A stretch of 64,000 nucleotides of DNA from NCBI GenBank assembly GCA_002070215.1, contig MWCV01000002.1, positions 34,952 to 98,951 on the forward strand, given 5' to 3'. A program made the position numbers and the translations under genes. Each line of letters starts with the position of its first letter. Positions within the stretch are counted from its first letter, which is position 1. Source of the stretch: Chloroflexi bacterium ADurb.Bin180 (lineage in GTDB: Bacteria; Chloroflexota; Anaerolineae; UBA2200). Shown here one piece after another: positions 1 through 64,000 of this stretch. The notes beneath the pieces are model-generated. The model had not been told where the DNA came from and did not search any database. It saw nothing but the letters and a program-made list of their open reading frames with translations.

Positions 1-1015
1 TCTTGTTCGCATTGGTGACCCGCGAGTCGCTCTGCATCGCCCCGGAATACACACGGTAGTAGGTCAGTTTTCCCACGTAGGGGTCAGCCATGGTCTTGAA
101 CACCAGCGCTGCCAGCGGGCCCGCCGGGTCCGGCTTGAGGTTCTGCTCGCTGTTGTCGCGAAGGTTCTTGGCCACCGCCACGGTCGCCAGAGGCGATGGC
201 AGATAGTCCACAATGCCCTGTTGAAGCTGCCGAACACCGATGTTCAGCGTGGCAGAACCGCAAAACACCGGCACGATTTTGCCCGACGCGATGGCCTTGG
301 ACAGACCCTGCTGCACCTCACCTGCCGTCAGCTCAACTCCGTCCAGGTACTTGACGATGAGCTCATCGTCGGCCTCAGCGGCCGCGTCGATCACCTGCTG
401 TCGAAGAGCCTGCGCTTCCTCACGCAGCTCGGCAGGAACCTCGCTCGGCTTGCTGCCATCGCCCATATAGGCCTTCATCGAAAGCAGGTCAATTACACCC
501 TTGAAAGAGGCGTGAGAGCCAACTGGCGCTTGCAGGAGCAGGAACGTCGCGGAAAACTTGGCCCTGAGCTGCTCGAGCGTGTGCTCGAGGCTCGAGTTCT
601 CTCGATCCATCTTGTTGACAAAAACCAACCGCGGCAGCTTGCGCTCGTCCGCGTACTCCCAGACTAGCTCTGTGCCTACCTCTACCCCGGAGGTGGCGCA
701 CACCACCACTACCGCTCCGTCAGAGACTCGAATGGCGCCCTTGACCTCACCCACAAAGTCGGCGTAGCCAGGAGTGTCAAGAAGGTTGACTTTGTAGCTG
801 TCCCACTCCCAAGGCACCACGGAGGTACTCACAGAGATCTTGCGGCGCACTTCTTCTGGATCATAGTCAGAGACAGTGGTTCCGTCGTCTACACGGCCCA
901 GGCGGTTGATCGCTCCCGTGTTGAACAGCATCGCTTCCGTCAGCGAGGTCTTGCCCGCTCCGCTGTGGGAGATCACACTGACGTTTCTCAACTCCTCCAC
1001 CTTGTGACTCTTCAT
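1..1015 (-). CDS. fusA: Elongation factor G-type translational GTPase, N-terminal ~338 codons; the C-terminus lies beyond the left edge of the window
   Basis: Reverse-complement translation from the ATG at 1013-1015 gives MKSHKVEELRNVSVISHSGAGKTSLTEAMLF... (G1 P-loop), ...NLLDTPGYADF (G3), ...LVFVNKMDR (G4), and continues open to position 1. It is absent from the ORF track only because it has no in-window stop. AGGAGG lies 4 nt upstream of the ATG. Confidence 0.9.
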   Translation of the reverse strand, partial: MKSHKVEELRNVSVISHSGAGKTSLTEAMLFNTGAINRLGRVDDGTTVSDYDPEEVRRKISVSTSVVPWEWDSYKVNLLDTPGYADFVGEVKGAIRVSDGAVVVVCATSGVEVGTELVWEYADERKLPRLVFVNKMDRENSSLEHTLEQLRAKFSATFLLLQAPVGSHASFKGVIDLLSMKAYMGDGSKPSEVPAELREEAQALRQQVIDAAAEADDELIVKYLDGVELTAGEVQQGLSKAIASGKIVPVFCGSATLNIGVRQLQQGIVDYLPSPLATVAVAKNLRDNSEQNLKPDPAGPLAALVFKTMADPYVGKLTYYRVYSGAMQSDSRVTNANK

Positions 1016-1084
1016 CAACCCTCCTATGACCATCGTCAAACGTGCTGGAAGACGCCAGCATCGGCGTTTTTCACAGCATTGGCT

Positions 1085-1113
1085 ATTCTACGGCCGATTG
1101 GAGGACCTGTCAA
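1085..1113 (-). promoter_or_regulatory. Sigma70-type promoter for the EF-G gene (read on the minus strand: TTGACA, 17-nt spacer, TAGAAT)
   Basis: The plus-strand complement of TTGACA sits at 1108-1113 and the complement of TAGAAT at 1085-1090, with a 17-nt spacer. The predicted TSS is near 1078, about 60 nt upstream of the start codon. Confidence 0.45.
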
Positions 1114-1133
1114 TTCGGCCGCCCGCCAAACGC

Positions 1134-1162
1134 TTGACAGTTGAGCGGCCATAGTATATATT
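1134..1162 (+). promoter_or_regulatory. Sigma70-type promoter for the RodZ-like gene (TTGACA-17-TATATT), divergent from the EF-G promoter
   Basis: TTGACA at 1134-1139 and TATATT at 1157-1162. The predicted TSS is ~1169, giving a 40-nt leader with GGAGAG upstream of the ATG at 1209. Confidence 0.45.
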
Positions 1163-1208
1163 GCCCCATGCACCGTTGCGGGATGGTTACAGAAGAGCGG
1201 AGAGATGG

Positions 1209-2039
1209 ATGGGCGAGCTAGGGGACCTGCTACGCAAAACCCGTGAGGAAAAAGGACTGTCCTTGGCCCAGGTAGAGGAGGCCACCAGGATACGCCACGC
1301 CTATCTGCAAGCGTTGGAGGAGGAAGCATTTGATCGTCTCCCCGCCGCCGTCTATGTCAGGGGTTTCTTGAAGAACTATGCCTTGTTCCTGGGCCTTGAT
1401 GCGTCGACCACGCTCCAGCTCTACCATCCGGTCTCGGCGCAAGGCTCGCCTCAACCGACGCCCGCTTTCCTCAACGAGCCGCTGACTCTGCACCCTGGCA
1501 CAGCCCTCCTGATGAGGTGGGCAGGCCCCATTCTGCTGATTCTCTGCCTTGCCGCCGCCGGCTGGCTGGCCTTTAACCGGTGGGGAGGCCGAATCAACCT
1601 GCACTGGCCCTTTTTCTGGCCGTCAGCCTCACCTACCCTGGCACCCACCGCCACCCCCACGGCGACACTGGTTGCCTTGACCGCTACTCCCATATCTCCG
1701 ACCCCGACTCCAGAGCCGACAATGACGCCAGCCCCCACCGAAACGCCCAGGCCAATCCAGGGGCTGGAAATGCGCATCGAAGTCGTTGGCGAGCGGGCCT
1801 GGTTGATGGTGGAGATCGACGACCAGCCCGCTTTTGCCGGTATCCTCGAGCCAGGCGCCGCCGATACCTGGGTGGCCCGCGAACGCATCTTCCTTCGTTG
1901 CGGCAACGCCGGTGCCGTCAGACTCAGGCTGAACGACGTTGACCTCGGGTTCCTGGGCACGTCTGGTCAGGTTGTCAACCGTGAATGGACCGCGCCTGGC
2001 GTGCCTACTCGAACCCCGGCGGCTCCAGCCGGCCAGTGA
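1209..2039 (+). CDS. RodZ-like cytoskeletal protein: N-terminal HTH (XRE-type), one TM segment, PT-rich linker, C-terminal DUF4115-type domain
   Basis: MGELGDLLRKTREEKGLSLAQVEEATRIRHAYLQALEEEAF..VYVRGFLKNYALFLGLD is the characteristic RodZ N-terminus. A hydrophobic span follows (ILLILCLAAAGWLAF), then a PTATPT linker, then a conserved C-terminal domain (EMRIEVVGERAWLMVEIDD...REWT). I place the start at ATG 1209 rather than the ORF-track start at 1161 because of the HTH alignment and the upstream SD. Confidence 0.75.
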   Translation: MGELGDLLRKTREEKGLSLAQVEEATRIRHAYLQALEEEAFDRLPAAVYVRGFLKNYALFLGLDASTTLQLYHPVSAQGSPQPTPAFLNEPLTLHPGTALLMRWAGPILLILCLAAAGWLAFNRWGGRINLHWPFFWPSASPTLAPTATPTATLVALTATPISPTPTPEPTMTPAPTETPRPIQGLEMRIEVVGERAWLMVEIDDQPAFAGILEPGAADTWVARERIFLRCGNAGAVRLRLNDVDLGFLGTSGQVVNREWTAPGVPTRTPAAPAGQ

Positions 2040-2097
2040 TTGGTCGGGGTTCGCCTCGTCTACCTGGCTGTACCAGCCGGCTCCGTCATCTGCTCCC

Positions 2098-3417
2098 ATG
2101 ACCAAACGCTTCTACCTCGTCACGCTCGGCTGCCCCAAGAACACGGTTGACGCGGAGGCTATGTCCGCGCTTCTCCTGGCGGCAGGCTGGCATCAGACGC
2201 AACGCGCGGCTCGGGCCGATATTCTGATCGCCAACACCTGTGGATTCATCGAGACCGCGCGGCAGGAATCGCTGGATACCCTGCGCCAGCTCTCCCGGGC
2301 CAAAAAGCCCGGCCAGAAGCTACTGGCGGCCGGCTGCCTGTCCCAGCGCTGGGGTGCTGAGCTGCAGGCTCTGGTCCCGGGTGTGGACGGAACCCTGGGC
2401 ACCCGCGAATGGGCACGCATTGTGTCCTGCGTGGAAGGGCTCTGCGGTTTCCCCCGCGATGCGCCCGCGCGCCCCTCCGAGCAGCTTTCCGTGGTGACCC
2501 CCACGCATCGCATCCACACCGGCCACAGCGCCTATCTAAAGATCTCTGACGGGTGCAGCGCGGCCTGCTCCTTCTGCGCTATCCCACAGATCAAGGGGCC
2601 CCACCGCAGCAAGGAGTGGTCGGCCATACTCGCCGAGGTCCGTGAGCTGGCCGACGCCCACGTTCAAGAGATCATTCTCATCGGCCAGGATACCACTGCC
2701 TACGGTCTGGACCTGGGTCAACATGACGCGCTGCCCGCGCTGATTGCGGACATGTGTCACGCCGCGCCGGATGTGCCCTGGCTGCGGTTGATGTATGCCT
2801 ACCCGCAACATGTGTCGCCGCGCTTGATCGAACTCCTGGCCACAAACCCACGGCTATGCCACTATCTCGACCTTCCACTGCAGCACGCCCACCCCGATAC
2901 CCTGCAACGCATGAGGCGCCCTGCCGATATCGAACAGGTGCACCTGCTGATTGAACAGTTGCGGACGGCAGTGCCTGACATCGCCCTGAGGACTACTTTC
3001 ATCGTCGGTTTTCCTGGCGAGACCGAGTCAGAGTTCCAGGCTCTGCTCGACTTGCTGCAATGGGCGTCGTTCGACCGAGTGGGTGTGTTCATCTTCTCGC
3101 CCGAGGAGGGCACTGTAGCGGCTACCCTGCCCAATCAGGTGCCGGGCGAGGTCGCTCACGAGCGTTATCAGCGCGCGATGGAGCTTCAGCGCGCCATCTC
3201 ACTGCAGAGAAATCAACTGCAGGTCGGGCGGACTCTGCCCGTTCTGGTCGAAGGATACGGGGATGGGGTGTCACTCAGCCGCAGCTACCGTGATGCTCCC
3301 GAGGTCGACGGCTACGTACTGCTCTCAGGCAAGCACGAGACGGGGCAAATGGTCCAGGCACGCATTGTCTCCGCCCTGGACTATGACTTGATGGCAGAAG
3401 CACAAGAGCCGCGCTGA
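2098..3417 (+). CDS. rimO: MiaB/RimO-family radical-SAM methylthiotransferase, most likely ribosomal protein S12 methylthiotransferase RimO
   Basis: MTKRFYLVTLGCPKNTVDAEAM... is the MTTase N-domain. It has the radical-SAM CxxxCxxC motif (DGCSAACSFCAIPQIKG) and a C-terminal TRAM-like region, at ~440 aa. The start is the ATG at 2098, internal to the ORF-track ORF 1939..3417. Confidence 0.75.
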   Translation: MTKRFYLVTLGCPKNTVDAEAMSALLLAAGWHQTQRAARADILIANTCGFIETARQESLDTLRQLSRAKKPGQKLLAAGCLSQRWGAELQALVPGVDGTLGTREWARIVSCVEGLCGFPRDAPARPSEQLSVVTPTHRIHTGHSAYLKISDGCSAACSFCAIPQIKGPHRSKEWSAILAEVRELADAHVQEIILIGQDTTAYGLDLGQHDALPALIADMCHAAPDVPWLRLMYAYPQHVSPRLIELLATNPRLCHYLDLPLQHAHPDTLQRMRRPADIEQVHLLIEQLRTAVPDIALRTTFIVGFPGETESEFQALLDLLQWASFDRVGVFIFSPEEGTVAATLPNQVPGEVAHERYQRAMELQRAISLQRNQLQVGRTLPVLVEGYGDGVSLSRSYRDAPEVDGYVLLSGKHETGQMVQARIVSALDYDLMAEAQEPR

Positions 3418-3436
3418 TGGTTCAGCGCGGCTCTTG
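3403..3436. terminator. Bidirectional terminator hairpin between the convergent rimO and PLP-enzyme genes (perfect 15-bp stem, 4-nt loop)
   Basis: CAAGAGCCGCGCTGA-tggt-TCAGCGCGGCTCTTG. It contains the rimO stop codon and is flanked by T/A-rich bases. Confidence 0.55.
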
Positions 3437-3471
3437 ATTGCCGGGTTTCTGTGCCAGAGGCCAGGGCGGTC

Positions 3472-4863
3472 CTAGCGGACCGCCGTCAGTCTCGCGTCGA
3501 TTTCCGCAATCCTGGCCTGTTCGGCCAGCCAGTATTCTTGATGACGCTGGGCATTGAGTTCGGCCACTGTCTTGCCCTGTTGCTCGATCCAGGTGTAATA
3601 CTTCAGGTTGTGCCAGCGAGCACGGGCCTCGCGCGTCCCCTCAAGGATCCAGTCCAGCCGCTGACCGTGAAAGATGGACTCCAGGCGGACTTGGGCCTCG
3701 ACCTTGCCCATCTTGCCGTAGGTCGCGGTCATTTGCGCCATCACCGAGTGGTAACGGTCGACCGCGTCGGTGAGAATCGTAACCACCACATCGTCCTTTC
3801 CCAGACCATAGAACTTGGCCGTCTTGATCGCGCCCAGGACGTTGCAGACCCCCGAGATGCCAAAAGTCGTGGACATCAACTGGATGTCCTCTTGAGAAAC
3901 GCCGGCATCTGCCAGGACGCGCCAGCCAGGCTCTTCCGTCAGCAACTGCAGGCCCTTCTTGCATTCGACATCGTCAAGGCACATAAGCGCGTCCATGTTA
4001 TACACATTGTGAATCCAGGTGACGTGCTTGTCGCCGATACCCTGAATGTCGTGATCGCCGTAGCCGTTGTTGAACAGCGTCGGGCACTGGATGGGCTCGA
4101 GGCCCACGATCCTGTGCTCTGGCCATACCTGCTTGAGGCGGTCACCGGCAGCGATGGTTCCCCCCGACCCCATTGCCGAGCAAAAGGCGGCGACGCGCCC
4201 CTTGCCAATACCCTGGGCCGCCAGTTCCGCGGCCAGCTCGACGATGGTATTGCCAGTGACATAGTAGTGGAAGCGATAGTTGCCAAAGACCTCGAACTGG
4301 TTCAGTATGCGAATCCTCTCGGGCTCCTGAGCCTTGAGTTCCTTGCACTTGTCATAGATCTCTTTGACACTGCTTTCGCACCCCGGAGTAGCAATGATCC
4401 GCGCCCCAAAGCTCTGGATGCGCTCGAAGCGCTCCTTGCTCATCCCCGCCGGCAGAATCACAATGCTGTCGAAACCCATGCGGCAGCCTACATAGCCACC
4501 GCCAATCCCATAGTTGCCGGTTGATGGCCACACCAGCGTGTGGATGCTTGGGTCGACCTCGCCAAAGAGCTCTTTATCGATGAGCACCGAATAGGCTGCG
4601 CCAACCTTGTGACTGCCTGTGGGCAGGTCTTTGGAATACAGCACCACAATTGGCGCATCGACACCGGTGAGCGCTTTGGGCACTACATAGGCGTAGGTCT
4701 TGCCCACGGGAGAGCGCCAGGTGATATTGTACAGGTTGATGGGATCGAGTGGATCCGCCGTCGCAGCCGCCAGGGCTTGCTTGCGAATGCGAGGGGCGAT
4801 CTTGCCCGGGTGAAGCATTTCCTCAAAGGTAGGGCCGGTGATCAGGTTACTCTGCTTGACCAT
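3472..4863 (-). CDS. PLP-dependent enzyme of the tryptophan-synthase-beta / cysteine-synthase superfamily (fold type II), with a ~110-aa C-terminal extension
   Basis: It has a lysine motif TGSHKVGAAY (compare TrpB TGSHKIN) and a glycine-rich PLP-phosphate loop (FCSAMGSGGTIAAG). AGGAGA precedes the ATG at 4863. The plus-strand ORF 3451..4524 is antisense noise. Confidence 0.7.
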   Translation of the reverse strand: MVKQSNLITGPTFEEMLHPGKIAPRIRKQALAAATADPLDPINLYNITWRSPVGKTYAYVVPKALTGVDAPIVVLYSKDLPTGSHKVGAAYSVLIDKELFGEVDPSIHTLVWPSTGNYGIGGGYVGCRMGFDSIVILPAGMSKERFERIQSFGARIIATPGCESSVKEIYDKCKELKAQEPERIRILNQFEVFGNYRFHYYVTGNTIVELAAELAAQGIGKGRVAAFCSAMGSGGTIAAGDRLKQVWPEHRIVGLEPIQCPTLFNNGYGDHDIQGIGDKHVTWIHNVYNMDALMCLDDVECKKGLQLLTEEPGWRVLADAGVSQEDIQLMSTTFGISGVCNVLGAIKTAKFYGLGKDDVVVTILTDAVDRYHSVMAQMTATYGKMGKVEAQVRLESIFHGQRLDWILEGTREARARWHNLKYYTWIEQQGKTVAELNAQRHQEYWLAEQARIAEIDARLTAVR

Positions 4864-4924
4864 GGTGTCTCCTGTCTAGAGTATTGGCATCGGCTCTGAG
4901 AGATGGTGAATCCTGCCCGGCTTT

Positions 4925-5410
4925 CTAGATCAGACGAAGGGTGAACTCGCCGGACTCTGTGTCATAGATGCCCAGGCTGGGTTTGCCAAAGCGCCCCATT
5001 ACTTCGCCCGGGTTGGCCCACAGAGTGTTGCCCAGGCGGGTCACGTCTGCAGTGTGGTTGTGTCCGCTAAAGACGGCATCATACTTGCCGCACAGCGCAA
5101 GTGCCTCGCCCAGCTCTGGGTAGTGAGCAACAGCGATGCGTCTACCGTCCAATTCCAGTTGAGCAATCGGCTTGTGGAAGGTGATGTTACTCAATCGCTC
5201 GGCAACAGTGTGCATCAAGCTCACATCACCGTCGTTGTTGCCAAACACGACGTGCACCGGTCCGGGGAAACCCTCGGCCAGCATCTTGAGAGTGAATGGC
5301 GAGCAGATGTCGCCGCAGCAGAGCAACACCGCGGCGTCAGCAACCAACTTGAGCGCTTTGTCGAGATTCCAGATGTTGTCGTGGATGTCGCTCACTACGG
5401 CAACGCGCAT
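4925..5410 (-). CDS. Metallophosphoesterase (YfcE/MJ0936-like calcineurin-type phosphodiesterase)
   Basis: Motifs VVSDIHDN, GDICSP, GNNDG and GHNH. It starts 20 nt downstream of the GH13 stop, so it is likely cotranscribed with it. Confidence 0.8.
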   Translation of the reverse strand: MRVAVVSDIHDNIWNLDKALKLVADAAVLLCCGDICSPFTLKMLAEGFPGPVHVVFGNNDGDVSLMHTVAERLSNITFHKPIAQLELDGRRIAVAHYPELGEALALCGKYDAVFSGHNHTADVTRLGNTLWANPGEVMGRFGKPSLGIYDTESGEFTLRLI

Positions 5411-5430
5411 GTCCCGTTAACCCCCTTACA

Positions 5431-6900
5431 TCAACCCTGGACCAGCACGACACCGCTTCGCGGCGGCAGTGTGAGCCCGGAGAGCCGGCCCACTCTAACC
5501 CTGGCCTCGCCTTCTTCCCAAACGCCGTGCAGGACAGTGCGCGCCGGCAGGTACCCTTCGACCGGGATATCCAGCGGGCGCGGGCCCGCTCCAGTGTTGA
5601 GTGCGCAGACTACTGTGTTCCCGTCGAGCCGACGCCCGAAGCAGTACAGGTCGTTCTGTGCCAGAAGTGTGCGGAACTCGCCGCGCCGTAGGGCGGGGTG
5701 CGACTTGCGCAGCGCGATGCAGCGCTTGAAATAGTCTCGCAGATCCCGATTCCACCGCCCGGCTTCCCAAGAAAAGGAGCGACGGCAATCCGGGTCCCGT
5801 CCGCCCTCCATACCGACCTCGTCACCGTAGTAGATGCACGGTGCCCCGGGGAAACACATCACGAACAGCACCGCCAGCCGCAGCGCCGACTCGTCACCGC
5901 GAGCCAGAGTGAGGAAGCGTGCCGTGTCATGGCTGTCCAGCAGATTGAGCTGCACCTGGTTGATCTGCGTCGAGTACAGCCCGAGCAGGTATTCAATGGC
6001 GGCAGCAAAGCTTTCCGCGCTCAGAGGATCCACAGGCGCATAGCCCGCCCCGGAAGTCAGCGCCTGGTTGAGACCATGACCCACGAAGAATCCGAGGCAC
6101 GCTTTGGTCAGCAGGTAGTTCATCACCGCGTCAAACTGGTCCCCCTGAAGCCAGCGCTGCGCTTCGTGCCAGATCTCGCCGACAATGTACGCATCGGCAT
6201 TCCTGGACTTGACCACTCGCCTAAAGTCGCGCCAAAAGTTGTCGTCATCGATCTCGCCGGGGACATCCAGCCTCCAGCCGTCCACACCCTGTTCAATCCA
6301 GTAACCAGCCACCCCCAGGAGGAACTCTCTGACCTCCGGCGTCTGGAGGTTGAACTTGGGCAGGGCGCGCAGCCCCCACCACGCGGCATAGTTGGGCCTG
6401 TGCTGCGAGTCATAGGCATAGAGGGGCCAGCCGTTGACGATGAACCAATCGAGGTACGGTGAAGACAGACCGTTCTCCAGGATATCGTGGAACTGGAAGA
6501 ACCCTCTGCTGGCGTGATTGAACACGCCATCCAGCACCACCCGCATGCTGCGCCGGTGGCACTCGTCCAGCAGCCTGCGCAACGCTTCGTTGCCGCCGAG
6601 CAGAGGGTCGACCCGGTAATAGTCGTAGGTGTGATAGCGGTGGTTGGCGGCCGACTGGAAAACAGGCGAAAAGTAGAGTGCGTTGATCCCCAGGTCCTGG
6701 AGGTAGTCGAGATGCTCGGCAACGCCAACCAGGTCACCCCCTTTGAAGCCATGCTCTGTGGGAGGGCTATCCCAGGGTTCCAGGTGACGGGGCTTGGGCA
6801 GCCCTGTGCCCTGGGCAAAGCGGTCGGGGAAGATCTGGTAAAAGACCGCATCCTTGACCCACTCCGGTGTGGTGAACGACGTTGTCCCTGGGTTATTCAT
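5431..6900 (-). CDS. GH13 alpha-amylase-family enzyme (neopullulanase / cyclomaltodextrinase / alpha-glucosidase-like), cytoplasmic
   Basis: N-terminus EWVKDAVFYQIFPDRFA. The catalytic regions are GWRLDVPGEI (Asp nucleophile), VGEIWHE (Glu) and LLDSHDTARF. No signal peptide. Confidence 0.88.
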   Translation of the reverse strand: MNNPGTTSFTTPEWVKDAVFYQIFPDRFAQGTGLPKPRHLEPWDSPPTEHGFKGGDLVGVAEHLDYLQDLGINALYFSPVFQSAANHRYHTYDYYRVDPLLGGNEALRRLLDECHRRSMRVVLDGVFNHASRGFFQFHDILENGLSSPYLDWFIVNGWPLYAYDSQHRPNYAAWWGLRALPKFNLQTPEVREFLLGVAGYWIEQGVDGWRLDVPGEIDDDNFWRDFRRVVKSRNADAYIVGEIWHEAQRWLQGDQFDAVMNYLLTKACLGFFVGHGLNQALTSGAGYAPVDPLSAESFAAAIEYLLGLYSTQINQVQLNLLDSHDTARFLTLARGDESALRLAVLFVMCFPGAPCIYYGDEVGMEGGRDPDCRRSFSWEAGRWNRDLRDYFKRCIALRKSHPALRRGEFRTLLAQNDLYCFGRRLDGNTVVCALNTGAGPRPLDIPVEGYLPARTVLHGVWEEGEARVRVGRLSGLTLPPRSGVVLVQG

Positions 6901-6949
6901 TCAGCTGGCGCCTCGTTCGGTCCGCAGAGCATGGATTCGCACGGGCGAT

Positions 6950-6978
6950 ATGTTACCGTGCTCACTGTCCGAGGTCAA
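6950..6978 (-). promoter_or_regulatory. Sigma70-type promoter for the GH13 / phosphoesterase operon (minus strand: TTGACC-17-TAACAT)
   Basis: The complement of TTGACC is at 6973-6978 and of TAACAT at 6950-6955. The start codon is at 6900. Confidence 0.35.
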
Positions 6979-7018
6979 ATGGCCCGCCGCTTGACCAGCC
7001 TCCGCCCGCTATGCTAGA

Positions 7019-7582
7019 ATGGCCGTTGTCGGGCTACTCCATCTCTGGACAAGGCGGCTCCTCTTGGTTGAGCAACAGCCCACGCTGGCTGCCCCAATCG
7101 ACCGCTACACAACAGTGCTCGTTGCCGTGATGAACCAGCCGCGCGATTGGGACATTGTCCGCGAAAAGCACTGGTACCGCATACCGGTCAAGACTGCGCC
7201 GCAGCGCGGCGTCGGAGCGCCCATTCTGGCCTTTTACCAGACCAGCGCCTTTGGCGATGAGAAATGGGCCATCCGCTACTTTGGACGAACTACCCACTGG
7301 GACACGGCGACCCGTGCCCAACTCCTGCCGGAAGAGGCTTCACATCCTCGGGCCCAGGAAAAGTACTACCAGGTACATCTGGGCGAGTTGGAGCGGCTTG
7401 CTCACCCCATTCCCAGCGCCAGGTGGAAGCGTGTCACGTTCATCGTCACTCACTGGGCACGGTTGGAATCGGCGCAGGATGTGAGCGACCTTTTGCACGG
7501 CACCATCTGGGAAGAGCGCCTCTGGCGGGCGCTGCGCAAACTCGGCCGGCTGGCGGAAGAGGACCAGTTTGACGACTGGTGA
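7019..7582 (+). CDS. Conserved hypothetical protein (no family recognised); start uncertain (ATG 7019 or ATG 7130)
   Basis: Open frame ending DDW*. The mutY TTG start overlaps its 3' end, which suggests translational coupling. A TTGACC-18-TAGAAT element at 6991-7020 overlaps the 7019 ATG, which favours the downstream start MNQPRDWD.. at 7130. Confidence 0.5.
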   Translation: MAVVGLLHLWTRRLLLVEQQPTLAAPIDRYTTVLVAVMNQPRDWDIVREKHWYRIPVKTAPQRGVGAPILAFYQTSAFGDEKWAIRYFGRTTHWDTATRAQLLPEEASHPRAQEKYYQVHLGELERLAHPIPSARWKRVTFIVTHWARLESAQDVSDLLHGTIWEERLWRALRKLGRLAEEDQFDDW

Positions 7583-8738
7583 GTATCGGCGCCTGGCCGA
7601 CCAGCTTCTCACCTGGTACGGGAAGAACAGCCGCAACCTGCCCTGGCGTTCGACCTCTGATCCCTACAGCGTTGTCGTCGCCGAGTTCATGCTGCATCAG
7701 ACTCGCGTCTCGGCAGTGCTGCCCTACTACAACCGCTTCATGGCGCAGTTTCCGGGCTGGCCGCAACTGGCGAGCGCACCCCTCGACCGCGTCCTCAAGG
7801 CCTGGGAAGGGCTCGGTTACTATGCGCGGGCGCGCAACCTTCACCGGCTGGCCAGGGTCGTTTGCCAGACTTGTCGTGGTCAGTTGCCGTCCTCTCGGGA
7901 GGAGCTGCTCGTTTTGCCAGGCATTGGTGATTACACAGCGGGAGCCATTCTAAGCATTGTCTTTGGCCAGGACGAGCCCGCAGTCGATGGCAACGTGAGA
8001 AGGGTCCTCTCGCGACTACTGGGCATCACCGAGGACCTGACCAGCCGGGCGGGAGCAGCCAGGATCCAGGCAGCAGCGAAGGCTCTTCTTCCACTGGGAA
8101 GAGCGGGGCAGTTCAACCAGGCCCTGATGGACCTGGGCGCTTCCATTTGCACCCCACGGAGACCAGACTGCAGCACCTGCCCGTGGCGGGAGAACTGCTA
8201 TGCACTGGCCAATGATCTGCAGCAAGTGCTTCCCGCCAGGCGCAAGGCCAGGCCTCTCCCGCACCATGATGTGGCGGCCGGCGTCATCTCGAAGAGCGGG
8301 AGAGTTCTCATTGCCCAGCGCCCTCCCACTGGCCTGCTGGGCGGGCTGTGGGAGTTCCCCGGTGGCAAGCAAGAGCCGGGCGAGACCCTTCAGCAGTGCC
8401 TTGTCCGTGAGGTGAGGGAGGAATTGGCCATTGACATTGAGGTCAGTGACCTGTTGATGCAGGTCGACCACGCCTATACCCACTTCAGGATCACCCTGCA
8501 CACCTTCACCTGCAAGTTCGTTTCCGGTCAACCGCGGGCCATTGGCTGCACAGCCTGGAGGTGGGTCTGGCCAAGGAATCTCGACCGTTATGCTTTTCCG
8601 ACGGCCAACCGACGCATCATCCAGCGGCTGCTAGCGCCGCCTGCACACCAGGGCCATCTCCAACCACCGCCGCAACACAGGACAGAGCGCCGCGGTCACA
8701 GGGAGCACGCCGAATCCATTACCGAGGGAACAGAGTGA
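7569..8738 (+). CDS. mutY: A/G-specific adenine DNA glycosylase MutY (HhH-GPD glycosylase with [4Fe-4S] cluster plus C-terminal Nudix/MutT-like domain)
   Basis: LTWYGKNSRNLPWR, LPGIGDYTAGAI, the Cys cluster CTPRRPDCSTCPWRENC, and a Nudix box GLLGGLWEFPGGKQEPGETLQQCLVREVREELAI. The final ~35 codons are a low-complexity read-through into the surE upstream region. Confidence 0.9.
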   Translation: MTTGEYRRLADQLLTWYGKNSRNLPWRSTSDPYSVVVAEFMLHQTRVSAVLPYYNRFMAQFPGWPQLASAPLDRVLKAWEGLGYYARARNLHRLARVVCQTCRGQLPSSREELLVLPGIGDYTAGAILSIVFGQDEPAVDGNVRRVLSRLLGITEDLTSRAGAARIQAAAKALLPLGRAGQFNQALMDLGASICTPRRPDCSTCPWRENCYALANDLQQVLPARRKARPLPHHDVAAGVISKSGRVLIAQRPPTGLLGGLWEFPGGKQEPGETLQQCLVREVREELAIDIEVSDLLMQVDHAYTHFRITLHTFTCKFVSGQPRAIGCTAWRWVWPRNLDRYAFPTANRRIIQRLLAPPAHQGHLQPPPQHRTERRGHREHAESITEGTE

Positions 8739-8755
8739 GCGCCAACAAGACACCA

Positions 8756-9541
8756 ATGATCCTTATTACCAACGATGATGGCATTGATTCCCCCGGTCTG
8801 ATAGCCGCCGCCCACGCTGTCAGCGACCTTGGCGAGATCTGGCTGACGGCTCCCAGCACGCAGCAATCCGGCTCCGGCCGGAGCATCCCTATGCGCACCT
8901 CCAAGATCCACGAGATGCACCGGGAACTGAATGGGACAGCCGTTCCGGCGCTATCGGTTGAGGGTTCTCCGGCTCTCGCGGTCAGGCTGGCCTTGCTCTG
9001 CTTTCTGCCGCGCAGCCCCGACCTGGTCATCTCGGGCATCAACTATGGCGAGAACGTGGGCGGGTCCGTCACCATTTCCGGCACCGTGGGAGCTGCCATC
9101 GAAGCTGCCAGCTATGGTGTGCCGACCCTGGCCGCCGCTCTCGAAACCGAGCCCAAGTATCATCAGAGCCAAAGTGCGGAGGTGGATTTCTCCGTATCGG
9201 CCTCTTTCGTCCGCCGCGTCTCCCAATGGCTCTTGAAGGAGGGGATGCCGCGCTCGGTCGACGTACTCAAGCTTGATGTGCCCTGGGCTGCTCGCACCGA
9301 CACCCCAATCCGCGTGACCCGCGTGTCGCGGCACCCCTACTGGGTTTCACCAGTGGTAACGGACGAATCCGGACGCAGGCGGCTCCATGGCTACGAGAGA
9401 CAGGTCGACCTCTCAACTCTCGAGCCGGACTCGGATATCTATGCGCTGGCGGTCGACCACGTCGTCTCACTCAGCCCGCTTACCATCGATCTCACTGCTC
9501 GGGTGCACCTTGAATCGCTGGCGGGCCTCCAGCAACTCTAG
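8756..9541 (+). CDS. surE: 5'/3'-nucleotidase SurE
   Basis: MILITNDDGIDSPGL..GSGRSI is the canonical SurE N-terminus. I chose the ATG at 8756 inside the ORF-track ORF 8561..9541. Confidence 0.9.
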   Translation: MILITNDDGIDSPGLIAAAHAVSDLGEIWLTAPSTQQSGSGRSIPMRTSKIHEMHRELNGTAVPALSVEGSPALAVRLALLCFLPRSPDLVISGINYGENVGGSVTISGTVGAAIEAASYGVPTLAAALETEPKYHQSQSAEVDFSVSASFVRRVSQWLLKEGMPRSVDVLKLDVPWAARTDTPIRVTRVSRHPYWVSPVVTDESGRRRLHGYERQVDLSTLEPDSDIYALAVDHVVSLSPLTIDLTARVHLESLAGLQQL

Positions 9542-9638
9542 CCTCCGGCCCGCCGGGCTACCTTTGGCGGCAGCCTTGTCCGGGCGTACAATTATCGCTG
9601 GCAGTGCCCGGCAGGATCGACGCCACAGGAGTTGAGGC

Positions 9639-10703
9639 TTGATCGAACTGGTGGCTGCACTGGCTGTCGTCAGTCTGTTGATCGTGGTACACGAGCTTGG
9701 TCATCTCGTCGTAGCCAAGCATCTCGGGTTGCGCGTCGACGAGTTTGCCCTGGGTTATCCCCCACGACTGTTCACCCTGTTCCGCGTCGCCGACACGGAG
9801 TACACTCTGAACCTCATTCCATTCGGCGCCTATGTTCGCCTGCCTGAGGAGGCCGAGCCTCACCGGTTGCTCAACAACCGGCCGGCCATTCAACGTGCGG
9901 CATTCTTGCTCGCCGGTCCCTTCCTCAACCTGCTGCTGGCGCTGGTGCTCTTCACTGTCTGTTTTGCCACCGGTTGGCCTGAGGCACACGACCTGGCCGT
10001 TGCGGTGAACAAGGTACTCCCGGGCTCGGTTGGCGAGGCCGTCGGGTTCCGCGACAACGACCTCATTCTGGCCGTCGACGACCGGCCAGTCTCCAGCGTG
10101 CTGGAACTGGTAGTGTACGCTCGTTCGGTCAGCGGAGCTGTCCGGAGCGCCACCCTGCGCCGTGAAGGCCGCAGGATCACCCTTCGCCTGCCGGCGGGAG
10201 GAGCGTGGTTCACCAAGACCGAGTCCCGCGGGGTGGACCTTCGCAACGGCGCCGGCTGGGTCGAGACCGTTGCTTACCCCCTGCCACAGGCGCTCATTCG
10301 TGGCACCGGAGAAGCCTTCTCCTGCGTCACATCACTGTTGCTGCTGCTGGTCGACATTCTGCGCGGCTTGATCCCGGTTGACCTGGTGCGCCCTGTCGGG
10401 CCAGTCGGGATCGCCCAGCTCGCCGGCCGCGCCACCACTGAGGCGCTGGCCAGCGGCTGGTGGTTCCCCCTGCTACAACTCACGGCCACGCTCAGTGGTG
10501 CTCTGGCCGCCACCAATCTCCTGCCTCTGCCGGGGTTTGACGGGGGACGATTGCTCTTTGTCCTGCTGGAGGCATTGCGAGGCAAGAGAATAAGCCCCAG
10601 GCGCGAAAGTCTGGTTCACCTGATAGGGCTGATCCTCATGCTCATGTTGATCCTGATCATAAGCTACTATGATATCACCCGGCCTATCCAGGTACACCGG
10701 TGA
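9639..10703 (+). CDS. rseP: Site-2 protease RseP (M50 zinc metalloprotease with PDZ domain)
   Basis: HELGH zinc motif inside TM1, a PDZ segment (PGSVGEAVGFRDNDLILAVDDRPV) and a C-terminal LPLPGFDGG motif. TTG start. Confidence 0.88.
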   Translation: MIELVAALAVVSLLIVVHELGHLVVAKHLGLRVDEFALGYPPRLFTLFRVADTEYTLNLIPFGAYVRLPEEAEPHRLLNNRPAIQRAAFLLAGPFLNLLLALVLFTVCFATGWPEAHDLAVAVNKVLPGSVGEAVGFRDNDLILAVDDRPVSSVLELVVYARSVSGAVRSATLRREGRRITLRLPAGGAWFTKTESRGVDLRNGAGWVETVAYPLPQALIRGTGEAFSCVTSLLLLLVDILRGLIPVDLVRPVGPVGIAQLAGRATTEALASGWWFPLLQLTATLSGALAATNLLPLPGFDGGRLLFVLLEALRGKRISPRRESLVHLIGLILMLMLILIISYYDITRPIQVHR

Positions 10704-10770
10704 TTGCGCCGTTTCGCAAATGTCAGCCTTGTGCTATTGCTTCCGCGGTATTGACCGTCGTTCTTTTTGT

Positions 10771-10799
10771 TTGACAAACCAGGGTCGGCGGTCTAGAAT
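10771..10799 (+). promoter_or_regulatory. Near-consensus sigma70 promoter (TTGACA-17-TAGAAT) ~250 nt upstream of the M6 protease gene
   Basis: TTGACA at 10771-10776 and TAGAAT at 10794-10799. It implies an unusually long (~245 nt) GC-rich leader with several short hairpins. Confidence 0.45.
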
Positions 10800-11051
10800 C
10801 GGGCCAGCAAGCCAAGTCTGCACTTGGCCTCTATCACCCAAGCTGTGGCACAACACGCGTCCGCAATCGCTGCACCACCGGGCTCGTGTCCTCTCCAATG
10901 CCGACAGTATCGCGTCGCACGGGCACCCGGCCCATGAAAGCGGAGAATGGAAGGAGGTGGTGCTATCCGGCAGGTTCGCACGATTCGCATCCGCATCTGC
11001 GGCCCGCCCCTGCGGGGGATTTATCACCACACGCATTGAAAGGGGAACCTG

Positions 11052-14000
11052 ATGAGAAGATCTCTGGTCTTGCTGATTGTCGTCGCTCTCCTGATCACTA
11101 TGGTTCCAATGGCTGTGACTGCCAAACCTCCACTTCCCGAGCCCGAACCGGAGAAGGTAGTCAGGTCGACGTTCTCCAAGCCCAAGGACATTCCGAACCC
11201 CATCGACGCTGCCCGGCTGGCCAAGCGCGAAGACCTGCTCCTGCAGGGCAAGACAGCCGAAGCTGCTGCCCTGGCCAAGACCGGCAAAGATAACCTGCTG
11301 GTTATTCTGGTCGAGTTCGGCGGCTCGGACACCGTGACCTGGAATCCGGGCGACATGTGGGATCCAATCGGCAATCCCGACCCGGAAGACTATGAGGCGT
11401 ACGGGGACTGCTCTGGCATCATCACCGAGGCCACCCAGTTCACCTACACCGGCCCGCTGCACAACCAGTTGCCAAGGCCCCCGTCGATCACTCACCGCGC
11501 CTACAACTCTATCTGGACCGAGGATTTTAGCACCGAGTATTACTACGACCTGCTCTTTGGCGACGGCGTCTATGTGCAGTACACGACCGTAGACGGCACG
11601 CCAGTCACTATCGACCTGCGTGGCTATAGCCTGCGCAAGTATTACGAGGAGCAGTCCAGAGGCATGTACACCGTCGACGGCGACGTCGTCGGCTGGGTGC
11701 AGGTGCCTCACTCTGAAGCCTACTATGGTGCCGACGCCTGCCCGGGCGGACGCTCCGCTGGCTACTCCGGATTGGCTGATGGCTACTTCCCCGGTGGAGG
11801 GGACCTGCCATCGGATGCCATCGATGCTGTCGCCGCGGCCTATCCCGACTTTGACTGGGCCAAGTACGACCAGGACGGAGATGGAGTTCTCGACCGCGTT
11901 ATGTTCGTACACGCGGGCTATGGTGAGGAGGACAGCACCGCGCTGCTCAAGTTCTCCGGCATTGGTGAAATGGCCGTCTGGTCGCACAGCTCATCGGTCT
12001 GGCCATACAAGCCTATCGGCAGCACCGGCTTCAAGCTGGGTCCCTACACCATGATGCCCGAGAACGGACTCACCGGCGTCTTTGCCCACGAATTTGCCCA
12101 CAACCTTGGCACCGTGGATCTCTACGCCTACCAGGGCGGGGAATCGTCATCCGGCTTCTGGAGCATCATGAATGACGACTGGGGCGGAGGATTCCCGGAC
12201 AGCGCTGTGCCGCCCGGACTCGATCCCTGGCACAAGTACCTGCTGGGCTGGAACGACCCCGTCGTGCTGAACGTTATGAGCCCCGAGACCGAAGTGGTGC
12301 TCGGCCAGTCCGCTGTCAAGCCAGAGGGAACCGAGGACTCGGTCATCATCAATCTGCCTTCGCAGATTGAGCAGCCAGTCCCACCGGCCTCCGGAACATA
12401 TGCGTACTGGGGTGGCCAGACTGCCTACAGGGATGCGCAACTGACCATTGCCGCTCCGTTGGATTTCAGTGCCGCAGCCAGTCCCGCCCTCACCTTCAAG
12501 ACCTGGTACGACATTGAGGAGGGCTGGGACTTTGGCTTTGTGCAAGCCTCAACCGACGGTGGCGCCACCTGGACATCGCTCTCCGGCACAACTACCACCT
12601 CCGACGTTGACCCAGACTGTTTCTTCGCCGATGAGGTACCTGGCTACACTGGATACAGCGATGGCTGGCTGGAAGAGACGGTCGACCTCGGCGCCTACGC
12701 GGGTAAGCCGGCAGTCCTGCTGCGCTTCCGCTACGAAACCGACCCGGCCACACTGGGCCTGGGCTGGTTCATCGACGACGTCGCGGTCAAGGACGGGCCC
12801 CAAGTTCTGTTCTCTGACGGCTTTGAGGGTGCGGACAAGTGGGTCGTCAATGACTGGATCAAGACCGACGGCTACTTTGTCTACCCGCACTACTACATTG
12901 CCGAGTGGCGCAATGCCTCTGGCTTTGACAAGGGTCTGGTAGACGGCCGCTACCATATCAAGGACTTTGGCATGCTGCTCTGGTACCGCAACACCAAGTA
13001 CAAGGAAGCCGAAGTGATGAACCATCTGGCCGATCCGCCGGCCTTTGGTGCCAAGGGCTCCTGTCTCCTGGTGGATGCGCACTTTGAGCCGATCCGCTAC
13101 TCCAAGTCAGACTATGTGAACGAAGTTGCGAACATCTACGCCCGCATCCAGATGCGCGACGCTGCGTTCGGTCTGCGCGACACTCAGCCGTTCCACGTCG
13201 ACCCGCGCCTGCTGCTGGGCAACCAAGATGAGGAACTGCCCTCACGACCGGCTGTGCCCGCCTTCCACGACTCGCTGGGCTACTACCCGGGTGTGGAGTA
13301 CGTGCAGCGCGGCCCCGGCGATCCTCGCATTGCGTGGTTCACCAGGCACTGGGACGCCAGCGTGGTAATCCCGGCCAAGGGCGACTATGGCATTGCACCG
13401 CCAGAGTACAAGGAGGGTGAGCCGATCCGCTTTGGCGGCGAAGCCGCCTCTGGCGGCCGCTCTGCCTGGTACTGGTATCCGGCCGGCGTAGGCTATGGCG
13501 GCACCACGGGCAACCCCGCTGAGAACGCCTACGGTGTGCACATCAAGGTAGTTGAAGAAGCCGCCGACCTGTCCTGGGGCAAGGTGGTAGTCTGGAACAA
13601 CACCGACACCTTCCTCGGTGAGATGACTGTGGACAAGGAAACAGCGGCTCCTGGCGACGTACTGACCTACCAGATCCACATCAAGGATGCCGCCAGCGTC
13701 AGCGCCCTCGGCACCATCGAGATCCCCATCCCCAAGGGCACCACCTTTGTCCAGGGGTCCCTGAAGGGCGCTCAGTTCTATACTGACCCGCTGGGTCGGC
13801 GCGATATGTCGGATCGTGGCGCGGTGCTGTGGGGCGGCCGCATTGGCGGCAAGACGCTTCACCAGCCCGATGCCAACATCACCTATCAGGTCAAGGTCGA
13901 TCCCACCACCACCGGTCCCATCGTCAATGAGGCGATCGTTAGCATCCGCGGCCGGACGAGCTACCGACTCACTGCAGAGACCAAGCTGCCGTGGGTGACC

Positions 14001-14312
14001 GCCACCCTGGCGGCGCCCGGCTTTGTCGGCACGAGAGCTCCCATCCGCTACACGATCACCGTCAAGAACGAGAGCGGCGCAACGCTCACCGGTGTCAAGG
14101 TAGCAGCGTCATGGATCGGCCCGGCATACATCAACTGGCCGAATCCAAGCTCGTGGACCATCGCTTCGCTCGCGCCTGGCGAGACCTGGACTCAGGGCTT
14201 TACCCTGTTCACCTTCTCAACGGCAACAGGGCAGGTCCAGACCAGGGTCGAAGTGACCCATCCGTGGATTGAGCCAGCAACGGCCTCCGCGGTGACGGTC
14301 ATCGTTCGCTAA
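11052..14312 (+). CDS. Secreted M6-family metalloprotease (immune inhibitor A / InhA-like) with C-terminal beta-sandwich and DUF11-like domains
   Basis: Signal peptide MRRSLVLLIVVALLITMVPMAVTA. HEFAH zinc-binding HExxH motif (VFAHEFAHNLG). The N-terminal region is typical of InhA (LLVILVEFGG...). The C-terminal part has a DUF11-like segment (TYQIHIKDAASVSALGTIEIPIPKGTTFV). The minus-strand ORF 10734..11987 is antisense noise. Confidence 0.85.
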   Translation: MRRSLVLLIVVALLITMVPMAVTAKPPLPEPEPEKVVRSTFSKPKDIPNPIDAARLAKREDLLLQGKTAEAAALAKTGKDNLLVILVEFGGSDTVTWNPGDMWDPIGNPDPEDYEAYGDCSGIITEATQFTYTGPLHNQLPRPPSITHRAYNSIWTEDFSTEYYYDLLFGDGVYVQYTTVDGTPVTIDLRGYSLRKYYEEQSRGMYTVDGDVVGWVQVPHSEAYYGADACPGGRSAGYSGLADGYFPGGGDLPSDAIDAVAAAYPDFDWAKYDQDGDGVLDRVMFVHAGYGEEDSTALLKFSGIGEMAVWSHSSSVWPYKPIGSTGFKLGPYTMMPENGLTGVFAHEFAHNLGTVDLYAYQGGESSSGFWSIMNDDWGGGFPDSAVPPGLDPWHKYLLGWNDPVVLNVMSPETEVVLGQSAVKPEGTEDSVIINLPSQIEQPVPPASGTYAYWGGQTAYRDAQLTIAAPLDFSAAASPALTFKTWYDIEEGWDFGFVQASTDGGATWTSLSGTTTTSDVDPDCFFADEVPGYTGYSDGWLEETVDLGAYAGKPAVLLRFRYETDPATLGLGWFIDDVAVKDGPQVLFSDGFEGADKWVVNDWIKTDGYFVYPHYYIAEWRNASGFDKGLVDGRYHIKDFGMLLWYRNTKYKEAEVMNHLADPPAFGAKGSCLLVDAHFEPIRYSKSDYVNEVANIYARIQMRDAAFGLRDTQPFHVDPRLLLGNQDEELPSRPAVPAFHDSLGYYPGVEYVQRGPGDPRIAWFTRHWDASVVIPAKGDYGIAPPEYKEGEPIRFGGEAASGGRSAWYWYPAGVGYGGTTGNPAENAYGVHIKVVEEAADLSWGKVVVWNNTDTFLGEMTVDKETAAPGDVLTYQIHIKDAASVSALGTIEIPIPKGTTFVQGSLKGAQFYTDPLGRRDMSDRGAVLWGGRIGGKTLHQPDANITYQVKVDPTTTGPIVNEAIVSIRGRTSYRLTAETKLPWVTATLAAPGFVGTRAPIRYTITVKNESGATLTGVKVAASWIGPAYINWPNPSSWTIASLAPGETWTQGFTLFTFSTATGQVQTRVEVTHPWIEPATASAVTVIVR

Positions 14313-14325
14313 GTTGTGTCTATAC

Positions 14326-14363
14326 GAATCTGGTCCTGCGGCTTTCGCCACAGGACCAGATTC
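14326..14363 (+). terminator. GC-rich terminator hairpin after the M6 protease gene (13-bp perfect stem)
   Basis: GAATCTGGTCCTG-cggctttcgcca-CAGGACCAGATTC, 14 nt after the stop codon. There is no clear U tract. Confidence 0.45.
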
Positions 14364-14384
14364 GGCCCATCTCACGGCGATACG

Positions 14385-14418
14385 GGAGGCTAATGGCAGC
14401 AGCTACCCATTAGCCTCC
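14385..14418 (+). terminator. Second hairpin (12-bp perfect stem) followed by TTT, immediately upstream of the subtilase start; terminator or attenuator
   Basis: GGAGGCTAATGG-cagcagctac-CCATTAGCCTCC-TTT. The 12-mer CTTTCGCCACAG occurs after both hairpins (14341-14352 and 14417-14428). Confidence 0.35.
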
Positions 14419-14437
14419 TTTCGCCACAGCATCTAGA

Positions 14438-16342
14438 ATGGCGCCTTCACTCACTCGTTCGCCACGATTTCAAGTTGCGTGTTGCCTGGCCGTCGCCCTG
14501 CTGTTTCAGGCCACGACGGCCCTCAACGCCGCACGTCCATCGACCCCGGCCGTCGCGCTTGAGGTGGCTTCTGCCGCCACGGGCCAGATCATCGTCAAGC
14601 TCCGCAGAGGCACCTCTTTGTCCCGCGTGGCCAGCCAACTGTCATCGCGCACGCAAGGTACGCTGGCTTCAATTCCACACCTCGGAGTGGTGCTGCTACA
14701 GGTCTCTCCCGGAGCCGAGTCGGCAACGGCCAACGAATTACGCCGACACTCCGACATCGAATGGGTGGAACTCAACCACCGTGCCCAAACCACTGCCGCT
14801 CCCGGTGAGCTCACCGTGGCTCTGCCTGACGATCCCATGCTGTCACAGCAGTGGCCGTTGTCCATCATCCATGCCCCGGAAGCATGGTCCATCACTCACA
14901 GTCGAGACATGATCATTGCCATTCTCGACACCGGCACCTATCTGAACCATCCGGACCTGGTGAATGTGCTCTGGACGAACCCGGGCGAGATACCGGCCAA
15001 CGGGCTGGACGACGACGGCAATGGCTGCGTGGACGACGTTCATGGCTGGCATTACTTCACCCAGTGTGACACCGGTGTGTGCGTGCCATCCCAGAACCGG
15101 CTCATTGGTGACGACAATGGGCACGGCACCCACGTTGCCGGAACGGCTGCTGCTGAGACCAACAATGGCATGGGCATCGCCGGGGTGTCCTGGGGGGCTC
15201 GTCTGATGACCGTCAAAGTGCTGGACCAAGACGGTGACGGTTGGTATTTTGACATCGCTGCCGGCATAGTGTATGCCGCCGACAACGGAGCCCAGATCAT
15301 CAACCTCAGTCTGGGCGGCTCATCACCCTCCCAGCTTCTGCAAGATGCGGTCGACTACGCCCACGCCAAAGGTTCGCTGCTGGTGGCCGCCTCAGGCAAC
15401 AACGGCGGAGCGGTCTACTACCCCGGCGCCTGCCAGAACGTCCTCACTGTTGCCGCCACAGATGCCCAGGACAACCGGCTGCCCTTCTCGAACCAGGGCC
15501 CGCAGGTCGATATCGCTGCCCCGGGTGATTATCTCATCAGTACCTGGTATCTTCCTTCTATCCCCTATCGTCTGGCCCATGGTACTTCTATGGCTGCGCC
15601 TCATGTTTCCGGCGCGGCGGCGCTCCTGTGGACCTGGCGCCCCGACTGGACAAACGACCAGATCCAGCAGCGCCTGCTGCAGCAAGCCGACGATGTGAAC
15701 AGCTCTCTTTACCCCGGCTTCGACCCGCTGATCGGCTGGGGCAGGCTCAACATCCAGCGCGCGCTCGAAGGCCTCGAGCAGGGCCCAACTCCTACCCCTA
15801 CGACGAGTGCCACTCCAACGCGCACTCCGACTTGTACCACAACGCCCAGCCCCACCTGCACCCCCTCGCCCACGGTGACTGTCACTACGGCGATGGTCTC
15901 CGGCCTGGCGTGGCGAGATGACGATGCCAACCGCGCCCGTGACCCCGGCGAACCGCCGCTAGCAGGGGTGACCATCATCTTGAAAGATGCCGATCACCAG
16001 GAGCTCGCCAGGCAGGTCACCGGCCTCGACGGCACCTACGCGTTCACCAGTCTGCCGGCTGACAGCTATGTCCTCACGAGAGAGGACCCTCTGGGATATA
16101 CAGTCACCTATCCCGTTGCCGGCTCATACGTGTTCTGCCTGCTGCAAGGTGAGCAGCTTACGGAAATGAACTTTGGCTTTGCCCTCTGGCCAACTCCCAC
16201 TCCGACCGCTTCGCCCTCCCCTACCTGCACGCGGCTGCCAACCGCCACTCCAACCTCTTCCCCTACTCTGACACCGACTAGCACGGTAACGCCGGTCCTT
16301 CGGCTCTACATTCCCGAGTTCCTTTTTGCGCTGGAGAACTAA
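14438..16342 (+). CDS. Secreted subtilisin-like serine protease (S8) with I9 propeptide and C-terminal PT linkers plus a Cna-B/SdrD-type domain
   Basis: Signal peptide. Catalytic triad regions AILDTGT (Asp), HGTHVAGTAAA (His) and HGTSMAAPHVSGAAALL (Ser). PTPTPTT linkers. C-terminal SGLAWRDDDANRARDPGEPPLAGVTIILKD, a B-type/CarboxypepD_reg-like fold. Confidence 0.88.
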   Translation: MAPSLTRSPRFQVACCLAVALLFQATTALNAARPSTPAVALEVASAATGQIIVKLRRGTSLSRVASQLSSRTQGTLASIPHLGVVLLQVSPGAESATANELRRHSDIEWVELNHRAQTTAAPGELTVALPDDPMLSQQWPLSIIHAPEAWSITHSRDMIIAILDTGTYLNHPDLVNVLWTNPGEIPANGLDDDGNGCVDDVHGWHYFTQCDTGVCVPSQNRLIGDDNGHGTHVAGTAAAETNNGMGIAGVSWGARLMTVKVLDQDGDGWYFDIAAGIVYAADNGAQIINLSLGGSSPSQLLQDAVDYAHAKGSLLVAASGNNGGAVYYPGACQNVLTVAATDAQDNRLPFSNQGPQVDIAAPGDYLISTWYLPSIPYRLAHGTSMAAPHVSGAAALLWTWRPDWTNDQIQQRLLQQADDVNSSLYPGFDPLIGWGRLNIQRALEGLEQGPTPTPTTSATPTRTPTCTTTPSPTCTPSPTVTVTTAMVSGLAWRDDDANRARDPGEPPLAGVTIILKDADHQELARQVTGLDGTYAFTSLPADSYVLTREDPLGYTVTYPVAGSYVFCLLQGEQLTEMNFGFALWPTPTPTASPSPTCTRLPTATPTSSPTLTPTSTVTPVLRLYIPEFLFALEN

Positions 16343-16400
16343 CACTCTCGAGCGTCCGCCAGACCATGCACATTGTCCGGCGTTGCCCGATCCGTGGGCA

Positions 16401-16433
16401 AAAAACGAGCCCCGGTGGTGTGCCCGGGGCTCC
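16401..16433 (-). terminator. Rho-independent terminator for the 1,666-aa surface-protein gene, possibly bidirectional
   Basis: Read on the minus strand: GAGCCCCGG-gcacacca-CCGGGGCTC followed by GTTTTTTG. It lies between the convergent genes ending at 16342 and 16463. Confidence 0.6.
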
Positions 16434-16462
16434 CTAGCGTTAGCTCTAGACCGTTCTACTCA

Positions 16463-19400
16463 TCAGGGCATGAACCTGCGCCGTGTAATCAACGGCAGGT
16501 TCAGGTAGTGGTACACCGGCGGCTCGGTGAAGAACACGTAGGTGTAGCCCTGTCTATAGTTCGGCGTGATCGCCCGCACCAGCGCCGTGTGCGGCACCAC
16601 GTCCGACGTCAGGATGGCAAAGGCCAGACCGTCCAGCGCCGTGGTCGTGGTGTACATACTGTTGCCGTCCTGGAAGTGACCATAGTCAGTCACGAACGTC
16701 ACGGTCACTCCAGCGCCGACATCGTTGTGGTACTCGTCAAAGACCCTTGCTGTCACCTGAGTGCTCGTATGGCCGCCAGCCACGATGGTTGGCGGGTAAG
16801 CCCATACTTCGAGCAGCCACGGATCGCCAGGCTTGAAGTAGGCTTTGGCTGTGCCAACGGCCGAACCCGACGTACCGCTGATGACCACCGTGCCGGCCAC
16901 CGATTGCGAGGTCAGAGTGGCAGTCACCAGACCGTTCAAAGTGGTCAGGTCGACGAACCAGTTGCCAGACTCGAGGAAGAGTCCCTTGTCGGTCTTGAGC
17001 CGAATGGTGGTCCCGTCCTCAACCGGTGTAGTGCTGCAGTCCTGCACGTTGGCCACCACCGTGATGTTGTAGCCGTTCACATCTCCGTTCAGCGGGATCT
17101 CGGCCGGATCAACCGACACCAGGATGATGCTCGCCGCGCCCGGCCGTACATTCAGGTTGACAAACCCTGGCATCGCCGTGCCGGAGGTACCGATGATTTG
17201 CTCCAGGCCCGATGGCCAGTACGGCGGCTCGATTCTCTTGTTCTGATTGGCCCTTACTGTCGCCGTCACAATGCCATTCTTGGTAAAGAGCAGGTACTGA
17301 GACAGGCTCACCATGCCGTACTGCGGTGTAAGCAAGACCGGCGTATTGTCTCTCACCAGATTGTTGCAGACGTCACGAACCGTCCCCGTGACGACTGCCG
17401 TCCCACCGCAGTTCATGATGTCGGTTGGCGAAATGCTCAGGCTCACGCGGTCCGGAATACCTGGCTCGATCACAACCACCGTGCTAAAAGTGCGCCCGTC
17501 CGCCTCGGCGCTCACATCCAGCGGGCCCACGGTACAACCACAGCGCAGCGAGCTATAGGCAAACCCACCATCGGTGGTCGTCACCGTCGGCGAGATCAGC
17601 GCGCCGGCGCCCACGGTGAACGTGACCACAGTACCATTGGCCACGTTGTTCCCGGCGCAGTCCCGTACACGCGCCTCAACGATGCTGTCCGGACCATTCG
17701 CCGAAGGCGTCGGTGTGAAGCGGAAGGCAACGCTGTCGGCGAGCCCGACCAGCAGCGTCAGACGATGCTGCCAGTCCACTCGCCGAGTCTCGCGACGCGC
17801 GAGGATGTACACGTCAAGGTACGGCTGCCCGAACATATAGGACTTGGTGCGCACCACTGTAGTGGCGATGCCGTTGACAGTGCTCGTGAGCCGTGGGTAG
17901 GCGTCACCACGCTCGCCCTGCACGATGTTAAAGTTCACTTCTGTGCCGTCTTCCACCAGGTTGCCAAACTCGTCCGATATGGTCGCCGTGACCACTGCCT
18001 CCCCGCCGCAGACCATCGCCGACGCCGGGAAGGCCGCGGAGGTAATGGTGTAAGGCAGGCCGGGCTTGAAGTAGACCTGAACGGTCGCCGTCGGCCGGCC
18101 AGTAGTGGTGATCTCGGCCGTCACCGTAGCCGTCATCACTGTTTCCGTTGACGCCAGCCAGCCTGTGCCAAAACCGTTGCTGGTGGTGATGACCACTCCG
18201 GTACCGGTAGCGCCGTTAGGCGCCCGCAGAGAACCAGCATCCGTTGTCAGGGTAACTGCTGCACCGCTGACGAGGTTCGCGTATATATCTGTCACCGTCA
18301 CCCGCAGCGTTGTCGAGATGTTGCCATGGCTCACCGGAATCACCATCGGATTGGCCGTGATCGTTACCGAGTAGGGTTCCAGCGCCAGCACCTGCACTCG
18401 GCCCGCGCCCTTCGCTGTGCCAGACGTTGCGGTGATGAACGTTGTCCCAGCAACTGTACCGCCCTGCAGCGTGGTGACGACAAGACCGCCCAGCGTCACT
18501 CCGCTAAAGCTCGCCGTACCACCCGGCAGGAACACGGTTCCAGGCAGGCTGGTGACCATGTTGACCGCTGTACCATCCAGCACCGGATGGTGATACATAT
18601 CTTTGACTTCAGCCGTGATCACCGCCGTAGATACCCCGTCGGCCATGATCTCCGTGGGAAAGGCCGTGACAGTGATCACCGCTGGCGGATTGGGCACCAC
18701 GCTTACTGTCTCACCCCAGCCATCGTTGCCAGCAGCACCGTCAAAGATCTGCGTATCAATCAAAGCAACGTTGGTGCGCAGCTCGGGCGTAGAAGGCCAG
18801 CTATAAGCTGGATCGGGCTTGGCCACCAGAGTAATCACCCCGGTTGCGCCGGGCGCGAGGTTGCCCACCGGCCAGGTATAGGTCAGCGGTGGAATCACCG
18901 TGTACGCCGGGAGGGTCGGCGTCGAGCGAGTGCGAACCAACAGAAAGCCGTCGGGCAGCGCGTCGGTGACCACTGTGCCAGTAGCCACTGCCGCTCCAAG
19001 GTTGCCATAGGTGATGGTGTAGGTGATTTCTTTGCCAGGGCTGACGGTCCCTACCGAAGCACTCTTGCGAACCCACACATCAGAGCCCATAAAGGTAACG
19101 TGAGCATGCTCCATCAGGAACGGGTAGACCGTTGGCGGGGTAGCGGCCAGGATGATCCGGCCGTTATAGACGCTGCCCCAGATGGTAGCCGTGTTCGAAA
19201 TCGGGGTGGAGCGCAGTGTGGCCAGGAGCTGACCGTTGGCCCCCACCGTTCCACCGGCCCGGAACGCATCCGCCCAGATGGGCCCTGGCGAAGCTGCGTT
19301 CATGCGCACTTCAATCGAGTGCACGCCTGTGGCGCTGAGGCCGGTCTTGATGACCTCTTCTACGCCCCACTCGCCGCCGGGGAAAGCGCTGGACATGTCG

Positions 19401-21460
19401 ATCGTCTTGACCGGCGTGGACATGTTGTCCACATACACATCGGCGAGGCCGCCGCCCACATCCTTAACGTAGATGAACGAGACCGCCGACCCGTAGAACT
19501 CCCAGTGCGCCACCGCCGTAGGATCGTTCGTGCCGCCATAGGCCCCGCCACTGGCATGAGCGTCAGCTCCCCAGCCCCAGACGCCGCTGGTCACCACATC
19601 CGGCGACTCTGCCTCCGCATAGCCACCCGCAATGCTGCCGAGAGTGGTAGTGAGACCGACCATCGTTCCGGCAGGCACGGGCTGTCCCGCACCGTCAAGC
19701 ACCGTCGCCGTAATCGTCGCCGTAGATACGCCATCGCCCGGAATCACCGTCGGCCATGAGCCCATGGTCAACGACCACGGGACACAGAGCGCAGGCTCAT
19801 AGGTGACCAGGCCCAGAGGCGCCGAGTCAAACTCGTGATAAATCTCGTTTTCGATGTCGCGGAGGTTGCACCAACCCCAGTAGTTGTAAGTAGCCGTGAT
19901 GTTGGCCCCGTACCCAGTCAGACGCAACTCGTAACTCGTATTGCCGTAAATGCGGTTGGCCGCTGCCGCGCTGCCGCCGATGATGACCTCGCGCAATGAG
20001 GAAGTGCCAGAGATGCGCCTTACCCTCACTCCGGTTCCACCACCGGTGATAGTATTGCGCTGGAGTTTGACCTGTTGAATGATGGCCGTGCCACCATCCT
20101 GAAGGATCAGGACCCCTTCGCTGCACGCATTCAAGGTGTTCCCGGTCAGTTCCACCGACCCAGCCTCGTTGTACACCAGAATGCACGCCTCACTCATGCC
20201 GCCAGTGATGGTATTGCTCATGACCAGTGTGCCGGTGTATACATCCTCCAGCCTGATGTCATGGTCCGAACCACCATTCCCGTTCCCGCTCAGCACGTTG
20301 TTGAGTACAGTGAAACCACCCGGACTGGCCGTTGGGTACTCGCGAAGGTAGATGCCACGGACACGGTTGCCGTAGACCTGGTTCCCGGAGATTTCACCGC
20401 GAGCCTTACGAAACTGAATGCCGTTCTGAAAGCTGTGGACAATGTTGTTCAAGACCTTGACGCCAACCACCGGCTGAAAGACTGCTGATGCATCGTCCCT
20501 GTTGGTGATGCCACGTGCCCCGGTGTGGCTCTTGACAGTGAAGCCTCTGACCATCACATTGTCCGCGAGAATCTGCACTGCCGAGTCATTGGTCACGCTG
20601 ATACTGGTGCTCGCCGCACCGCCCGTGCTCGCCAGAGTGATCTGCTTGGTGAGGGTCACCGCGCCGGTGTAGCTGCCTGGCTTGACATTGATGGTACCCA
20701 GAGAGCCAACCGCCATCGTGCCTTCCTGGATGGTGGTGAACGCATTCACACCCCATAGCTTGCCATCGTTGTAGCAGGTAGGGCAATAGAGGTCGTCGTC
20801 AACCCACACGTCCAGAGGCGAGAACTTGACGGCGTCAGCCACAACGTAACCGGGCGTCGGAGTTCCCGAGGGAGTAGTGCTGTCCCCCAGCCTGACGAAA
20901 TCCTGGGTATAGAACCCCTGGAACCGGTACACGCCAAGCCGCACCCACCCCGACTCCTCTTCACCTACGGCCGGTGTACCATCGTTCTTGTTCTGCTGGT
21001 TCACCATCACCGTGCTAGTTCCCCCAGCATGTCGAACGATGTACTGCGCGTCGCTGCGGCGGTTCGGGTGAGCTACATAGTGTACAAAGACCTCATACCA
21101 ACCTGCCTGCAGGTCCGGGTGCCACTCCACATAGTCCTTCAGGTTGTTGTCGGCCTGCGCGTACAGATAATCGCCGTTCTGCCCCAACCCGGCCGACACA
21201 TGCGTCCACCCGTCGGTACCACCGGAGCCGCTGCGTATGACAAAGTAGGGGTAGGCAGTGCTGTTGTCTACGATATAGCCGGTGTAGGACGGTCGAAGCA
21301 GCAGAGACGACGCTTCCCCCGATTCCACGCTCCCGGGGCCGGCAGGTCCCTGCGGTGGTGGTTGGGCCATTACAGGAAGCAGCGCCAACGTCCCAAAAAG
21401 GATTATGACCAAACAGATAAACGCCAGCGCTGACTTCCCGGTGTTCAGCCGATGGTCCAT
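16463..21460 (-). CDS. Giant secreted surface protein (1,666 aa): signal peptide, shared N-terminal beta-sandwich domain, right-handed parallel beta-helix (NosD/pectate-lyase-like), R module, DUF11 repeat, multiple Big_1 Ig-like domains
   Basis: I place the start at ATG 21458-21460 (MDHRLNTGKSALAFICLVIILFGTLALLPVMAQP, signal peptide), with GGAGG 7 nt upstream. The ORF track extends it to 21616. The beta-helix begins DVWVDDDLYCPTCYNDGKLWG...TIQEG, has repeated N.I.GN turns and ends YNYWGWCN. Big_1-type segments (DGVSTATITATVLDGAGQPV) are present. DUF11 segment: VRKSASVGTVSPGKEITYTITYGNLGAAVATGTVVTDALP. The plus-strand ORFs 16373..18151 and 18326..19759 are antisense noise. Confidence 0.85.
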   Translation of the reverse strand: MDHRLNTGKSALAFICLVIILFGTLALLPVMAQPPPQGPAGPGSVESGEASSLLLRPSYTGYIVDNSTAYPYFVIRSGSGGTDGWTHVSAGLGQNGDYLYAQADNNLKDYVEWHPDLQAGWYEVFVHYVAHPNRRSDAQYIVRHAGGTSTVMVNQQNKNDGTPAVGEEESGWVRLGVYRFQGFYTQDFVRLGDSTTPSGTPTPGYVVADAVKFSPLDVWVDDDLYCPTCYNDGKLWGVNAFTTIQEGTMAVGSLGTINVKPGSYTGAVTLTKQITLASTGGAASTSISVTNDSAVQILADNVMVRGFTVKSHTGARGITNRDDASAVFQPVVGVKVLNNIVHSFQNGIQFRKARGEISGNQVYGNRVRGIYLREYPTASPGGFTVLNNVLSGNGNGGSDHDIRLEDVYTGTLVMSNTITGGMSEACILVYNEAGSVELTGNTLNACSEGVLILQDGGTAIIQQVKLQRNTITGGGTGVRVRRISGTSSLREVIIGGSAAAANRIYGNTSYELRLTGYGANITATYNYWGWCNLRDIENEIYHEFDSAPLGLVTYEPALCVPWSLTMGSWPTVIPGDGVSTATITATVLDGAGQPVPAGTMVGLTTTLGSIAGGYAEAESPDVVTSGVWGWGADAHASGGAYGGTNDPTAVAHWEFYGSAVSFIYVKDVGGGLADVYVDNMSTPVKTIDMSSAFPGGEWGVEEVIKTGLSATGVHSIEVRMNAASPGPIWADAFRAGGTVGANGQLLATLRSTPISNTATIWGSVYNGRIILAATPPTVYPFLMEHAHVTFMGSDVWVRKSASVGTVSPGKEITYTITYGNLGAAVATGTVVTDALPDGFLLVRTRSTPTLPAYTVIPPLTYTWPVGNLAPGATGVITLVAKPDPAYSWPSTPELRTNVALIDTQIFDGAAGNDGWGETVSVVPNPPAVITVTAFPTEIMADGVSTAVITAEVKDMYHHPVLDGTAVNMVTSLPGTVFLPGGTASFSGVTLGGLVVTTLQGGTVAGTTFITATSGTAKGAGRVQVLALEPYSVTITANPMVIPVSHGNISTTLRVTVTDIYANLVSGAAVTLTTDAGSLRAPNGATGTGVVITTSNGFGTGWLASTETVMTATVTAEITTTGRPTATVQVYFKPGLPYTITSAAFPASAMVCGGEAVVTATISDEFGNLVEDGTEVNFNIVQGERGDAYPRLTSTVNGIATTVVRTKSYMFGQPYLDVYILARRETRRVDWQHRLTLLVGLADSVAFRFTPTPSANGPDSIVEARVRDCAGNNVANGTVVTFTVGAGALISPTVTTTDGGFAYSSLRCGCTVGPLDVSAEADGRTFSTVVVIEPGIPDRVSLSISPTDIMNCGGTAVVTGTVRDVCNNLVRDNTPVLLTPQYGMVSLSQYLLFTKNGIVTATVRANQNKRIEPPYWPSGLEQIIGTSGTAMPGFVNLNVRPGAASIILVSVDPAEIPLNGDVNGYNITVVANVQDCSTTPVEDGTTIRLKTDKGLFLESGNWFVDLTTLNGLVTATLTSQSVAGTVVISGTSGSAVGTAKAYFKPGDPWLLEVWAYPPTIVAGGHTSTQVTARVFDEYHNDVGAGVTVTFVTDYGHFQDGNSMYTTTTALDGLAFAILTSDVVPHTALVRAITPNYRQGYTYVFFTEPPVYHYLNLPLITRRRFMP

Positions 21461-21602
21461 CTTCAACCTCCTAGCTTGGCCATGAAGTTGGTGCAAGGTA
21501 TGCTGCTCCGCGCAAGCGGAACAATCCATAGCAGATGACGTGACATGATTATACAAGATACGGGCCCCACTGCGTGATGCACTGTCTATGCTGCCGCCAG
21601 GG

Positions 21603-21639
21603 CTCTCCTCCCGCAACGGAGAATGCTGCGGGAGGAGAG
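21603..21639 (-). terminator. GC-rich hairpin 12 nt after the stop of the 4,300-aa gene (13-bp perfect stem, 11-nt loop); terminator or processing/stability element between the two giant genes
   Basis: CTCTCCTCCCGCA-acggagaatgc-TGCGGGAGGAGAG. No U tract. A TATAAT hexamer follows on the minus strand (complement at 21548-21553) and could be the -10 of the downstream giant gene. Confidence 0.35.
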
Positions 21640-21651
21640 TTGTCTATCCAG

Positions 21652-24600
21652 CTACCGCCACTTGAGAATCACGGGCAGCGACGTCTTCCAGATTCGCTGC
21701 GGCGGCAGGGTCGGCGTCGGTGTGGGCTGGTAGTAAAAGTCCACAAACGCCTCGCCACGCTTTCCACCCGCCGTAGCGGCGACGCGAGCCATGCCCGGTA
21801 TGGCACTGGAGGTCAGGATCGCCCTCGCCCTGCCACCTATGGTTGCTGTGGTAAAGGCCCCGCCGCCAGGGAAGCTGCCCAGGTCGGTCGAGAACACCAC
21901 AGCGGTACGGTCCGCCACATAGTTGCCGTAGCGGTCACGGAGCTCGGCCTCAACCGTGGAGGTGGTCACACCGTTGGCCGCGATCGACAGCGGGTTGGCC
22001 GTCACGAGTATGTCAAACACTGGTCCGGGCACGTATTCGACCACCACCGTTGCCTGGCGTGCACCCGCCTCGATTCTTACGCTCGCCGATCCTGTTTCGT
22101 TAGGTGAGGTGAGCGTTGCCACTGCCCGACCGTTAGCTGTAGTTGTCGTTCGTGGCGTGAGGCTGCCACCTCCCGATAGCAGCGTGAAGGTCACCACCGT
22201 CCCGTCCGTCACCGGATAGTTGCCGCAGTCAAACACCCTTATGCGGATGGCGGCGTTGTTCCCGCCCACCGGCACCCGCGGCGGCTCGGCATTTGCTTCG
22301 ATGCGATCCGGCGGCCCGACCAGGAAGGTAATGGCATAGGTACCGACGACCGAGTTACGCCAGTTCTCAGGCCATGCCCAGACCGTTGCCGGACCTGGCA
22401 CGCGCCCCGAACTGATGATCGCCTGAGCTACTCCGTTCAGGGTGCGGCCGCCATCGATCGGCTCCACATCACCCTGTGGTGTCACATCGAACACCACGAC
22501 CGTACCATCCTTCACCGGATTGCCATAACGATCTTCGACCACCACCGTCGCCAGCCCCGTTCCACCGCAGCCGTCGATGATGGCTGGTTCAACCGACCGG
22601 AAGCGAATGGTGTGTGGCGGACCGGGCTCAAAAGTGATCATCACCGCGGCCGAGTTGGCACCCACCTTGGCTTGAACCAGTGCCCTTCCGGCCACCGTCG
22701 AGTACAGGCCGACAACGCCCCTGCCACCCACCGTCGTGGTGAACGTTCGAGTGATCAGGCTATCCTTGAACCAACCGAGGCTGGTGGTCAAAGAGATCAC
22801 CGTGCCATCAAGCACCGGGTTACCGAACTCGTCTCTCGCCGTGACGGTGATTTGAGACGAGTTGCCCACCGGCAGTACCAGCGGGTGAGCCATAATGCTG
22901 ACTAGCCCTGGGCCCGGCAGGAAGCGCACGTTCACCGTCCGTACCGCCGCACCGCAGGATGCCGTCACCGTAGCGGTCACGGCGGAGTTGCCCGACGCGA
23001 GGATCGTCGTCACGCCGCCACTCACCGTGTAGTCAACGGCTGGGCTCACGAACCCGGCGTTGGTGGCAAAGCTCACCGCAGTGCCGTCCTCAACCCAGTT
23101 GCCGTACATGTCGACTACGTTGGCCTGGATCACCGAGGTGGAACCACCGACCGGGATCGCTGTCGGCATGGCCATCAACGTCATCGTGAAGGCACCCAGC
23201 GGCCGGATCAGTACTTGCGTGGTCGCGTGCAGTGCACCGGCCGACGCTGTGATATCGGCAAGGCCCGCACTCGGGCCCGAGGTAAGTGTTGCCACCGCCG
23301 TTCCGCCCGACGTAGGTATCGTGACCACCGAACTTCCGGGGAAGCCGCCCAAACTGGCAAAGAAGGTCACCATCGTGCCGTCTGGCGCGGGGTTCCCATA
23401 CACGTCGCGCAACGTTGCGTACAGGCTCGACGTATCTCCACCGACGTAGACAAAGCTCGGCGAGGCATAGAGAGTCATCGTCACTGGTTCACTGGGCACG
23501 ATGGTTGCGTTGGCTCTGCCCACATTGTTCGCGCCGGCAGTATCGGCTGTGCTTGAGTCAACCGTTGCCGTGTTGGTAATTACTGTTGCCGCCGGCCAGT
23601 AACGAGCAGTGTTGATCCTGCCGCCAAACTGGATGCTCAACTGTTCACCAGGAGCCATGTTGCCGAGTGACCACCAGAAGTTGGTGCCGGGGCTGATCAC
23701 CAGCGGCGCGCGGCTGAACCAGGTGTCCAGCAGCCAGTCTGTGCTCAGCACACTGTCGCTGATGAGGTCGTCCAGCGTCGTCGCAGTGGCCGTCATCGGT
23801 CCGTTGTTTCGGATATCGAGGCTGAAGGTGATCCATTGGCCAATCTCGATACTGCTCGCCGGCTGGATACTCTTTGTCACCGACAGGTCAGCCGGCCCGA
23901 ACCTTACGTTGACATAGCCCGGGATCAGCACGGGCACGATGCCGGCGGTATCCGACACCGTGACTCCAGCGACGATCGCCGTGCCCACGTGCGTCGCGGC
24001 AGTCAACACCGCCACGGCCTCTCCGCCGCTCGTCGTCATACCTGAACGGACGGCATCGATGCGTATTGGGCCAGTCCCAGGCCGGTGGGTGATGCGCAGT
24101 ACATGCGCCTCAGTCGGATCACCCGCCCAGGTGAACACCCTCTCAGCGCGGAAGGTCACAGACCCGCCCATGTTGATGTCGCCAAGCAGGTTTGCACCAT
24201 CCAGATAGACGTCAGCCCAGCCGTCGCCCGGAGCCCTGATGTACATGATGCTGACGCCGTTACCGTGAAAGTTCCAGTACATCGACGCGCCATCGAGCGA
24301 GGTCATCCGATAAGCCCCGCCACTCGCTGCGCCGTCGGCTGTCGACGTCCAACTCGACGGCGGTTGCTGCGTCAGAGCTGATTCCTCCGCATAGCCATAG
24401 ATCATCGACCCCAGCGAAGTTGTAAAGCCGACAAAGTAGCCATCCGGCGAAGGATAGCCGCCCGAGTCCAGCACCCTCGCCACGATAGTCGACGTGGAGA
24501 TGCCGTCGGCCGGAATCGCTGCCGGGTTCGCCACCAGCACCGTCTCTGCCGGTGGGCCAACGTTGATCCAGACCGTCGTCTCAGCCAACACTCCAGCCGT

Positions 24601-27600
24601 GGTCGCCGTTATCCGTGCCGCCCCGACCGAGTTCTGGCTGTAGAAGGTCAGATTCACCCTGCCGTGACTATCTGAGGTGCGCGTTACGTTCGTAACGACG
24701 TCGCTCGCATTCAGGCTGCCAATCGTCGTGGTGATGTTGACCACTCGGCCAGCCACCGGATTACCGCACGCATCATAGACCACGATCCTCACCGCGGACG
24801 ATTGATCGACCAGGATATTGGCCGGTGTAGCCGTGATGGTCATGGTGAAGGGCGGCCCCGCCGTTAGCACCACACTCTTCGAGGCCAAGTTCTCCCCGTC
24901 CTGATCCTCGACGGTAAGCGACTTGATCTCTGCGTCATTCGACACTTCTCCCAGGAACGGCTCACAGGCATGGCGCGCCGTGACTGTGATTGCTCCGCTC
25001 ACGCCCGGCTGCAAGTTGCCCAAGCTCCAAACCCAGATGTTGTCGGTTGGGTTCTGGGGCGGACCAACGTTGGGCCGCGACGTGGAGCCAACATAGGTTA
25101 GCAGGCTAGGCAGCGTATCCGTTACCACAGCAGCGGTACCCTGGGTTGCGCCCGCATTCGTATAGTACAGGGTGAACGTTACCAGCTCATTCGGCGGTAT
25201 CTGTTCCGGGTAGCCCACCTTGCTGATCATAAGATCCGTGCACAGGAATTCAACCTCGGCCTGCCGAATGAGAACCTCTCCAATGCCAACCTCGTACCTG
25301 CTTTCCACCGCAGTGGCCGTTACCGTTGCCGTGGAGCAGTCCTGCGCCGAGGTGAGCAGAGCCGTTGCCACTCCGTTCACGGTAGTAGCGCCGGAGCGGA
25401 TGGCATCGAGCCAAACGCGGCCAGTCACACACTCAACGCGCACTGTGTGCAACACAGATGGGTTGAGACCGTTCACCACCGTCTCGCGCCGCCACATTGT
25501 CGACCCGGCGCTGAGGTCGATCAGAGCTTTCTCGTCGCCGTCGACAAACACCCTGGCCTGGCCACCGCCAACGCCGCGTCGGTACATCACAGACACGGCG
25601 CTGCCCCGGAACTCCCAGCTTACCCAGGCCCCGGGGTTGTCCGTGTAGATAAAGTTGTTGCCACTCGCATTCGCGTTGAACGTCGGTGGGGACCAATCAC
25701 CTACCGAGCGGTCGACTTCAGGCCCCTCGGCCTCGACCAGGTCATGCAGCATGGAGCCGAGGTCGGTCTCAAAGCCAACCATCGTTCCGGTATTGACCAG
25801 ATTGCCGTTCGCATCGCGAACCGTCGCCGTCAGGATCGCTGTGGATACCCCGTCGGCCGGGATCGCCACCGGGCTACGCTCCAGCACCAGACTGGACGGA
25901 GGACCTGACATCACGTCGACGCCAAGAACGCCTTCCTCTCCATCCACCGTCGCGGTGACCCAGATCGTACCGGCAATGGTACCTGCCTTGAGCGTTGTCC
26001 AGTGAGTGCCATTCGGCTTGAGCACTCGCGACAGGGGACTCATACTGGCGGTGCCAAGCGGCGAGAACGCAAAGGTCGCCGTGTGTCCCGCACAGGGGTT
26101 GTTGAACTGGTCCACAGCGGTCACGGTGATGGTCGCCGTGCTCGTAAAGCCTGGGGGTTCCAGACCAAGCGGCCAGATCTGTGGCGGGTTCGCTTGCAGT
26201 GTAATGGTTACAGCCGGGCCGGCGACAAAGTCTACCCAGGTGTAGACGGACTGGAATGGAGTCGTCGCCGTGATATAGGAGCGGCCCACAACCGTGGCCG
26301 ACTGGAGCGCTGCATAGGCCCTTCCGCTACTCGTCAACCGCTGCACCGGCGGCGTACCGAAGGAGCCAAGGCTGTTGGTCAGTGTGATGACCGTATTGTC
26401 CAGCACATCATAGACCGGAGTGCACGTCGCGCAGCGCATCGTTAGCGTGACGCTCGACGTAGACACACCATCGGCCGGAATCTCCGTCGGTGCGCGCGCA
26501 ATGTCCAGCCTGATTGGCGGTGTGTAGTCGACGTTCGCTCCGAGGCCAGTAAACACGTCGCGCGGCACCGTGCTCGCACTTGGACTGCTCGTCGGGCTGT
26601 TGTGACCCCACCAGTTGCCTTCCGCATCTGCCGCCACGGTCGTCACGTTGCTATAGATACCAAACTTGCCATTGGCATAGATGCTGTTGCCATGCAATTG
26701 CAGCGGTGCGCCAGCCGTATAGCCCAGAGAGGTCAGGTAGATGCCGTGATTCACGTTGTCGCGTATCCAGTTGCGCAGAATCACCGGCCCCACGTTGCTG
26801 CCATCCAACCCGATGCCGGCAGCATCAGGCAAGAGACCGCCGGCGTTTTGCACGTAGGCGATCACGTTGCCCTCGACATGGACGTTGGTTGTACCGTTGA
26901 GCGCCAGACCGCCCAGGTCAAAACCGCCGCCAGTGCTGCGGTTGGTGGACATGATGGTATTGCTCAAGACGCTGGTGTTCAAGGTGTTGGAACCGATGCG
27001 AATGCCGTCAAAGGCAATGCCGTGCACGCGGTTCAGTTCCACCACGTTGTCGCTCGCTGACCCGGCGACACCAGTGACCCGCAGCCCAAATCCGCCCACC
27101 TCAAAGATGTGGTTGTTGCGGATTCGGTTGCGATTTCCTGCGTTCAAGTCAGCACCGAACCCGGCACAGTCACGGAAGGCATTGTCCGCCACCACGCCGT
27201 CGTTCACAAAAGTGGCGGTGAACGCGCCAGTGGCGCAGCCGCTGATGACGTTGTTCGTCACGGTGATGCCATTGAGCGGATTGGCCAGGCGACCATCCAG
27301 GAACATGCCAAAGCCAAAGTTCGAGATGGCAAAGCCCTCTATGGTCGACCCATCCGCAGAGGCAGTGACCAGGATGCCGTTTCCGGAGCCGCTGCCCACC
27401 AGATGGGTAGTGCCGCCGCTGCCGGCGCCATCCAGGTAGATTGGCTTGCCGATGGTGATGCCGCCGGAGTAGACACCGTCAGCTACATGCACCGTGCCCC
27501 AGCTAGCGACAGCGGTGATCGCCGGCGGAATGGTGCTGAAGGCATCATAGCCCCACTGGTGCCCGTCGTTCGGGCAGATGTCGCAGTAGGCCGGATTGAC

Positions 27601-30600
27601 CCAGACCTCCTTCGGCTGCAGGAAAGGCACGATCAGCGTTCGCGTTGGGAAGGTGCCGACGACCCGTGCTACGCCTGGAATGTCTATTCCAGTCGCGATG
27701 ATGCGGGCATTCACCGGCGGCAGCATGCTGGCGGTGAGCGTTGCCTTGGCCTGCCCGCCAACGACTGCAGCACCAGCACGGAACGCGTCAAGGCGTACGA
27801 CGCCGGACTGGCACACAATCTCCAACTGATGGCTAACGTTCGGGTCGAGGTCGGCAGCAATTACCTGCTCTCTCCAGCCCGGTATCGCGTTCGTGTCGAT
27901 ATCGACGGGGCTGGCGCCATCGATCCTCACGCGCATGACGCCTCCCACTCCGTCCTGGTAGTAGACTACCGAGACCGCCTCACCACGGAAGTTCCAGTAC
28001 ACCGAGGCAGCCACCGTCGCCGTCCGGATGTACCATCCACCACTGGCAGTTCCGTCCGGGAAAGCGGTCCAACCCGTAGACGAAATCACTTCAGCCGCTT
28101 CGGCCTCCACGTAGCGGTAAAGCGAGCCATGGGTCGTAGTCATACCGACCATGGTCAGGTCCGGAACCAGATTGCCGTACTGATCCAGAACGATGGCCGT
28201 GATGAGCGAAGTATCCAGGCCGTTCGCACGCAGCGAAGGCGGATTGGCTGTAAGCGAGGTGATGGTGTAGGGTGAGCCGGCGATGATCTGGACGTCGGCA
28301 AAATCAGCCACAAAGCCAGAGTACGCACCGACGATGGCCCTGCCCGGGATGATCCCCGCGTGCAGCGTGGTCGTGGCCACTCCTCCGCCAAAAACCGTGC
28401 TCGAGATCGGCACCAGAGTGCCCAGGGTCGTATCAAAGTAGATTGGCGTGCCAGGCGACACGGGGTTGGCATAGATGTCGCGCACCTCTGCTGATATCAC
28501 GGACGTTTCTCCGACCCTGATCCGGTTAGGAGCCGCCGTCACACTGATAGTGGCCGGGGCAAGGGGCAGTATCTGAACCGACGTGGTCACCACGCCGTGG
28601 TTAGCCACATAGCCAGTGATGACCGCAGTCCCAGCCACAGTGCCTGGCTTGAACGCGACGATAGTCCAACCTCCGTTGAGCGCACTGACTGCGACAGGAC
28701 CCGGAGGAGCTCCAAGCTGACCCAGACTGGTGGTCAGAGTGATGGGCATTCCATCGAGCATGCAACACCCGCCGCCACAGGCTGTGGCAGTGATCACGAT
28801 CGATGGACCGCCTGCGAGAACCGTTGGCGCAGAAGGAGCCAGCAGTACACGAATGCGCGGGTCATAATCGACGTTCACCGGCGGTCGGTAGATGTCACGC
28901 GGCGCCGAAGTACCCGTTGTCGGTGTGTTGCGCCCCCACCAGTTGCCGGTCGCATCGACGATGGGCGGAGCCGCCACCTGGTTGCGTATTCCAAACCGAC
29001 CGTTGCCATAGATATGGTTGCAGTGCAACACTGGCGGTGCTCCGACGTTGAACGCCCAGAGCAGCACGCCGTCGTTCACGTTGTTCAGGAATTGGTTGTA
29101 GCTGGCGCTCGAGCCAGAATCGCTCCCGCCGATCCATAGCCCGGCTGTGTCATTGCTGCCGCCTGCTGTTCCGACGCCGAACACCTTGTTGTACTCCACG
29201 ACCGAATTCGTCGTGTTGTACAAGACGATGCCACCTTCGTTAAAGCCCAACCCGCTGAGGGTGAGGTTGGTTGTGTCTATGATATTGCTCACCACCGAGG
29301 TGTTGGAGCTGCTGTCGCCAGCGACGATGCCATTCCAGCCCAGGTTCTGCAGCGAGTTGTGGGAGATCAGCGCCCCGGTCGTGCTGCGAGTCCTCAGGCC
29401 AAAGCCGCCGATGTCATGGAACCGGTTGCCAATGAAGGACGGGGTGTTGCCGTTGTACAGGTCGATGCCATATCCGCTGCCGGCATAGATCTCGTTGTCA
29501 GCAAAATACCCTTTGTCTACAAAAGTAGCCGTAATGGCGCCCGTGGCATTGTTGATCAGGGCGTTGTTCACGAACTGGAATCCGTCAATGTGGTTCGCGG
29601 TCCGGCCATCCAGATACACACCCAGCCCGAAATCGCGGATGGTGAACCCGTCGATCGTCACGCCGTCTCCCGGCCGACGCACCACCACTCCCGTACCGCT
29701 TCCGGCACCCTGGATAAACGTACTGGAGCTGCCATCACCAACCAGGTGCATAGTGCGAGTAACAACCACCGGCAACGGATAAGTGCCGGCCAACACTCGT
29801 ACGGTGCCGTTCGTCTTGACTCCCTGCACGCCCCCGGGAATCGTGTCGAATGCGTCTGAGCCGATACTGGCCGATCCGCCGCCGACATAGCCCGGCAGCG
29901 TCACCACGGTACCATTCGGCAGGCCGACCCAGTCATCGTCCACCCACACCACATCACCCTGACCAAAGATCACCGTGGTGGTGACGACCAGGTCGGTCAG
30001 AGGCAGATGCCCGATTCTCTCTGTTGCATACACAGTAGCTGTATGGGTTTCAGTCGGGCTCAAGATCGCCAGTGCTGGTGCCTTGAGCTGAGCCAGGGCT
30101 TGCCCGCCGCTGCTCACAGGGCCGGACCGGAACGCGTCCAGCCGAATGGTCGCCGACTGCACCGTGACTTCAATGACGTGGTCCACATAGGGGGACAGGC
30201 CTGTGGCAATAACCCGCTCGACCCAGGCTCCTGCGCCGTTGGTATCCACGTCAATGGGAGCACCGGCGTCTATGCGCACGCGCATGACGCCTCCGCTGCC
30301 AAACCGCCTGTAGCGGAGCGCCACACCCTCACCGCGGAAGACCCAGGACGCGGCTGCTCCCGGCGTGGTCGAGTTCAGGTAACGTCCGCCGCTGGCCGTG
30401 GGATCATTGACCCCCGACCAGCCGGTAGATGTCATCACTACCGACGACTCGGCCTCGACAAAGGCATAGTTGACAATGGAGCCGAGCGTAGTGGTAAAGC
30501 CCACCAGCTCGCCGTCAGGGATGGGATTGCCCAGACAGTCCACCATAGTAACGGTCAGATTAGACAGCGCGACACCGTTCGCGGGCAAGGTTGTCGGAGC

Positions 30601-33600
30601 AGCAGACAGGGTCATTGTAGTGACTGGCCCTGCCGTCACCTCGACACTCGCCACTGCTGTCAGAGTGCCGCCCACCGTGGCACTGACGATGCCTGTCCCA
30701 CTCAGCCCGCCAGAGGTGAACGTGGTGGTAGCCGTCCCCGTGCCGGCGAGGGTGGTGTTTGAACTCGGGAACACGCTGCCAAGCGCATTGCTGGTGAAGG
30801 ACACCACGACACCCGGCACTGGATTGCCGTACGCGTCCTCAACCGTCGCCGTGATCACCGCTCTATCGCGCGGTGTATCACAACTGTTGGGTATGGCCAG
30901 TGGCCAGCTTTCCACCGAGATGCTGGCTGGCGCGCCGGCGGTCAGAGTCACAGTGGTTGTGTACTGCGCTATCCCCGGGTCAGGCACACCGCCGACGATG
31001 GCCACTCCGGCGATCGTACCGGCCCGCAGTGTCGCATAGGCCTTGCCACCGCCAAAGCCGGCGGTCGTCGGGTAGATGACCGTTGCCAGGTCGCTGGTAA
31101 AGGTGATCAACGTTCCATCGAGAATGTTGTAGCCGCCGCCCTGGCCCGTGGCCGTGATCGCCGAGGTGGCCATTCCGTCGGCCGGGATGGTGCTCGGCCC
31201 CGCCTTCAGGCCTACCGTAATGGGCGGCGAAGACCAGACACTCGCAGCGCTACGAACGTCCCTCGGTGTGCTCGGGCCCACAGTCACCGTGTTGTGACCC
31301 CACCAGTTGCCTTCGGCGTGGGTCCGTGTGATGAGCTGGTTGTTCAAGCCGAACAGAGCATTGCTGTAGATGCTATTCCCGTGAATCAGAGGTGCCGTAA
31401 CAACCAGCGTCGAGCTGATGTAGATGCCATGGCCAGCGTTGCTCTCAATCAGGTTGCTCTCCACCGTGATGGGAATCGAGCAGTCGAAAAGGTACACGCC
31501 TGCCGAATTGGTGCGATTGCCTTCGGCGTTGCTGGCGGCAGCGATCCTGTTGAGGCGAACAACACTGTCACTAGTGATGCCAATCAGGGTTAGTCCGCCG
31601 CGGTTGTGGTTTGCGTCGGGCGCAGCGCCATATCCGTCCAGCCACCCCTGGTTCGTGTTCGCTATCGTGTTCGTACCGACGGTGACACTGGCTCCGCCGC
31701 CGCCGTTGACCAGGATGCCATCCCAGAACACGTCGTGAACGTGGTTGCCATAGATGCCATTGTTGAGCGTAGAGCCACTCAGCTCAATGCCCACGTTCTG
31801 CAGGTCATAGATGTGGTTGTTGTCAAACGAGTTCTGGTTGCCCGTGTTCAGGCGGATGCCCACACCCAGGTTGTTGTAGACGGTGTTGTAGCACACCGTG
31901 TTGTAGGACGAGTTCTCCAGGTAGATGCCATTGTTGCCCAGAGTCACATCGTTACTGCAGATGGTACTGGTAAAGACATAGCTGCCGCGGACACCATAGG
32001 TGGTGTTCGACTCGAGCACGTTGTTGGTGATGGTTGCAGCCAGGACGCGCGGCCCGGGGCCAACTCCCGTGCCGCGCAGGTAGATACCTGTCTCAAAGTC
32101 GCGAATCCTGAATCCACTGATCGTGACATAGTCCGCCCGGTCCACATAAAAGCCCCTGCTGCCAGCGGCATCCGTGCCCACCACCAGCACCGAACTGGCG
32201 CCGCTGCCAAGTAGGCTCACCCGCTTGGCTACAGTGACTGACTCGGCATAGGTGCCTGGCAACACGTGTACGGTTCCATTGGCCAGCACACCGTTGACGC
32301 CGCCCTGAATCGTATCATAGGCGGTATAGTTCCAGATATGGCCGTCGTTGCCACAACTGCTGCAGTAGTCATCATCGACCCAGACTTCAAGGGGGCCAGG
32401 GAAGCTGACCGTTGTCTGGCCTGTGGGCCAGCCCGTGGACGTTCCCGACACCTCAGCCTGGATTGCCGTGGCGCGAACGACCGCGACACCATTGCTCGAG
32501 GGCGCCGTCAGAGGGACGCAGACAATGCCGCCGCTGGATACCGTTCCGGAGCGGAACGCATCCAGCCACACTCGACCACTGCCAGCGTGCTGAATCCGAA
32601 TGATGTGGGGCCCCGGCGTCAGTGAGACGCTCAACTGCCGCTCGACCAGCCATTGCAGAGAGCCGCTGGCAAAGTTCAACGTGGTTACATACGAGCCGTC
32701 AATGATCACATCGGCCTGCCCGCCGGTCGTGTTGGTCGGATAGATCAGTGATACCGCTTCACCGCTAAAGCTCCAGGTGACTTCGTCGCCAGGGTTGTCA
32801 GAGTAGATGTACGCCCCATTGCTCGCCGAGCCCGAAAGGGCGGTAGGCCAGGTGCCAAGTTTCGTCACCCCGGCGCTTTCCGCTTCGGTATAGGCATAGT
32901 CCACCGAGCCAAGCGATGTAGTGATACCGATCATTGTGTCATCGACGACCAGATTGCCGTAGATGTCGGTGACGGTGATGCAGATCGAGGCAGTTGAGAC
33001 GCCATCAGATGGCAGCTCTGTCGGATCGGAGGATACGGTGACCGTGTACGGAGGTCCAGAGACAGACGGCGCGGTGCTGCGTATCCAGCGTACCGCATCA
33101 GCACAGGTGTCTCCGGCACTCGACGAATTCAGCTCGACGTACTCTCCGGTTGAGGCACCGGTGCCTGCCTTGAACGGCCACACGCCCAGAGGGTACCACC
33201 CCGACGGATCAAAGTCGGCGACAACGTTGCCATCCGCATCGAGCGACTCGTCCACATACACGGTGGCCGTGCCGCCATTGTAGTGGACCGTATAGGGCAC
33301 GGCCGACGGGCGCGCGCTGTGCACGCTCCAGTGAGCCTGCACTTCATAGTAGCCGTCTTCCGGGATAGGGCTGGTCACGCACGGCGAAAAGACCGCAGTC
33401 TGTGTCAGCCAGCTAGTAGTCTCATACCGATAAGAGCCCGCGTAGCCGCCCGCGGTGCCAGTGTTCCACTGCCCCGGGGGCGCATCGCTGTAGCAGGATG
33501 TCGCTTCATCGACCACCACGGGCGGGAAAACCGGGGTGGCTGTCGGCGTAGGGGTCCTGGTCGCGGTATTGGTAGGCGTAGGTCCAATCGAGGTAGCAGT

Positions 33601-34548
33601 AGGTGTTGGACTGGCGGTTGGCGTAGGGGTCGGGGGCGAGCCACTCCAGTCAACGATCAGCTCTGGCCTCTGGTCTGCCAGTGCCCATTCTGAGCTGCAG
33701 TAGTAGTTGATGCGCTGATTGTCGGACCCGATCAGTACAAAGCCCTTGTTAGCCGAAGGATTCGTCACCCAGTCCTGAACCTGGGCTGTAACGTCCCAGT
33801 AGTGCCACTCACCTTCCGAGTTCACCGTCACGGTCGTAACGGGCGTGAAGGAATAGTCCGTAGCCATGTCCTCGCAGCCCTGCACGCCCCAGAACGTAGA
33901 AGCGGTGGCCTTCTGCCAGGACGCAGCGACCTCGGTCCACGGCCGAACGACCTCATACGCACCGATTCTCAGTGGTCCAACCAGGTTGCGGTCAAAGCAA
34001 TACAACCCCAATCTGGCGCTGAGAACGGTTGCCGAGTTGGGAATGGCGGCTGGAGTGAGGTCAAAGTTCAGCAACGCCTTGTAGGCGCCATCCTGGCCAA
34101 TTGCCAGACGCGGCTCCCCTCCGGGTGCCTTGGTGGGGTTCCACTTGTTCAGGTAGGTATCAACCATCCCCGTATAGGAAGGATTGGGGTAATTGCCATA
34201 CTGGAACACGACGGTGCCGCCCAGGGCAGCCGAACTGGCGTCTCCAGCAGGAAGGACCTGTGCCTCGGGCAGGTCGCCGGCAGCCACAGGGGAGGTCATC
34301 AGGCGCAACACGAGGGCAGGACCGGCGAACAGGAATCCCAGACACAGCACAAACACCAGCAAAGACAGAGCAAGGCCGTGAGAACCGGATTCCTTGCCTC
34401 TCGAGAGGCGCGACCTGGCGCGTGCAGCCGAAGGTCTTGCTCGCACGTCAGCACCCACCGAAGAGCGGAAGGGTACTGGCCGGGTCACAGTGGGACGCAC
34501 GTCTGGTCCCGCATCCGAAGGGGTCAGTCCGAAGGTCGTCTGGTCCAT
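21652..34548 (-). CDS. Giant membrane-anchored surface protein (~4,300 aa): N-terminal cytoplasmic tail plus one TM anchor, DNRLRE/CBM-like beta-sandwich, three tandem super-modules (Big_1 domain, R module, parallel beta-helix, then Big domains), DUF11 repeats, six C-terminal Big_1 domains
   Basis: Continuous 12.9-kb ORF. I chose the ATG at 34546-34548 (MDQTTFGL...) with GGGAGG 9 nt upstream; the ORF-track start at 34623 overlaps the -10 of the upstream promoter. Hydrophobic anchor LALSLLVFVLCLGFLFAGPALVL. Three beta-helices begin VWVDDD..C..CGNDGH.W and end GNWWG(H/R)N. There are many Big_1 segments (DG.STS.ITATV.D..GNPV). DUF11 segment: VGYPEQIPPNELVTFTLYYTNAGATQGTAAVVTDTLP. Confidence 0.85.
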   Translation of the reverse strand: MDQTTFGLTPSDAGPDVRPTVTRPVPFRSSVGADVRARPSAARARSRLSRGKESGSHGLALSLLVFVLCLGFLFAGPALVLRLMTSPVAAGDLPEAQVLPAGDASSAALGGTVVFQYGNYPNPSYTGMVDTYLNKWNPTKAPGGEPRLAIGQDGAYKALLNFDLTPAAIPNSATVLSARLGLYCFDRNLVGPLRIGAYEVVRPWTEVAASWQKATASTFWGVQGCEDMATDYSFTPVTTVTVNSEGEWHYWDVTAQVQDWVTNPSANKGFVLIGSDNQRINYYCSSEWALADQRPELIVDWSGSPPTPTPTASPTPTATSIGPTPTNTATRTPTPTATPVFPPVVVDEATSCYSDAPPGQWNTGTAGGYAGSYRYETTSWLTQTAVFSPCVTSPIPEDGYYEVQAHWSVHSARPSAVPYTVHYNGGTATVYVDESLDADGNVVADFDPSGWYPLGVWPFKAGTGASTGEYVELNSSSAGDTCADAVRWIRSTAPSVSGPPYTVTVSSDPTELPSDGVSTASICITVTDIYGNLVVDDTMIGITTSLGSVDYAYTEAESAGVTKLGTWPTALSGSASNGAYIYSDNPGDEVTWSFSGEAVSLIYPTNTTGGQADVIIDGSYVTTLNFASGSLQWLVERQLSVSLTPGPHIIRIQHAGSGRVWLDAFRSGTVSSGGIVCVPLTAPSSNGVAVVRATAIQAEVSGTSTGWPTGQTTVSFPGPLEVWVDDDYCSSCGNDGHIWNYTAYDTIQGGVNGVLANGTVHVLPGTYAESVTVAKRVSLLGSGASSVLVVGTDAAGSRGFYVDRADYVTISGFRIRDFETGIYLRGTGVGPGPRVLAATITNNVLESNTTYGVRGSYVFTSTICSNDVTLGNNGIYLENSSYNTVCYNTVYNNLGVGIRLNTGNQNSFDNNHIYDLQNVGIELSGSTLNNGIYGNHVHDVFWDGILVNGGGGASVTVGTNTIANTNQGWLDGYGAAPDANHNRGGLTLIGITSDSVVRLNRIAAASNAEGNRTNSAGVYLFDCSIPITVESNLIESNAGHGIYISSTLVVTAPLIHGNSIYSNALFGLNNQLITRTHAEGNWWGHNTVTVGPSTPRDVRSAASVWSSPPITVGLKAGPSTIPADGMATSAITATGQGGGYNILDGTLITFTSDLATVIYPTTAGFGGGKAYATLRAGTIAGVAIVGGVPDPGIAQYTTTVTLTAGAPASISVESWPLAIPNSCDTPRDRAVITATVEDAYGNPVPGVVVSFTSNALGSVFPSSNTTLAGTGTATTTFTSGGLSGTGIVSATVGGTLTAVASVEVTAGPVTTMTLSAAPTTLPANGVALSNLTVTMVDCLGNPIPDGELVGFTTTLGSIVNYAFVEAESSVVMTSTGWSGVNDPTASGGRYLNSTTPGAAASWVFRGEGVALRYRRFGSGGVMRVRIDAGAPIDVDTNGAGAWVERVIATGLSPYVDHVIEVTVQSATIRLDAFRSGPVSSGGQALAQLKAPALAILSPTETHTATVYATERIGHLPLTDLVVTTTVIFGQGDVVWVDDDWVGLPNGTVVTLPGYVGGGSASIGSDAFDTIPGGVQGVKTNGTVRVLAGTYPLPVVVTRTMHLVGDGSSSTFIQGAGSGTGVVVRRPGDGVTIDGFTIRDFGLGVYLDGRTANHIDGFQFVNNALINNATGAITATFVDKGYFADNEIYAGSGYGIDLYNGNTPSFIGNRFHDIGGFGLRTRSTTGALISHNSLQNLGWNGIVAGDSSSNTSVVSNIIDTTNLTLSGLGFNEGGIVLYNTTNSVVEYNKVFGVGTAGGSNDTAGLWIGGSDSGSSASYNQFLNNVNDGVLLWAFNVGAPPVLHCNHIYGNGRFGIRNQVAAPPIVDATGNWWGRNTPTTGTSAPRDIYRPPVNVDYDPRIRVLLAPSAPTVLAGGPSIVITATACGGGCCMLDGMPITLTTSLGQLGAPPGPVAVSALNGGWTIVAFKPGTVAGTAVITGYVANHGVVTTSVQILPLAPATISVTAAPNRIRVGETSVISAEVRDIYANPVSPGTPIYFDTTLGTLVPISSTVFGGGVATTTLHAGIIPGRAIVGAYSGFVADFADVQIIAGSPYTITSLTANPPSLRANGLDTSLITAIVLDQYGNLVPDLTMVGMTTTHGSLYRYVEAEAAEVISSTGWTAFPDGTASGGWYIRTATVAASVYWNFRGEAVSVVYYQDGVGGVMRVRIDGASPVDIDTNAIPGWREQVIAADLDPNVSHQLEIVCQSGVVRLDAFRAGAAVVGGQAKATLTASMLPPVNARIIATGIDIPGVARVVGTFPTRTLIVPFLQPKEVWVNPAYCDICPNDGHQWGYDAFSTIPPAITAVASWGTVHVADGVYSGGITIGKPIYLDGAGSGGTTHLVGSGSGNGILVTASADGSTIEGFAISNFGFGMFLDGRLANPLNGITVTNNVISGCATGAFTATFVNDGVVADNAFRDCAGFGADLNAGNRNRIRNNHIFEVGGFGLRVTGVAGSASDNVVELNRVHGIAFDGIRIGSNTLNTSVLSNTIMSTNRSTGGGFDLGGLALNGTTNVHVEGNVIAYVQNAGGLLPDAAGIGLDGSNVGPVILRNWIRDNVNHGIYLTSLGYTAGAPLQLHGNSIYANGKFGIYSNVTTVAADAEGNWWGHNSPTSSPSASTVPRDVFTGLGANVDYTPPIRLDIARAPTEIPADGVSTSSVTLTMRCATCTPVYDVLDNTVITLTNSLGSFGTPPVQRLTSSGRAYAALQSATVVGRSYITATTPFQSVYTWVDFVAGPAVTITLQANPPQIWPLGLEPPGFTSTATITVTAVDQFNNPCAGHTATFAFSPLGTASMSPLSRVLKPNGTHWTTLKAGTIAGTIWVTATVDGEEGVLGVDVMSGPPSSLVLERSPVAIPADGVSTAILTATVRDANGNLVNTGTMVGFETDLGSMLHDLVEAEGPEVDRSVGDWSPPTFNANASGNNFIYTDNPGAWVSWEFRGSAVSVMYRRGVGGGQARVFVDGDEKALIDLSAGSTMWRRETVVNGLNPSVLHTVRVECVTGRVWLDAIRSGATTVNGVATALLTSAQDCSTATVTATAVESRYEVGIGEVLIRQAEVEFLCTDLMISKVGYPEQIPPNELVTFTLYYTNAGATQGTAAVVTDTLPSLLTYVGSTSRPNVGPPQNPTDNIWVWSLGNLQPGVSGAITVTARHACEPFLGEVSNDAEIKSLTVEDQDGENLASKSVVLTAGPPFTMTITATPANILVDQSSAVRIVVYDACGNPVAGRVVNITTTIGSLNASDVVTNVTRTSDSHGRVNLTFYSQNSVGAARITATTAGVLAETTVWINVGPPAETVLVANPAAIPADGISTSTIVARVLDSGGYPSPDGYFVGFTTSLGSMIYGYAEESALTQQPPSSWTSTADGAASGGAYRMTSLDGASMYWNFHGNGVSIMYIRAPGDGWADVYLDGANLLGDINMGGSVTFRAERVFTWAGDPTEAHVLRITHRPGTGPIRIDAVRSGMTTSGGEAVAVLTAATHVGTAIVAGVTVSDTAGIVPVLIPGYVNVRFGPADLSVTKSIQPASSIEIGQWITFSLDIRNNGPMTATATTLDDLISDSVLSTDWLLDTWFSRAPLVISPGTNFWWSLGNMAPGEQLSIQFGGRINTARYWPAATVITNTATVDSSTADTAGANNVGRANATIVPSEPVTMTLYASPSFVYVGGDTSSLYATLRDVYGNPAPDGTMVTFFASLGGFPGSSVVTIPTSGGTAVATLTSGPSAGLADITASAGALHATTQVLIRPLGAFTMTLMAMPTAIPVGGSTSVIQANVVDMYGNWVEDGTAVSFATNAGFVSPAVDYTVSGGVTTILASGNSAVTATVTASCGAAVRTVNVRFLPGPGLVSIMAHPLVLPVGNSSQITVTARDEFGNPVLDGTVISLTTSLGWFKDSLITRTFTTTVGGRGVVGLYSTVAGRALVQAKVGANSAAVMITFEPGPPHTIRFRSVEPAIIDGCGGTGLATVVVEDRYGNPVKDGTVVVFDVTPQGDVEPIDGGRTLNGVAQAIISSGRVPGPATVWAWPENWRNSVVGTYAITFLVGPPDRIEANAEPPRVPVGGNNAAIRIRVFDCGNYPVTDGTVVTFTLLSGGGSLTPRTTTTANGRAVATLTSPNETGSASVRIEAGARQATVVVEYVPGPVFDILVTANPLSIAANGVTTSTVEAELRDRYGNYVADRTAVVFSTDLGSFPGGGAFTTATIGGRARAILTSSAIPGMARVAATAGGKRGEAFVDFYYQPTPTPTLPPQRIWKTSLPVILKWR

Positions 34549-34621
34549 GGGATGGGCCTCCCTGTTCGTGAATGGTCGCGTCCTTCGATTGCTTGAGGTG
34601 TCGCTGCTTGGGTTAACAGCC

Positions 34622-34651
34622 ATTATAGCACTACCTTGTCCGCTTTGTCAA
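34622..34651 (-). promoter_or_regulatory. Near-consensus sigma70 promoter for the 4,300-aa gene (minus strand: TTGACA-18-TATAAT)
   Basis: The complement of TTGACA is at 34646-34651 and of TATAAT at 34622-34627. The predicted TSS is ~34615, giving a ~65-nt leader to the ATG at 34548. Confidence 0.5.
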
Positions 34652-34820
34652 AGCACCAGAATAGGTCAAGAACGAGACGGGTTGGAGCAGAGAGCTGCTT
34701 ACCAGTATACCATAACTCCGGGAACCAAGAGGGTCGCAAGACACGCCGAGAGCAGGGTGCCCCCTCCCTCTGTCGTTGATGACGTGACATCGTGCAAAAA
34801 GGATACGTCGCCCGTCGCCG

Positions 34821-34850
34821 TTGCCGTCCAGACGGCAAGCCCGGTATAAT
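34821..34850 (+). promoter_or_regulatory. Promoter for the FemAB-family gene (TTGCCG-18-TATAAT), divergent from the giant-gene promoter; the mRNA would be leaderless or nearly so
   Basis: TATAAT at 34845-34850 ends 9 nt before the ATG at 34860. There is no SD between them. Confidence 0.35.
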
Positions 34851-34859
34851 GGCTGAACC

Positions 34860-35945
34860 ATGGAGATCCGATCCTCGCTGGTCAGTGCATTCGATCCCGT
34901 ACAGTGGGACGCTTTTTCAAAGGAAGCAGAAACCGGCCACCTGCTTCAGTCGTGGGGCTGGGGAGAACTGAAGGCGCCCTTTGGCTGGCTGCCCATTCGT
35001 GTAGCCGTTCTGGAGCACGGGCACATCGTTGCCGCCGCCCAGGTCCTTTGCCGCCACCTTCCGCTGGACTTGGTCACACTAGCCTATATGCCACGCGGGC
35101 CAATGTTGAGCCAGCCGCTCTCGCTTCGTTCGCCTGATTCCGAGCTAATCGAGGCCGTTCTGGCGACCTGCCGGCGCCGGCGCGCAGTGATGCTCAAGCT
35201 AGAGCCAGAATGGCGAGACACAGAAGTGGCCCGTCAATGGATGTCTGCCTGGCGGCTCTCGGCGAGCAGTTGGTCAGTGCAGCCCAGGCGAACCGTACTG
35301 GTCGACCTCCGCCTGGACGAAGATGATATTCTGGCTCAGATGAAGCCCAAGACCCGCTACAACATCCGCCTTGCCGAGCGCAAGGGCATCGTCGTTGCGC
35401 AGGGGACCGCCGACGACTTGTCTGACTTTTATCGGTTGCTGCGCGTGACCGGCGAGAGGGCCAGTTTCGGGGTCCACACCCTCGATTACTATCGTCGCGC
35501 CTGGAGCCTTTTCCGCGAGCGCGACAGCGTGGCTTTGTTCCTGGCCAGGTACTCCGGGCGCACGCTGGCGGCAATTCTGGTCATCGCCTGGGGCAAGACG
35601 GCCTACTATATGTATGGCGGCTCCTCGGACGAAGAGCGGCAGCGCATGCCCACTTATCTCTTGCAGTGGGAGGCGATGCGCTGGGCCAAAGCAAGGGGCT
35701 GTCAGCTCTATGATCTGTGGGGCATTCCCGATGTCGACGAGAGCAAAGTCGGTGAGGATATTCAGGCCGCGGAGGCCAGCGGCGTCCTCAGTCACGGAAT
35801 GGGTGGGCTCTACCGCTTCAAGCGCGGCTTTGGTGGCCAGGAGACCCGCTACATCGGCGCCTGTGACGCGGTGCTCAATCCCGTTCTGTACCCCCTGATG
35901 ATGGCGCTGCGGACGCACCGCAACCAGGCACAGCAGGCACAATGA
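34860..35945 (+). CDS. FemAB-family peptidoglycan interpeptide-bridge transferase (aminoacyl-tRNA-dependent, FemX/FmhB-like)
   Basis: FemAB signature N-terminus FLQSWGWGELK, with two GNAT-like halves, at ~360 aa. Confidence 0.75.
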   Translation: MEIRSSLVSAFDPVQWDAFSKEAETGHLLQSWGWGELKAPFGWLPIRVAVLEHGHIVAAAQVLCRHLPLDLVTLAYMPRGPMLSQPLSLRSPDSELIEAVLATCRRRRAVMLKLEPEWRDTEVARQWMSAWRLSASSWSVQPRRTVLVDLRLDEDDILAQMKPKTRYNIRLAERKGIVVAQGTADDLSDFYRLLRVTGERASFGVHTLDYYRRAWSLFRERDSVALFLARYSGRTLAAILVIAWGKTAYYMYGGSSDEERQRMPTYLLQWEAMRWAKARGCQLYDLWGIPDVDESKVGEDIQAAEASGVLSHGMGGLYRFKRGFGGQETRYIGACDAVLNPVLYPLMMALRTHRNQAQQAQ

Positions 35946-35957
35946 TCCGCGAATAGA

Positions 35958-35987
35958 CAAAGGCGAGGCCGGCCGGCCTCGCCTTTT
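35958..35987. terminator. Bidirectional rho-independent terminator between the convergent FemAB and ino1 genes
   Basis: AAA-GGCGAGGCCGG/CCGGCCTCGCC-TTTT. Perfect 11-bp palindrome flanked by an A run and a T run. Confidence 0.65.
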
Positions 35988-36014
35988 CTGTTCACATGTC
36001 TGCCTGAATCGCCC

Positions 36015-37085
36015 TTACTTGCCGGCGATGAAATCCTCGGTCATCTGTCGCGCCTTCTCATCCGGATACTGCGCGGGAGGAGACTTCATCAGATAGGCCG
36101 ATGGGCCGTACAGAGTGCCACTGAGGCCCCGCTCGAGGGCCAGCTTGCAGCAACGGATGGCATCGACCACTACCCCCGCCGAGTTGGGTGAATCCCATAC
36201 CTCAAGCTTGCACTCGAGATTGAGCGGCACGTTGCCAAACGTGGTGCCTTCCATACGAATGTAGCACCATTTGCGGTCGGTAAGCCACGGCACGTGGTCG
36301 CTGGGGCCAACGTGTACATTCTCCGGGCCCAGACCATAGTCGAGCATGCTGGTGACAGCGTTGGTTTTCGAGATCTTTTTCGATTCCAGTCGTTCGCGCT
36401 CGAGCATGTTGTAAAAGTCCGTATTGCCGCCAAAGTTGAGCTGATAGGTGCGGTCGAGGTGAACGCCACGCTCGCGGAACAGCGTCGTCAGTACCCGATG
36501 GGTGATCGTCGCACCGACCTGGGACTTGATATCGTCGCCGATCATGGGCAGGCCGCGGTCCCTGAACCGCTTCTGCCAGTACTCCTCACGCGCGATAAAG
36601 ACAGGAATGCAGTTCACAAAGCCGCATCCGGCCTCCAGAATCTGCTCCACGTACCATTTGGTGGCCATCTCGCTGCCCACGGGCAGGTAGCTCACCACCA
36701 CATCAGTCTTGGTTTCCTTCAGGATGCCCACTACATCAGACGTTGGTCCGGGCGCCTTGGTGATGATCTCCTTCAAGTACTTGCCCAGACCATCGTGGGT
36801 CATACCTCGCGACACCGGCACCCCAAGGTGCGGCACATCGCTGAACTTGAAGGTGTTGTTGGGCGAGGTGAATATGGCCTCGGAGAGGTCCTTGCCCACC
36901 TTGTTCACATCGATGTCGAATGCGGCACTGAACTCGATGTCGCCAATGTGGTAGCCGCCCAGTCGTACGTGCATAAGGCCTGGTACGAACTCGTCCTCCG
37001 GAGCGTTACGATAGAACTGCACGCCCTGAACCAGTGAAGACGCGCAGTTACCTACACCAATGATCGCTACCCGAATCTTGCCCAC
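36015..37085 (-). CDS. ino1: myo-Inositol-1-phosphate synthase (short bacterial/archaeal type)
   Basis: [28 protein letters not shown]-binding N-terminus, closely similar to actinobacterial Ino1. 356 aa. Confidence 0.88.
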
Positions 37086-37276
37086 TGCAGTGACACTCCT
37101 TTTCGGTTGGATGACAGAGGGTAGACTGCCACGCCGAACACGGATCTGCCCCGCGCGGCAACCCGAGTGGCGAGTTTACAGCGAATGGCCTCGAGCAGCA
37201 AACGACAGCGCGCAGTGCCCCTCATCCGATTCTTGCCCCTCGCCGATAGAGGTATAATCTCGGTCAGGAGGCGTCT

Positions 37277-38374
37277 ATGGCTGTAGAACTCGGCATCGTT
37301 GGCCTGCCCAACGTCGGCAAGTCCACCCTCTTCAACGCCCTGACTCGCGCCCACGCCGCCGTGGCCCCCTACCCATTCACCACGATTGAGCCCAATGTGG
37401 GCGTGGTTTCCGTTCCTGATGAACGGTTGCAGCGCATCACACAAATCGTCCAGCCGGAAAAGACCGTCCCCAGCACGCTGCGGGTGGTCGACATTGCCGG
37501 GCTGGTCAAAGGCGCGAGCAAGGGGGAGGGGCTGGGCAACCAGTTTCTGGGGCACATTCGCAACGTCGATGCGCTCGCGATGGTTGTGCGGGCTTTTCAG
37601 GACGCGGACATACCGCACGTTTCGGCAGACCTCAACCCCCTTGATGACATCGACACGGTGATGGTCGAGTTGAGTCTGGCTGACCTGGCCACGCTGCAGA
37701 AACGCCGCGAAAAGACCACCGAGTCGGCCAAGGCGCATCCGGCTGATGCGGCTGCCGAGCTGCAGCTCCTCGATGCTCTTCAGGCACGCATCGATGTCGG
37801 AAAACCTCCGCGGGAACACTGCCTGACACCTCAGGAAGCAGCGCTGGTCAGAGAGCTAGGGTTGCTTACCGCCAAACCGCTGCTTTACGTCGTCAACGTA
37901 GGTGAGAGTGATCTCCCCGAGGGAGGTCCCCTCGTGGGCCCGGTGCGCGAACGTGCTGCGGCTGAAGGCGCCCAGATCGTGCCCGTGTGCGCCCATTGCG
38001 AGGCCGAGCTGGCCGACTGGCCAGAGGCAGACGCTGCGGCCTACAGGCGGGAACTGGGAGTCGATGGCTCCGGGCTGGATCGCTTCATCGCCGCCGGCTA
38101 TCGGCTGCTCAACCTCATCACCTTCTTTACCATCACCGGCGGCAAAGAGGCGCGGGCCTGGCCCTTGCCGCGAGGAACCTCCGTGCTGGAAGCCGCTGGC
38201 CGCATTCACACCGACCTGCAGCGGGGCTTTATCCGCGCGGAAGTGGTGGGGTTTACTGATCTTGCCGCTTCCGGCTCACTGGCTGTTGCGCGGGACAAGG
38301 GGCTGCTTCACGTTGAGGGCAAGGACTATGTGGTCCGCGATGGCGACGTGATCCACATTCGGTTCAACGCCTGA
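37277..38374 (+). CDS. ychF: Ribosome-binding ATPase YchF (Obg-family GTPase/ATPase)
   Basis: MAVELGIVGLPNVGKSTLFNALT... with a C-terminal TGS domain (GFIRAEVV...DGDVIHIRFNA). AGGAGG SD. A TATAAT hexamer lies 19 nt upstream of the ATG. Confidence 0.92.
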   Translation: MAVELGIVGLPNVGKSTLFNALTRAHAAVAPYPFTTIEPNVGVVSVPDERLQRITQIVQPEKTVPSTLRVVDIAGLVKGASKGEGLGNQFLGHIRNVDALAMVVRAFQDADIPHVSADLNPLDDIDTVMVELSLADLATLQKRREKTTESAKAHPADAAAELQLLDALQARIDVGKPPREHCLTPQEAALVRELGLLTAKPLLYVVNVGESDLPEGGPLVGPVRERAAAEGAQIVPVCAHCEAELADWPEADAAAYRRELGVDGSGLDRFIAAGYRLLNLITFFTITGGKEARAWPLPRGTSVLEAAGRIHTDLQRGFIRAEVVGFTDLAASGSLAVARDKGLLHVEGKDYVVRDGDVIHIRFNA

Positions 38375-38403
38375 TTGATTTGCACGCGCAGGTGTGGTAG
38401 AAT
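38375..38403 (+). promoter_or_regulatory. Sigma70-type promoter for the FmdB-family gene (TTGATT-17-TAGAAT)
   Basis: TTGATT at 38375-38380 and TAGAAT at 38398-38403. GGAGG SD before the ATG at 38442. Confidence 0.45.
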
Positions 38404-38441
38404 GCGGTTTGTACTATCGCGATGGAGGTTGAACCCAGTAT

Positions 38442-38759
38442 ATGCCAATCTATGAGTACGAGTGTGAGAGCTGTCGCATTCGTTTTGAGCGCTTGCAGCA
38501 TTTCAAGGATGAGCCAATCAAAGAGTGTCCCGAGTGCGGTGGCGCGGTGCACCGTGTGCTCCAGCCCGTAGGCGTCATCTTCAAGGGGTCTGGCTTTTAC
38601 ATCACGGATCATCGCCAGATCTCTCCGACGTCAGTGCCGGGGAAGAAGGCCATTGAGGCGCCCAAGGACGGAGAAAAGAAGGCTCTGCCCGCAGCCGAGA
38701 GCAAAGCGGAGAAACCGGCCGAAGTACCCCAGGCAACAAAGAAAGAGGCCGCGGACTAG
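38442..38759 (+). CDS. FmdB-family zinc-ribbon putative regulatory protein
   Basis: MPIYEYECESCRIRFERLQHFKDEPIKECPECGG, a CxxC...CxxC zinc ribbon, followed by a Lys/Ala/Glu-rich tail. Confidence 0.85.
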   Translation: MPIYEYECESCRIRFERLQHFKDEPIKECPECGGAVHRVLQPVGVIFKGSGFYITDHRQISPTSVPGKKAIEAPKDGEKKALPAAESKAEKPAEVPQATKKEAAD

Positions 38760-38769
38760 TCCGCGGCCT
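38746..38769. terminator. Palindromic GC hairpin spanning the FmdB stop codon (10-bp stem around CTAG); candidate terminator with no U tract
   Basis: AGGCCGCGGA-CTAG-TCCGCGGCCT. Confidence 0.3.
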
Positions 38770-38793
38770 GTAGCGCAATGCATTACTGGCGGC

Positions 38794-39093
38794 TCAGAGT
38801 TGAAAACCGCCGGTAGCCTCGACAATGCGTCGCTTATAGTCGCTCACGAACGTCTTTAGTTTGGCTTCCAGTGCTTGCCATTCTTTGCCCGACAGGACCT
38901 CATACATCTTTTCGAGCGTCTCTGTGACTCCCCCGGCCAGCACCTGCGGACCCGTCCCGTACATTGTGTACCAGGCATCGGTTGGCTGCAACCCCGCCTG
39001 GATCATGCCCGGTCCGAATTCGCGCATAACGAACTCGATATACTCTGACTCACGGTCGGTTGTGATGTTCCAGGTCATGAGCAGTTTTATCAT
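38794..39093 (-). CDS. Small hypothetical protein (~100 aa), possibly a Dabb/ABM-like alpha+beta barrel
   Basis: I use the internal ATG at 39091-39093 (MIKLLMTWNITTDRESEYIEFVMREFGPGMIQAG...). The ORF-track start at 39216 adds an unlikely Cys/Val-rich N-terminus. Confidence 0.45.
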   Translation of the reverse strand: MIKLLMTWNITTDRESEYIEFVMREFGPGMIQAGLQPTDAWYTMYGTGPQVLAGGVTETLEKMYEVLSGKEWQALEAKLKTFVSDYKRRIVEATGGFQL

Positions 39094-39250
39094 TGATGCA
39101 GCCTGGTCGCCCTCACCCCCATCCGACACCGGTACGGGGACACACACCACGGCAACTCTTGATTGCTCGCGGATGATACATGACCCTCGGACATAATGCA
39201 AGACAACTAGATGCACCCAAATCCGGGACGGTCAAGGAGACAGGTCAGCC

Positions 39251-39688
39251 ATGAAGGCAGTGGTGCAGCGGGTGACGTTGGGACGAGTGGTGGTGGACGG
39301 AGTGACTCTGGGCGAGATCGGCCACGGGCTGGTCGTGCTGCTGGGCATCGGCCAGGGAGACGGCGAAGAGCAGGTGCAATGGATGGCCCACAAGCTGGCC
39401 AACCTGCGGGTCTTTTCTGACGATCAGGGGAAGATGAACCGCTCTGTGCTCCACGTTGGCGGCCAGGTTCTGCTCATCTCTCAATTCACTCTCTATGGTG
39501 ACGCTCACAAGGGCCACCGCCCCGGGTTCTCAGACGCCGCGGCCCCCGAAGCAGCCGCGCCGCTGGTGGAGAGCGTTGCATCGCACCTGAGGCTGGAAGG
39601 TGTGCCCGTCGCCACTGGCCGCTTCCAGGCCCACATGCTGGTCGAGATACACAATGATGGCCCGGTGACGATCCTGCTTGACAAATAG
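39251..39688 (+). CDS. dtd: D-aminoacyl-tRNA deacylase
   Basis: MKAVVQRV...GLVVLLGIGQGD...ISQFTLYGD (SQFTL motif). 145 aa. Confidence 0.92.
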   Translation: MKAVVQRVTLGRVVVDGVTLGEIGHGLVVLLGIGQGDGEEQVQWMAHKLANLRVFSDDQGKMNRSVLHVGGQVLLISQFTLYGDAHKGHRPGFSDAAAPEAAAPLVESVASHLRLEGVPVATGRFQAHMLVEIHNDGPVTILLDK

Positions 39689-39725
39689 CGATGGAACTTC
39701 AAGTCTACTCCATCGTCCTACTTTT
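39689..39725 (+). terminator. Weak hairpin plus TTTT after dtd
   Basis: CGATGGA-(13-nt loop)-TCCATCG followed by TCCTACTTTTGG. Confidence 0.25.
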
Positions 39726-39730
39726 GGAGC

Positions 39731-41446
39731 ATGCTGGTGACGAGTCATAATCGCCTGCTTATCGTGTGTGCCCTGATGGCGCTGCTGTTCCTGCCTGCCT
39801 GCAAGCTGCGCTCTTCGGGCCAGCCCGCTGTTGCTGCCGCGCCGTTGAATACGCAATCGGGCTGGGCCATTCGCGTCACCGGCAGTGGCTGGAAGGCTGG
39901 CTCCAAGATCACTGTGCTCATCGCCGCAAAGGGGGCCTCGCCCAGCCAGGGCACGCCGGTTAGCAGCGCGCTCACGGATGCTTCCGGCGCTTTCACCACC
40001 ATCTTCCTCTTGCCCACTGACCCGCACTGGAAGGCGCTGCCGGAGCTTGCCGTCATTGCCTCCGCCAATGACCAGTCCAGCACGGCCACAAGCACATTCG
40101 CCAACCCGGCTGCTGCTACCCCGACCGCCACAGCCGAGCTGACGCCCGCACCAACTCGCACCCCGGCAGCCTCACAGTACGTGGTGGGCTATGTCGTCAG
40201 CATCGCCCTCGAGTCGCGCACTCTGGCGGTCAGGCCAGTGGAGGGCCAGGCATCGACCATCGCACTGACTCCTGCGGCAACCGTCTCTTACCAGGGCAAG
40301 GAGCTGCCCCTGGCTCAGCTACGCCAGGGAGACCTCATTGAGGCCGCCGGAGCTGTCTCTTCAGATGGGCAGCTCGCGGCCCAGACGCTGCGCGTACTGG
40401 CCAGAGGAACCATCGAGCCTACTCCAACACCCACTCCAGTGCTGCTCACATGGAAGGGAGAGTACTTTCCCAATCTGACCCTGAGCGGCGCTCCCGCACT
40501 GGTGCGAAACGACCCGGTGATTGACTTTGAGTGGCGAGGGTCTGGTCCCGCTGCCAACATTCCAGACGACGCTTTCTCCGTTCGCTGGACCGGCAACTGG
40601 CTCTTCGAAGAGGGCAACTACCGGTTCTACGCACAGGTAGATGACGGGGTGCGTCTGGCCCTCGATGACCACTGGGTTATTGACCGATGGCATGAAAGTG
40701 GTGGTGCACTCTACACCGCCGACGCCTATCTCAGCCGGAACACCCACCTGGTCAAGGTAGAATACTTTGAAGCCCGCGACCTGGCCCAGGCCAAAGTGTG
40801 GTGGGAGTACCGCGGACCCGGAGCAAAGCAGAACTATCCAGACTGGCAGGCAGAATACTATCCCAATACCTCCCTGAGCGGGCTGCCGTATATCATGCTG
40901 AATGACCGCACCATTTCCTTTGACTGGAAGTCCGGCCCTCCCGTCGCAGGCATGCAGAGCGACGGTTTCTCGGCCAGGTGGACACGCACCGTCAATCTCG
41001 ATGCTGGTGTCTACCTGTTTGAGGTTGTGGCCGACGATGGCGTGCGGCTGTGGGTCGACGAAGGACTGTTGATCGACGAGTGGAAAGAAACCGCGGCGCA
41101 GAGCTACTCTGCCGAGCGCTTTCTATCCGGGGGCAGTCACCGCCTCCGCGTAGAGTACTATGAAAGCACCGGAGAGGCCGTGATTCGTGTTGCCTGGAGA
41201 CAGCTTCCGGCCACCCCGACACCCACTGCCACGCTGCCCCTGCCGACGCCAACGAGCACTCCCACGGCCACTCGCACCCCCGAGCCAGCCTCGACCTATC
41301 AGCCAGCGGTGACCCCTGAGCGACCGTCAGGCAGTGTTGCGTCCCGGTTCACCGCCTTCTTGCCCCTGGCCGGGCAACCTCCAGCCGGACTGCCCCTCTT
41401 GCCTGCACCTTTTCGCCTGTTCGAGCGCGACCTCAAGCGCTTCTAG
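39731..41446 (+). CDS. Lipoprotein with two tandem PA14 domains and Pro/Thr-rich linkers
   Basis: Lipobox LLFLPAC. Two PA14-like repeats: [52 protein letters not shown] and [50 protein letters not shown]. Confidence 0.8.
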
Positions 41447-41482
41447 CGTCCTTTCGACCGACGCTCGGTCCACCAGTTTCAC

Positions 41483-41511
41483 TTGACTGCACTCCCTCGC
41501 GCCGCTATACT
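41483..41511 (+). promoter_or_regulatory. Near-consensus sigma70 promoter (TTGACT-17-TATACT) ending 9 nt before the ChlI-like ATG, implying a leaderless mRNA
   Basis: TTGACT at 41483-41488 and TATACT at 41506-41511. The ATG is at 41521 with no SD. Confidence 0.45.
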
Positions 41512-41520
41512 GGTTACGCT

Positions 41521-42612
41521 ATGGTGACCTTCCCCTTTACGGCCATCGTCGGCCAGGACAAGATGAAGCGCGCTCTCATTCTCAACGCCATCAGCCCTCA
41601 GATCGGTGGCGTCCTCATTCGTGGCGAGCGCGGCACGGCCAAGTCCACTGCCGCGCGAGCCCTGGCCGCGTTGCTTCCTGACATCGAGGTCGTGCAGGAT
41701 TGCCCGTTCCACTGCGACCCCGCTGCCCCGCTGACCCTGTGCGACGATTGCCGCGCCAGATCACTGCGGCAGCCCGAACTACCACGTGTCAGATGCCGCA
41801 CGCAGTTCGTCGACCTTCCAGTCAGCGCCACAGAGGACAGGGTCGTAGGTACCCTGGACATTGAAAAGGCCATCAAGAAGGGCGAGAGGCACTTTGAGCC
41901 AGGCGTGCTGGCAGCCGCCAATCGCGGGCTGCTCTACGTGGACGAAGTGAACCTGCTCGACGACCATGTGGTGGATCTGCTGCTGGACTCGGCCGCCATG
42001 GGCGTCAATGTCGTGGAACGCGAGGGCATCTCCTTTACCCACCCGGCGCGGTTTATCCTCGTGGGAACGATGAACCCCGAAGAGGGAGAACTCAGACCGC
42101 AGTTGCTGGACCGCTTTGCTCTCTGCGTCGAGATCAAGACCATTTCCGATCCGCAGCAGCGAGTGGAGATCGTACGTCGACGCGTTCTCTACGAAGCGGA
42201 CCCGGAGGTCTTTGCCAGAACCTGGCATCCCCAAGAACAGGCCCTCTCTGAGACCATCCGGCAGGCTCAGTTGTTGCTGCCCCAGGTGACCTACCGTGAT
42301 GAGGATCTGTTCACGGTGGCCGAACTAACCGCCGAGTTCGAAGTGGATGGCCATCGCGCGGACATCGTCATCCTCAAGACGGCCCTGGCCCACGCCGCTT
42401 TTGAGGGCCGCACAGCCATCGCTGATGCGGACATCCTCCTTGCCGCTGAGCTGGCCCTTCCGCACCGACTGCACAAAAAACCTCTCCAGGGAAGCGACCT
42501 GCGACTCGACAAGCTCGAGCAGAGGCTGGAGGCGTCCCAGAGCAGGGCTGCCAACGGCACGCAGGCCAGCACAGACACTGAGATAGTAAAAAAAAAACGC
42601 AGCCAGTGCTGA
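41521..42612 (+). CDS. ChlI/BchI-type AAA+ ATPase (magnesium-chelatase subunit I family)
   Basis: [43 protein letters not shown] (Walker A) ...[10 protein letters not shown] (Walker B) ...[24 protein letters not shown] (sensor/arginine fingers). It ends in a low-complexity tail with an A10 tract. Confidence 0.88.
42588..42597 (+). other. A10 homopolymer 13 nt before the ChlI-like stop codon; the +1 frame opens at 42590 and runs into the downstream vWA ORF
   Basis: GTAAAAAAAAAACGC. A frame-2 stop (TAA at 42587-42589) lies immediately before the run, and no stop follows in frame 2 until the vWA ORF. Confidence 0.9.
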
Positions 42613-42649
42613 ACTAACCCAATCCGCGGCGCCTCCAGTAGCAACACCC

Positions 42650-43582
42650 TTGAAAGGCCACCAGGCCGACGCCATGCCCCTCTCTTACATCCGGGAGCCA
42701 GGCGTTACCATGGCCATCGGCCCTACCTTTCAACCCCGGCGCCTGCAGACGCCCCTCGATCGTATGGTGCGCGATGGCCCGGGCAAGCGCAGCTTTACCC
42801 GCACCAGCCGCAAACGCGGCCGCTACGTAAGCAGTTGCGATGCCCGTGGCGACACGAGTGACATCGCTTTCGATGCGACGTTTCGTCAGGCCGCCCCTGA
42901 CCAGATCCACCGCAACCACGAGACCGCCGCACTGGCCCTCAAGAAACAGGACCTGCGCCGGAAGGTCAGGGTACGCCGCGCGGCGAACCTGATTCTCTTT
43001 GTCGTCGACGCCAGTTGGTCTATGGCCGCGGCAGAGCGAATGAAGGCTACCAAGGGGGCCATCCTCTCCCTGTTGATGGACGCCTATCAGAAACGCGACG
43101 AGGTTGGACTGATCACTTTCCAGAGAGAGAGCGCCAGCCTCCTTCTTCAGCCGACCTCGTCAGTCGAGGCGGCCAGGGAGATCCTCCAGGACATACCTGT
43201 GGGCGGCAAGACACCCCTCGCTGCTGGCCTGATGCTGGCCTATGAAGTGCTGTCGCGTGAACGGCGCAAGGACCCAGAGGTCATGCCTATGCTCATCCTG
43301 CTCACCGATGGGGCAGGCAACGTCTCGATGACCGGCTTGCCCCCTCAAGAGGAAGCACTCAACCTCGCGCACCAGATCAGACAGAGCGGAATCCGTGCCG
43401 TGGTTATCAACACAGAGCACCAGTCACTGGATCGCGGCCTGGCCCAACAACTGGCCGATCGTATGGGCGCCCCCTGCTACACCCTGACCGAGCTGGGTGC
43501 TCAGGAGCTCTATACCACCGTGCGCGATGAACTACAATGTCAGATGCCAGCCGCGCTGGCCTCCGCGGGGCGCCATGGTTGA
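42650..43582 (+). CDS. vWA-domain protein resembling the C-terminal half of Mg-chelatase subunit D (ChlD/BchD); possibly the downstream half of a frameshifted fusion with the preceding gene
   Basis: RGRYVSS...DIAFDATFRQAAP...ANLILFVVDASWSMAAAERM (MIDAS DxSxS) ...LLTDGAGN. It has only a TTG start and no SD, and the frame is continuous with the A10 tract upstream. Confidence 0.75.
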   Translation: MKGHQADAMPLSYIREPGVTMAIGPTFQPRRLQTPLDRMVRDGPGKRSFTRTSRKRGRYVSSCDARGDTSDIAFDATFRQAAPDQIHRNHETAALALKKQDLRRKVRVRRAANLILFVVDASWSMAAAERMKATKGAILSLLMDAYQKRDEVGLITFQRESASLLLQPTSSVEAAREILQDIPVGGKTPLAAGLMLAYEVLSRERRKDPEVMPMLILLTDGAGNVSMTGLPPQEEALNLAHQIRQSGIRAVVINTEHQSLDRGLAQQLADRMGAPCYTLTELGAQELYTTVRDELQCQMPAALASAGRHG

Positions 43583-44474
43583 CCGTTCGTCTCGCACCGC
43601 CCGGGCTGATGGCTTGCTGGTCCTGATTACTCTGATCTGGGGCAGTACGTTCCTTCTCGTTCAGCGTACTGTGCAGTCATACCCGGTCTTTAGTTTTCTT
43701 TGTCTGCGCTTTGTGCTGGCCAGCGGGGTCCTGCTGATGCTCTTGGGAAAAAGACTGCGGTTTCTCTCGCCGCGCATGTGGGCTGCCGGCGTGGCCATTG
43801 GCTTCTTTCTCTTTGGTGGCTATGCGCTACAGACGCTGGGGTTGCTGTACACCACGTCATCCAAGGCCGGATTCATCACCGGCCTCTCGGTAGTCATCGT
43901 GCCGGGGCTCTCGGCCACCCTGCTGAGGCGCATACCGGAGAGAGCGGCGCTCCTTGGCGTTCTCCTCTCGACAGTTGGGCTGGCTCTGCTGACTCTGGGC
44001 CGCGACCTGAGGCCCACTCTCGGGGACGTTCTGGTGCTGGGTTGTGCGTTCTGCTTTGCGCTGCACATCGTGGCCGTGAGCCATTTTGCTCCCCAAACGG
44101 ACGCCCTGGCGCTCACGGTGGTCCAGGTTGCCGCTGTAGCTGTCTTCAGTGGTCTGGCCGCTACGCTGCTCGGCGAGTGGCAGCTACCACAGCCGTCTGT
44201 TCTGGGCGCTGCTGCATTCACCGGGGTACTGGCCACGGCACTCGCCTTTGCCGTGCAGAACAGCGTACAATCCTGGACCACAGCCACGCACACGGCGTTG
44301 ATCTTTGCCACCGAGCCGGTCTTTGCCGGCATCTTTGGTTACTGGTTGGCCGACGAACGGTTTTCTGGCAAGGCCGTGATCGGCTGCATACTCATCCTGC
44401 TTGGCATGCTGGTCGCGGAGCTCAGGGCGCCCGCTCCTCAGGGCTCGACTACTCGCGGAGGTGAGCTAGTATGA
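43575..44474 (+). CDS. EamA/DMT-family transporter (10 TM, duplicated EamA domain)
   Basis: Start at the ATG at 43575 overlapping the vWA stop. Hydrophobic repeats (LLVLITLIWGSTF...). ~300 aa. Confidence 0.8.
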   Translation: MVDRSSRTARADGLLVLITLIWGSTFLLVQRTVQSYPVFSFLCLRFVLASGVLLMLLGKRLRFLSPRMWAAGVAIGFFLFGGYALQTLGLLYTTSSKAGFITGLSVVIVPGLSATLLRRIPERAALLGVLLSTVGLALLTLGRDLRPTLGDVLVLGCAFCFALHIVAVSHFAPQTDALALTVVQVAAVAVFSGLAATLLGEWQLPQPSVLGAAAFTGVLATALAFAVQNSVQSWTTATHTALIFATEPVFAGIFGYWLADERFSGKAVIGCILILLGMLVAELRAPAPQGSTTRGGELV

Positions 44475-44932
44475 AACTGATCGATGGCGTGAAGGTCCGC
44501 AAGCTGCGCCTGATTCCCGACGAGCGTGGCTTCTTGATGGAAATGATGCGCACCGACTGGGACGAGTTCGAAAAGTTCGGCCAGACCTACATCACTGCCG
44601 TCTACCCCGGAGTGGTCAAGGGCTGGCACTATCACCAGAAACAGACGGACCACTTCATCTGCGTCCATGGCATGGCCAAAGTTGTTCTCTACGACGGCCG
44701 CGAGGGCTCACCCACCCAAGGTGAGATCAACGAGTTCTTCATGGGTACCCTGAACCCGATTATGCTCAAGATTCCCAGGGGTGTTATGCACGGTTTCAAG
44801 GGCATCAGCGAAGAGATGACCCTCATCGTCAATGTTCCCACAGAGCTCTATGACTACCAAGAGCCGGACGAGTATCGCCTGCCAGCCCACACGGACCAGA
44901 TTCCTTACGACTGGTCACGCCACGACGGCTAG
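44471..44932 (+). CDS. Cupin-fold sugar-nucleotide epimerase/isomerase (RmlC/FdtA/WxcM-like)
   Basis: The ATGA overlaps the EamA stop. PDERGFLMEMMRTDWDEF...VKGWHYHQKQTDHFICVHGMAKVVLYD. Confidence 0.7.
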   Translation: MKLIDGVKVRKLRLIPDERGFLMEMMRTDWDEFEKFGQTYITAVYPGVVKGWHYHQKQTDHFICVHGMAKVVLYDGREGSPTQGEINEFFMGTLNPIMLKIPRGVMHGFKGISEEMTLIVNVPTELYDYQEPDEYRLPAHTDQIPYDWSRHDG

Positions 44933-45240
44933 GCCGGCACACATCCGCGAGAGCAGTCTCTCCACCCGTCTGACTCCCTCATCCGGTGCCGGTGTGGGGA
45001 TACGGCGTGGTCATGAGGACAGGCTGTACTCACGGTTTGTGCTCAGTTCAGAGCGTGTCAGCCTTCCTGTAACGTCTCCCCGGCCAGGTGTGCGACGAAT
45101 CACTTCAGAGACGCCGCCATCGAGTGTATACTTGGGGGGAAATCGTCCCGGCGTTCTTGACCAGGTCATGACCCAGTAGCCGGTCGAACACCGTCCTACC
45201 ACGACGCACGGGGCGGCCAGGGAGCGCACAGCCAACTGAC

Positions 45241-47019
45241 ATGGCAGAACCAATCATCAAGGTCTCCGGTCTGACCTACTACTACCAGAACGAAGCAGCA
45301 CCGGCCCTCCGCGACGTCAACCTGGAGGTATATCCAGGCGAGTTCTTGCTCCTCATTGGCCCCAGCGGCTGCGGCAAGACCACTCTGGCCCTGGCGATGA
45401 ACGGCATCATCCCCCTGGTGATGGGCGGGCGCATCAAGGGCAGGGTATTCGTTGACGGCGTAGATACGCGCAGTAGTTCTGTCTACGAGCTGGGCACCAA
45501 GGTCGGCATCGTGTTCCAGGACCCCGACTCTCAATTGTGCAACCTGTATGTACAGGAAGAGGTCGGTTTCGGGCCAGCCAATCTCAAGATGCCGCGCGAT
45601 GAAATCCTGCGCCGCGTTGACGAGGCTCTGGCCCAGGTTGGCGAAAGCGCGATCAAGCACAAGCTCATCTATGAGATCTCCGGCGGCGAGAAGCACCGCG
45701 TCGCCATCGCTTCAATCCTGGCCATGAATCCCAGGATCATCATACTCGACGAACCAACTGCCAACCTGGACCCGCTCGGCGCCGTGGAAGTCTTTGGCCT
45801 GATGAAGCGGCTCAACCGGGAGTTGGGCGTCACCATCGTCGTCATCGAACACAATGTAGACCCGGTGATGTGTCATGCTGACCGAGTCGTTCTGATGGAG
45901 AATGGGACCGTAGTCTACGCCGGAGAGCCCCGCCAGGTTATCCAGGAGCGCGGACGATTCGTGATGGACACCATGGGCCTGCGCATTCCGCAGGTGTGCC
46001 AGCTTGCCCTGGCCCTGGCCGACAAGGGCGTCGACCTGGAGCCCTTCCCCTTGACCGTTGCTGAAGCAGCTCAGGCCCTCACCTCTCTGACACCCTGCCT
46101 CGAGTTCCATCCTGCGCCAGCACTGCCAGACAAACCAGCCGGCGAGGCAGTGATCATGACAGAGGGATTGAGCTTTGCTTATCCCAATGGCACGCAGGCC
46201 GTGAAGGACGTCTCGCTCGAGATCCATCGCGGCGACATTGTGAGTTTCATCGGCCAAAATGGTTCTGGCAAGACAACTCTGGCCTCACTCCTGGTCGGGC
46301 TGAACAAGCCTGCTACTGGCTCGGGCACGGTCTGCGGGCTGAGCCTTAGCGCAGCCAGCATCCGCGAGCTGACCAGCCACATCGGGTACGTATTTCAGTA
46401 CCCGGAGTATCAGTTCGTCGAGGACACGGTCTACAAAGAAGTGGCCTTTGGCTTGCAAGCTCAGCGGGTCCCGCCGGCTGAAATCGCCGCGCGAGTGACC
46501 AAGACCCTCAACCTGCTCGGGGTGGAAACGATGAAAGACAAACACCCCCTGCGACTCAGCATGGGCCAGAAGCGGCGGCTCAGTGTGGCCACCATGCTCA
46601 TCCTGGACACAGAGATCCTCATTCTGGACGAGCCAACCACGGGCCAGGATCGCAGGAACATTGACAACATCATGGAGATCATGTGTGCAGCCAACCGCAA
46701 GGGCACGACGATCATCCTCATCACCCACGATATGAACCTGGCCGTCCGGTACTCCACGAGATTCCTCGTGATGGACCAGGGAGAGCTCGTGTTTCAGGGC
46801 TCACGCAGCGAGTTCTTTCGCCAGTTTCGTCAGATTCGCTCCAGTGTTCTGGTGCTGCCAGAGGTCTACGAGCTCGCTGACAAACTACGCGAAAACGGGC
46901 TGACTCTGGTTCCCCAAGCCTACACCGTGCGTGACTTTGTTGACGCAGTGACGCTCTGCCAGCCGGAGAGACCCTCCACTGGGGCAGCGGCAACGGGTAC
47001 TGGCGGGGAGGCGGCATAG
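45241..47019 (+). CDS. ECF (energy-coupling factor) transporter ATPase, fused tandem ABC domains (EcfA1-EcfA2 / CbiO-type)
   Basis: Two Walker A boxes (GPSGCGKTT and GQNGSGKTT), two LSGG-type signatures (ISGGEKHR and LSMGQKRR) and two Walker B boxes (IIILDEPT and ILILDEPT). Confidence 0.9.
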   Translation: MAEPIIKVSGLTYYYQNEAAPALRDVNLEVYPGEFLLLIGPSGCGKTTLALAMNGIIPLVMGGRIKGRVFVDGVDTRSSSVYELGTKVGIVFQDPDSQLCNLYVQEEVGFGPANLKMPRDEILRRVDEALAQVGESAIKHKLIYEISGGEKHRVAIASILAMNPRIIILDEPTANLDPLGAVEVFGLMKRLNRELGVTIVVIEHNVDPVMCHADRVVLMENGTVVYAGEPRQVIQERGRFVMDTMGLRIPQVCQLALALADKGVDLEPFPLTVAEAAQALTSLTPCLEFHPAPALPDKPAGEAVIMTEGLSFAYPNGTQAVKDVSLEIHRGDIVSFIGQNGSGKTTLASLLVGLNKPATGSGTVCGLSLSAASIRELTSHIGYVFQYPEYQFVEDTVYKEVAFGLQAQRVPPAEIAARVTKTLNLLGVETMKDKHPLRLSMGQKRRLSVATMLILDTEILILDEPTTGQDRRNIDNIMEIMCAANRKGTTIILITHDMNLAVRYSTRFLVMDQGELVFQGSRSEFFRQFRQIRSSVLVLPEVYELADKLRENGLTLVPQAYTVRDFVDAVTLCQPERPSTGAAATGTGGEAA

Positions 47020-47820
47020 ATGACGCGCTTCACCTACCTCAAAGGCGACTCGTTCTTTCACCGTATGGATCCGGTCATGAAGATGATCTGGAACGTGGCC
47101 GTGCTTCTGGCAGCAGTATTCAACTTTGACCCGCGCTATTCCGCGGTGTGGTTCGTCTACTTGCTGGCGACGGCCATGTTCCTGGCCAACATCCCCTTCC
47201 GACAATTCGTCAAGAGCCTGTCGGCTTTCCTGGTGTTTGCCTTCTTTATCGCCTTCTGGAAGACGGTGTATTATGTGGGTGAAGCCCACGAGCTGCTGGT
47301 GTGGGGCCCATTCCGCATCACTCGCGAAGGGATGTTAGAAGGGGTCTCTGTGTTCTTTCGCGTGCTGGTTATCTGCAGCCTGTCGATCGTCTTTACCCTT
47401 ACCACGGATCCGAAGCGTATGGTCGACAGCCTGATTCAACTGGCCCACATCCCCTACCGCATCGGCTATGTCGCCTATGCAATGCTTCGCTTCATTCCAC
47501 TCTACGAGAACGAGGCGCAGGTCATTACCAACGCCCATATGATCCGCGGCGTCGGCGAAACAGGCCAAAGCCTCAAGTCGCAGTTCAAACTCTACAGCAC
47601 GCTGCTTGTCCCTCTGCTGGTGAGCGGCATCAGACGGGCTCAGGCAGCAGCCATTGCTATGGATAGCCGTGCCTTCGGTGCTTACGACACACGTACCAGC
47701 ATCGAGGAGGTCAGGGTTACCAGGGCCGACGTCGCGTTTGTGGCTGTTCATGTCCTGGTCTGCATTGCGGCCTTCTGGTATTTTGTCTGGCTCGGCCACG
47801 GAATCCGATACTACGGCTGA
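47020..47820 (+). CDS. ecfT: ECF transporter transmembrane T component (CbiQ/EcfT family)
   Basis: The ATG immediately follows the ATPase TAG. Multi-TM protein with the conserved EcfT-family Arg motifs (RFIP, GIRRA). Confidence 0.8.
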   Translation: MTRFTYLKGDSFFHRMDPVMKMIWNVAVLLAAVFNFDPRYSAVWFVYLLATAMFLANIPFRQFVKSLSAFLVFAFFIAFWKTVYYVGEAHELLVWGPFRITREGMLEGVSVFFRVLVICSLSIVFTLTTDPKRMVDSLIQLAHIPYRIGYVAYAMLRFIPLYENEAQVITNAHMIRGVGETGQSLKSQFKLYSTLLVPLLVSGIRRAQAAAIAMDSRAFGAYDTRTSIEEVRVTRADVAFVAVHVLVCIAAFWYFVWLGHGIRYYG

Positions 47821-47953
47821 GGCTGGACCAACGCAAAGAGAACGGAGGTTGCAGCAGCGAGACAGTTCTTGTCATTTCGCGTAGGATGCTTGGTAAGGCG
47901 GCTCGGGGCACGAACCGTTATTTAGCCCCGTTGTGATGAAAGGAGCAAGAGGC

Positions 47954-48544
47954 ATGTCCGAACAAGCTGGCAAGAAGAGATGGCTCTCCACAATGGACTT
48001 GTTGGTTATGGCAGCAGTTGGGGTTGTCGGCGCGGTCTTTAGCTCTCGCGTTTGGCCTCTGGCGATGAACTTTGCCAGGCCGTTGTTTGTTTTCCTTGGA
48101 ACACTGGGCTGGATCGGTGCCTCTGGCATCTATCTTATATGGCACGTCATCGTGGGCTGCCTGGTGGCCAAGGCGGGTACCGTCACCATCTACGGCGTCA
48201 TTCAGGGTTTCGTAGAAATGCTCTTTGGCAACCCGCTCGGAGTCACAGCCGTTGTCTCCAGTAGCCTCGAAGGGCTGGGCGTCGACCTCGGCATGGGCCT
48301 TTCCCGCTGGAAGCCAGCACTGCCAACGGTGATGCTCGGTGCGGGACTCGGCAATCTCTTTGTTGGTGAGATGTACATTTTCCTCTACCACATGAACACG
48401 ACGCGCTTTGTTGTCCAGGGCGGCATCACCGCCTTCATCAGCGGGGCAGTTCTGGGTGGTCTGGTCGGCTGGCTCATTGCCCAGGCACTCTACAAGACCG
48501 GCGTGGTGTCCAGGTTCGGTCTTACGGGCTACGAGGAGCTCTAG
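47954..48544 (+). CDS. ECF transporter substrate-specific S component (substrate unknown)
   Basis: ~197-aa six-TM protein directly downstream of ecfAT. Start at the ATG at 47954, 9 nt after an AAAGGAG SD. Confidence 0.65.
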   Translation: MSEQAGKKRWLSTMDLLVMAAVGVVGAVFSSRVWPLAMNFARPLFVFLGTLGWIGASGIYLIWHVIVGCLVAKAGTVTIYGVIQGFVEMLFGNPLGVTAVVSSSLEGLGVDLGMGLSRWKPALPTVMLGAGLGNLFVGEMYIFLYHMNTTRFVVQGGITAFISGAVLGGLVGWLIAQALYKTGVVSRFGLTGYEEL

Positions 48545-48582
48545 CAGGTCTATTCCTGGATGGTTCTAGGGGCAGCGATCGT

Positions 48583-49650
48583 CTAGCGCTGAACAATCAG
48601 CCGCATCACGTCCGTGTCCCTTGCGCCCATGTCGTACTTGTAGCGTTCGTTACCTTGCAGGAAATCGATCTTCTTGCGCCCGACCTCGATGGCATCTCGA
48701 ACCAGATAGCCCAGCAGCACGATGCCCGGCGTTAGCGAGCCGTATCGGCGCAGATCAAAGCCCGAGTTGTAGACCAGCCGGTCACCACCGTAATCAAAGC
48801 AGAGGTAGCTGGCCACTGGTTCGCCATTGTACTCGAGCAGTGCCAGACGAAGCCAGTCCCTTTCCAGAGCCGCTGCTGCTGCGCTACGGAAGAAGCCTTG
48901 CATACGCTTATCCATGAACGCTTCCTTCTCAGGATGGCTCGCTTTGTGCAGGCGGAAGAAGGTCTCCAGGCCAGCCGCGAAACCAGCCGCATCGACCCAC
49001 TGCCAGGCAACCTTGACCTCCTCCTCCGCCCGCCGCACCTTGCGTCGCAGTTCGTGGCGCTGCTTCTTGTCTAGCCTGACCGCCAGATACTCATCCCAGG
49101 TCGACGGGAGTTCGATTTGCGGACAAACGTCCTCTTTCGACAGATGGACCTTCCAGCCGTTCTCCTGCGCAATGGCCGGCACAGAGACTAGGGTCGGCGA
49201 AGCGGCAGGAATGCAGTTCAAGTCAAGGATCTCCCATTCAGCCGCCTCCAGAGCATCCAGAACTTGTCGCCACACCATCTGGTTGTCCTGCCCCGAAGAC
49301 AGCACGTCGAGATAGTCCGAGACCTCTGTGCCGCCAATCAAATGAGCAACGCGCTTGCCGACGCTCCCGCTGACAACCAGCGGATTCTCGACACTGATGC
49401 TCGGCACGGCTGCACGCGGATCGATTTCGGCCTGCCAGAGGAAAAGCGGGGCAATTCCTGTGAGCTTGCCCTGGACATCGCGGACGGTGATAATGCGCAG
49501 CTCTTTGCCCTGGCCAAAGGTCTCCCACCAGACGCGCTGCCACTCCCAGGTCAGGAACAGGCTGTTCGTTGCGCACTGAGGAAGCAGAGCTTGCCACGCT
49601 TTCTGCAGGCCATCAAACTCGCCGAGTTCATCAATTACCGAGACGCTCAT
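48583..49650 (-). CDS. FemAB/BioF2-like GNAT acyltransferase (Acetyltransf_6 / CelD-like family)
   Basis: LFLTWEWQRVWWETFG N-terminal signature of the FemAB-like/CelD family. I chose the ATG at 49648-49650 (MSVSVIDEL..) with AGAGAGG upstream. It sits 16 nt downstream of the HDAC gene. Confidence 0.7.
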   Translation of the reverse strand: MSVSVIDELGEFDGLQKAWQALLPQCATNSLFLTWEWQRVWWETFGQGKELRIITVRDVQGKLTGIAPLFLWQAEIDPRAAVPSISVENPLVVSGSVGKRVAHLIGGTEVSDYLDVLSSGQDNQMVWRQVLDALEAAEWEILDLNCIPAASPTLVSVPAIAQENGWKVHLSKEDVCPQIELPSTWDEYLAVRLDKKQRHELRRKVRRAEEEVKVAWQWVDAAGFAAGLETFFRLHKASHPEKEAFMDKRMQGFFRSAAAAALERDWLRLALLEYNGEPVASYLCFDYGGDRLVYNSGFDLRRYGSLTPGIVLLGYLVRDAIEVGRKKIDFLQGNERYKYDMGARDTDVMRLIVQR

Positions 49651-49666
49651 CCTCTCTTGCTCCGCA

Positions 49667-50719
49667 CTACAAATGGTGAACCCGACGCACGTTGGCAATG
49701 ACGTCTTCTATCTCGACCTCGCGCTGACGAGCCGCACCAAGGGGATCGGAGATGCTCGAGTCGCCCAGCAGAACGGCGAACGTCGCGGCAACCCCGGCAG
49801 CCAGCGCCGGAAGGTTGTACCCACCCTCCAGACTCAGCACGAGGCGGCCCTCACACAGTTCCCCGGCCAGGTCCTTCACGGTGCGGGTCATGGCAGCGAA
49901 ACCCGCTACCGAAACGAGCTGCATGGCCAGCGGGTCCGCCCAGTGTGCGTCGTACCCCGCAGACACCAGCACCAATTGCGGCCGATAACGGCGCGTGGCC
50001 GGCCCAATAATTTCTCGGAATACCCGCGCATAGCCTGCGTCACCCACCCCAGCCGGCAAGGGTACGTTGACCGTATATCCCTCACCACTGCCCCGGCCTG
50101 TCTCCTGCCAGTGCCCGGTTCCGGGGTAAAAGGGATAGTGGTGCACTGAGACGTACAGGACAGAAGGATCTTCGTAGAACGCATCCTGTGTCCCATTTCC
50201 ATGATGCACATCCCAGTCGACGATCAGCACCCGCTCCAACCCGTAGACCTGCTGAGCGTATCGCGCCGCGATGGCCACGTTGTTGAACAGGCAGAAACCC
50301 ATGGCCCGATTGGCCACCGCATGGTGGCCAGGAGGCCGCACCAGGGCGAACGCGCTTGAGCAGTGCCCCGCCATCACCGAGTCCACTGCCGACAGTACTC
50401 CGCCGACAGCACGAACCGCAGCAGCATAGGAGTACGGTCCCAGGTATGTGTCAGGGTCGAGCCACGACATGGGCCGGGCTGACGACAAGCGGAGTTGCTC
50501 AATGTACGCAGGGCGATGCACCAGACCGATCTCTGCCGGCGTTGCATCGCGTGCGGCTATCGGCACCAGTCTCGAAACCAGACCAGACGCACTCAGATTC
50601 CGTGTGATCTCATCCAGCCGACGCCGGTTCTCAGCGTGCCCTGGCTCGTCATGCTGGAGGTAGAGCGAGTCAAGCACCAGGCCGGTACTGGCTCGAGTTG
50701 GGTGGTCCGATTGCGCCAT
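49667..50719 (-). CDS. Histone-deacetylase-family (arginase/deacetylase fold) enzyme, AcuC/Aph-like
   Basis: DWDVHHGNGTQ, the Zn/active-site region. I chose the ATG at 50717-50719 (MAQSDHPT..) with AGGAG 9 nt upstream. The ORF track extends it to 50806. Confidence 0.8.
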   Translation of the reverse strand: MAQSDHPTRASTGLVLDSLYLQHDEPGHAENRRRLDEITRNLSASGLVSRLVPIAARDATPAEIGLVHRPAYIEQLRLSSARPMSWLDPDTYLGPYSYAAAVRAVGGVLSAVDSVMAGHCSSAFALVRPPGHHAVANRAMGFCLFNNVAIAARYAQQVYGLERVLIVDWDVHHGNGTQDAFYEDPSVLYVSVHHYPFYPGTGHWQETGRGSGEGYTVNVPLPAGVGDAGYARVFREIIGPATRRYRPQLVLVSAGYDAHWADPLAMQLVSVAGFAAMTRTVKDLAGELCEGRLVLSLEGGYNLPALAAGVAATFAVLLGDSSISDPLGAARQREVEIEDVIANVRRVHHL

Positions 50720-50763
50720 AGCACTCTGCTCCTGTTCCAAGGAGGGCCATGCCCGGGTGGTGG

Positions 50764-53700
50764 TCAACCCGTGAGAGGCTGCTGCTTCCTGCGGTTGGGC
50801 AGCCACAACTGACCAACCGGTTGCGGGGTCGGAGTCTCTTTCTTCTCTTCTTTCGGCTTGTGAATGGTGTAGATGCGCACCTTTTCGCTCTCGGTCTTGT
50901 TACCTGCCGAGTCGTAGCCGATCACATGTACGAGGTGCGTCTCTGTGTAGCCCGCCGTGTCCGATATCACACCAAAGCCCGAAGTGAGGACTGCAGTTCT
51001 GGTGATCACATGCATATCGGTAATGGAACGCGTAATGGTAATCACCCGCCCGTCAAACCACGTCTGGGCCTCGATGTACAGGTCGCCAGTAGTTATGACG
51101 GCGGTGCTGCTGATCACCAGAGGATCAACGCTCAGGGCCGGGAGTGTATTCGTCAGAGCAATAGTCCATTTCTTGGTGAACGGGGCAACAGTACTGTATC
51201 CGATCTGCTGACCGTCCAGGAAGAACTCGACCCGGTCCATTGAGTAGTTATCGACCGCGTCCACCTGGATGTTGACCCACTCATCGCTCTCCAGAGTGTA
51301 CACCGCGTTCTCGAGGGGATGAATGATCTCCACTTTCGGCGCGGTGTTGTCGACAATGGCTTGTACACGCGAGGACCGATAGTTGCCGCTTCCTTCAACT
51401 ACTACTAGCTCCAGCGTGTAGAGACCATCCTTGAGCTGACTCACATCCCAGTATTCCAGGATATTGTTGTCCACGCGGTCATAGTGGTCCCCGCCAATAG
51501 GAACCCACGCTGAGGGCGACATTCCCGACCCATAGCGGACCTGGTAGAGCCGAAAGTCGCCCGGACGCGCGTTGCCCCAGATGGGCACCACGCCCGTTAC
51601 CTGCGAGTACAGCGCAGGCCGGGTGATCGCTATGTCGGCCGTCGTAGCGCTCGGGCCGTGCAAGTCGCAATACTCGGTCGGAGGTTGCGGGATCTGGCTT
51701 TCACGCACCCAATCGCTCGCCTCGGCAGGATAGACCTCGAATACCTGCTCCACCGTCGTCTCGGGCGGGCAGAAGGCCGTGGCCCTCTTGCCAGACACCT
51801 GACAGATTCTGACCGGCACGTGCACATCGTCCGACTTGGTTGGTGCGTTGCCCTGGATAAAGATATCCTTCACCTTGCGCGGCGAGTACTGTGTCGGCAG
51901 CAGACCAGAGGTTGCGTCCACTTCGACACGCTCCAGGCCATCTGGCGGCACGAACTTGGACGCCGGCACCCGCTGCAGCAGCCAGTCCATGACCCCGCGC
52001 CAGATCGGTCCCGCACCACGGCTACCTGGCATGTTCTCCATCGCCGTGTTGTCGCTATTGCCAACCCACACACCAACCACCAGTCGATTCGTATACCCAA
52101 TAGTCCAGGCGTCGCGATAGTCGTTTGTGCTACCCGTCTTGACCGCCACGTCGGGCCCCATCTGGATCGGACTGTCCCAGGCAAAGGTCAACGTACGGGC
52201 GCGGCTGTCCGAGAGCACGTCGGTGATGAGATAGGCCAGTTGAGGACGCAGCACCTCGGTGCGCTGTGGCTCATCGTGCTCATAGACGACTTGCCCCTGC
52301 GAATCCTCGATTCGTAGTATGGACACGGGATTCAGCGTTCGGAAGCCGGGCTTGAGCTGGCCCGTCGCCACAGGCTCGCCCACCATCTGTCCCTGATTGG
52401 CAAAGACACTGTAGGCATAGGCCAGGTCGAGCAGCGTGACCTCACCGCCGCCAAGAGTCAGGCTCAGCCCGTAGAACGGGCGGGTCAGAGTGTTGATGCC
52501 CATGCGGTGCGCCGTCTCAAGCACATTCTTCACGCCGACCTGATAAAGCATGGCTACCGCTGGAACATTGAGCGAGTTGCCGAGGGCCGTTCTCAACGAA
52601 ACCGGGCCGCGGAACTTGCGGTCGTTGTTCTCCGGCACATAGGGCGGGTTGGGATCATCGGGGAAACTGGTGCGAACATCCATCACCATCGAGGCCGGCG
52701 AATAGCCCTGCGCGAAAGCCGTGACATAGGTGAAGGGTTTGAACGACGAGCCAGGCTGCCGCTCGGAGGTAGCCACATTGACCTGTCCGGAGATCTTGGA
52801 GTCAAAGTAGTTCAGACTGCCAACCATGCACAGGATCTCGCCAGTCTGCGCGTCGATCACCACTACGGCGGCGTTGTGAACCTTGTGTTTCTCGCTCACC
52901 GTGGCGATATGCTCTCGTGCGATCCGCTCCGCTTCATTCTGCAGCTCCAGGTCCAGCGAGGTGATAACCTTGAGCCCTCCGCGGTACACGGCGTCCAGGC
53001 CAAAGCGGTCCTCAAGCTGCTTGCGCACGTACATCACCCAGTGCGGTGCCACAATCTCGTAGGGCTTGGAGACAATGGTCAGCTTTTCCTGCTTGGCGTT
53101 CCAGGCTTCCTCTGCCGTGATGTAGCCTTGCAGGTACATCTGATCGAGAACGATCGCCTGGCGGGCCTTGGCCGCCTCCAGGTCATCGATGGGGTTCAGT
53201 GACGGCGCGTTGGGCAGGTGAGCGAGCATGGCTGACTCGGCCAGGTCGAGCTCCCACACATGCTTTCCAAAGTAAAACTCGGAAGCCGCCTCCACGCCAT
53301 TGGGAAAACCGTAAGACACCAGGTTCAGGTACCACTCGAGAATGCGGTCCTTGCCCTCAACACCGGGGAACCTTCGGCTCAGCTCAAAGGCCAGGATGAC
53401 CTCTTTGATCTTGCGGTCATAGCTGCGTGTGTAGCGCTCTTCGGAAGTCATCACCACGTTGCGTACGAGCTGTTGTGCAATCGAGCTCCCGCCCTGCACT
53501 GGCAACCCGCGCAGGTTGTTGATGAACGAACGGAATAATCCACTGATGTTGATCCCGTAGGGGTTCTCATAGAACGAGCGGTCTTCCAGCGCGATGGTCG
53601 CGTAGCGCAAGTACTCGGGGATTTGATGCAGGGGCACAACAGTTCGTGCCCCCTCTTCAGGGGGCACGATTTCGTACAAGAGCTTTTCGCCAGTTCGGTC

Positions 53701-53931
53701 ATAGACCTTGGTGCTCTTGAATGAGGACATCGCGGTCTTACCGAACTCCTCGGCCGATGGCAATTGCTGGCTGTAGTAAGCGTACACCGCGAACGCGCCG
53801 CCGGCGCCCGCGGCGACCAGCAACACACCGCTGAGCATCAGGCCCAGCAGCAGAACGCTCAGCCACTGAAAGACCGGGCGGGGCTTTTTTTGCTGCAACT
53901 GACGCAGCTTGTACGCTTTCCAGGAATTCAT
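50764..53931 (-). CDS. Class A penicillin-binding protein (PBP1A-type bifunctional transglycosylase/transpeptidase) with a ~330-aa C-terminal extension of Ig-like/beta-sandwich modules
   Basis: N-terminal TM anchor. GT51 motifs (ALEDRSFYENPYG, GGSSIAQQL). Transpeptidase motifs SSFKPF, SLN and KTGST. The C-terminal region (nt 50764-~51774) contains repeated beta-rich modules. Confidence 0.88.
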   Translation of the reverse strand: MNSWKAYKLRQLQQKKPRPVFQWLSVLLLGLMLSGVLLVAAGAGGAFAVYAYYSQQLPSAEEFGKTAMSSFKSTKVYDRTGEKLLYEIVPPEEGARTVVPLHQIPEYLRYATIALEDRSFYENPYGINISGLFRSFINNLRGLPVQGGSSIAQQLVRNVVMTSEERYTRSYDRKIKEVILAFELSRRFPGVEGKDRILEWYLNLVSYGFPNGVEAASEFYFGKHVWELDLAESAMLAHLPNAPSLNPIDDLEAAKARQAIVLDQMYLQGYITAEEAWNAKQEKLTIVSKPYEIVAPHWVMYVRKQLEDRFGLDAVYRGGLKVITSLDLELQNEAERIAREHIATVSEKHKVHNAAVVVIDAQTGEILCMVGSLNYFDSKISGQVNVATSERQPGSSFKPFTYVTAFAQGYSPASMVMDVRTSFPDDPNPPYVPENNDRKFRGPVSLRTALGNSLNVPAVAMLYQVGVKNVLETAHRMGINTLTRPFYGLSLTLGGGEVTLLDLAYAYSVFANQGQMVGEPVATGQLKPGFRTLNPVSILRIEDSQGQVVYEHDEPQRTEVLRPQLAYLITDVLSDSRARTLTFAWDSPIQMGPDVAVKTGSTNDYRDAWTIGYTNRLVVGVWVGNSDNTAMENMPGSRGAGPIWRGVMDWLLQRVPASKFVPPDGLERVEVDATSGLLPTQYSPRKVKDIFIQGNAPTKSDDVHVPVRICQVSGKRATAFCPPETTVEQVFEVYPAEASDWVRESQIPQPPTEYCDLHGPSATTADIAITRPALYSQVTGVVPIWGNARPGDFRLYQVRYGSGMSPSAWVPIGGDHYDRVDNNILEYWDVSQLKDGLYTLELVVVEGSGNYRSSRVQAIVDNTAPKVEIIHPLENAVYTLESDEWVNIQVDAVDNYSMDRVEFFLDGQQIGYSTVAPFTKKWTIALTNTLPALSVDPLVISSTAVITTGDLYIEAQTWFDGRVITITRSITDMHVITRTAVLTSGFGVISDTAGYTETHLVHVIGYDSAGNKTESEKVRIYTIHKPKEEKKETPTPQPVGQLWLPNRRKQQPLTG

Positions 53932-53953
53932 CTAGATCAGGCGTGCTCCCGCG

Positions 53954-58306
<4,353 letters not shown>

Positions 58307-58540
58307 TCGCGTTCCTCCTACGGACAGCAAAAAAGCTCGGGTTTCCTCCGTCCGCTGAACCGCCTCGCCTCATCCGTGGCGTCATAGACCGGAGACAAAA
58401 ACCGAGACCTTTCTCGCTGCTATCTAGGGATTACGATCGACACATCTCGTTGAATGCTGGGGACGCTGAACTTGTGGCAGGCTCCCATTGTGCCTCCTAG
58501 TCCTCCCAGATCCCCCGAGAGGCTGCTAGCCAAGCTAGCC

Positions 58541-58569
58541 ATTCTATAGCATTCTGGCCCGGCTGTCAA
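58541..58569 (-). promoter_or_regulatory. Near-consensus sigma70 promoter for rpoC (minus strand: TTGACA-17-TAGAAT) with a ~230-nt leader
   Basis: The complement of TTGACA is at 58564-58569 and of TAGAAT at 58541-58546. It lies directly after the LarA-like stop. The leader contains GCTAGC repeats and a U6 tract 20 nt before the SD. Confidence 0.45.
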
Positions 58570-58570
58570 A

Positions 58571-59896
58571 TCATAGCGACAGGGCCGGGCAGATGTCCCC
58601 TCCGTGAGTGATCACCAGCACCTTGGCATCGCGACCCTGGCGAGCCAAGGCCCTGTCCAGTCCTTCTTGAACCGTGTTGGCCCGCGAATGCCCAACGACG
58701 GCAAGCTGAGCATCGCTCATGCAGGTACAAACACTCACCCAGGCCAGTTCGTTGATCCGCGCCGCAACCACAGCCGTATTGACACCCGCCAGGTCGGACA
58801 GACCCATCTCCCTGGCCCGCAATCGCATCTCGCGCGAAGGCATCCCGGCCAACGCGGCTATGGTGCGTTCATGCTCAAGTTCGCCGGCAATGCCCTCCGG
58901 GCAGGGAGACGCCAAGACAATATCGCCGCCGCGCTTGACGATCAGCTCTGCCGCAAACAACCCCTTGATCCCCTGCCAGTAGTCGATATCCGAGGGATAG
59001 GAGCTCACCACAACGATGTCGGCCAGGGCACGCACCGGGCGCACCCAGATCGGCCGCGCCAGTTCCACACTCCTGCGGTGTGCCGCCAGCGAATCGCCAG
59101 CGACGATGTGCACAAACTCGCTGCGTCGGTTCAACACGCAACACACGGCCATGTCCAGTCTTACCGAGCGCACGATCTGCTCGATTTCCAACCTCAATGG
59201 GTTGTCCAACCGACCCAGATGCGGCATAGGGCTCATCATGCACAGGGCATGAGTGTGATTCGTCGTATCCTCACCGCTGACGCCCGGCTGAATCATCTTG
59301 GCCCCACCAGCCCAGCCGGCCAGGCAGTGCGGCACGGTCGTGCCGATGGAAATGACCAAATCCGACTCGACCAGCAGCCGATTGACCTTGATCGGCGTAC
59401 CGTTCACAGTCCTGCCCAGATCGACCAGGGTCTCGGCGTCCGACCAGCGGTGGTTGATTACCTCATATCGGTGGGCTACCTCTGCTCCAACCTTGCGCAC
59501 AGTCTCTTCCTGGGTCAGCGGACGGTGCGTGCCGGTGGCAATCAGGAAACGTACCTGCAGGGCGTTTCGTTCCACCTCCAGCTCTTCCAGCAGCGCGGGC
59601 AGCACCTGATACACCGGCGTGGGCCTGGTGTTGTCATCAACCAGCACCAGGACCCGCTGTCCTGCCCTGACCAGGTCGCGCAGGGGCGGTTTGCCCACTG
59701 GCGAACGCAGTGCCTGGCGCATCGTCACGGCGGGGTTCCGCACGCCAGCAGCATCGCCCGGCTCCAGCACGTCGAGCAGGTTCCGGCGTGGCACGCTGAG
59801 TGACACCATCTCACTGCCGTAGGGTAGCTTGATGATTGCGTTCTCTTCCACCAGCTCTCCATTCACACGTTTTGGCGGCGTTTCCGTGAGCGGCAA
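58571..59896 (-). CDS. LarA-like protein (nickel-pincer-dependent lactate racemase family, DUF2088 plus C-terminal domain)
   Basis: IIKLPYGSEMVSLSVPRRNLLDVLEP matches the LarA N-terminus. The real start is probably a GTG near 59851-59866. The ORF-track TTG at 59896 has no SD. Confidence 0.7.
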   Translation of the reverse strand: MPLTETPPKRVNGELVEENAIIKLPYGSEMVSLSVPRRNLLDVLEPGDAAGVRNPAVTMRQALRSPVGKPPLRDLVRAGQRVLVLVDDNTRPTPVYQVLPALLEELEVERNALQVRFLIATGTHRPLTQEETVRKVGAEVAHRYEVINHRWSDAETLVDLGRTVNGTPIKVNRLLVESDLVISIGTTVPHCLAGWAGGAKMIQPGVSGEDTTNHTHALCMMSPMPHLGRLDNPLRLEIEQIVRSVRLDMAVCCVLNRRSEFVHIVAGDSLAAHRRSVELARPIWVRPVRALADIVVVSSYPSDIDYWQGIKGLFAAELIVKRGGDIVLASPCPEGIAGELEHERTIAALAGMPSREMRLRAREMGLSDLAGVNTAVVAARINELAWVSVCTCMSDAQLAVVGHSRANTVQEGLDRALARQGRDAKVLVITHGGDICPALSL

Positions 59897-59934
59897 TTGC
59901 GCGCCGTAGAGACAGATGCTATCATACGCAGGAG

Positions 59935-60852
59935 ATGATGCGCTCCATCCGCCCCAGCATACGCCTGGAGAGGGTTGCTTGCCTGTCGCGGCTTCTGGTC
60001 AGCGGCCTGCTGCTTTGCCTCTGTCTCGGCTGCGCGGCAGTCGGCCGACCCACTCCAACCCCCTATCCGACGTACACACCGCGGCCCACTTACACCTACT
60101 ACCCAACTCTTTCGCCCAACCCCACAGCCACACCGGCCAGTCTACCGCCCCGCGAGGGCTGGGAAAGGGCGCGGGTTCTCCGCGTGACGGACGGCGACAC
60201 CATCGATGTTGTGATTGGCGACAGGACATTCACCGTCCGCTACATCGGAGTGGATGCGCCAGAGATCAACGCCCCATGCTATTCCGAGGCGACCCAGTTC
60301 AATTCCTACCTGGTGCAGAGCCAGGGGCGAATTGTGTACCTGGAGCGCGACACCAGAGAGACCGATGTCTACGACCGGCTGCTGCGCTATGTCTGGCTCA
60401 TTGGCCCGGACAAGTACGTCATGGTGAACGCCGAGCTGGTCACCATGGGCTATGCCCTGGCCAAGGCCTATCCTCCCGACACCAAGTACCAGCCCTACCT
60501 CACCCAGGCGCAGGAGCAGGCCCGCCAGAACGGCTTGACAACCTGTCTCATTACTCCAACCCCTTCGCCGACCGCCACACCCGTTCCCAGTCCAACCCAG
60601 GCCACCGCAACTCCCAGGCCGCGCACCCCTACTTCCACTCCTGCTCCTGCCACCGATTGCCCACAGGGCTGCGTTTCACCGCCACCTGGTTGCACGATCA
60701 AGGGCAACATCAACTCCAGTGGCGTCAAGATCTACCACATGCCTGGCCAACGCTACTACGAGCAGACGGTCATCGACCCCAGCAGAGGCGAGCGCTGGTT
60801 CTGCACCGAACAGGAAGCCGAAGCCAACGGCTGGCGCAAGAGCAAGCAGTAG
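59935..60852 (+). CDS. Thermonuclease (SNase-like) lipoprotein with PT-rich linkers and a C-terminal Cys-containing small domain
   Basis: Lipobox LCLGCAA. SNase core WERARVLRVTDGDTIDVVIGDRTFTVRYIGVDAPE...YDRLLRYVW. C-terminal CPQGCVSPPPGCTIKGNINSSGVKIYHMPGQRYYEQT...ERWFCTEQEAEANGWRKSK. Confidence 0.8.
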   Translation: MMRSIRPSIRLERVACLSRLLVSGLLLCLCLGCAAVGRPTPTPYPTYTPRPTYTYYPTLSPNPTATPASLPPREGWERARVLRVTDGDTIDVVIGDRTFTVRYIGVDAPEINAPCYSEATQFNSYLVQSQGRIVYLERDTRETDVYDRLLRYVWLIGPDKYVMVNAELVTMGYALAKAYPPDTKYQPYLTQAQEQARQNGLTTCLITPTPSPTATPVPSPTQATATPRPRTPTSTPAPATDCPQGCVSPPPGCTIKGNINSSGVKIYHMPGQRYYEQTVIDPSRGERWFCTEQEAEANGWRKSKQ

Positions 60853-60853
60853 A

Positions 60854-62347
60854 CTAGCGCCAATCGCGAACGAGCTGCACCAGCAGTCGCACCCCAAAGC
60901 CCGTCGCACCTCGCGGCTGTAGTGCCGTCTCCTTCTCAGCGCCCGACACTCCGGCGATGTCCAGGTGCACCCAGGGCGTATCTCCGGCAAACTTGCTCAG
61001 CAGGAGTGCTGCGGTGATCGCCCCCGCAGGCCGACCGCCCGTGTTCTTCATGTCCGCAACGTCGCTCTTGATCTGCTCAGCGTACTCGGGCCAGAGCGGC
61101 ATGCGCCACACTTTTTCACCGCTCTCTCGTGAAGCTGATTCAACCCGCGATGCCAGGTCATCGTTGTTGGCGAAAAGGCCGGCACCCACATTCCCCAGGG
61201 CAACGACGCAGGCACCCGTCAGAGTTGCCAGGTCAATCATTGCCGCTGGCTTAAAGCGCTGCCCGTATCCCAGCGCGTCGGCCAGGATCAGGCGTCCCTC
61301 GGCGTCAGTGCTGATGACCTCGATGGTCTTGCCAGTGATGCTGGTCAGCACATCGCCGGGCTTGTAGGCCGTTCCGCTGGGCAGGTTTTCCGTCGCCGGA
61401 AGCAAGCCAATCACCCGCCTCGGCAGCCCCAGGGCAGCAATAGCTTTTACCGCAGCCAGCACCGCCGCGGCACCGGCCATATCGCCCTTCATCATCTCCA
61501 TACCCTGGTCGGGTTTCAGTGAGATGCCGCCACTGTCAAAAGTGATGCCTTTTCCCACCAGCACCAACGGCGCGCCCGCCTTCCCTTTGGGCTTGTATTC
61601 CACCACGATGAACCGCGCTTCCTGGGCGCTGCCCTGGGCCACACCGAGCAAGGCTCCCATTCCCAGCCGGCGCATCTCCTCCGGACCAAGGACTTGACAG
61701 CGCAGGCCACTCTCACGCGCCATCTGGCGCGCCTGCTCGGCCAATGCGCTGGGAGTAATGTAGTTGGCCGGCTCGTTGGCCAGGTCTCTGGCCCAGTTCA
61801 CCGCGGAGGCAACGGCCTGCCCAGCACGGATTCCGGCCTCGGCTGCGGCCCTGGCCTTGCTGCCGTCCAGCAGAACCAGCACTTTCTCCAAGGGTTTGGT
61901 CTCGTGCGGCTCTTTTTCGGTGCGGTGGAGGTCGGTGCGATAGCTGGCCAGGATGGCGCCCTCGGCCAACGCTTGAGCAGCTGCTTCGACCTTGAGCCTG
62001 TTTCCATCTTCCGGGACCGCCGTCGTATAGCTGGTCACCCCGATGGAGACGGCCTTGCGCGCCGCTGCGGCCGACGCCAGCCGAACGCGCTCTGTGTCCA
62101 GTTCAGCGCGCTTCCCCAGCCCGACCAGCAGAACGCGCTTGACCTTGTTGGCACCGGGGTATACGACTGACGTTTCCCCCTTGGTACCCCGAAAATCACC
62201 CCAGGAAAGCAGGTCAGTAATCCTGCCGCCAAGCGCCGAGTCGAGTGCCGCCGCCACGGTTAGCTCCTTCTCCTCCTCGAACAGACCCACCACTGCCAAC
62301 TCGGAACCTTCTTTCGCAATCGAGCCGATCTTTGCTTCGATGAGCAT
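60854..62347 (-). CDS. pepA: Leucyl aminopeptidase (M17)
   Basis: VGKGITFDSGGISLKP, NTDAEGRL (VISTDAEGRLILADALGY) and the other M17 active-site motifs. 497 aa. Confidence 0.92.
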   Translation of the reverse strand: MLIEAKIGSIAKEGSELAVVGLFEEEKELTVAAALDSALGGRITDLLSWGDFRGTKGETSVVYPGANKVKRVLLVGLGKRAELDTERVRLASAAAARKAVSIGVTSYTTAVPEDGNRLKVEAAAQALAEGAILASYRTDLHRTEKEPHETKPLEKVLVLLDGSKARAAAEAGIRAGQAVASAVNWARDLANEPANYITPSALAEQARQMARESGLRCQVLGPEEMRRLGMGALLGVAQGSAQEARFIVVEYKPKGKAGAPLVLVGKGITFDSGGISLKPDQGMEMMKGDMAGAAAVLAAVKAIAALGLPRRVIGLLPATENLPSGTAYKPGDVLTSITGKTIEVISTDAEGRLILADALGYGQRFKPAAMIDLATLTGACVVALGNVGAGLFANNDDLASRVESASRESGEKVWRMPLWPEYAEQIKSDVADMKNTGGRPAGAITAALLLSKFAGDTPWVHLDIAGVSGAEKETALQPRGATGFGVRLLVQLVRDWR

Positions 62348-62378
62348 TCATCACCCCTCTACTTGATTTTCGTTGGCC

Positions 62379-63125
62379 TTAGCTCAAACAGATGACCGCT
62401 CCGGCCACGGAACTAACGATCAGCAACTGTCCCAGCACATACGTGGTCCAGATAACATCGTTCACACCGGGCCAATCATGCCCTTGAACTTGCCAGTTAC
62501 CAAGAGCGAGGTCCGAAATCACAAACAGAGCTGCCCCGAGGCCTGCTGCAGCGAGGCGAGTCGCCAACACGGACAGATTCAGTGCCAGGCTCGTCATCAC
62601 CGCAATCACCAGCGCATAGCCCAGGCTGCCCAGATTGATCACTTTGCTGCCACCCGGTTTGCGGATGTAGTGGTTCCAGGCCCACAGCACAAACACACCC
62701 AACGGCACCAGCCAGAGTAGCAAGTACCGACACCCGTCGGAGGTCAGTTGCAGGGACAGGAAGCAGAATGCTCCCGAGTAGAGCAGATGGCCAATCCCGA
62801 ATGCCGCCATTCCGCAAACCAGCCGATTGGGCACTCGCACCAGCCGCGCCATAATCAGGTCACCCACGAAACCGCACAGCATGCCGAGGAAGATCAAGGC
62901 GGCGTATAGCTCGGCCGCATGGTCCCAGGCTCCCAGAACCAGGTGAATCAGCGCAGAGATGACCAGGATGCCCGACAGGCCGATACGCAGGGCGCGGGGA
63001 AGCCGACCGGTGCGCTCTTCATTCGGCTTGCCCACGAGCAGACCACCGGCAAGTCCGGCCAGAACAAGCGCCGCCAGGACATACACTATGCGAGCTGTAC
63101 CCGCCTCACAGGTAAGTGTTAGCAT
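62379..63125 (-). CDS. YhhN-family integral membrane protein (lysoplasmalogenase-like)
   Basis: ~8 TM helices, with the YhhN pattern including LFVISDLALG near the C-terminus. Confidence 0.6.
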   Translation of the reverse strand: MLTLTCEAGTARIVYVLAALVLAGLAGGLLVGKPNEERTGRLPRALRIGLSGILVISALIHLVLGAWDHAAELYAALIFLGMLCGFVGDLIMARLVRVPNRLVCGMAAFGIGHLLYSGAFCFLSLQLTSDGCRYLLLWLVPLGVFVLWAWNHYIRKPGGSKVINLGSLGYALVIAVMTSLALNLSVLATRLAAAGLGAALFVISDLALGNWQVQGHDWPGVNDVIWTTYVLGQLLIVSSVAGAVICLS

Positions 63126-63131
63126 AGCTGA

Positions 63132-64000
63132 CTAGAGCAGACTCACGGGATCTACGTCCACTTGCCACCCCTCCGGAAAGTCTCCACTCTCAAGAATACT
63201 GGCCGGGCGGGCACCGCGCAGGACAATCTGCCAGCGATAGCGGCCGCGGATACGCTCGAGAAAGCATGGCGCCGGGCCAATCACATCCACATCCGGCACC
63301 CCTTGACGTGCAATTCGGTCTCGGAGTTGATCGGCCAATCGTTTGGTTTCTGCAGCACATCTGTCCACGTTCGCATGGACAAACAGCAAGCGCACCAGTT
63401 GGCCATAAGGAGGATAGCCTTGCTGGCGACGGAACTCGAGCTCTTCGTGGTAAAAGGCCTCATAATCGTGCCGGCTCGCTGCCTGAATGGCATAGTTGTC
63501 TGGAGCATAAGTCTGCACGATCACCCTTCCGCCCAGTGAGCTCCTTCCCGCTCGTCCTGCCACCTGAGTCAAAAGCTGGAACGTTCTCTCCCCCGCCCTC
63601 AGGTCTGGCAGGTGCAGGGCGGTATCGGCGGTCACTACGCCCACCAGCGTCACCAGCGGCAGATCGAGGCCCTTGGCGATCATCTGCGTTCCGATGAGCA
63701 CATCGGCCTTGTGAGCCACGAACTGATCCAGAATCCCCTCGTGGGCATCCTTCCCGCCAGTAACGTCCCGATCCCAGCGCAGGATGCGCGCCTGGGGGAA
63801 CAGCTCCCGTACGAGCTGCGCTACCTTTTCGGTTCCGATGCCAAAGTAGCGAATCCGTTCGCTATCGCAACGGGGACAGCGCGATGGCGCAGGAACCCTG
63901 AGGTTGCAGTGATGACACAACAGAGCGTTCGTGTCACCATGATGGGTCAGCACCGCGCTGCAGCGCGGACATTGGACAACGTAGCCGCAGTCGCGACAGA
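63132..64000 (-). CDS. priA: Primosomal protein N' (PriA helicase), C-terminal part; the N-terminus lies beyond the right edge
   Basis: CHHCNLRVPAPSRCPRCDS Cys-rich zinc-binding region and the helicase C-terminal domain. Reverse-complement translation stays open to position 64000 (..CRDCGYVVQCPRCSAVLTHHGDT). Confidence 0.88.
   Translation of the reverse strand, partial: CRDCGYVVQCPRCSAVLTHHGDTNALLCHHCNLRVPAPSRCPRCDSERIRYFGIGTEKVAQLVRELFPQARILRWDRDVTGGKDAHEGILDQFVAHKADVLIGTQMIAKGLDLPLVTLVGVVTADTALHLPDLRAGERTFQLLTQVAGRAGRSSLGGRVIVQTYAPDNYAIQAASRHDYEAFYHEELEFRRQQGYPPYGQLVRLLFVHANVDRCAAETKRLADQLRDRIARQGVPDVDVIGPAPCFLERIRGRYRWQIVLRGARPASILESGDFPEGWQVDVDPVSLL

Follow-up and report, generated by a model that had tools for sequence, protein, structure and literature searches.

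The closest described counterparts of the protein analyzed here are the fibrillar adhesins, exported, acidic, and fast-evolving proteins in which putative binding modules occupy a single tip and a stalk of tandem immunoglobulin-like (Ig) repeats, such as a long Big_1 array, or of CLIPPER repeats is combined with a surface anchor. CLIPPER is a CnaA-like isopeptide domain with a K715/D748/N806 triad and is typical of fibrillar-adhesin stalks (PMC12617251). Ig domains of the Big_1 and Invasin_D3 type are also found in the invasin/intimin inverse autotransporters. A third point of reference is provided by archaeal and bacterial DNRLRE and beta-helix surface proteins related to the Methanosarcina disaggregatase (PMC2447325, PMC9971899), which join a DNRLRE/CBM96 domain to one PF13229/NosD-type helix within 400-900 aa; CBM96/DNRLRE relatives bind alginate and are found in lyases, disaggregatase, and S-layer proteins (PMC9971899). 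Within a 64,000-nucleotide stretch of DNA (the window) from a filamentous Anaerolineae (Chloroflexota) bacterium, we examined a 4,298-aa protein that can be compared with all of these. Our preferred reading, to which we assign a probability of about 0.6 from sequence and structure models, is that it is a strongly expressed, Sec-exported, 444-kDa fibrillar-adhesin-like protein that carries glycan-binding modules on a mechanically reinforced stalk.

An ORF scan and translation both give a minus-strand frame without interruption over 21652..34623, with ATG 34548 as the start and a product of 4,298 aa, 444 kDa, and pI 4.8. The in-frame ATG at 34623 is excluded as a start, since it overlaps the -10 box (TATAATG) and is formed by the final bases of that box. 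Orthologs that are intact and collinear, with lengths of 4,278, 4,274, 4,280, 4,163, 4,253, and 3,888 aa, are present elsewhere, in at least six Anaerolineae/Chloroflexota MAGs, and align with few gaps at 38-63% identity (51-63% for five of them, 38% for the relative at locus L073). The protein diverges faster (51-63% identity) than the product of the adjacent MIPS gene (83-89%). DNA repeats within the gene reach at most 57 nt, at 60-82% identity, and the internal repeat units, none of them near-identical copies, are old; because they are only 30-49% identical at the amino acid level, a repeat-assembly artefact is very unlikely. A first-pass annotation had claimed a single unbroken 12.9-kb frame from ATG 34548 and had argued against a pseudogene or a mis-assembly of repeats. 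Translation, size-matched collinear orthologs, and diverged repeats sustain both points, and on this sequence evidence the ORF is a real, conserved gene. Its description as one of the largest plausible bacterial ORFs was overstated, as bacteria are documented to encode proteins of over 10,000 aa, the longest of them reaching 85,804 aa (bioRxiv 10.1101/2023.11.21.568195); in Anaerolineae, a comparatively high prevalence of genes longer than 5 kb has been reported (PMC10608941). The gene, its expression signals, and its neighbors are as follows.

21652..34548, minus strand: giant surface protein CDS, 4,298 aa plus stop (translation; full-length collinear orthologs)
34622..34651, minus strand: sigma-70 consensus promoter TTGACA-18-(TG)TATAAT, 12/12 match
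34557..34563, minus strand: Shine-Dalgarno (SD) sequence AGGGAGG, 8 nt before ATG 34548, invariant in 5/5 orthologous loci
21603..21639, minus strand: 15-bp GC-rich hairpin directly after the stop codon, T-run absent
16463..21460, minus strand: downstream paralog, 1,666 aa (family searches), C-terminal tag NLPLITRRRFMP
16407..16432, minus strand: intrinsic terminator after the paralog, 9-bp stem with 8 GC pairs, then a T-run
34860..35945, plus strand: divergently transcribed FemAB-family gene (Pfam FemAB, E 2.8e-49)

The near-consensus promoter and SD that had been proposed upstream are well supported. With its upstream TG, the TTGACA-18-TATAAT sequence is the sole 12/12 match in the 20 kb from 16000 to 35900, and in 5/5 aligned orthologous loci the -35 box, the -10 box, and the SD are invariant, with diverging sequence between them. 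The 38%-identity relative at L073 has the same promoter consensus upstream. A seemingly conserved 'REA(Y/H)P' in an in-frame reading of the leader is pseudo-conservation, because the SD at that place is conserved. Conservation of a perfect promoter and a strong SD across genera suggests high expression. The hairpin that follows the stop codon has a dG of -37.3 kcal/mol (z -4.2), and a hairpin of other sequence stands at the equivalent place in locus L008. The paralog consists of a signal peptide, Golvesin_C, a beta-helix, Big_1 with a nested R module, DUF11, a Big_1 array, and the tag; in L008 and L007 its orthologs directly adjoin the giant gene, and in L073 they lie nearby. The FemAB-family gene is adjacent and divergent in L001-L004, L006, and L073, and an Rfam scan of the window gave no match.

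From the N terminus, the order of domains is a DNRLRE/CBM96-like sandwich, Golvesin_C, three super-modules, two Ig units, both holding a nested carbohydrate-binding-module (CBM)-like domain and accompanied by a CLIPPER domain, an array of six Ig domains, and a tail. Each super-module combines an Ig domain with a nested CBM6/35-like jelly roll (the R module), a pectin-lyase-fold beta-helix, and two further Ig domains.

34381..34548, minus strand: basic N-terminal tail, aa 1-56, 10 K/R versus 5 D/E
34306..34380, minus strand: hydrophobic segment, aa 57-81, Kyte-Doolittle peak 2.7, the sole strong one
33652..34161, minus strand: DNRLRE/CBM96-like beta-sandwich, aa 130-299 (NF033679, Pfam CBM96, Disaggr_repeat)
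33514..33642, minus strand: Pro/Thr-rich linker, aa 303-345 (translation)
33085..33516, minus strand: Golvesin_C (CBD-like), aa 345-488 (PF25275)
32404..33063, minus strand: split Big_1 domain 1, aa 496-715, with nested R1 at 32536-32904 (AF2, Foldseek, profile)
31249..32403, minus strand: right-handed parallel beta-helix 1, aa 716-1100, cap VWVDDDYCSSCGNDGHIW, closing on EGNWWGHN
30646..31236, minus strand: two plain Big_1 Ig domains, aa 1105-1301 (profile matches)
29968..30636, minus strand: split Big_1 domain 2, aa 1305-1527, with nested R2 at 30112-30477
28879..29967, minus strand: beta-helix 2, aa 1528-1890, without the CxxC-NDGH cap
28291..28866, minus strand: two plain Big_1 Ig domains, aa 1895-2086
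27625..28284, minus strand: split Big_1 domain 3, aa 2089-2308, with nested R3 at 27763-28122
26539..27624, minus strand: beta-helix 3, aa 2309-2670, cap VWVNPAYCDICPNDGHQW
25918..26526, minus strand: two plain Big_1 Ig domains, aa 2675-2877
25249..25911, minus strand: split Big_1 domain 4, aa 2880-3100, with nested R4 at 25381-25752
24874..25236, minus strand: DUF11/CLIPPER 1, aa 3105-3225 (PF01345; K/D/N triad)
24571..24864, minus strand: plain Big_1 Ig domain, aa 3229-3326
23905..24564, minus strand: split Big_1 domain 5, aa 3329-3548, with nested R5 at 24031-24405
23548..23892, minus strand: DUF11/CLIPPER 2, aa 3553-3667 (PF01345; K/D/N triad)
21742..23499, minus strand: six tandem Big_1 Ig domains (stalk), aa 3684-4269
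21655..21741, minus strand: PT linker and conserved tail ending ...WKTSLPVILKWR-COOH, tag at nt 21655-21681

The layout proposed in the first-pass annotation proves almost entirely correct when placed beside the Pfam, NCBIfam, and profile matches, and four of its details need revision. The five R units exist but are inserted within Big_1 domains rather than following them; exactly two Ig domains, not two to three, trail each helix; the distal region of DUF11, R, and Big_1 domains is present but holds an additional Big_1 between the first DUF11 and the fifth R unit; and of the three helices, said to share a VWVDDD..C..CGNDGH.W opening, helix 2 is without the cap and helix 3 opens VWVNPAYC. Big_1/Invasin_D3 domains number 18 (13 plain and 5 split), and Pfam scores the giant protein at 317 bits for Big_1 and 207 bits for Invasin_D3. 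An Ig HMM built by iteration strayed into the R modules and helices (e.g., 404-497 and 945-1015), and only strong full-length matches were kept. A word-indexed protein search with one super-module as the query returned three weak matches, from a collection that does not contain the window's own protein.

The N-terminal region follows the expected pattern of a basic tail and one transmembrane anchor. The tail (aa 1-56) is poorly conserved among orthologs and is predicted to be cytoplasmic or else the n-region of a long signal peptide, while the hydrophobic segment carries a motif, LFAGPAL(V/A)LRLM, that is conserved in them. A lipoprotein was rejected, as the Cys of this segment lies outside any lipobox and is Ser in orthologs. 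Neither a Pfam family match to the N-terminal 130 aa nor an NCBIfam model for the N-terminal segment was found. The beta-sandwich that follows had been described as DNRLRE/CBM-like, and it exceeds the cutoffs of both NF033679 (E 6e-27, 94.6 bits versus 34) and PF24517 (CBM96; 39.8-49.9 bits versus 26). The domain of about 150 aa held in common with the neighboring gene can now be identified as Golvesin_C, with PF25275 matching at E 1.9e-15 on the isolated segment and at E 1.3e-16 in the neighboring gene.

Split Big_1 domain 1 with R1 was modeled by AF2 with a pLDDT of 88.7 and a pTM of 0.80, and in Foldseek the R model matches CBM35/6/36 with target-normalized TM values of 0.63-0.71 (E 1e-6 to 3e-4). 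When R is excised, both flanking halves match one Big_1/Invasin_D3 profile. On the modeled structure, R thus folds as a jelly roll of the CBM6/35 kind and sits within a Big_1 Ig domain; it opens on a motif of the EAE...ASGG.Y type, which we take to be that familiar from CBM6/35. R shares the jelly-roll fold predicted here with CBM35, CBM6, and CBM36 but differs from them in falling below the Pfam CBM_6 threshold and in being set into an Ig-domain loop rather than forming a separate module. Pfam CBM_6 is unmatched by the giant protein, and CE2_N matches single R modules weakly (18.7 bits versus a cutoff of 27.9). The repeat is widespread, with 9,472 cluster representatives and up to 16 copies per protein. 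The two DUF11 repeats that had been recognized score 80.3 bits with PF01345 (cutoff 24.6), and their Lys/Asp/Asn triad is invariant in 11/11 aligned copies with a spacing close to the reported K715/D748/N806. From this alignment they are CLIPPER domains with a predicted isopeptide triad.

Taken with the fibrillar adhesins (PMC12617251), the protein is alike in its long Big_1 array, its CLIPPER domains with the isopeptide triad, and its putative binding modules, as well as in being exported, acidic, and fast evolving; the stalk typical of that group is represented by 18 Big_1 and two CLIPPER domains. It differs in having an N-terminal hydrophobic anchor or signal with no LPXTG or OmpA-like anchor, in bearing an undescribed short C-terminal tail, and in the placement of its binding modules, which are interspersed three times along the chain and not gathered at a single tip. 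An inverse autotransporter was rejected, even though PDB profile matches are to invasin and InvE, because no N-terminal beta-barrel, LysM, or C-type-lectin tip was detected (Pfam, 14 families at E <=0.01); the host, a Chloroflexota bacterium, differs too. The DNRLRE and beta-helix proteins have the same pairing of domains but one helix each, whereas the present protein embeds three helices in an Ig scaffold of 4,298 aa that also contains nested CBM-like modules. P0002, for instance, combines DNRLRE, a beta-helix, PKD, and a PGF-CTERM-like end, and the VWVDDDYC..C.NDG..W cap also occurs in Thermoplasmata, Zixibacteria, Ignavibacteria, and other groups.

Among adhesin, sheath, and scaffold, an adhesin-like scaffold would probably fit the sequence evidence best. 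Export would proceed via Sec, given the single hydrophobic segment and the positive-inside charge distribution. Judging from domain families and predicted folds, the CBM-like modules and beta-helices would bind polysaccharide, conceivably in the organism's own sheath or extracellular polymeric substances (EPS), in the envelopes of neighboring cells, or in particulate glycans, and the Ig and CLIPPER domains would form a rigid, isopeptide-stabilized spacer. On this reading, the protein would probably mediate attachment or matrix organization rather than catalysis. The broader suggestion of a sheath, an adhesin, or a polysaccharide-processing scaffold holds as far as an exported modular surface protein is concerned, while its enzymatic component finds no positive support.

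That component nevertheless defines the alternative that survives best. It is conceivable, but unlikely, that the protein is a surface multi-catalytic polysaccharide-processing enzyme in which the three helices act as lyase, hydrolase, or epimerase, each with its own CBM35-like module, and in which DNRLRE/CBM96 and Golvesin_C are further targeting modules, so that the whole would be a single-polypeptide analogue of a cellulosome, degrading or remodeling EPS or environmental glycans. The structural neighbors of the helix are AlgE4, GH87, PL6, capsule depolymerases, NosD, and the adhesin PfbA, the best of them enzymes. The best Foldseek match of the R and Ig model and a strong match of the helix fall on the same solved GH87 catalytic unit, whose make-up is mirrored by the pairing of beta-sandwich and beta-helix, and AlgG is within reach of the helix profile (E 5.6e-4). 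In the same direction, alginate, hyaluronate, and pectate lyases contain DNRLRE, as does disaggregatase (PMC9971899), and an enrichment in glycoside hydrolases has been reported for Anaerolineae genomes (PMC10608941).

These similarities do not extend to the level at which catalysis could be assigned. PF13229 (pectin-lyase-like/CASH right-handed beta-helix) matches the giant protein above its gathering score, and the predicted fold is a right-handed helix of three sheets, but the family matches of the helices are generic only (PF13229/PF05048, Beta_helix/NosD in Pfam and NCBIfam), and no HMM of the PL1/3/6/9 or GH28/87/110 families matched in the Pfam scan. Identity of the helices to any solved enzyme is 10-19%; against the GH87 alpha-1,3-glucanase unit and AlgE4/AlgG it is 13-17%, and the helices differ from these in that no DPH, conserved catalytic acids, or family-level HMM match were identified. 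DPHD, or YG(F/I)DPH(D/E), is the catalytic motif of the AlgG/AlgE4 helix, and the 'DPH' tripeptide is absent from all 4,298 aa. An AlgG/AlgE-type mannuronan C5-epimerase was rejected on that ground and because the AlgG profile match covers generic C-terminal coils rather than the catalytic region. NosD orthology was rejected as well (TIGR04247 at 73.6 bits versus a cutoff of 300), and the ORFs of the window that were scanned include no nos genes (nosZ/nosF/nosY context). When helix 1 was searched against the PDB as a single sequence, the only matches were chance ones (superoxide dismutase and EnvC).

Conservation of acid/base residues was considered as well. Across the three modules and five orthologs, a comparison of limited power at 51-63% identity, the invariant residues are mostly G, N, V, and I, and no acid/base residue of the helix bodies is conserved in all three modules. 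Among the five orthologs, invariant D/E/H/K/R make up 7 of 111 invariant positions in helix 2 and 12 of 115 in helix 3, mostly in the cap, whereas in helix 1 a larger number of polar residues is invariant (11 D, 6 H, 4 R, and 3 E). A search for catalytic residues thus yields some candidates in helix 1 and almost none in helices 2 and 3, and helix 1 could be catalytic. The reading of the helices as polysaccharide lyases or hydrolases finds no positive support, with CAZy-type family match and DPH both absent. Because there is no DPH and almost no conserved acid/base residue, glycan binding is better supported than catalysis.

The C-terminal end may bear on how such an adhesin-like protein is held. 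A tail of the form Y[LM]P[LIV][IV]x[KR](x0-5)-COOH is present in all orthologs, in the neighboring paralog, and in unrelated Anaerolineae surface proteins, always after an Ig/PKD stalk. Besides the giant protein and the paralog, tail-bearing architectures include a signal peptide with S8 protease and Big_1, an M6-like peptidase, and other R/Big_1/PKD giants. As a cleavable signal peptide and functional domains come first and the Ig stalk and tag last in the paralog and in other tag-bearing proteins, a cell-proximal, anchoring position of the tail is suggested. A sortase (LPXTG) substrate was rejected, as the C terminus, ...SLPVILKWR, contains no TG and has just 3-4 hydrophobic residues; no NCBIfam model for C-terminal tails, sorting signals included, matched, and we found nothing specific in the literature on giant proteins of Anaerolineae or on a C-terminal sorting signal of Chloroflexi. 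It could be speculated, as a possible though doubtful proposal, that the tail is a previously undescribed Anaerolineae surface sorting or anchoring signal, analogous to LPXTG/PEP-CTERM but much shorter. If so, the protein would be tethered by its C terminus with the glycan-binding modules outward, the FemAB-family neighbor would hint at attachment to peptidoglycan cross-bridges, and the N-terminal segment would serve either as a signal anchor or as a long signal peptide that is cleaved off. Should that segment instead be a stable anchor, the glycan modules would lie nearest the membrane and the stalk would be distal, the reverse of classical fibrillar adhesins.

The conserved neighborhood and expression signals also lend themselves to a reading that we regard as quite improbable, namely, that the protein is a structural envelope component (S-layer-like, sheath, or a connector between the cells of a filament), synthesized in large amounts, with the R modules, the C-terminal tail, or both fixing it to the wall. 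High expression, as suggested by the perfect promoter and strong SD conserved across genera, would suit such a role, and through the conserved, divergently transcribed FemAB-family gene the locus is linked to the chemistry of peptidoglycan cross-bridges. Arrays of R also occur joined to a wall hydrolase of the NlpC/P60 type (P0116), which would be expected of a repeat that binds the wall, and the first descriptions of DNRLRE came from S-layer and surface proteins of archaea (PMC9971899). However, Pfam and NCBIfam searches revealed no SLH domain or other known domain for S-layer anchoring or lattice formation, and a 444-kDa chain of at least 30 beads-on-a-string domains is unlike known lattice-forming proteins; fast sequence evolution is typical of exposed adhesins but compatible with a structural role, too. 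An artefactual origin, be it a pseudogene, a chimeric assembly of repeats, or a frame open by chance in GC-rich DNA, is effectively refuted: the GC content of the window, 61%, does make chance ORFs longer, and many long antisense ORFs overlap the gene, but intact collinear orthologs of the same length come from six independent assemblies, curated domain families match every segment, near-identical internal repeats are absent, and promoter and SD are conserved.

In conclusion, this is a large but fairly ordinary giant adhesin-like bacterial protein with a few unusual details. Its orthologs are already in databases under generic names, one with the JGI label 'adhesin/invasin', and because of this the finding is useful rather than surprising; taken alone, the protein adds another case to the large multidomain surface proteins. 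Three of its parts can be tested: a CBM-like module nested in an Ig domain, a beta-helix with a widespread Cys/Asp-rich cap, and a short candidate anchoring tail. Anaerolineae are abundant filamentous bacteria of digesters, activated sludge, and sediments, and their means of adhering to flocs, granules, and partner cells are, to our knowledge, poorly understood. For that question the locus offers a concrete, conserved, and apparently strongly expressed candidate.

The giant gene (21652..34548, minus strand) is best read as encoding a highly expressed, Sec-exported surface fibre that would bind polysaccharide. Its frame is uninterrupted over 4,323 codons (21652..34623). The ATG at 34623 was rejected as the start, as it overlaps the -10 hexamer (last two bases plus G, TATAATG) and lies upstream of any transcript from the TTGACA-18-TATAAT promoter. 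That promoter, with an upstream TG (34651-34622, minus strand), is the sole 12/12 match within 16000-35900. In an alignment of the window's upstream region with those of four orthologous loci, both promoter hexamers and the ACAGGGAGGC Shine-Dalgarno block were invariant while spacers and flanks diverged, in keeping with the promoter and good ribosome-binding site that the first-pass annotation had placed before the ATG at 34548; the same promoter consensus lies upstream of a relative at 38% identity. AGGGAGG (34563-34557) is read from the sequence 8 nt before this ATG, and the alignment supports it as the start because the orthologs' "REA(Y/H)P" ahead of Met is merely the Shine-Dalgarno block translated in frame. 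The predicted product has 4,298 aa, 444 kDa and pI 4.8, is rich in G/T/V/A/S and contains 36 Cys. Within the 5' leader (34549-34621, minus strand), a block CGAAGGAAGC..ACCATTGAC between the -10 box and the Shine-Dalgarno block is partly conserved in the window and loci L001 and L002, is not conserved in L003 and has no Rfam match.

Domains were called with Pfam and NCBIfam, and Ig domains additionally by our own mapping, which finds 18 of the Big_1/Invasin_D3 type, 13 of them plain and 5 split by a repeat module, R.

Domains of the giant protein (residues; all minus strand)
57-81 (nt 34306-34380), only strong hydrophobic segment; net-positive tail before, net-negative stretch after
130-299, DNRLRE/CBM96 (Pfam and NCBIfam), then a PT linker up to Golvesin_C
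345-488, Golvesin_C, 145 aa (Pfam), also in the neighbouring gene
496-715, Ig with nested R1 (nt 32536-32904)
716-1100, beta-helix 1
1105-1301, two Ig
1305-1527, Ig with nested R2 (nt 30112-30477)
1528-1890, beta-helix 2
1895-2086, two Ig
2089-2308, Ig with nested R3 (nt 27763-28122)
2309-2670, beta-helix 3
2675-2877, two Ig
2880-3100, Ig with nested R4 (nt 25381-25752)
3105-3225, DUF11
3229-3326, single Ig
3329-3548, Ig with nested R5 (nt 24031-24405)
3553-3667, DUF11
3684-4269, six Ig
4270-4298, PT linker and tail

Nearly all of the layout proposed earlier is borne out: a single N-terminal hydrophobic segment after a basic tail, a DNRLRE/CBM-like domain followed by a PT linker, a domain of ~150 aa common to the neighbouring gene (now Golvesin_C), two DUF11 repeats and six terminal Big_1 domains. 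The three beta-helices are likewise present (Beta_helix/NosD-type), but their opening cap is not common to all three, as helix 2 lacks CxxC-NDGH and helix 3 opens VWVNPAYC. Two plain Ig domains, rather than two to three, end each super-module in our mapping, and the two further R modules expected beyond the super-modules are found (R4, R5), an extra Ig ahead of the fifth R unit having been overlooked. The hydrophobic segment carries F(A/L)GPA(L/F) and then LRLM in close orthologs, a motif unusually conserved for a plain anchor and perhaps a site of recognition or cleavage.

A further correction to this map concerns R, first described as following a Big_1 domain. Its flanks being suspected halves of one Ig domain, we deleted R in silico from five units. 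The rejoined halves gave one continuous match to Invasin_D3/Big_1 positions ~3-81 spanning the junction, whereas intact units matched only profile positions 2-45, which argues that R is inserted within Big_1. An AlphaFold2 model from an alignment of the six window copies (five here, one in the neighbouring paralog at 19241-19633, minus strand) reached pLDDT 88.7 and pTM 0.80. Its Foldseek matches in the PDB are CBM35, CBM6 and CBM36 domains (target-normalised TM-scores 0.63-0.71, E 1e-6 to 3e-4), as well as CE2 esterase N-domains and the beta-sandwich of the GH87 catalytic unit. The model thus makes R a jelly roll of CBM6/35-like kind, and the deletion test places it in a Big_1 loop. An R-only profile recovered 9,472 of 1.84 billion cluster representatives (389 at E <=1e-30), typically with 4-16 copies in proteins of 1-5 kaa, so that, judged by profile searching, R is a common module of a very large family without a dedicated curated model. 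One protein, P0116, joins eight R copies to an NlpC/P60 wall-hydrolase domain, a hint that R may bind cell-wall glycans.

Whether the beta-helices are binders or enzymes is not told by their fold, as identities to structural matches are only 10-19%. It is possible, though we consider it unlikely, that the giant protein is a multi-catalytic glycan-processing enzyme. G, N, V and I (Asn ladder and turns) predominate among the residues invariant in three modules of five orthologs; invariant D/E/H/K/R are very few in helices 2 and 3, which argues weakly against catalysis by these two, and more frequent in helix 1, which could be catalytic. Against an enzyme, the whole protein contains no DPH tripeptide, and the sole match of a 16-sequence helix profile, AlgG (E 5.6e-4), is confined to generic C-terminal coils. 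Membership of NosD was rejected (73.6 bits, where the cutoff is 300). The N-cap VWVDDDYC..C.NDG..W...F.TIQ (32350-32403 and equivalents; loci L009-L072) is widespread: proteins with one helix carry it across many phyla of bacteria and archaea (among them Thermoplasmata, Zixibacteria, Ignavibacteria and Planctomycetota). Its acidic, Cys-rich make-up is suggestive of a metal or disulfide cap. The archaeal protein P0002 resembles the giant protein in joining DNRLRE to a helix with this N-cap, followed by PKD and a PGF-CTERM-like end.

The remaining domains could supply a stalk. DUF11 now goes by the name CLIPPER; the domain folds like CnaA, has a Lys-Asn isopeptide with an Asp as catalyst (K715/D748/N806) and is typical of fibrillar-adhesin stalks (PMC12617251). 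We aligned 11 copies, the neighbour's and both of those in each of five orthologs. All 11 have a Lys in strand one, an Asp some 34 residues further on and an Asn near the end, a spacing that agrees with the reported residues. The 18 Ig and the CLIPPER domains would then form a long, proteolysis-resistant, beads-on-a-string scaffold. That the giant protein is a structural sheath or S-layer-like component seems improbable to us, and we prefer the polysaccharide-binding fibre.

A short motif, Y[LM]P[LIV][IV]x[KR] plus 0-5 residues, closes both the giant protein (21655-21681) and its paralog (16466-16501). Giant-protein orthologs end, all behind a PT linker, in SLPVILKWR, HLPVIMKNHR, YLPIIVKNRYR, YLPVITRSTFR, RLPIIMKNR or RMPIIIKKFAR, and paralogs in NLPLITRRRFMP, YLPMILRRR or YMPLIMKNNTR. 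Beyond the window, the tail occurs at loci L001-L004, L007 (13586-14815, minus strand), L008 (3467-8449), L062 (1348-4593) and L073. The L062 protein (signal peptide, S8 protease, six Big_1) ends FLPLVLR and an M6-like peptidase of L007 ends IYLPLIFKS; further R/Big_1/PKD giants with the tail are P0118, P0146, P0236 and P0153. In 2,523 ORFs 11 matches were observed and in 257 proteins 9, against chance expectations, from a rough residue-frequency estimate, of about 2 and about 0.3. No NCBIfam model matched the tails, and we found no literature description. The tail always stands behind an Ig/PKD stalk, on otherwise unrelated secreted Anaerolineae proteins, and wherever these have a classical signal peptide, the functional domain lies towards the N-terminus, with stalk and tail at the C-terminal end. 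As stalk and tail occupy the place of the anchor in fibrillar adhesins, the tail may serve as a sorting or anchoring tag not described before, marking a putative anchored end. The window's S8 protein ends, after a PT linker, in ...LRLYIPEFLFALEN, which resembles the motif only loosely.

The window is ordinary chromosome (rpoC, class A PBP, RseP, MutY, SurE, YchF and similar genes) at about 61% GC throughout, with no tRNA or Rfam match.

Features around the giant gene
11052-14312, plus, M6 peptidase, InhA-like, C-terminal DUF11
14438-16342, plus, S8 subtilase with SdrD_B domain
16463-21460, minus, paralog, 1,666 aa
21603-21639, minus, 15-bp hairpin without T-run right after the giant gene stop (dG -37, z -4.2)
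21652..34548, minus, giant gene
34860-35945, plus, FemAB
beyond FemAB, minus, inositol-1-phosphate synthase (MIPS)
39731-41446, plus, secreted protein with two PA14 domains
41521-42612, plus, MoxR/ChlI-type AAA ATPase, after the PA14 gene
42650-43582, plus, VWA protein

The order M6, S8, paralog, giant gene, FemAB, MIPS recurs piecewise in L001-L004, L006, L007 and L008, and the genes of both secreted proteases run towards the paralog in conserved synteny (window, L008). FemAB, of a peptidoglycan cross-bridge aminoacyltransferase-like family, is the divergent neighbour in every relative examined (L001-L004, L006, L073), including the 38%-identity L073 (8661-9707, paralog nearby); here it shares with the giant gene a 311-bp intergenic region holding both promoters. 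The paralog combines a classical signal peptide, Golvesin_C, beta-helix, Big_1 with nested R, DUF11, Big_1 array and C-terminal tail in an order shuffled relative to the giant protein, and orthologs of the paralog accompany the giant gene in L008, L007 and L073. The post-stop hairpin, which has a counterpart of other sequence at the equivalent position in L008 (about 3357-3398), could be a terminator, attenuator or mRNA 3'-end stabiliser; the paralog's 3' side carries a canonical terminator. In L004, too, the PA14 gene is found close to the giant gene.

When one genome per GTDB species was scanned, Chloroflexota/Anaerolineales MAGs yielded full-length relatives with intact ORFs of 4,278, 4,274, 4,280 and 4,163 aa. 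The five-way alignment is collinear end to end with few gaps, 51-63% pairwise identity and about uniform conservation; protein collections add P0255 (4,253 aa, 50% identity) and P0107 (MBC7263335.1; 3,888 aa, 38%, collinearity retained). MIPS is 83-89% identical between these genomes against 51-59% for the giant protein, which therefore evolves fast, like exposed proteins. Internal repeats are 30-49% identical in protein and, in DNA, <=57 nt at 60-82%, and we see nothing here that could make an assembler collapse or join them wrongly. Pseudogene or mis-assembly, already doubted in the first-pass annotation, is effectively excluded by these repeats and by intact collinear orthologs elsewhere, leaving an artefact a negligible prospect. 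A word-indexed protein search appears to miss giant proteins: its longest matches were 912 and 704 aa for two queries, and the window's own protein was absent; an exhaustive representative search recovered orthologs of 3,300-5,100 aa.

Giant multidomain surface proteins are well known as a class; genes longer than 5 kb are reported to be relatively frequent in Anaerolineae (PMC10608941), and bacterial proteins >10,000 aa have been recorded, the longest with 85,804 aa (bioRxiv 10.1101/2023.11.21.568195). Database entries already name orthologs "adhesin/invasin" or "right-handed parallel beta-helix repeat-containing protein". This particular architecture is uncharacterised and modestly unusual in its CBM nested in Ig, triplicated CBM and helix unit and conserved C-terminal tail. 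In the polysaccharide-binding fibre proposed here, DNRLRE/CBM96, Golvesin_C and the five CBM6/35-like modules would bind polysaccharide, probably together with the three beta-helices, while the Ig and CLIPPER domains would give reach and toughness. Such a protein may help a filamentous, aggregate-forming Anaerolineae bacterium to attach or to organise its matrix.

Follow-up and report, generated by a model that had tools for sequence, protein, structure and literature searches.

A ChlD-type gene divided at a conserved poly-A tract in a Chloroflexi bacterium, and the likely production of short and long subunits from it by slippage

Genes with a ChlI-like AAA+ ORF in one frame and a vWA ORF in another, connected through a poly-A site, are already known as frameshifted chlD, or fs-chlD (PMC3711429; PMC5009743; PMC9227772). 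In E. coli reporters, split Mg-chelatase genes gave frameshifting of 63% at an A11 run, 40% at A9 and 10% at A7 (Antonov 2013, PMC3711429), and the site has been reviewed as A_AAA_AAR under purifying selection (Atkins et al. 2016, section 18, PMC5009743). Both -1 and +1 types of fs-chlD have been described, also in Anaerolineae, with the +1 type in the minority (Kuznetsov et al. 2022, PMC9227772). Related Anaerolineae were reported to be without cobN and the B12 pathway, and the substrate of a ChlI/ChlD-type motor lacking a large subunit is an acknowledged open question (PMC9227772). A second comparison system is dnaX, in which a poly-A tract gives long tau and a gamma form cut short at the C terminus, both of them AAA+ proteins that enter one complex. 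This occurs by a -1 shift at A_AAA_AAG in E. coli and by transcriptional slippage on a 9-residue run in Thermus thermophilus, an example of the efficient slippage of bacterial RNA polymerase on runs of nine A or nine T (PMC5009743). In PMC3711429, PMC5009743 and PMC9227772 recoding of chlD is described for out-of-frame genes alone, and Antonov 2020 (Mol Biol Evol 37:2268) may cover the in-frame case.

The locus described here lies in a window of 64 kb and 61% G+C, the whole stretch of DNA that was analysed, and all of its features are on the forward strand. ORF1 (41521-42612, zero frame) encodes a 363-aa ChlI-like AAA+ ATPase with Mg_chelatase and AAA_lid_2 domains, the product expected under standard decoding. 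The vWA ORF is in the +1 frame relative to ORF1, and the two are separated, as a preliminary description of this DNA had stated, by an A10 run (GT-A10-C, 42588-42597) that is the predicted recoding site. No other homopolymer in the window reaches 8 bases, and the run is far beyond chance: dinucleotide-preserving shuffles of the window predict only 0.01 matches to A9 per window. The +1 frame is closed just 5' of the tract by a TAA (42587-42589), so any change of frame has to fall inside the A run, and from 42590 onward it has no stop until 43582, again in agreement with the earlier reading. Translation in the zero frame ends four codons past the run at a TGA (42610-42612), with the tail KKKRSQC before the stop (KKKRNRG, KKKRSHG and KKKRSPC are the other tails among the loci compared), and the same TGA terminates the -1 frame in the sister species whose genes are in frame. 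Deletion of a single A from the run gives one fused product of 686 aa (about 690 aa had been proposed), and the frames would be joined by mRNAs carrying 9 or 12 A, or by a ribosomal shift of +1 or -2. A promoter-like site (TTGACT-17 nt-TATACT, 41483-41511), putative on the strength of 10 of 12 consensus matches, is the only one within 41300-43800. Because the -10 box of this site ends 9 nt 5' of the ORF1 ATG, the transcript probably has little or no leader, and that ATG is not preceded by a Shine-Dalgarno sequence. Neither a promoter nor a terminator was found between the two ORFs.

Comparison with protein families demonstrated that the AAA+ ORF and the vWA ORF are one ChlD-type gene. The fusion scored 791.8 bits against NCBIfam TIGR02442 over positions 1-640 of 641, above the cut-off of 779.45, while ORF1 (507.8 bits) and ORF2 (277.6 bits) separately fell below it, and the vWA part on its own was under every family cut-off. 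All of the best 120 homologues of the fusion were themselves fused proteins of 624-703 aa, one of them (P0001) identical to the predicted fusion, which answers the question, raised in the preliminary description, of whether orthologues are fused. ORF1 residues 2-327 align without gaps to ChlI (PDB 6L8D). The Walker A motif GERGTAKS (residues 35-42, 41623-41646), which is found in all homologues inspected, aligns to GDRGTGKS of ChlI, and the 12-residue stretch around the Walker B motif LLYVDE (residues 137-142, 41929-41946) is identical to that of 6L8D. The +1-frame coding region (42590-43582) consists of a linker, an AAPxQ motif and a vWA domain (VWA and VWA_2), corresponds to TIGR02442 positions 384-640, has a match in the integrin I domain of BchD (2X31_A), and forms the C-terminal half of a 686/687-aa ChlD-like product. 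The MIDAS motif DxSxS, read from the sequence as DASWS at 43007-43021, is invariant across the homologues compared, so that Walker A, Walker B and MIDAS elements of an AAA+/vWA motor are all present.

These similarities are shared with the Mg-chelatase motor formed by ChlI/BchI and ChlD/BchD (PDB 6L8D, 8OSF, 1G8P and 2X31). However, the score against the BchD-ChlD family TIGR02031 was 448 bits (cut-off 499.55), and ORF1 narrowly missed the BchI-ChlI cut-off of TIGR02030 (449.3 versus 466.95 bits). Furthermore, no ChlH or other chlorophyll gene is nearby, and, with the same DNA read for both forms, the long one here would carry as its AAA+ module the intact ATPase that makes up the short one. 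The Mg-chelatase D architecture proposed earlier is thus upheld as a ChlD-type AAA+/vWA fusion, but membership of the true Mg-chelatase D family is not, and on profile scores the closest fit is instead the 'putative cobaltochelatase' family, TIGR02442. Although the fusion passes that cut-off end to end, a point of likeness to the aerobic cobaltochelatase CobN-CobS-CobT, TIGR02442 is a hypothetical equivalog only, and neither cobN nor any cobalamin gene occurs within the 64-kb window. A large chelatase subunit (ChlH, BchH or CobN) was likewise absent from the window, in agreement with the preliminary description, and from the flanks of close relatives; every ORF of at least 1000 aa in the window was examined, and these encode surface proteins, RpoC, a peptidase and a penicillin-binding protein. 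The chelatase role is therefore putative, with no CobN or ChlH in the window. An ECF transporter (an EcfA1A2 fusion, EcfT and a PF09819 protein) lies 1.7 kb downstream and was considered as a link to cobalt. It is not at that position in relatives, and is not counted as part of the locus. A role in defense was also considered and rejected, the PADLOC match being weak and to a generic AAA protein.

It is conceivable that two ordinary genes make up the locus, one for a ChlI-like ATPase and one for a vWA protein with its own start, paired in the manner of BchI with BchD or of MoxR with a vWA partner. The A10 contigs have been annotated with two genes by gene callers, and some downstream initiation was seen in reporter constructs (Antonov 2013, PMC3711429). 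Possible starts also exist in the vWA frame: the preliminary description recognized only a TTG (42650), placed 38 nt after the first ORF, but the distance from TGA to TTG is 37 nt, and in-frame ATG codons are present at 42674 and 42710, the first of which is the counterpart of the start chosen by gene callers on other contigs. However, none of the three candidates has a Shine-Dalgarno sequence, as had been noted for the TTG, compared with a clear one at 6 of 10 neighboring genes. We give this argument only moderate weight because ORF1 also lacks such a sequence and looks leaderless. The conserved PLKGHQADAMPLSYIR peptide begins ahead of all the candidate starts, here and in split relatives alike. 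Encoded at 42647-42697 (PLKGHQADAMPLSYIRE), this PLKGH...SYIR peptide begins before TTG 42650 and spans ATG 42674; independent initiation would therefore leave it incomplete. Fused orthologues have the motif, split ones have it in their downstream frame, 5' of any usable start, and no split orthologue examined had a separate start that would take in PLKGH...SYIR. Split orthologues with their own ribosome binding sites and no homopolymer, which would have spoken for separate genes, were not encountered; a homopolymer was found at the junction in every split orthologue examined. Together with the fused state of the homologues, and the fact that the family cut-off is reached by the fusion and not by the vWA part, these observations make a pair of independent genes quite improbable.

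Examination of relatives revealed that the tract is kept at the nucleotide level, while the surrounding linker is variable. In 26 loci, each with a G+C content of at least 53%, the corresponding point of the linker has a run of A8-A10 or GT-A9, and the probability that Val-Lys-Lys would be encoded as GTA AAA AAA, computed from the same genes, is 0.017 per gene, indicating conservation of the slippery site beyond codon-usage expectation, as in fs-chlD. Sister species (87-90% amino-acid identity) carry an in-frame GT-A9-C in 3 of 3 cases, and the more distant split relatives for which DNA is available change frame at an A9 run in 7 of 7 cases, all of the -1 type; these scans are based on the best 80 tblastn matches in genomes and metagenomes, which favors in-frame genes and biases the frequencies of split and fused forms. 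Among short homologues, 115 of 119 end within 30 aa of a lysine run. The hits of the ORF1 protein search, which omit the query's own cluster and P0001-P0004, are not compared quantitatively with the fusion list. The poly-A tract is kept by 66% of the fused homologues. At in-frame A9 loci with GT-A9 phasing, the alternative frames stop 1-5 codons past the run in 10 of 10 cases, compared with a background probability of 0.18 for a stop within 6 codons. A separate chlI adjoins none of the 26 tract-bearing loci, versus 23 of 100 loci without the tract (Fisher p = 0.004), and none is present within the 64-kb window.

The locus thus resembles fs-chlD in having a ChlI-like and a vWA ORF in different frames joined at a poly-A tract, in purifying selection on that tract, in the existence of fused homologues, in the small and medium subunits proposed from one gene, and in its occurrence in Chloroflexi/Anaerolineae, including genomes without cobN. 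Unlike the majority of those genes, which shift by -1, the window needs +1 (or -2), or else a transcript whose run is shorter by one A or longer by two. The +1 arrangement is a minority one also in our data, since the seven other split relatives examined are of the -1 type, which is also the direction covered by published reporter tests. A further difference is that no downstream stem-loop was detected: when the 93 nt past the run were folded in the window and in 11 orthologues, no stimulatory fold was significant or shared (z = +1.28 in the window, -1.97 to +0.93 in orthologues). An Rfam scan of 42300-42900 returned only a chance-level match to isrK (E = 0.6). Finally, both the A10 allele described here and an in-frame A9 allele occur naturally.

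The A10 allele is represented by the window and five further, independent metagenome contigs on at least three haplotypes that are 99.0-99.98% identical to the window, and the in-frame A9 allele by two other contigs of the same species (L001 and L002) on two haplotypes. In one more contig (L008) the encoded short protein is identical, but the sequence ends before the run can be scored. Homopolymers are prone to error and two contigs do read A9, so the A10 of the window might have been a sequencing or assembly error, as the preliminary description allowed. However, the five additional A10 contigs come from different samples, sources (ENA and JGI) and assemblers (SPAdes-style NODE names and MEGAHIT-style k127 and k141 names), and they cover several haplotypes; because of these contigs sequencing error is excluded, and a true sequence of A9 in the window, already largely refuted, is exceedingly improbable. 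A10 is best read as a derived allele of an in-frame GT-A9-C gene. One A10 contig (L005) and one A9 contig (L001) have most of their SNP pattern in common, indicating that the length change between them was recent.

Such a change could represent the non-adaptive, recent appearance of a loss-of-function or hypomorphic allele at a mutational hot spot, segregating in the population with the vWA half effectively unexpressed, and perhaps amounting to phase variation at the DNA level. The in-frame A9 of all the sister species and of the same species' other allele, the recent change between L005 and L001, and the finding of a +1 arrangement in 0 of 7 other split relatives are consistent with this explanation. 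However, A10 is the commoner allele in our sample (the window and five contigs versus two), it occurs on at least three haplotypes, and the tract is conserved clade-wide. Moreover, the downstream frame is intact in the A10 haplotypes, with 19 synonymous and 4 non-synonymous polymorphic codons (2:21 in the wrong frames), demonstrating that it is under purifying selection. In addition, slippage on a 10-A run would be expected whichever bacterium is tested (PMC5009743; PMC3711429), and some long product should therefore be made regardless. We consider a defective allele unlikely on this evidence, though better placed than a pair of separate genes. If A9 and A10 interconvert frequently, the synonymous excess could in part be older than the insertion. 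Because all three sister species, and the A9 allele here, are in frame, A10 could also be a recent, mildly deleterious insertion and not a state kept by selection. The preliminary description had offered a ChlD-like gene disrupted at a homopolymer or a two-product slippage locus; the core common to both is supported and the second is favored; the excess of synonymous over non-synonymous changes in the downstream frame, reversed in the wrong frames, makes simple pseudogenization unlikely.

We therefore prefer, as the likely explanation, a ChlD-type gene with a conserved slippery poly-A tract, from which short and long subunits are produced by slippage. The whole gene would be transcribed as one unit, and standard decoding of the A10 allele would yield the 363-aa ATPase as a 'small subunit'. 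In a fraction of events the register would change at A10, either because RNA polymerase slips and produces mRNAs with 9 or 12 A, or through +1 or -2 slippage by ribosomes that carry tRNA-Lys, and both could act. The resulting 686/687-aa protein would contain the same AAA+ module followed by the linker and the vWA/MIDAS domain, a 'medium', ChlD-like subunit, and the two products presumably co-assemble as a ChlI/ChlD-type motor. We infer from other systems that slippage operates in this organism; its efficiency, the step involved (polymerase or ribosome) and the biochemical substrate are likewise inferred. From the A9 allele the default product would be the long protein, with slippage giving the short one, and A10 would do the opposite, so both alleles would give both products in inverted ratios. 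In-frame A9 alleles and orthologues, with an alternative-frame stop 1-5 codons away, have exactly the layout of dnaX; the protein family is different, and in the A10 allele the pattern is inverted, with the short form as the default. The within-species length polymorphism that alters the frame also recalls homopolymer contingency loci, in which slipped-strand mispairing causes phase variation. Unlike those loci, this tract would be expected to shift the product ratio, not to act as an on/off switch, because it may also slip during expression, and it has no apparent link to surface antigens or restriction systems.

A broader possibility, which we put forward tentatively and with less than even confidence, is that the poly-A tract is a two-way, dnaX-like slippage site conserved in any coding configuration. 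Slippage there would let in-frame chlD-like genes produce a ChlI-like short subunit, and out-of-frame genes the long one, and lineages would move freely among in-frame, -1 and +1 states.

With respect to annotation, the two ORFs should be described as a single recoded gene instead of 'ChlI' plus 'vWA protein' or a pseudogene, and the same correction applies to at least 115 homologous clusters split by gene callers in Chloroflexota metagenomes. To the described systems our analysis adds a natural pair of alleles at one recoding site, A9 in frame and A10 at +1; the retention of the slippery tract by in-frame orthologues with alternative-frame stops close by; and a further ChlI/ChlD-type motor without a large subunit in the window. 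None of these additions overturns current understanding. If the tract is indeed a two-way site, the A9/A10 polymorphism of this species would act as a heritable switch, the small-to-medium subunit ratio being inverted between the two alleles.

The ChlI-like AAA+ frame (ORF1; 41521-42612, plus strand, 363 aa, C-terminus KKKRSQC) and the vWA ORF downstream of it (ORF2) are one gene, not two. Pfam assigned Mg_chelatase and AAA_lid_2 to ORF1 and VWA to ORF2, and removing one A from a run of ten (42588-42597, plus strand; within the codons GTA AAA AAA AAA near the end of ORF1) yielded a 686-aa protein. This virtual fusion matched positions 1-640 of 641 of NCBIfam TIGR02442 ('putative cobaltochelatase') with 791.8 bits, above the cut-off of 779.45 bits; the halves alone scored 507.8 (ORF1) and 277.6 (ORF2). 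The fusion scored below the NCBIfam cut-off for true BchD-ChlD (448 vs 499.6), and ORF1 narrowly below that for BchI-ChlI (449 vs 467). A gap-free alignment of ORF1 with cyanobacterial ChlI (6L8D) covers residues 2-327; ORF1 carries the Walker A motif GERGTAKS and Walker B motif LLYVDE, and the C-terminal vWA part, with the MIDAS motif DASWS, matched the BchD integrin I domain (2X31_A). Both predicted products resemble the ChlI/ChlD motor. The best 120 database homologues of the fusion were all single proteins of 624-703 aa, from assemblies of Anaerolineae, Chloroflexota and Caldilineae.

Frame translations confirmed the preliminary description in that the A10 run splits the ChlI-like and vWA frames. 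The +1 frame is closed directly 5' of the run by a TAA (42587-42589, plus strand), and is then open through to 43582. The gap described there as 38 nt is 37 nt from stop to TTG, and the TTG is not the sole possible start in the vWA frame, as in-frame ATGs also occur at 42674 and 42710. No other homopolymer in the 64-kb window (61% G+C) reaches 8 bases, and shuffled sequence predicts 0.01 A9 matches per window. ORF1 has no Shine-Dalgarno sequence and a promoter-like site (TTGACT-17-TATACT; 41483-41511, plus strand) ends 9 nt before it, so its mRNA looks leaderless. A FemAB-like gene at 34860 also lacks a Shine-Dalgarno sequence, and has a -10-like box, TATAAT, about 9 nt before its ATG (region 34840-34862); leaderless mRNAs are suggested for both genes, unlike most of their neighbors, which have strong GGAGG-type sites. 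About 56 nt (43527-43582) are shared by the 3' end of the vWA frame and the 5' end of the EamA ORF, taking for EamA the start called on an A9-bearing contig, L001.

On the ENA contigs L001 and L002 the exact 686-aa fusion was called as a protein (P0001); both contigs share 99.2% identity with the window and carry GT-A9-C at the run. The exact 363-aa ORF1 is indexed on seven contigs; six, differing in sample, source and assembler, were examined, and five (L003-L007) have A10, while the sixth (L008) ends before a scorable run. Sequencing error at the run was ruled out by the presence of A10 in five independent contigs besides the window. SNP patterns place A10 on three or more haplotypes and A9 on two. 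The A10 contig L005 lies near the A9 contig L001 in this pattern, which points to a recent or repeated change in run length. Among the A10 haplotypes only, polymorphic codons in the downstream frame were 19 synonymous and 4 non-synonymous, compared with 2:21 in either wrong frame, so the downstream frame is still maintained as coding sequence, although part of the polymorphisms may predate the insertion. The corresponding ratio in ORF1 was 12:0.

Three sister species (L172, L173/174 and L175; 87-90% amino-acid identity) have an in-frame GT-A9-C (VKKN). In each of them the TGA terminating the short product of the window recurs four codons further on in the -1 frame, giving the tails KKKRNRG, KKKRSHG and KKKRSPC, compared with KKKRSQC in the window. 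Further relatives of 54-66% G+C, including Chloroflexus and Chloroflexaceae, carry A8-A10 at the same point of a linker that is otherwise unalignable. The codon usage of the same genes predicts GTA AAA AAA for Val-Lys-Lys with a probability of 0.017. All 10 in-frame loci with GT-A9 phasing have a stop 1-5 codons on in the frame reached by adding one A, against a background probability of 0.18 for a stop in the first 6 codons. KK(K/N/T) is kept in the linker by 79 of the 120 fused homologues. The other 41 form a subclade (about 69% identity; P0031-P0053 and others, L011, L092) whose linker has neither a lysine run nor an A run, and no separate chlI adjoined its loci in the flanks examined. An adjacent second ChlI-like gene was found at 0/26 tract-bearing and 23/100 tract-less loci (Fisher p = 0.004, considering flanks only and ignoring phylogeny).

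The ORF1 protein search returned 120 short proteins among the matches listed, 119 of them under 400 aa, with 69-82% identity. A lysine run lies within 30 residues of the C-terminus in 115 of the 119, typically as VKKK plus a few residues. In all seven split relatives with DNA (L127, L152, L169, L170, L171, L176 and L177) the frame changes at an A9 run, always by a shift of the -1 type. The conserved peptide PLKGH...SYIRQ lies in the downstream frame of these relatives, 5' of any usable start codon. One split protein, P0171, is indexed in 45 collection blocks, and the 24 examined gave 24 contigs; its split state is therefore reproducible. In L028 (1700-2960; Chloroflexaceae bacterium SM1_1_0) a zero-frame stop comes after an A9 run (EKKII, then stop), and tblastn places the vWA part in frame 0 again; a pair of compensating shifts, another recoding event or an error of assembly could explain this. 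In L177 (2574-2660; P0126, P0129) the zero frame continues for 17 codons beyond the A9 run (VKKNEPGVSPPPPTHHPG, then stop), with the vWA part in the -1 frame; a G5 run 7 nt 3' of the A run could be a second indel-prone site.

As described previously, no ChlH/CobN partner is nearby: inspection of ORFs of at least 1000 aa in the 64-kb window revealed no large chelatase subunit, only two giant surface proteins, RpoC, an M6 peptidase and a penicillin-binding protein. The giant ORFs (21652-34623, minus strand, 4323 aa; adjoining it, 16463-21616, minus strand, 1717 aa) contain Invasin_D3, Big_1, beta-helix/NosD, DUF11, Golvesin_C and CBM96 domains, which makes very large cell-surface or adhesin proteins their probable products. 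A PA14-domain protein, an EamA transporter and a cupin are conserved neighbors of the chlD-like gene, with no obvious functional link among them. The order D-Tyr-tRNA deacylase, PA14-domain protein, chlD-like gene, EamA transporter, cupin (dTDP-sugar-isomerase-like) spans 39251-44932, and occurs in whole or part in L001, L170, L172-L175 and L177, in relatives down to about 76% identity. Downstream, an ECF transporter (45241-48544; fused EcfA1-EcfA2 ATPase of 592 aa, EcfT/CbiQ-like component, PF09819 'ABC_cobalt' membrane protein) is present in the window's species and not at that position in the relatives examined. PADLOC gave nothing useful on the locus.

Poly-A-split chlD genes have been described before. 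Antonov et al. 2013 (PMC3711429) reported a cluster of 23 Mg-chelatase genes, annotated as adjacent gene pairs, from Pseudomonas, Burkholderia, Delftia, Herpetosiphon and two methanogen genera, in which -1 frameshifting at poly-A tracts joins each pair; E. coli reporters frameshifted at 63% (A11), 40% (A9) and 10% (A7), and the authors noted fused homologues in Chloroflexus. A review (Atkins et al. 2016, PMC5009743) lists the site as A_AAA_AAR and describes strong purifying selection on it. In its passages on Antonov 2020, Kuznetsov et al. 2022 (PMC9227772) state that frameshifted chlD (fs-chlD) genes yield both small and medium subunits, and that the +1 type is rarer than the -1 type; fs-chlD genes are also placed there in Anaerolineae without cobN and the B12 pathway, where the I/D pair has an unknown function. 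Three details here seem to be absent from PMC3711429, PMC5009743 and PMC9227772: the +1 arrangement, which is of the minority type, the A9/A10 allele pair found in nature, and tract conservation in in-frame orthologues.

The window's A10 allele requires a +1 frame change. RNA-polymerase slippage could supply it by producing A9 mRNA, or A12 mRNA with one extra Lys; alternatively, ribosomes could shift by +1 or by -2 on the run. Bacterial RNA polymerase slips efficiently on runs of 9 A or T, with a tendency towards added residues; Thermus dnaX is an example (PMC5009743). No stimulatory structure followed the run (its 93 downstream nucleotides fold less well than shuffled sequence does, z = +1.28), no fold downstream was common to orthologues, the locus had no Rfam match, and no promoter or terminator was found between ORF1 and the vWA ORF. 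Together with polymerase slippage on A9, these results lead us to favor polymerase slippage as the step that we infer, with tRNA-Lys slippage as a possible contributor.

The locus belongs to the known fs-chlD recoding family. Gene unity, the conserved tract, the A9/A10 alleles and selection on the downstream frame support the earlier reading of a slippage-regulated two-product locus, in which the short form would be dominant from the A10 allele and the long form from the A9 allele.
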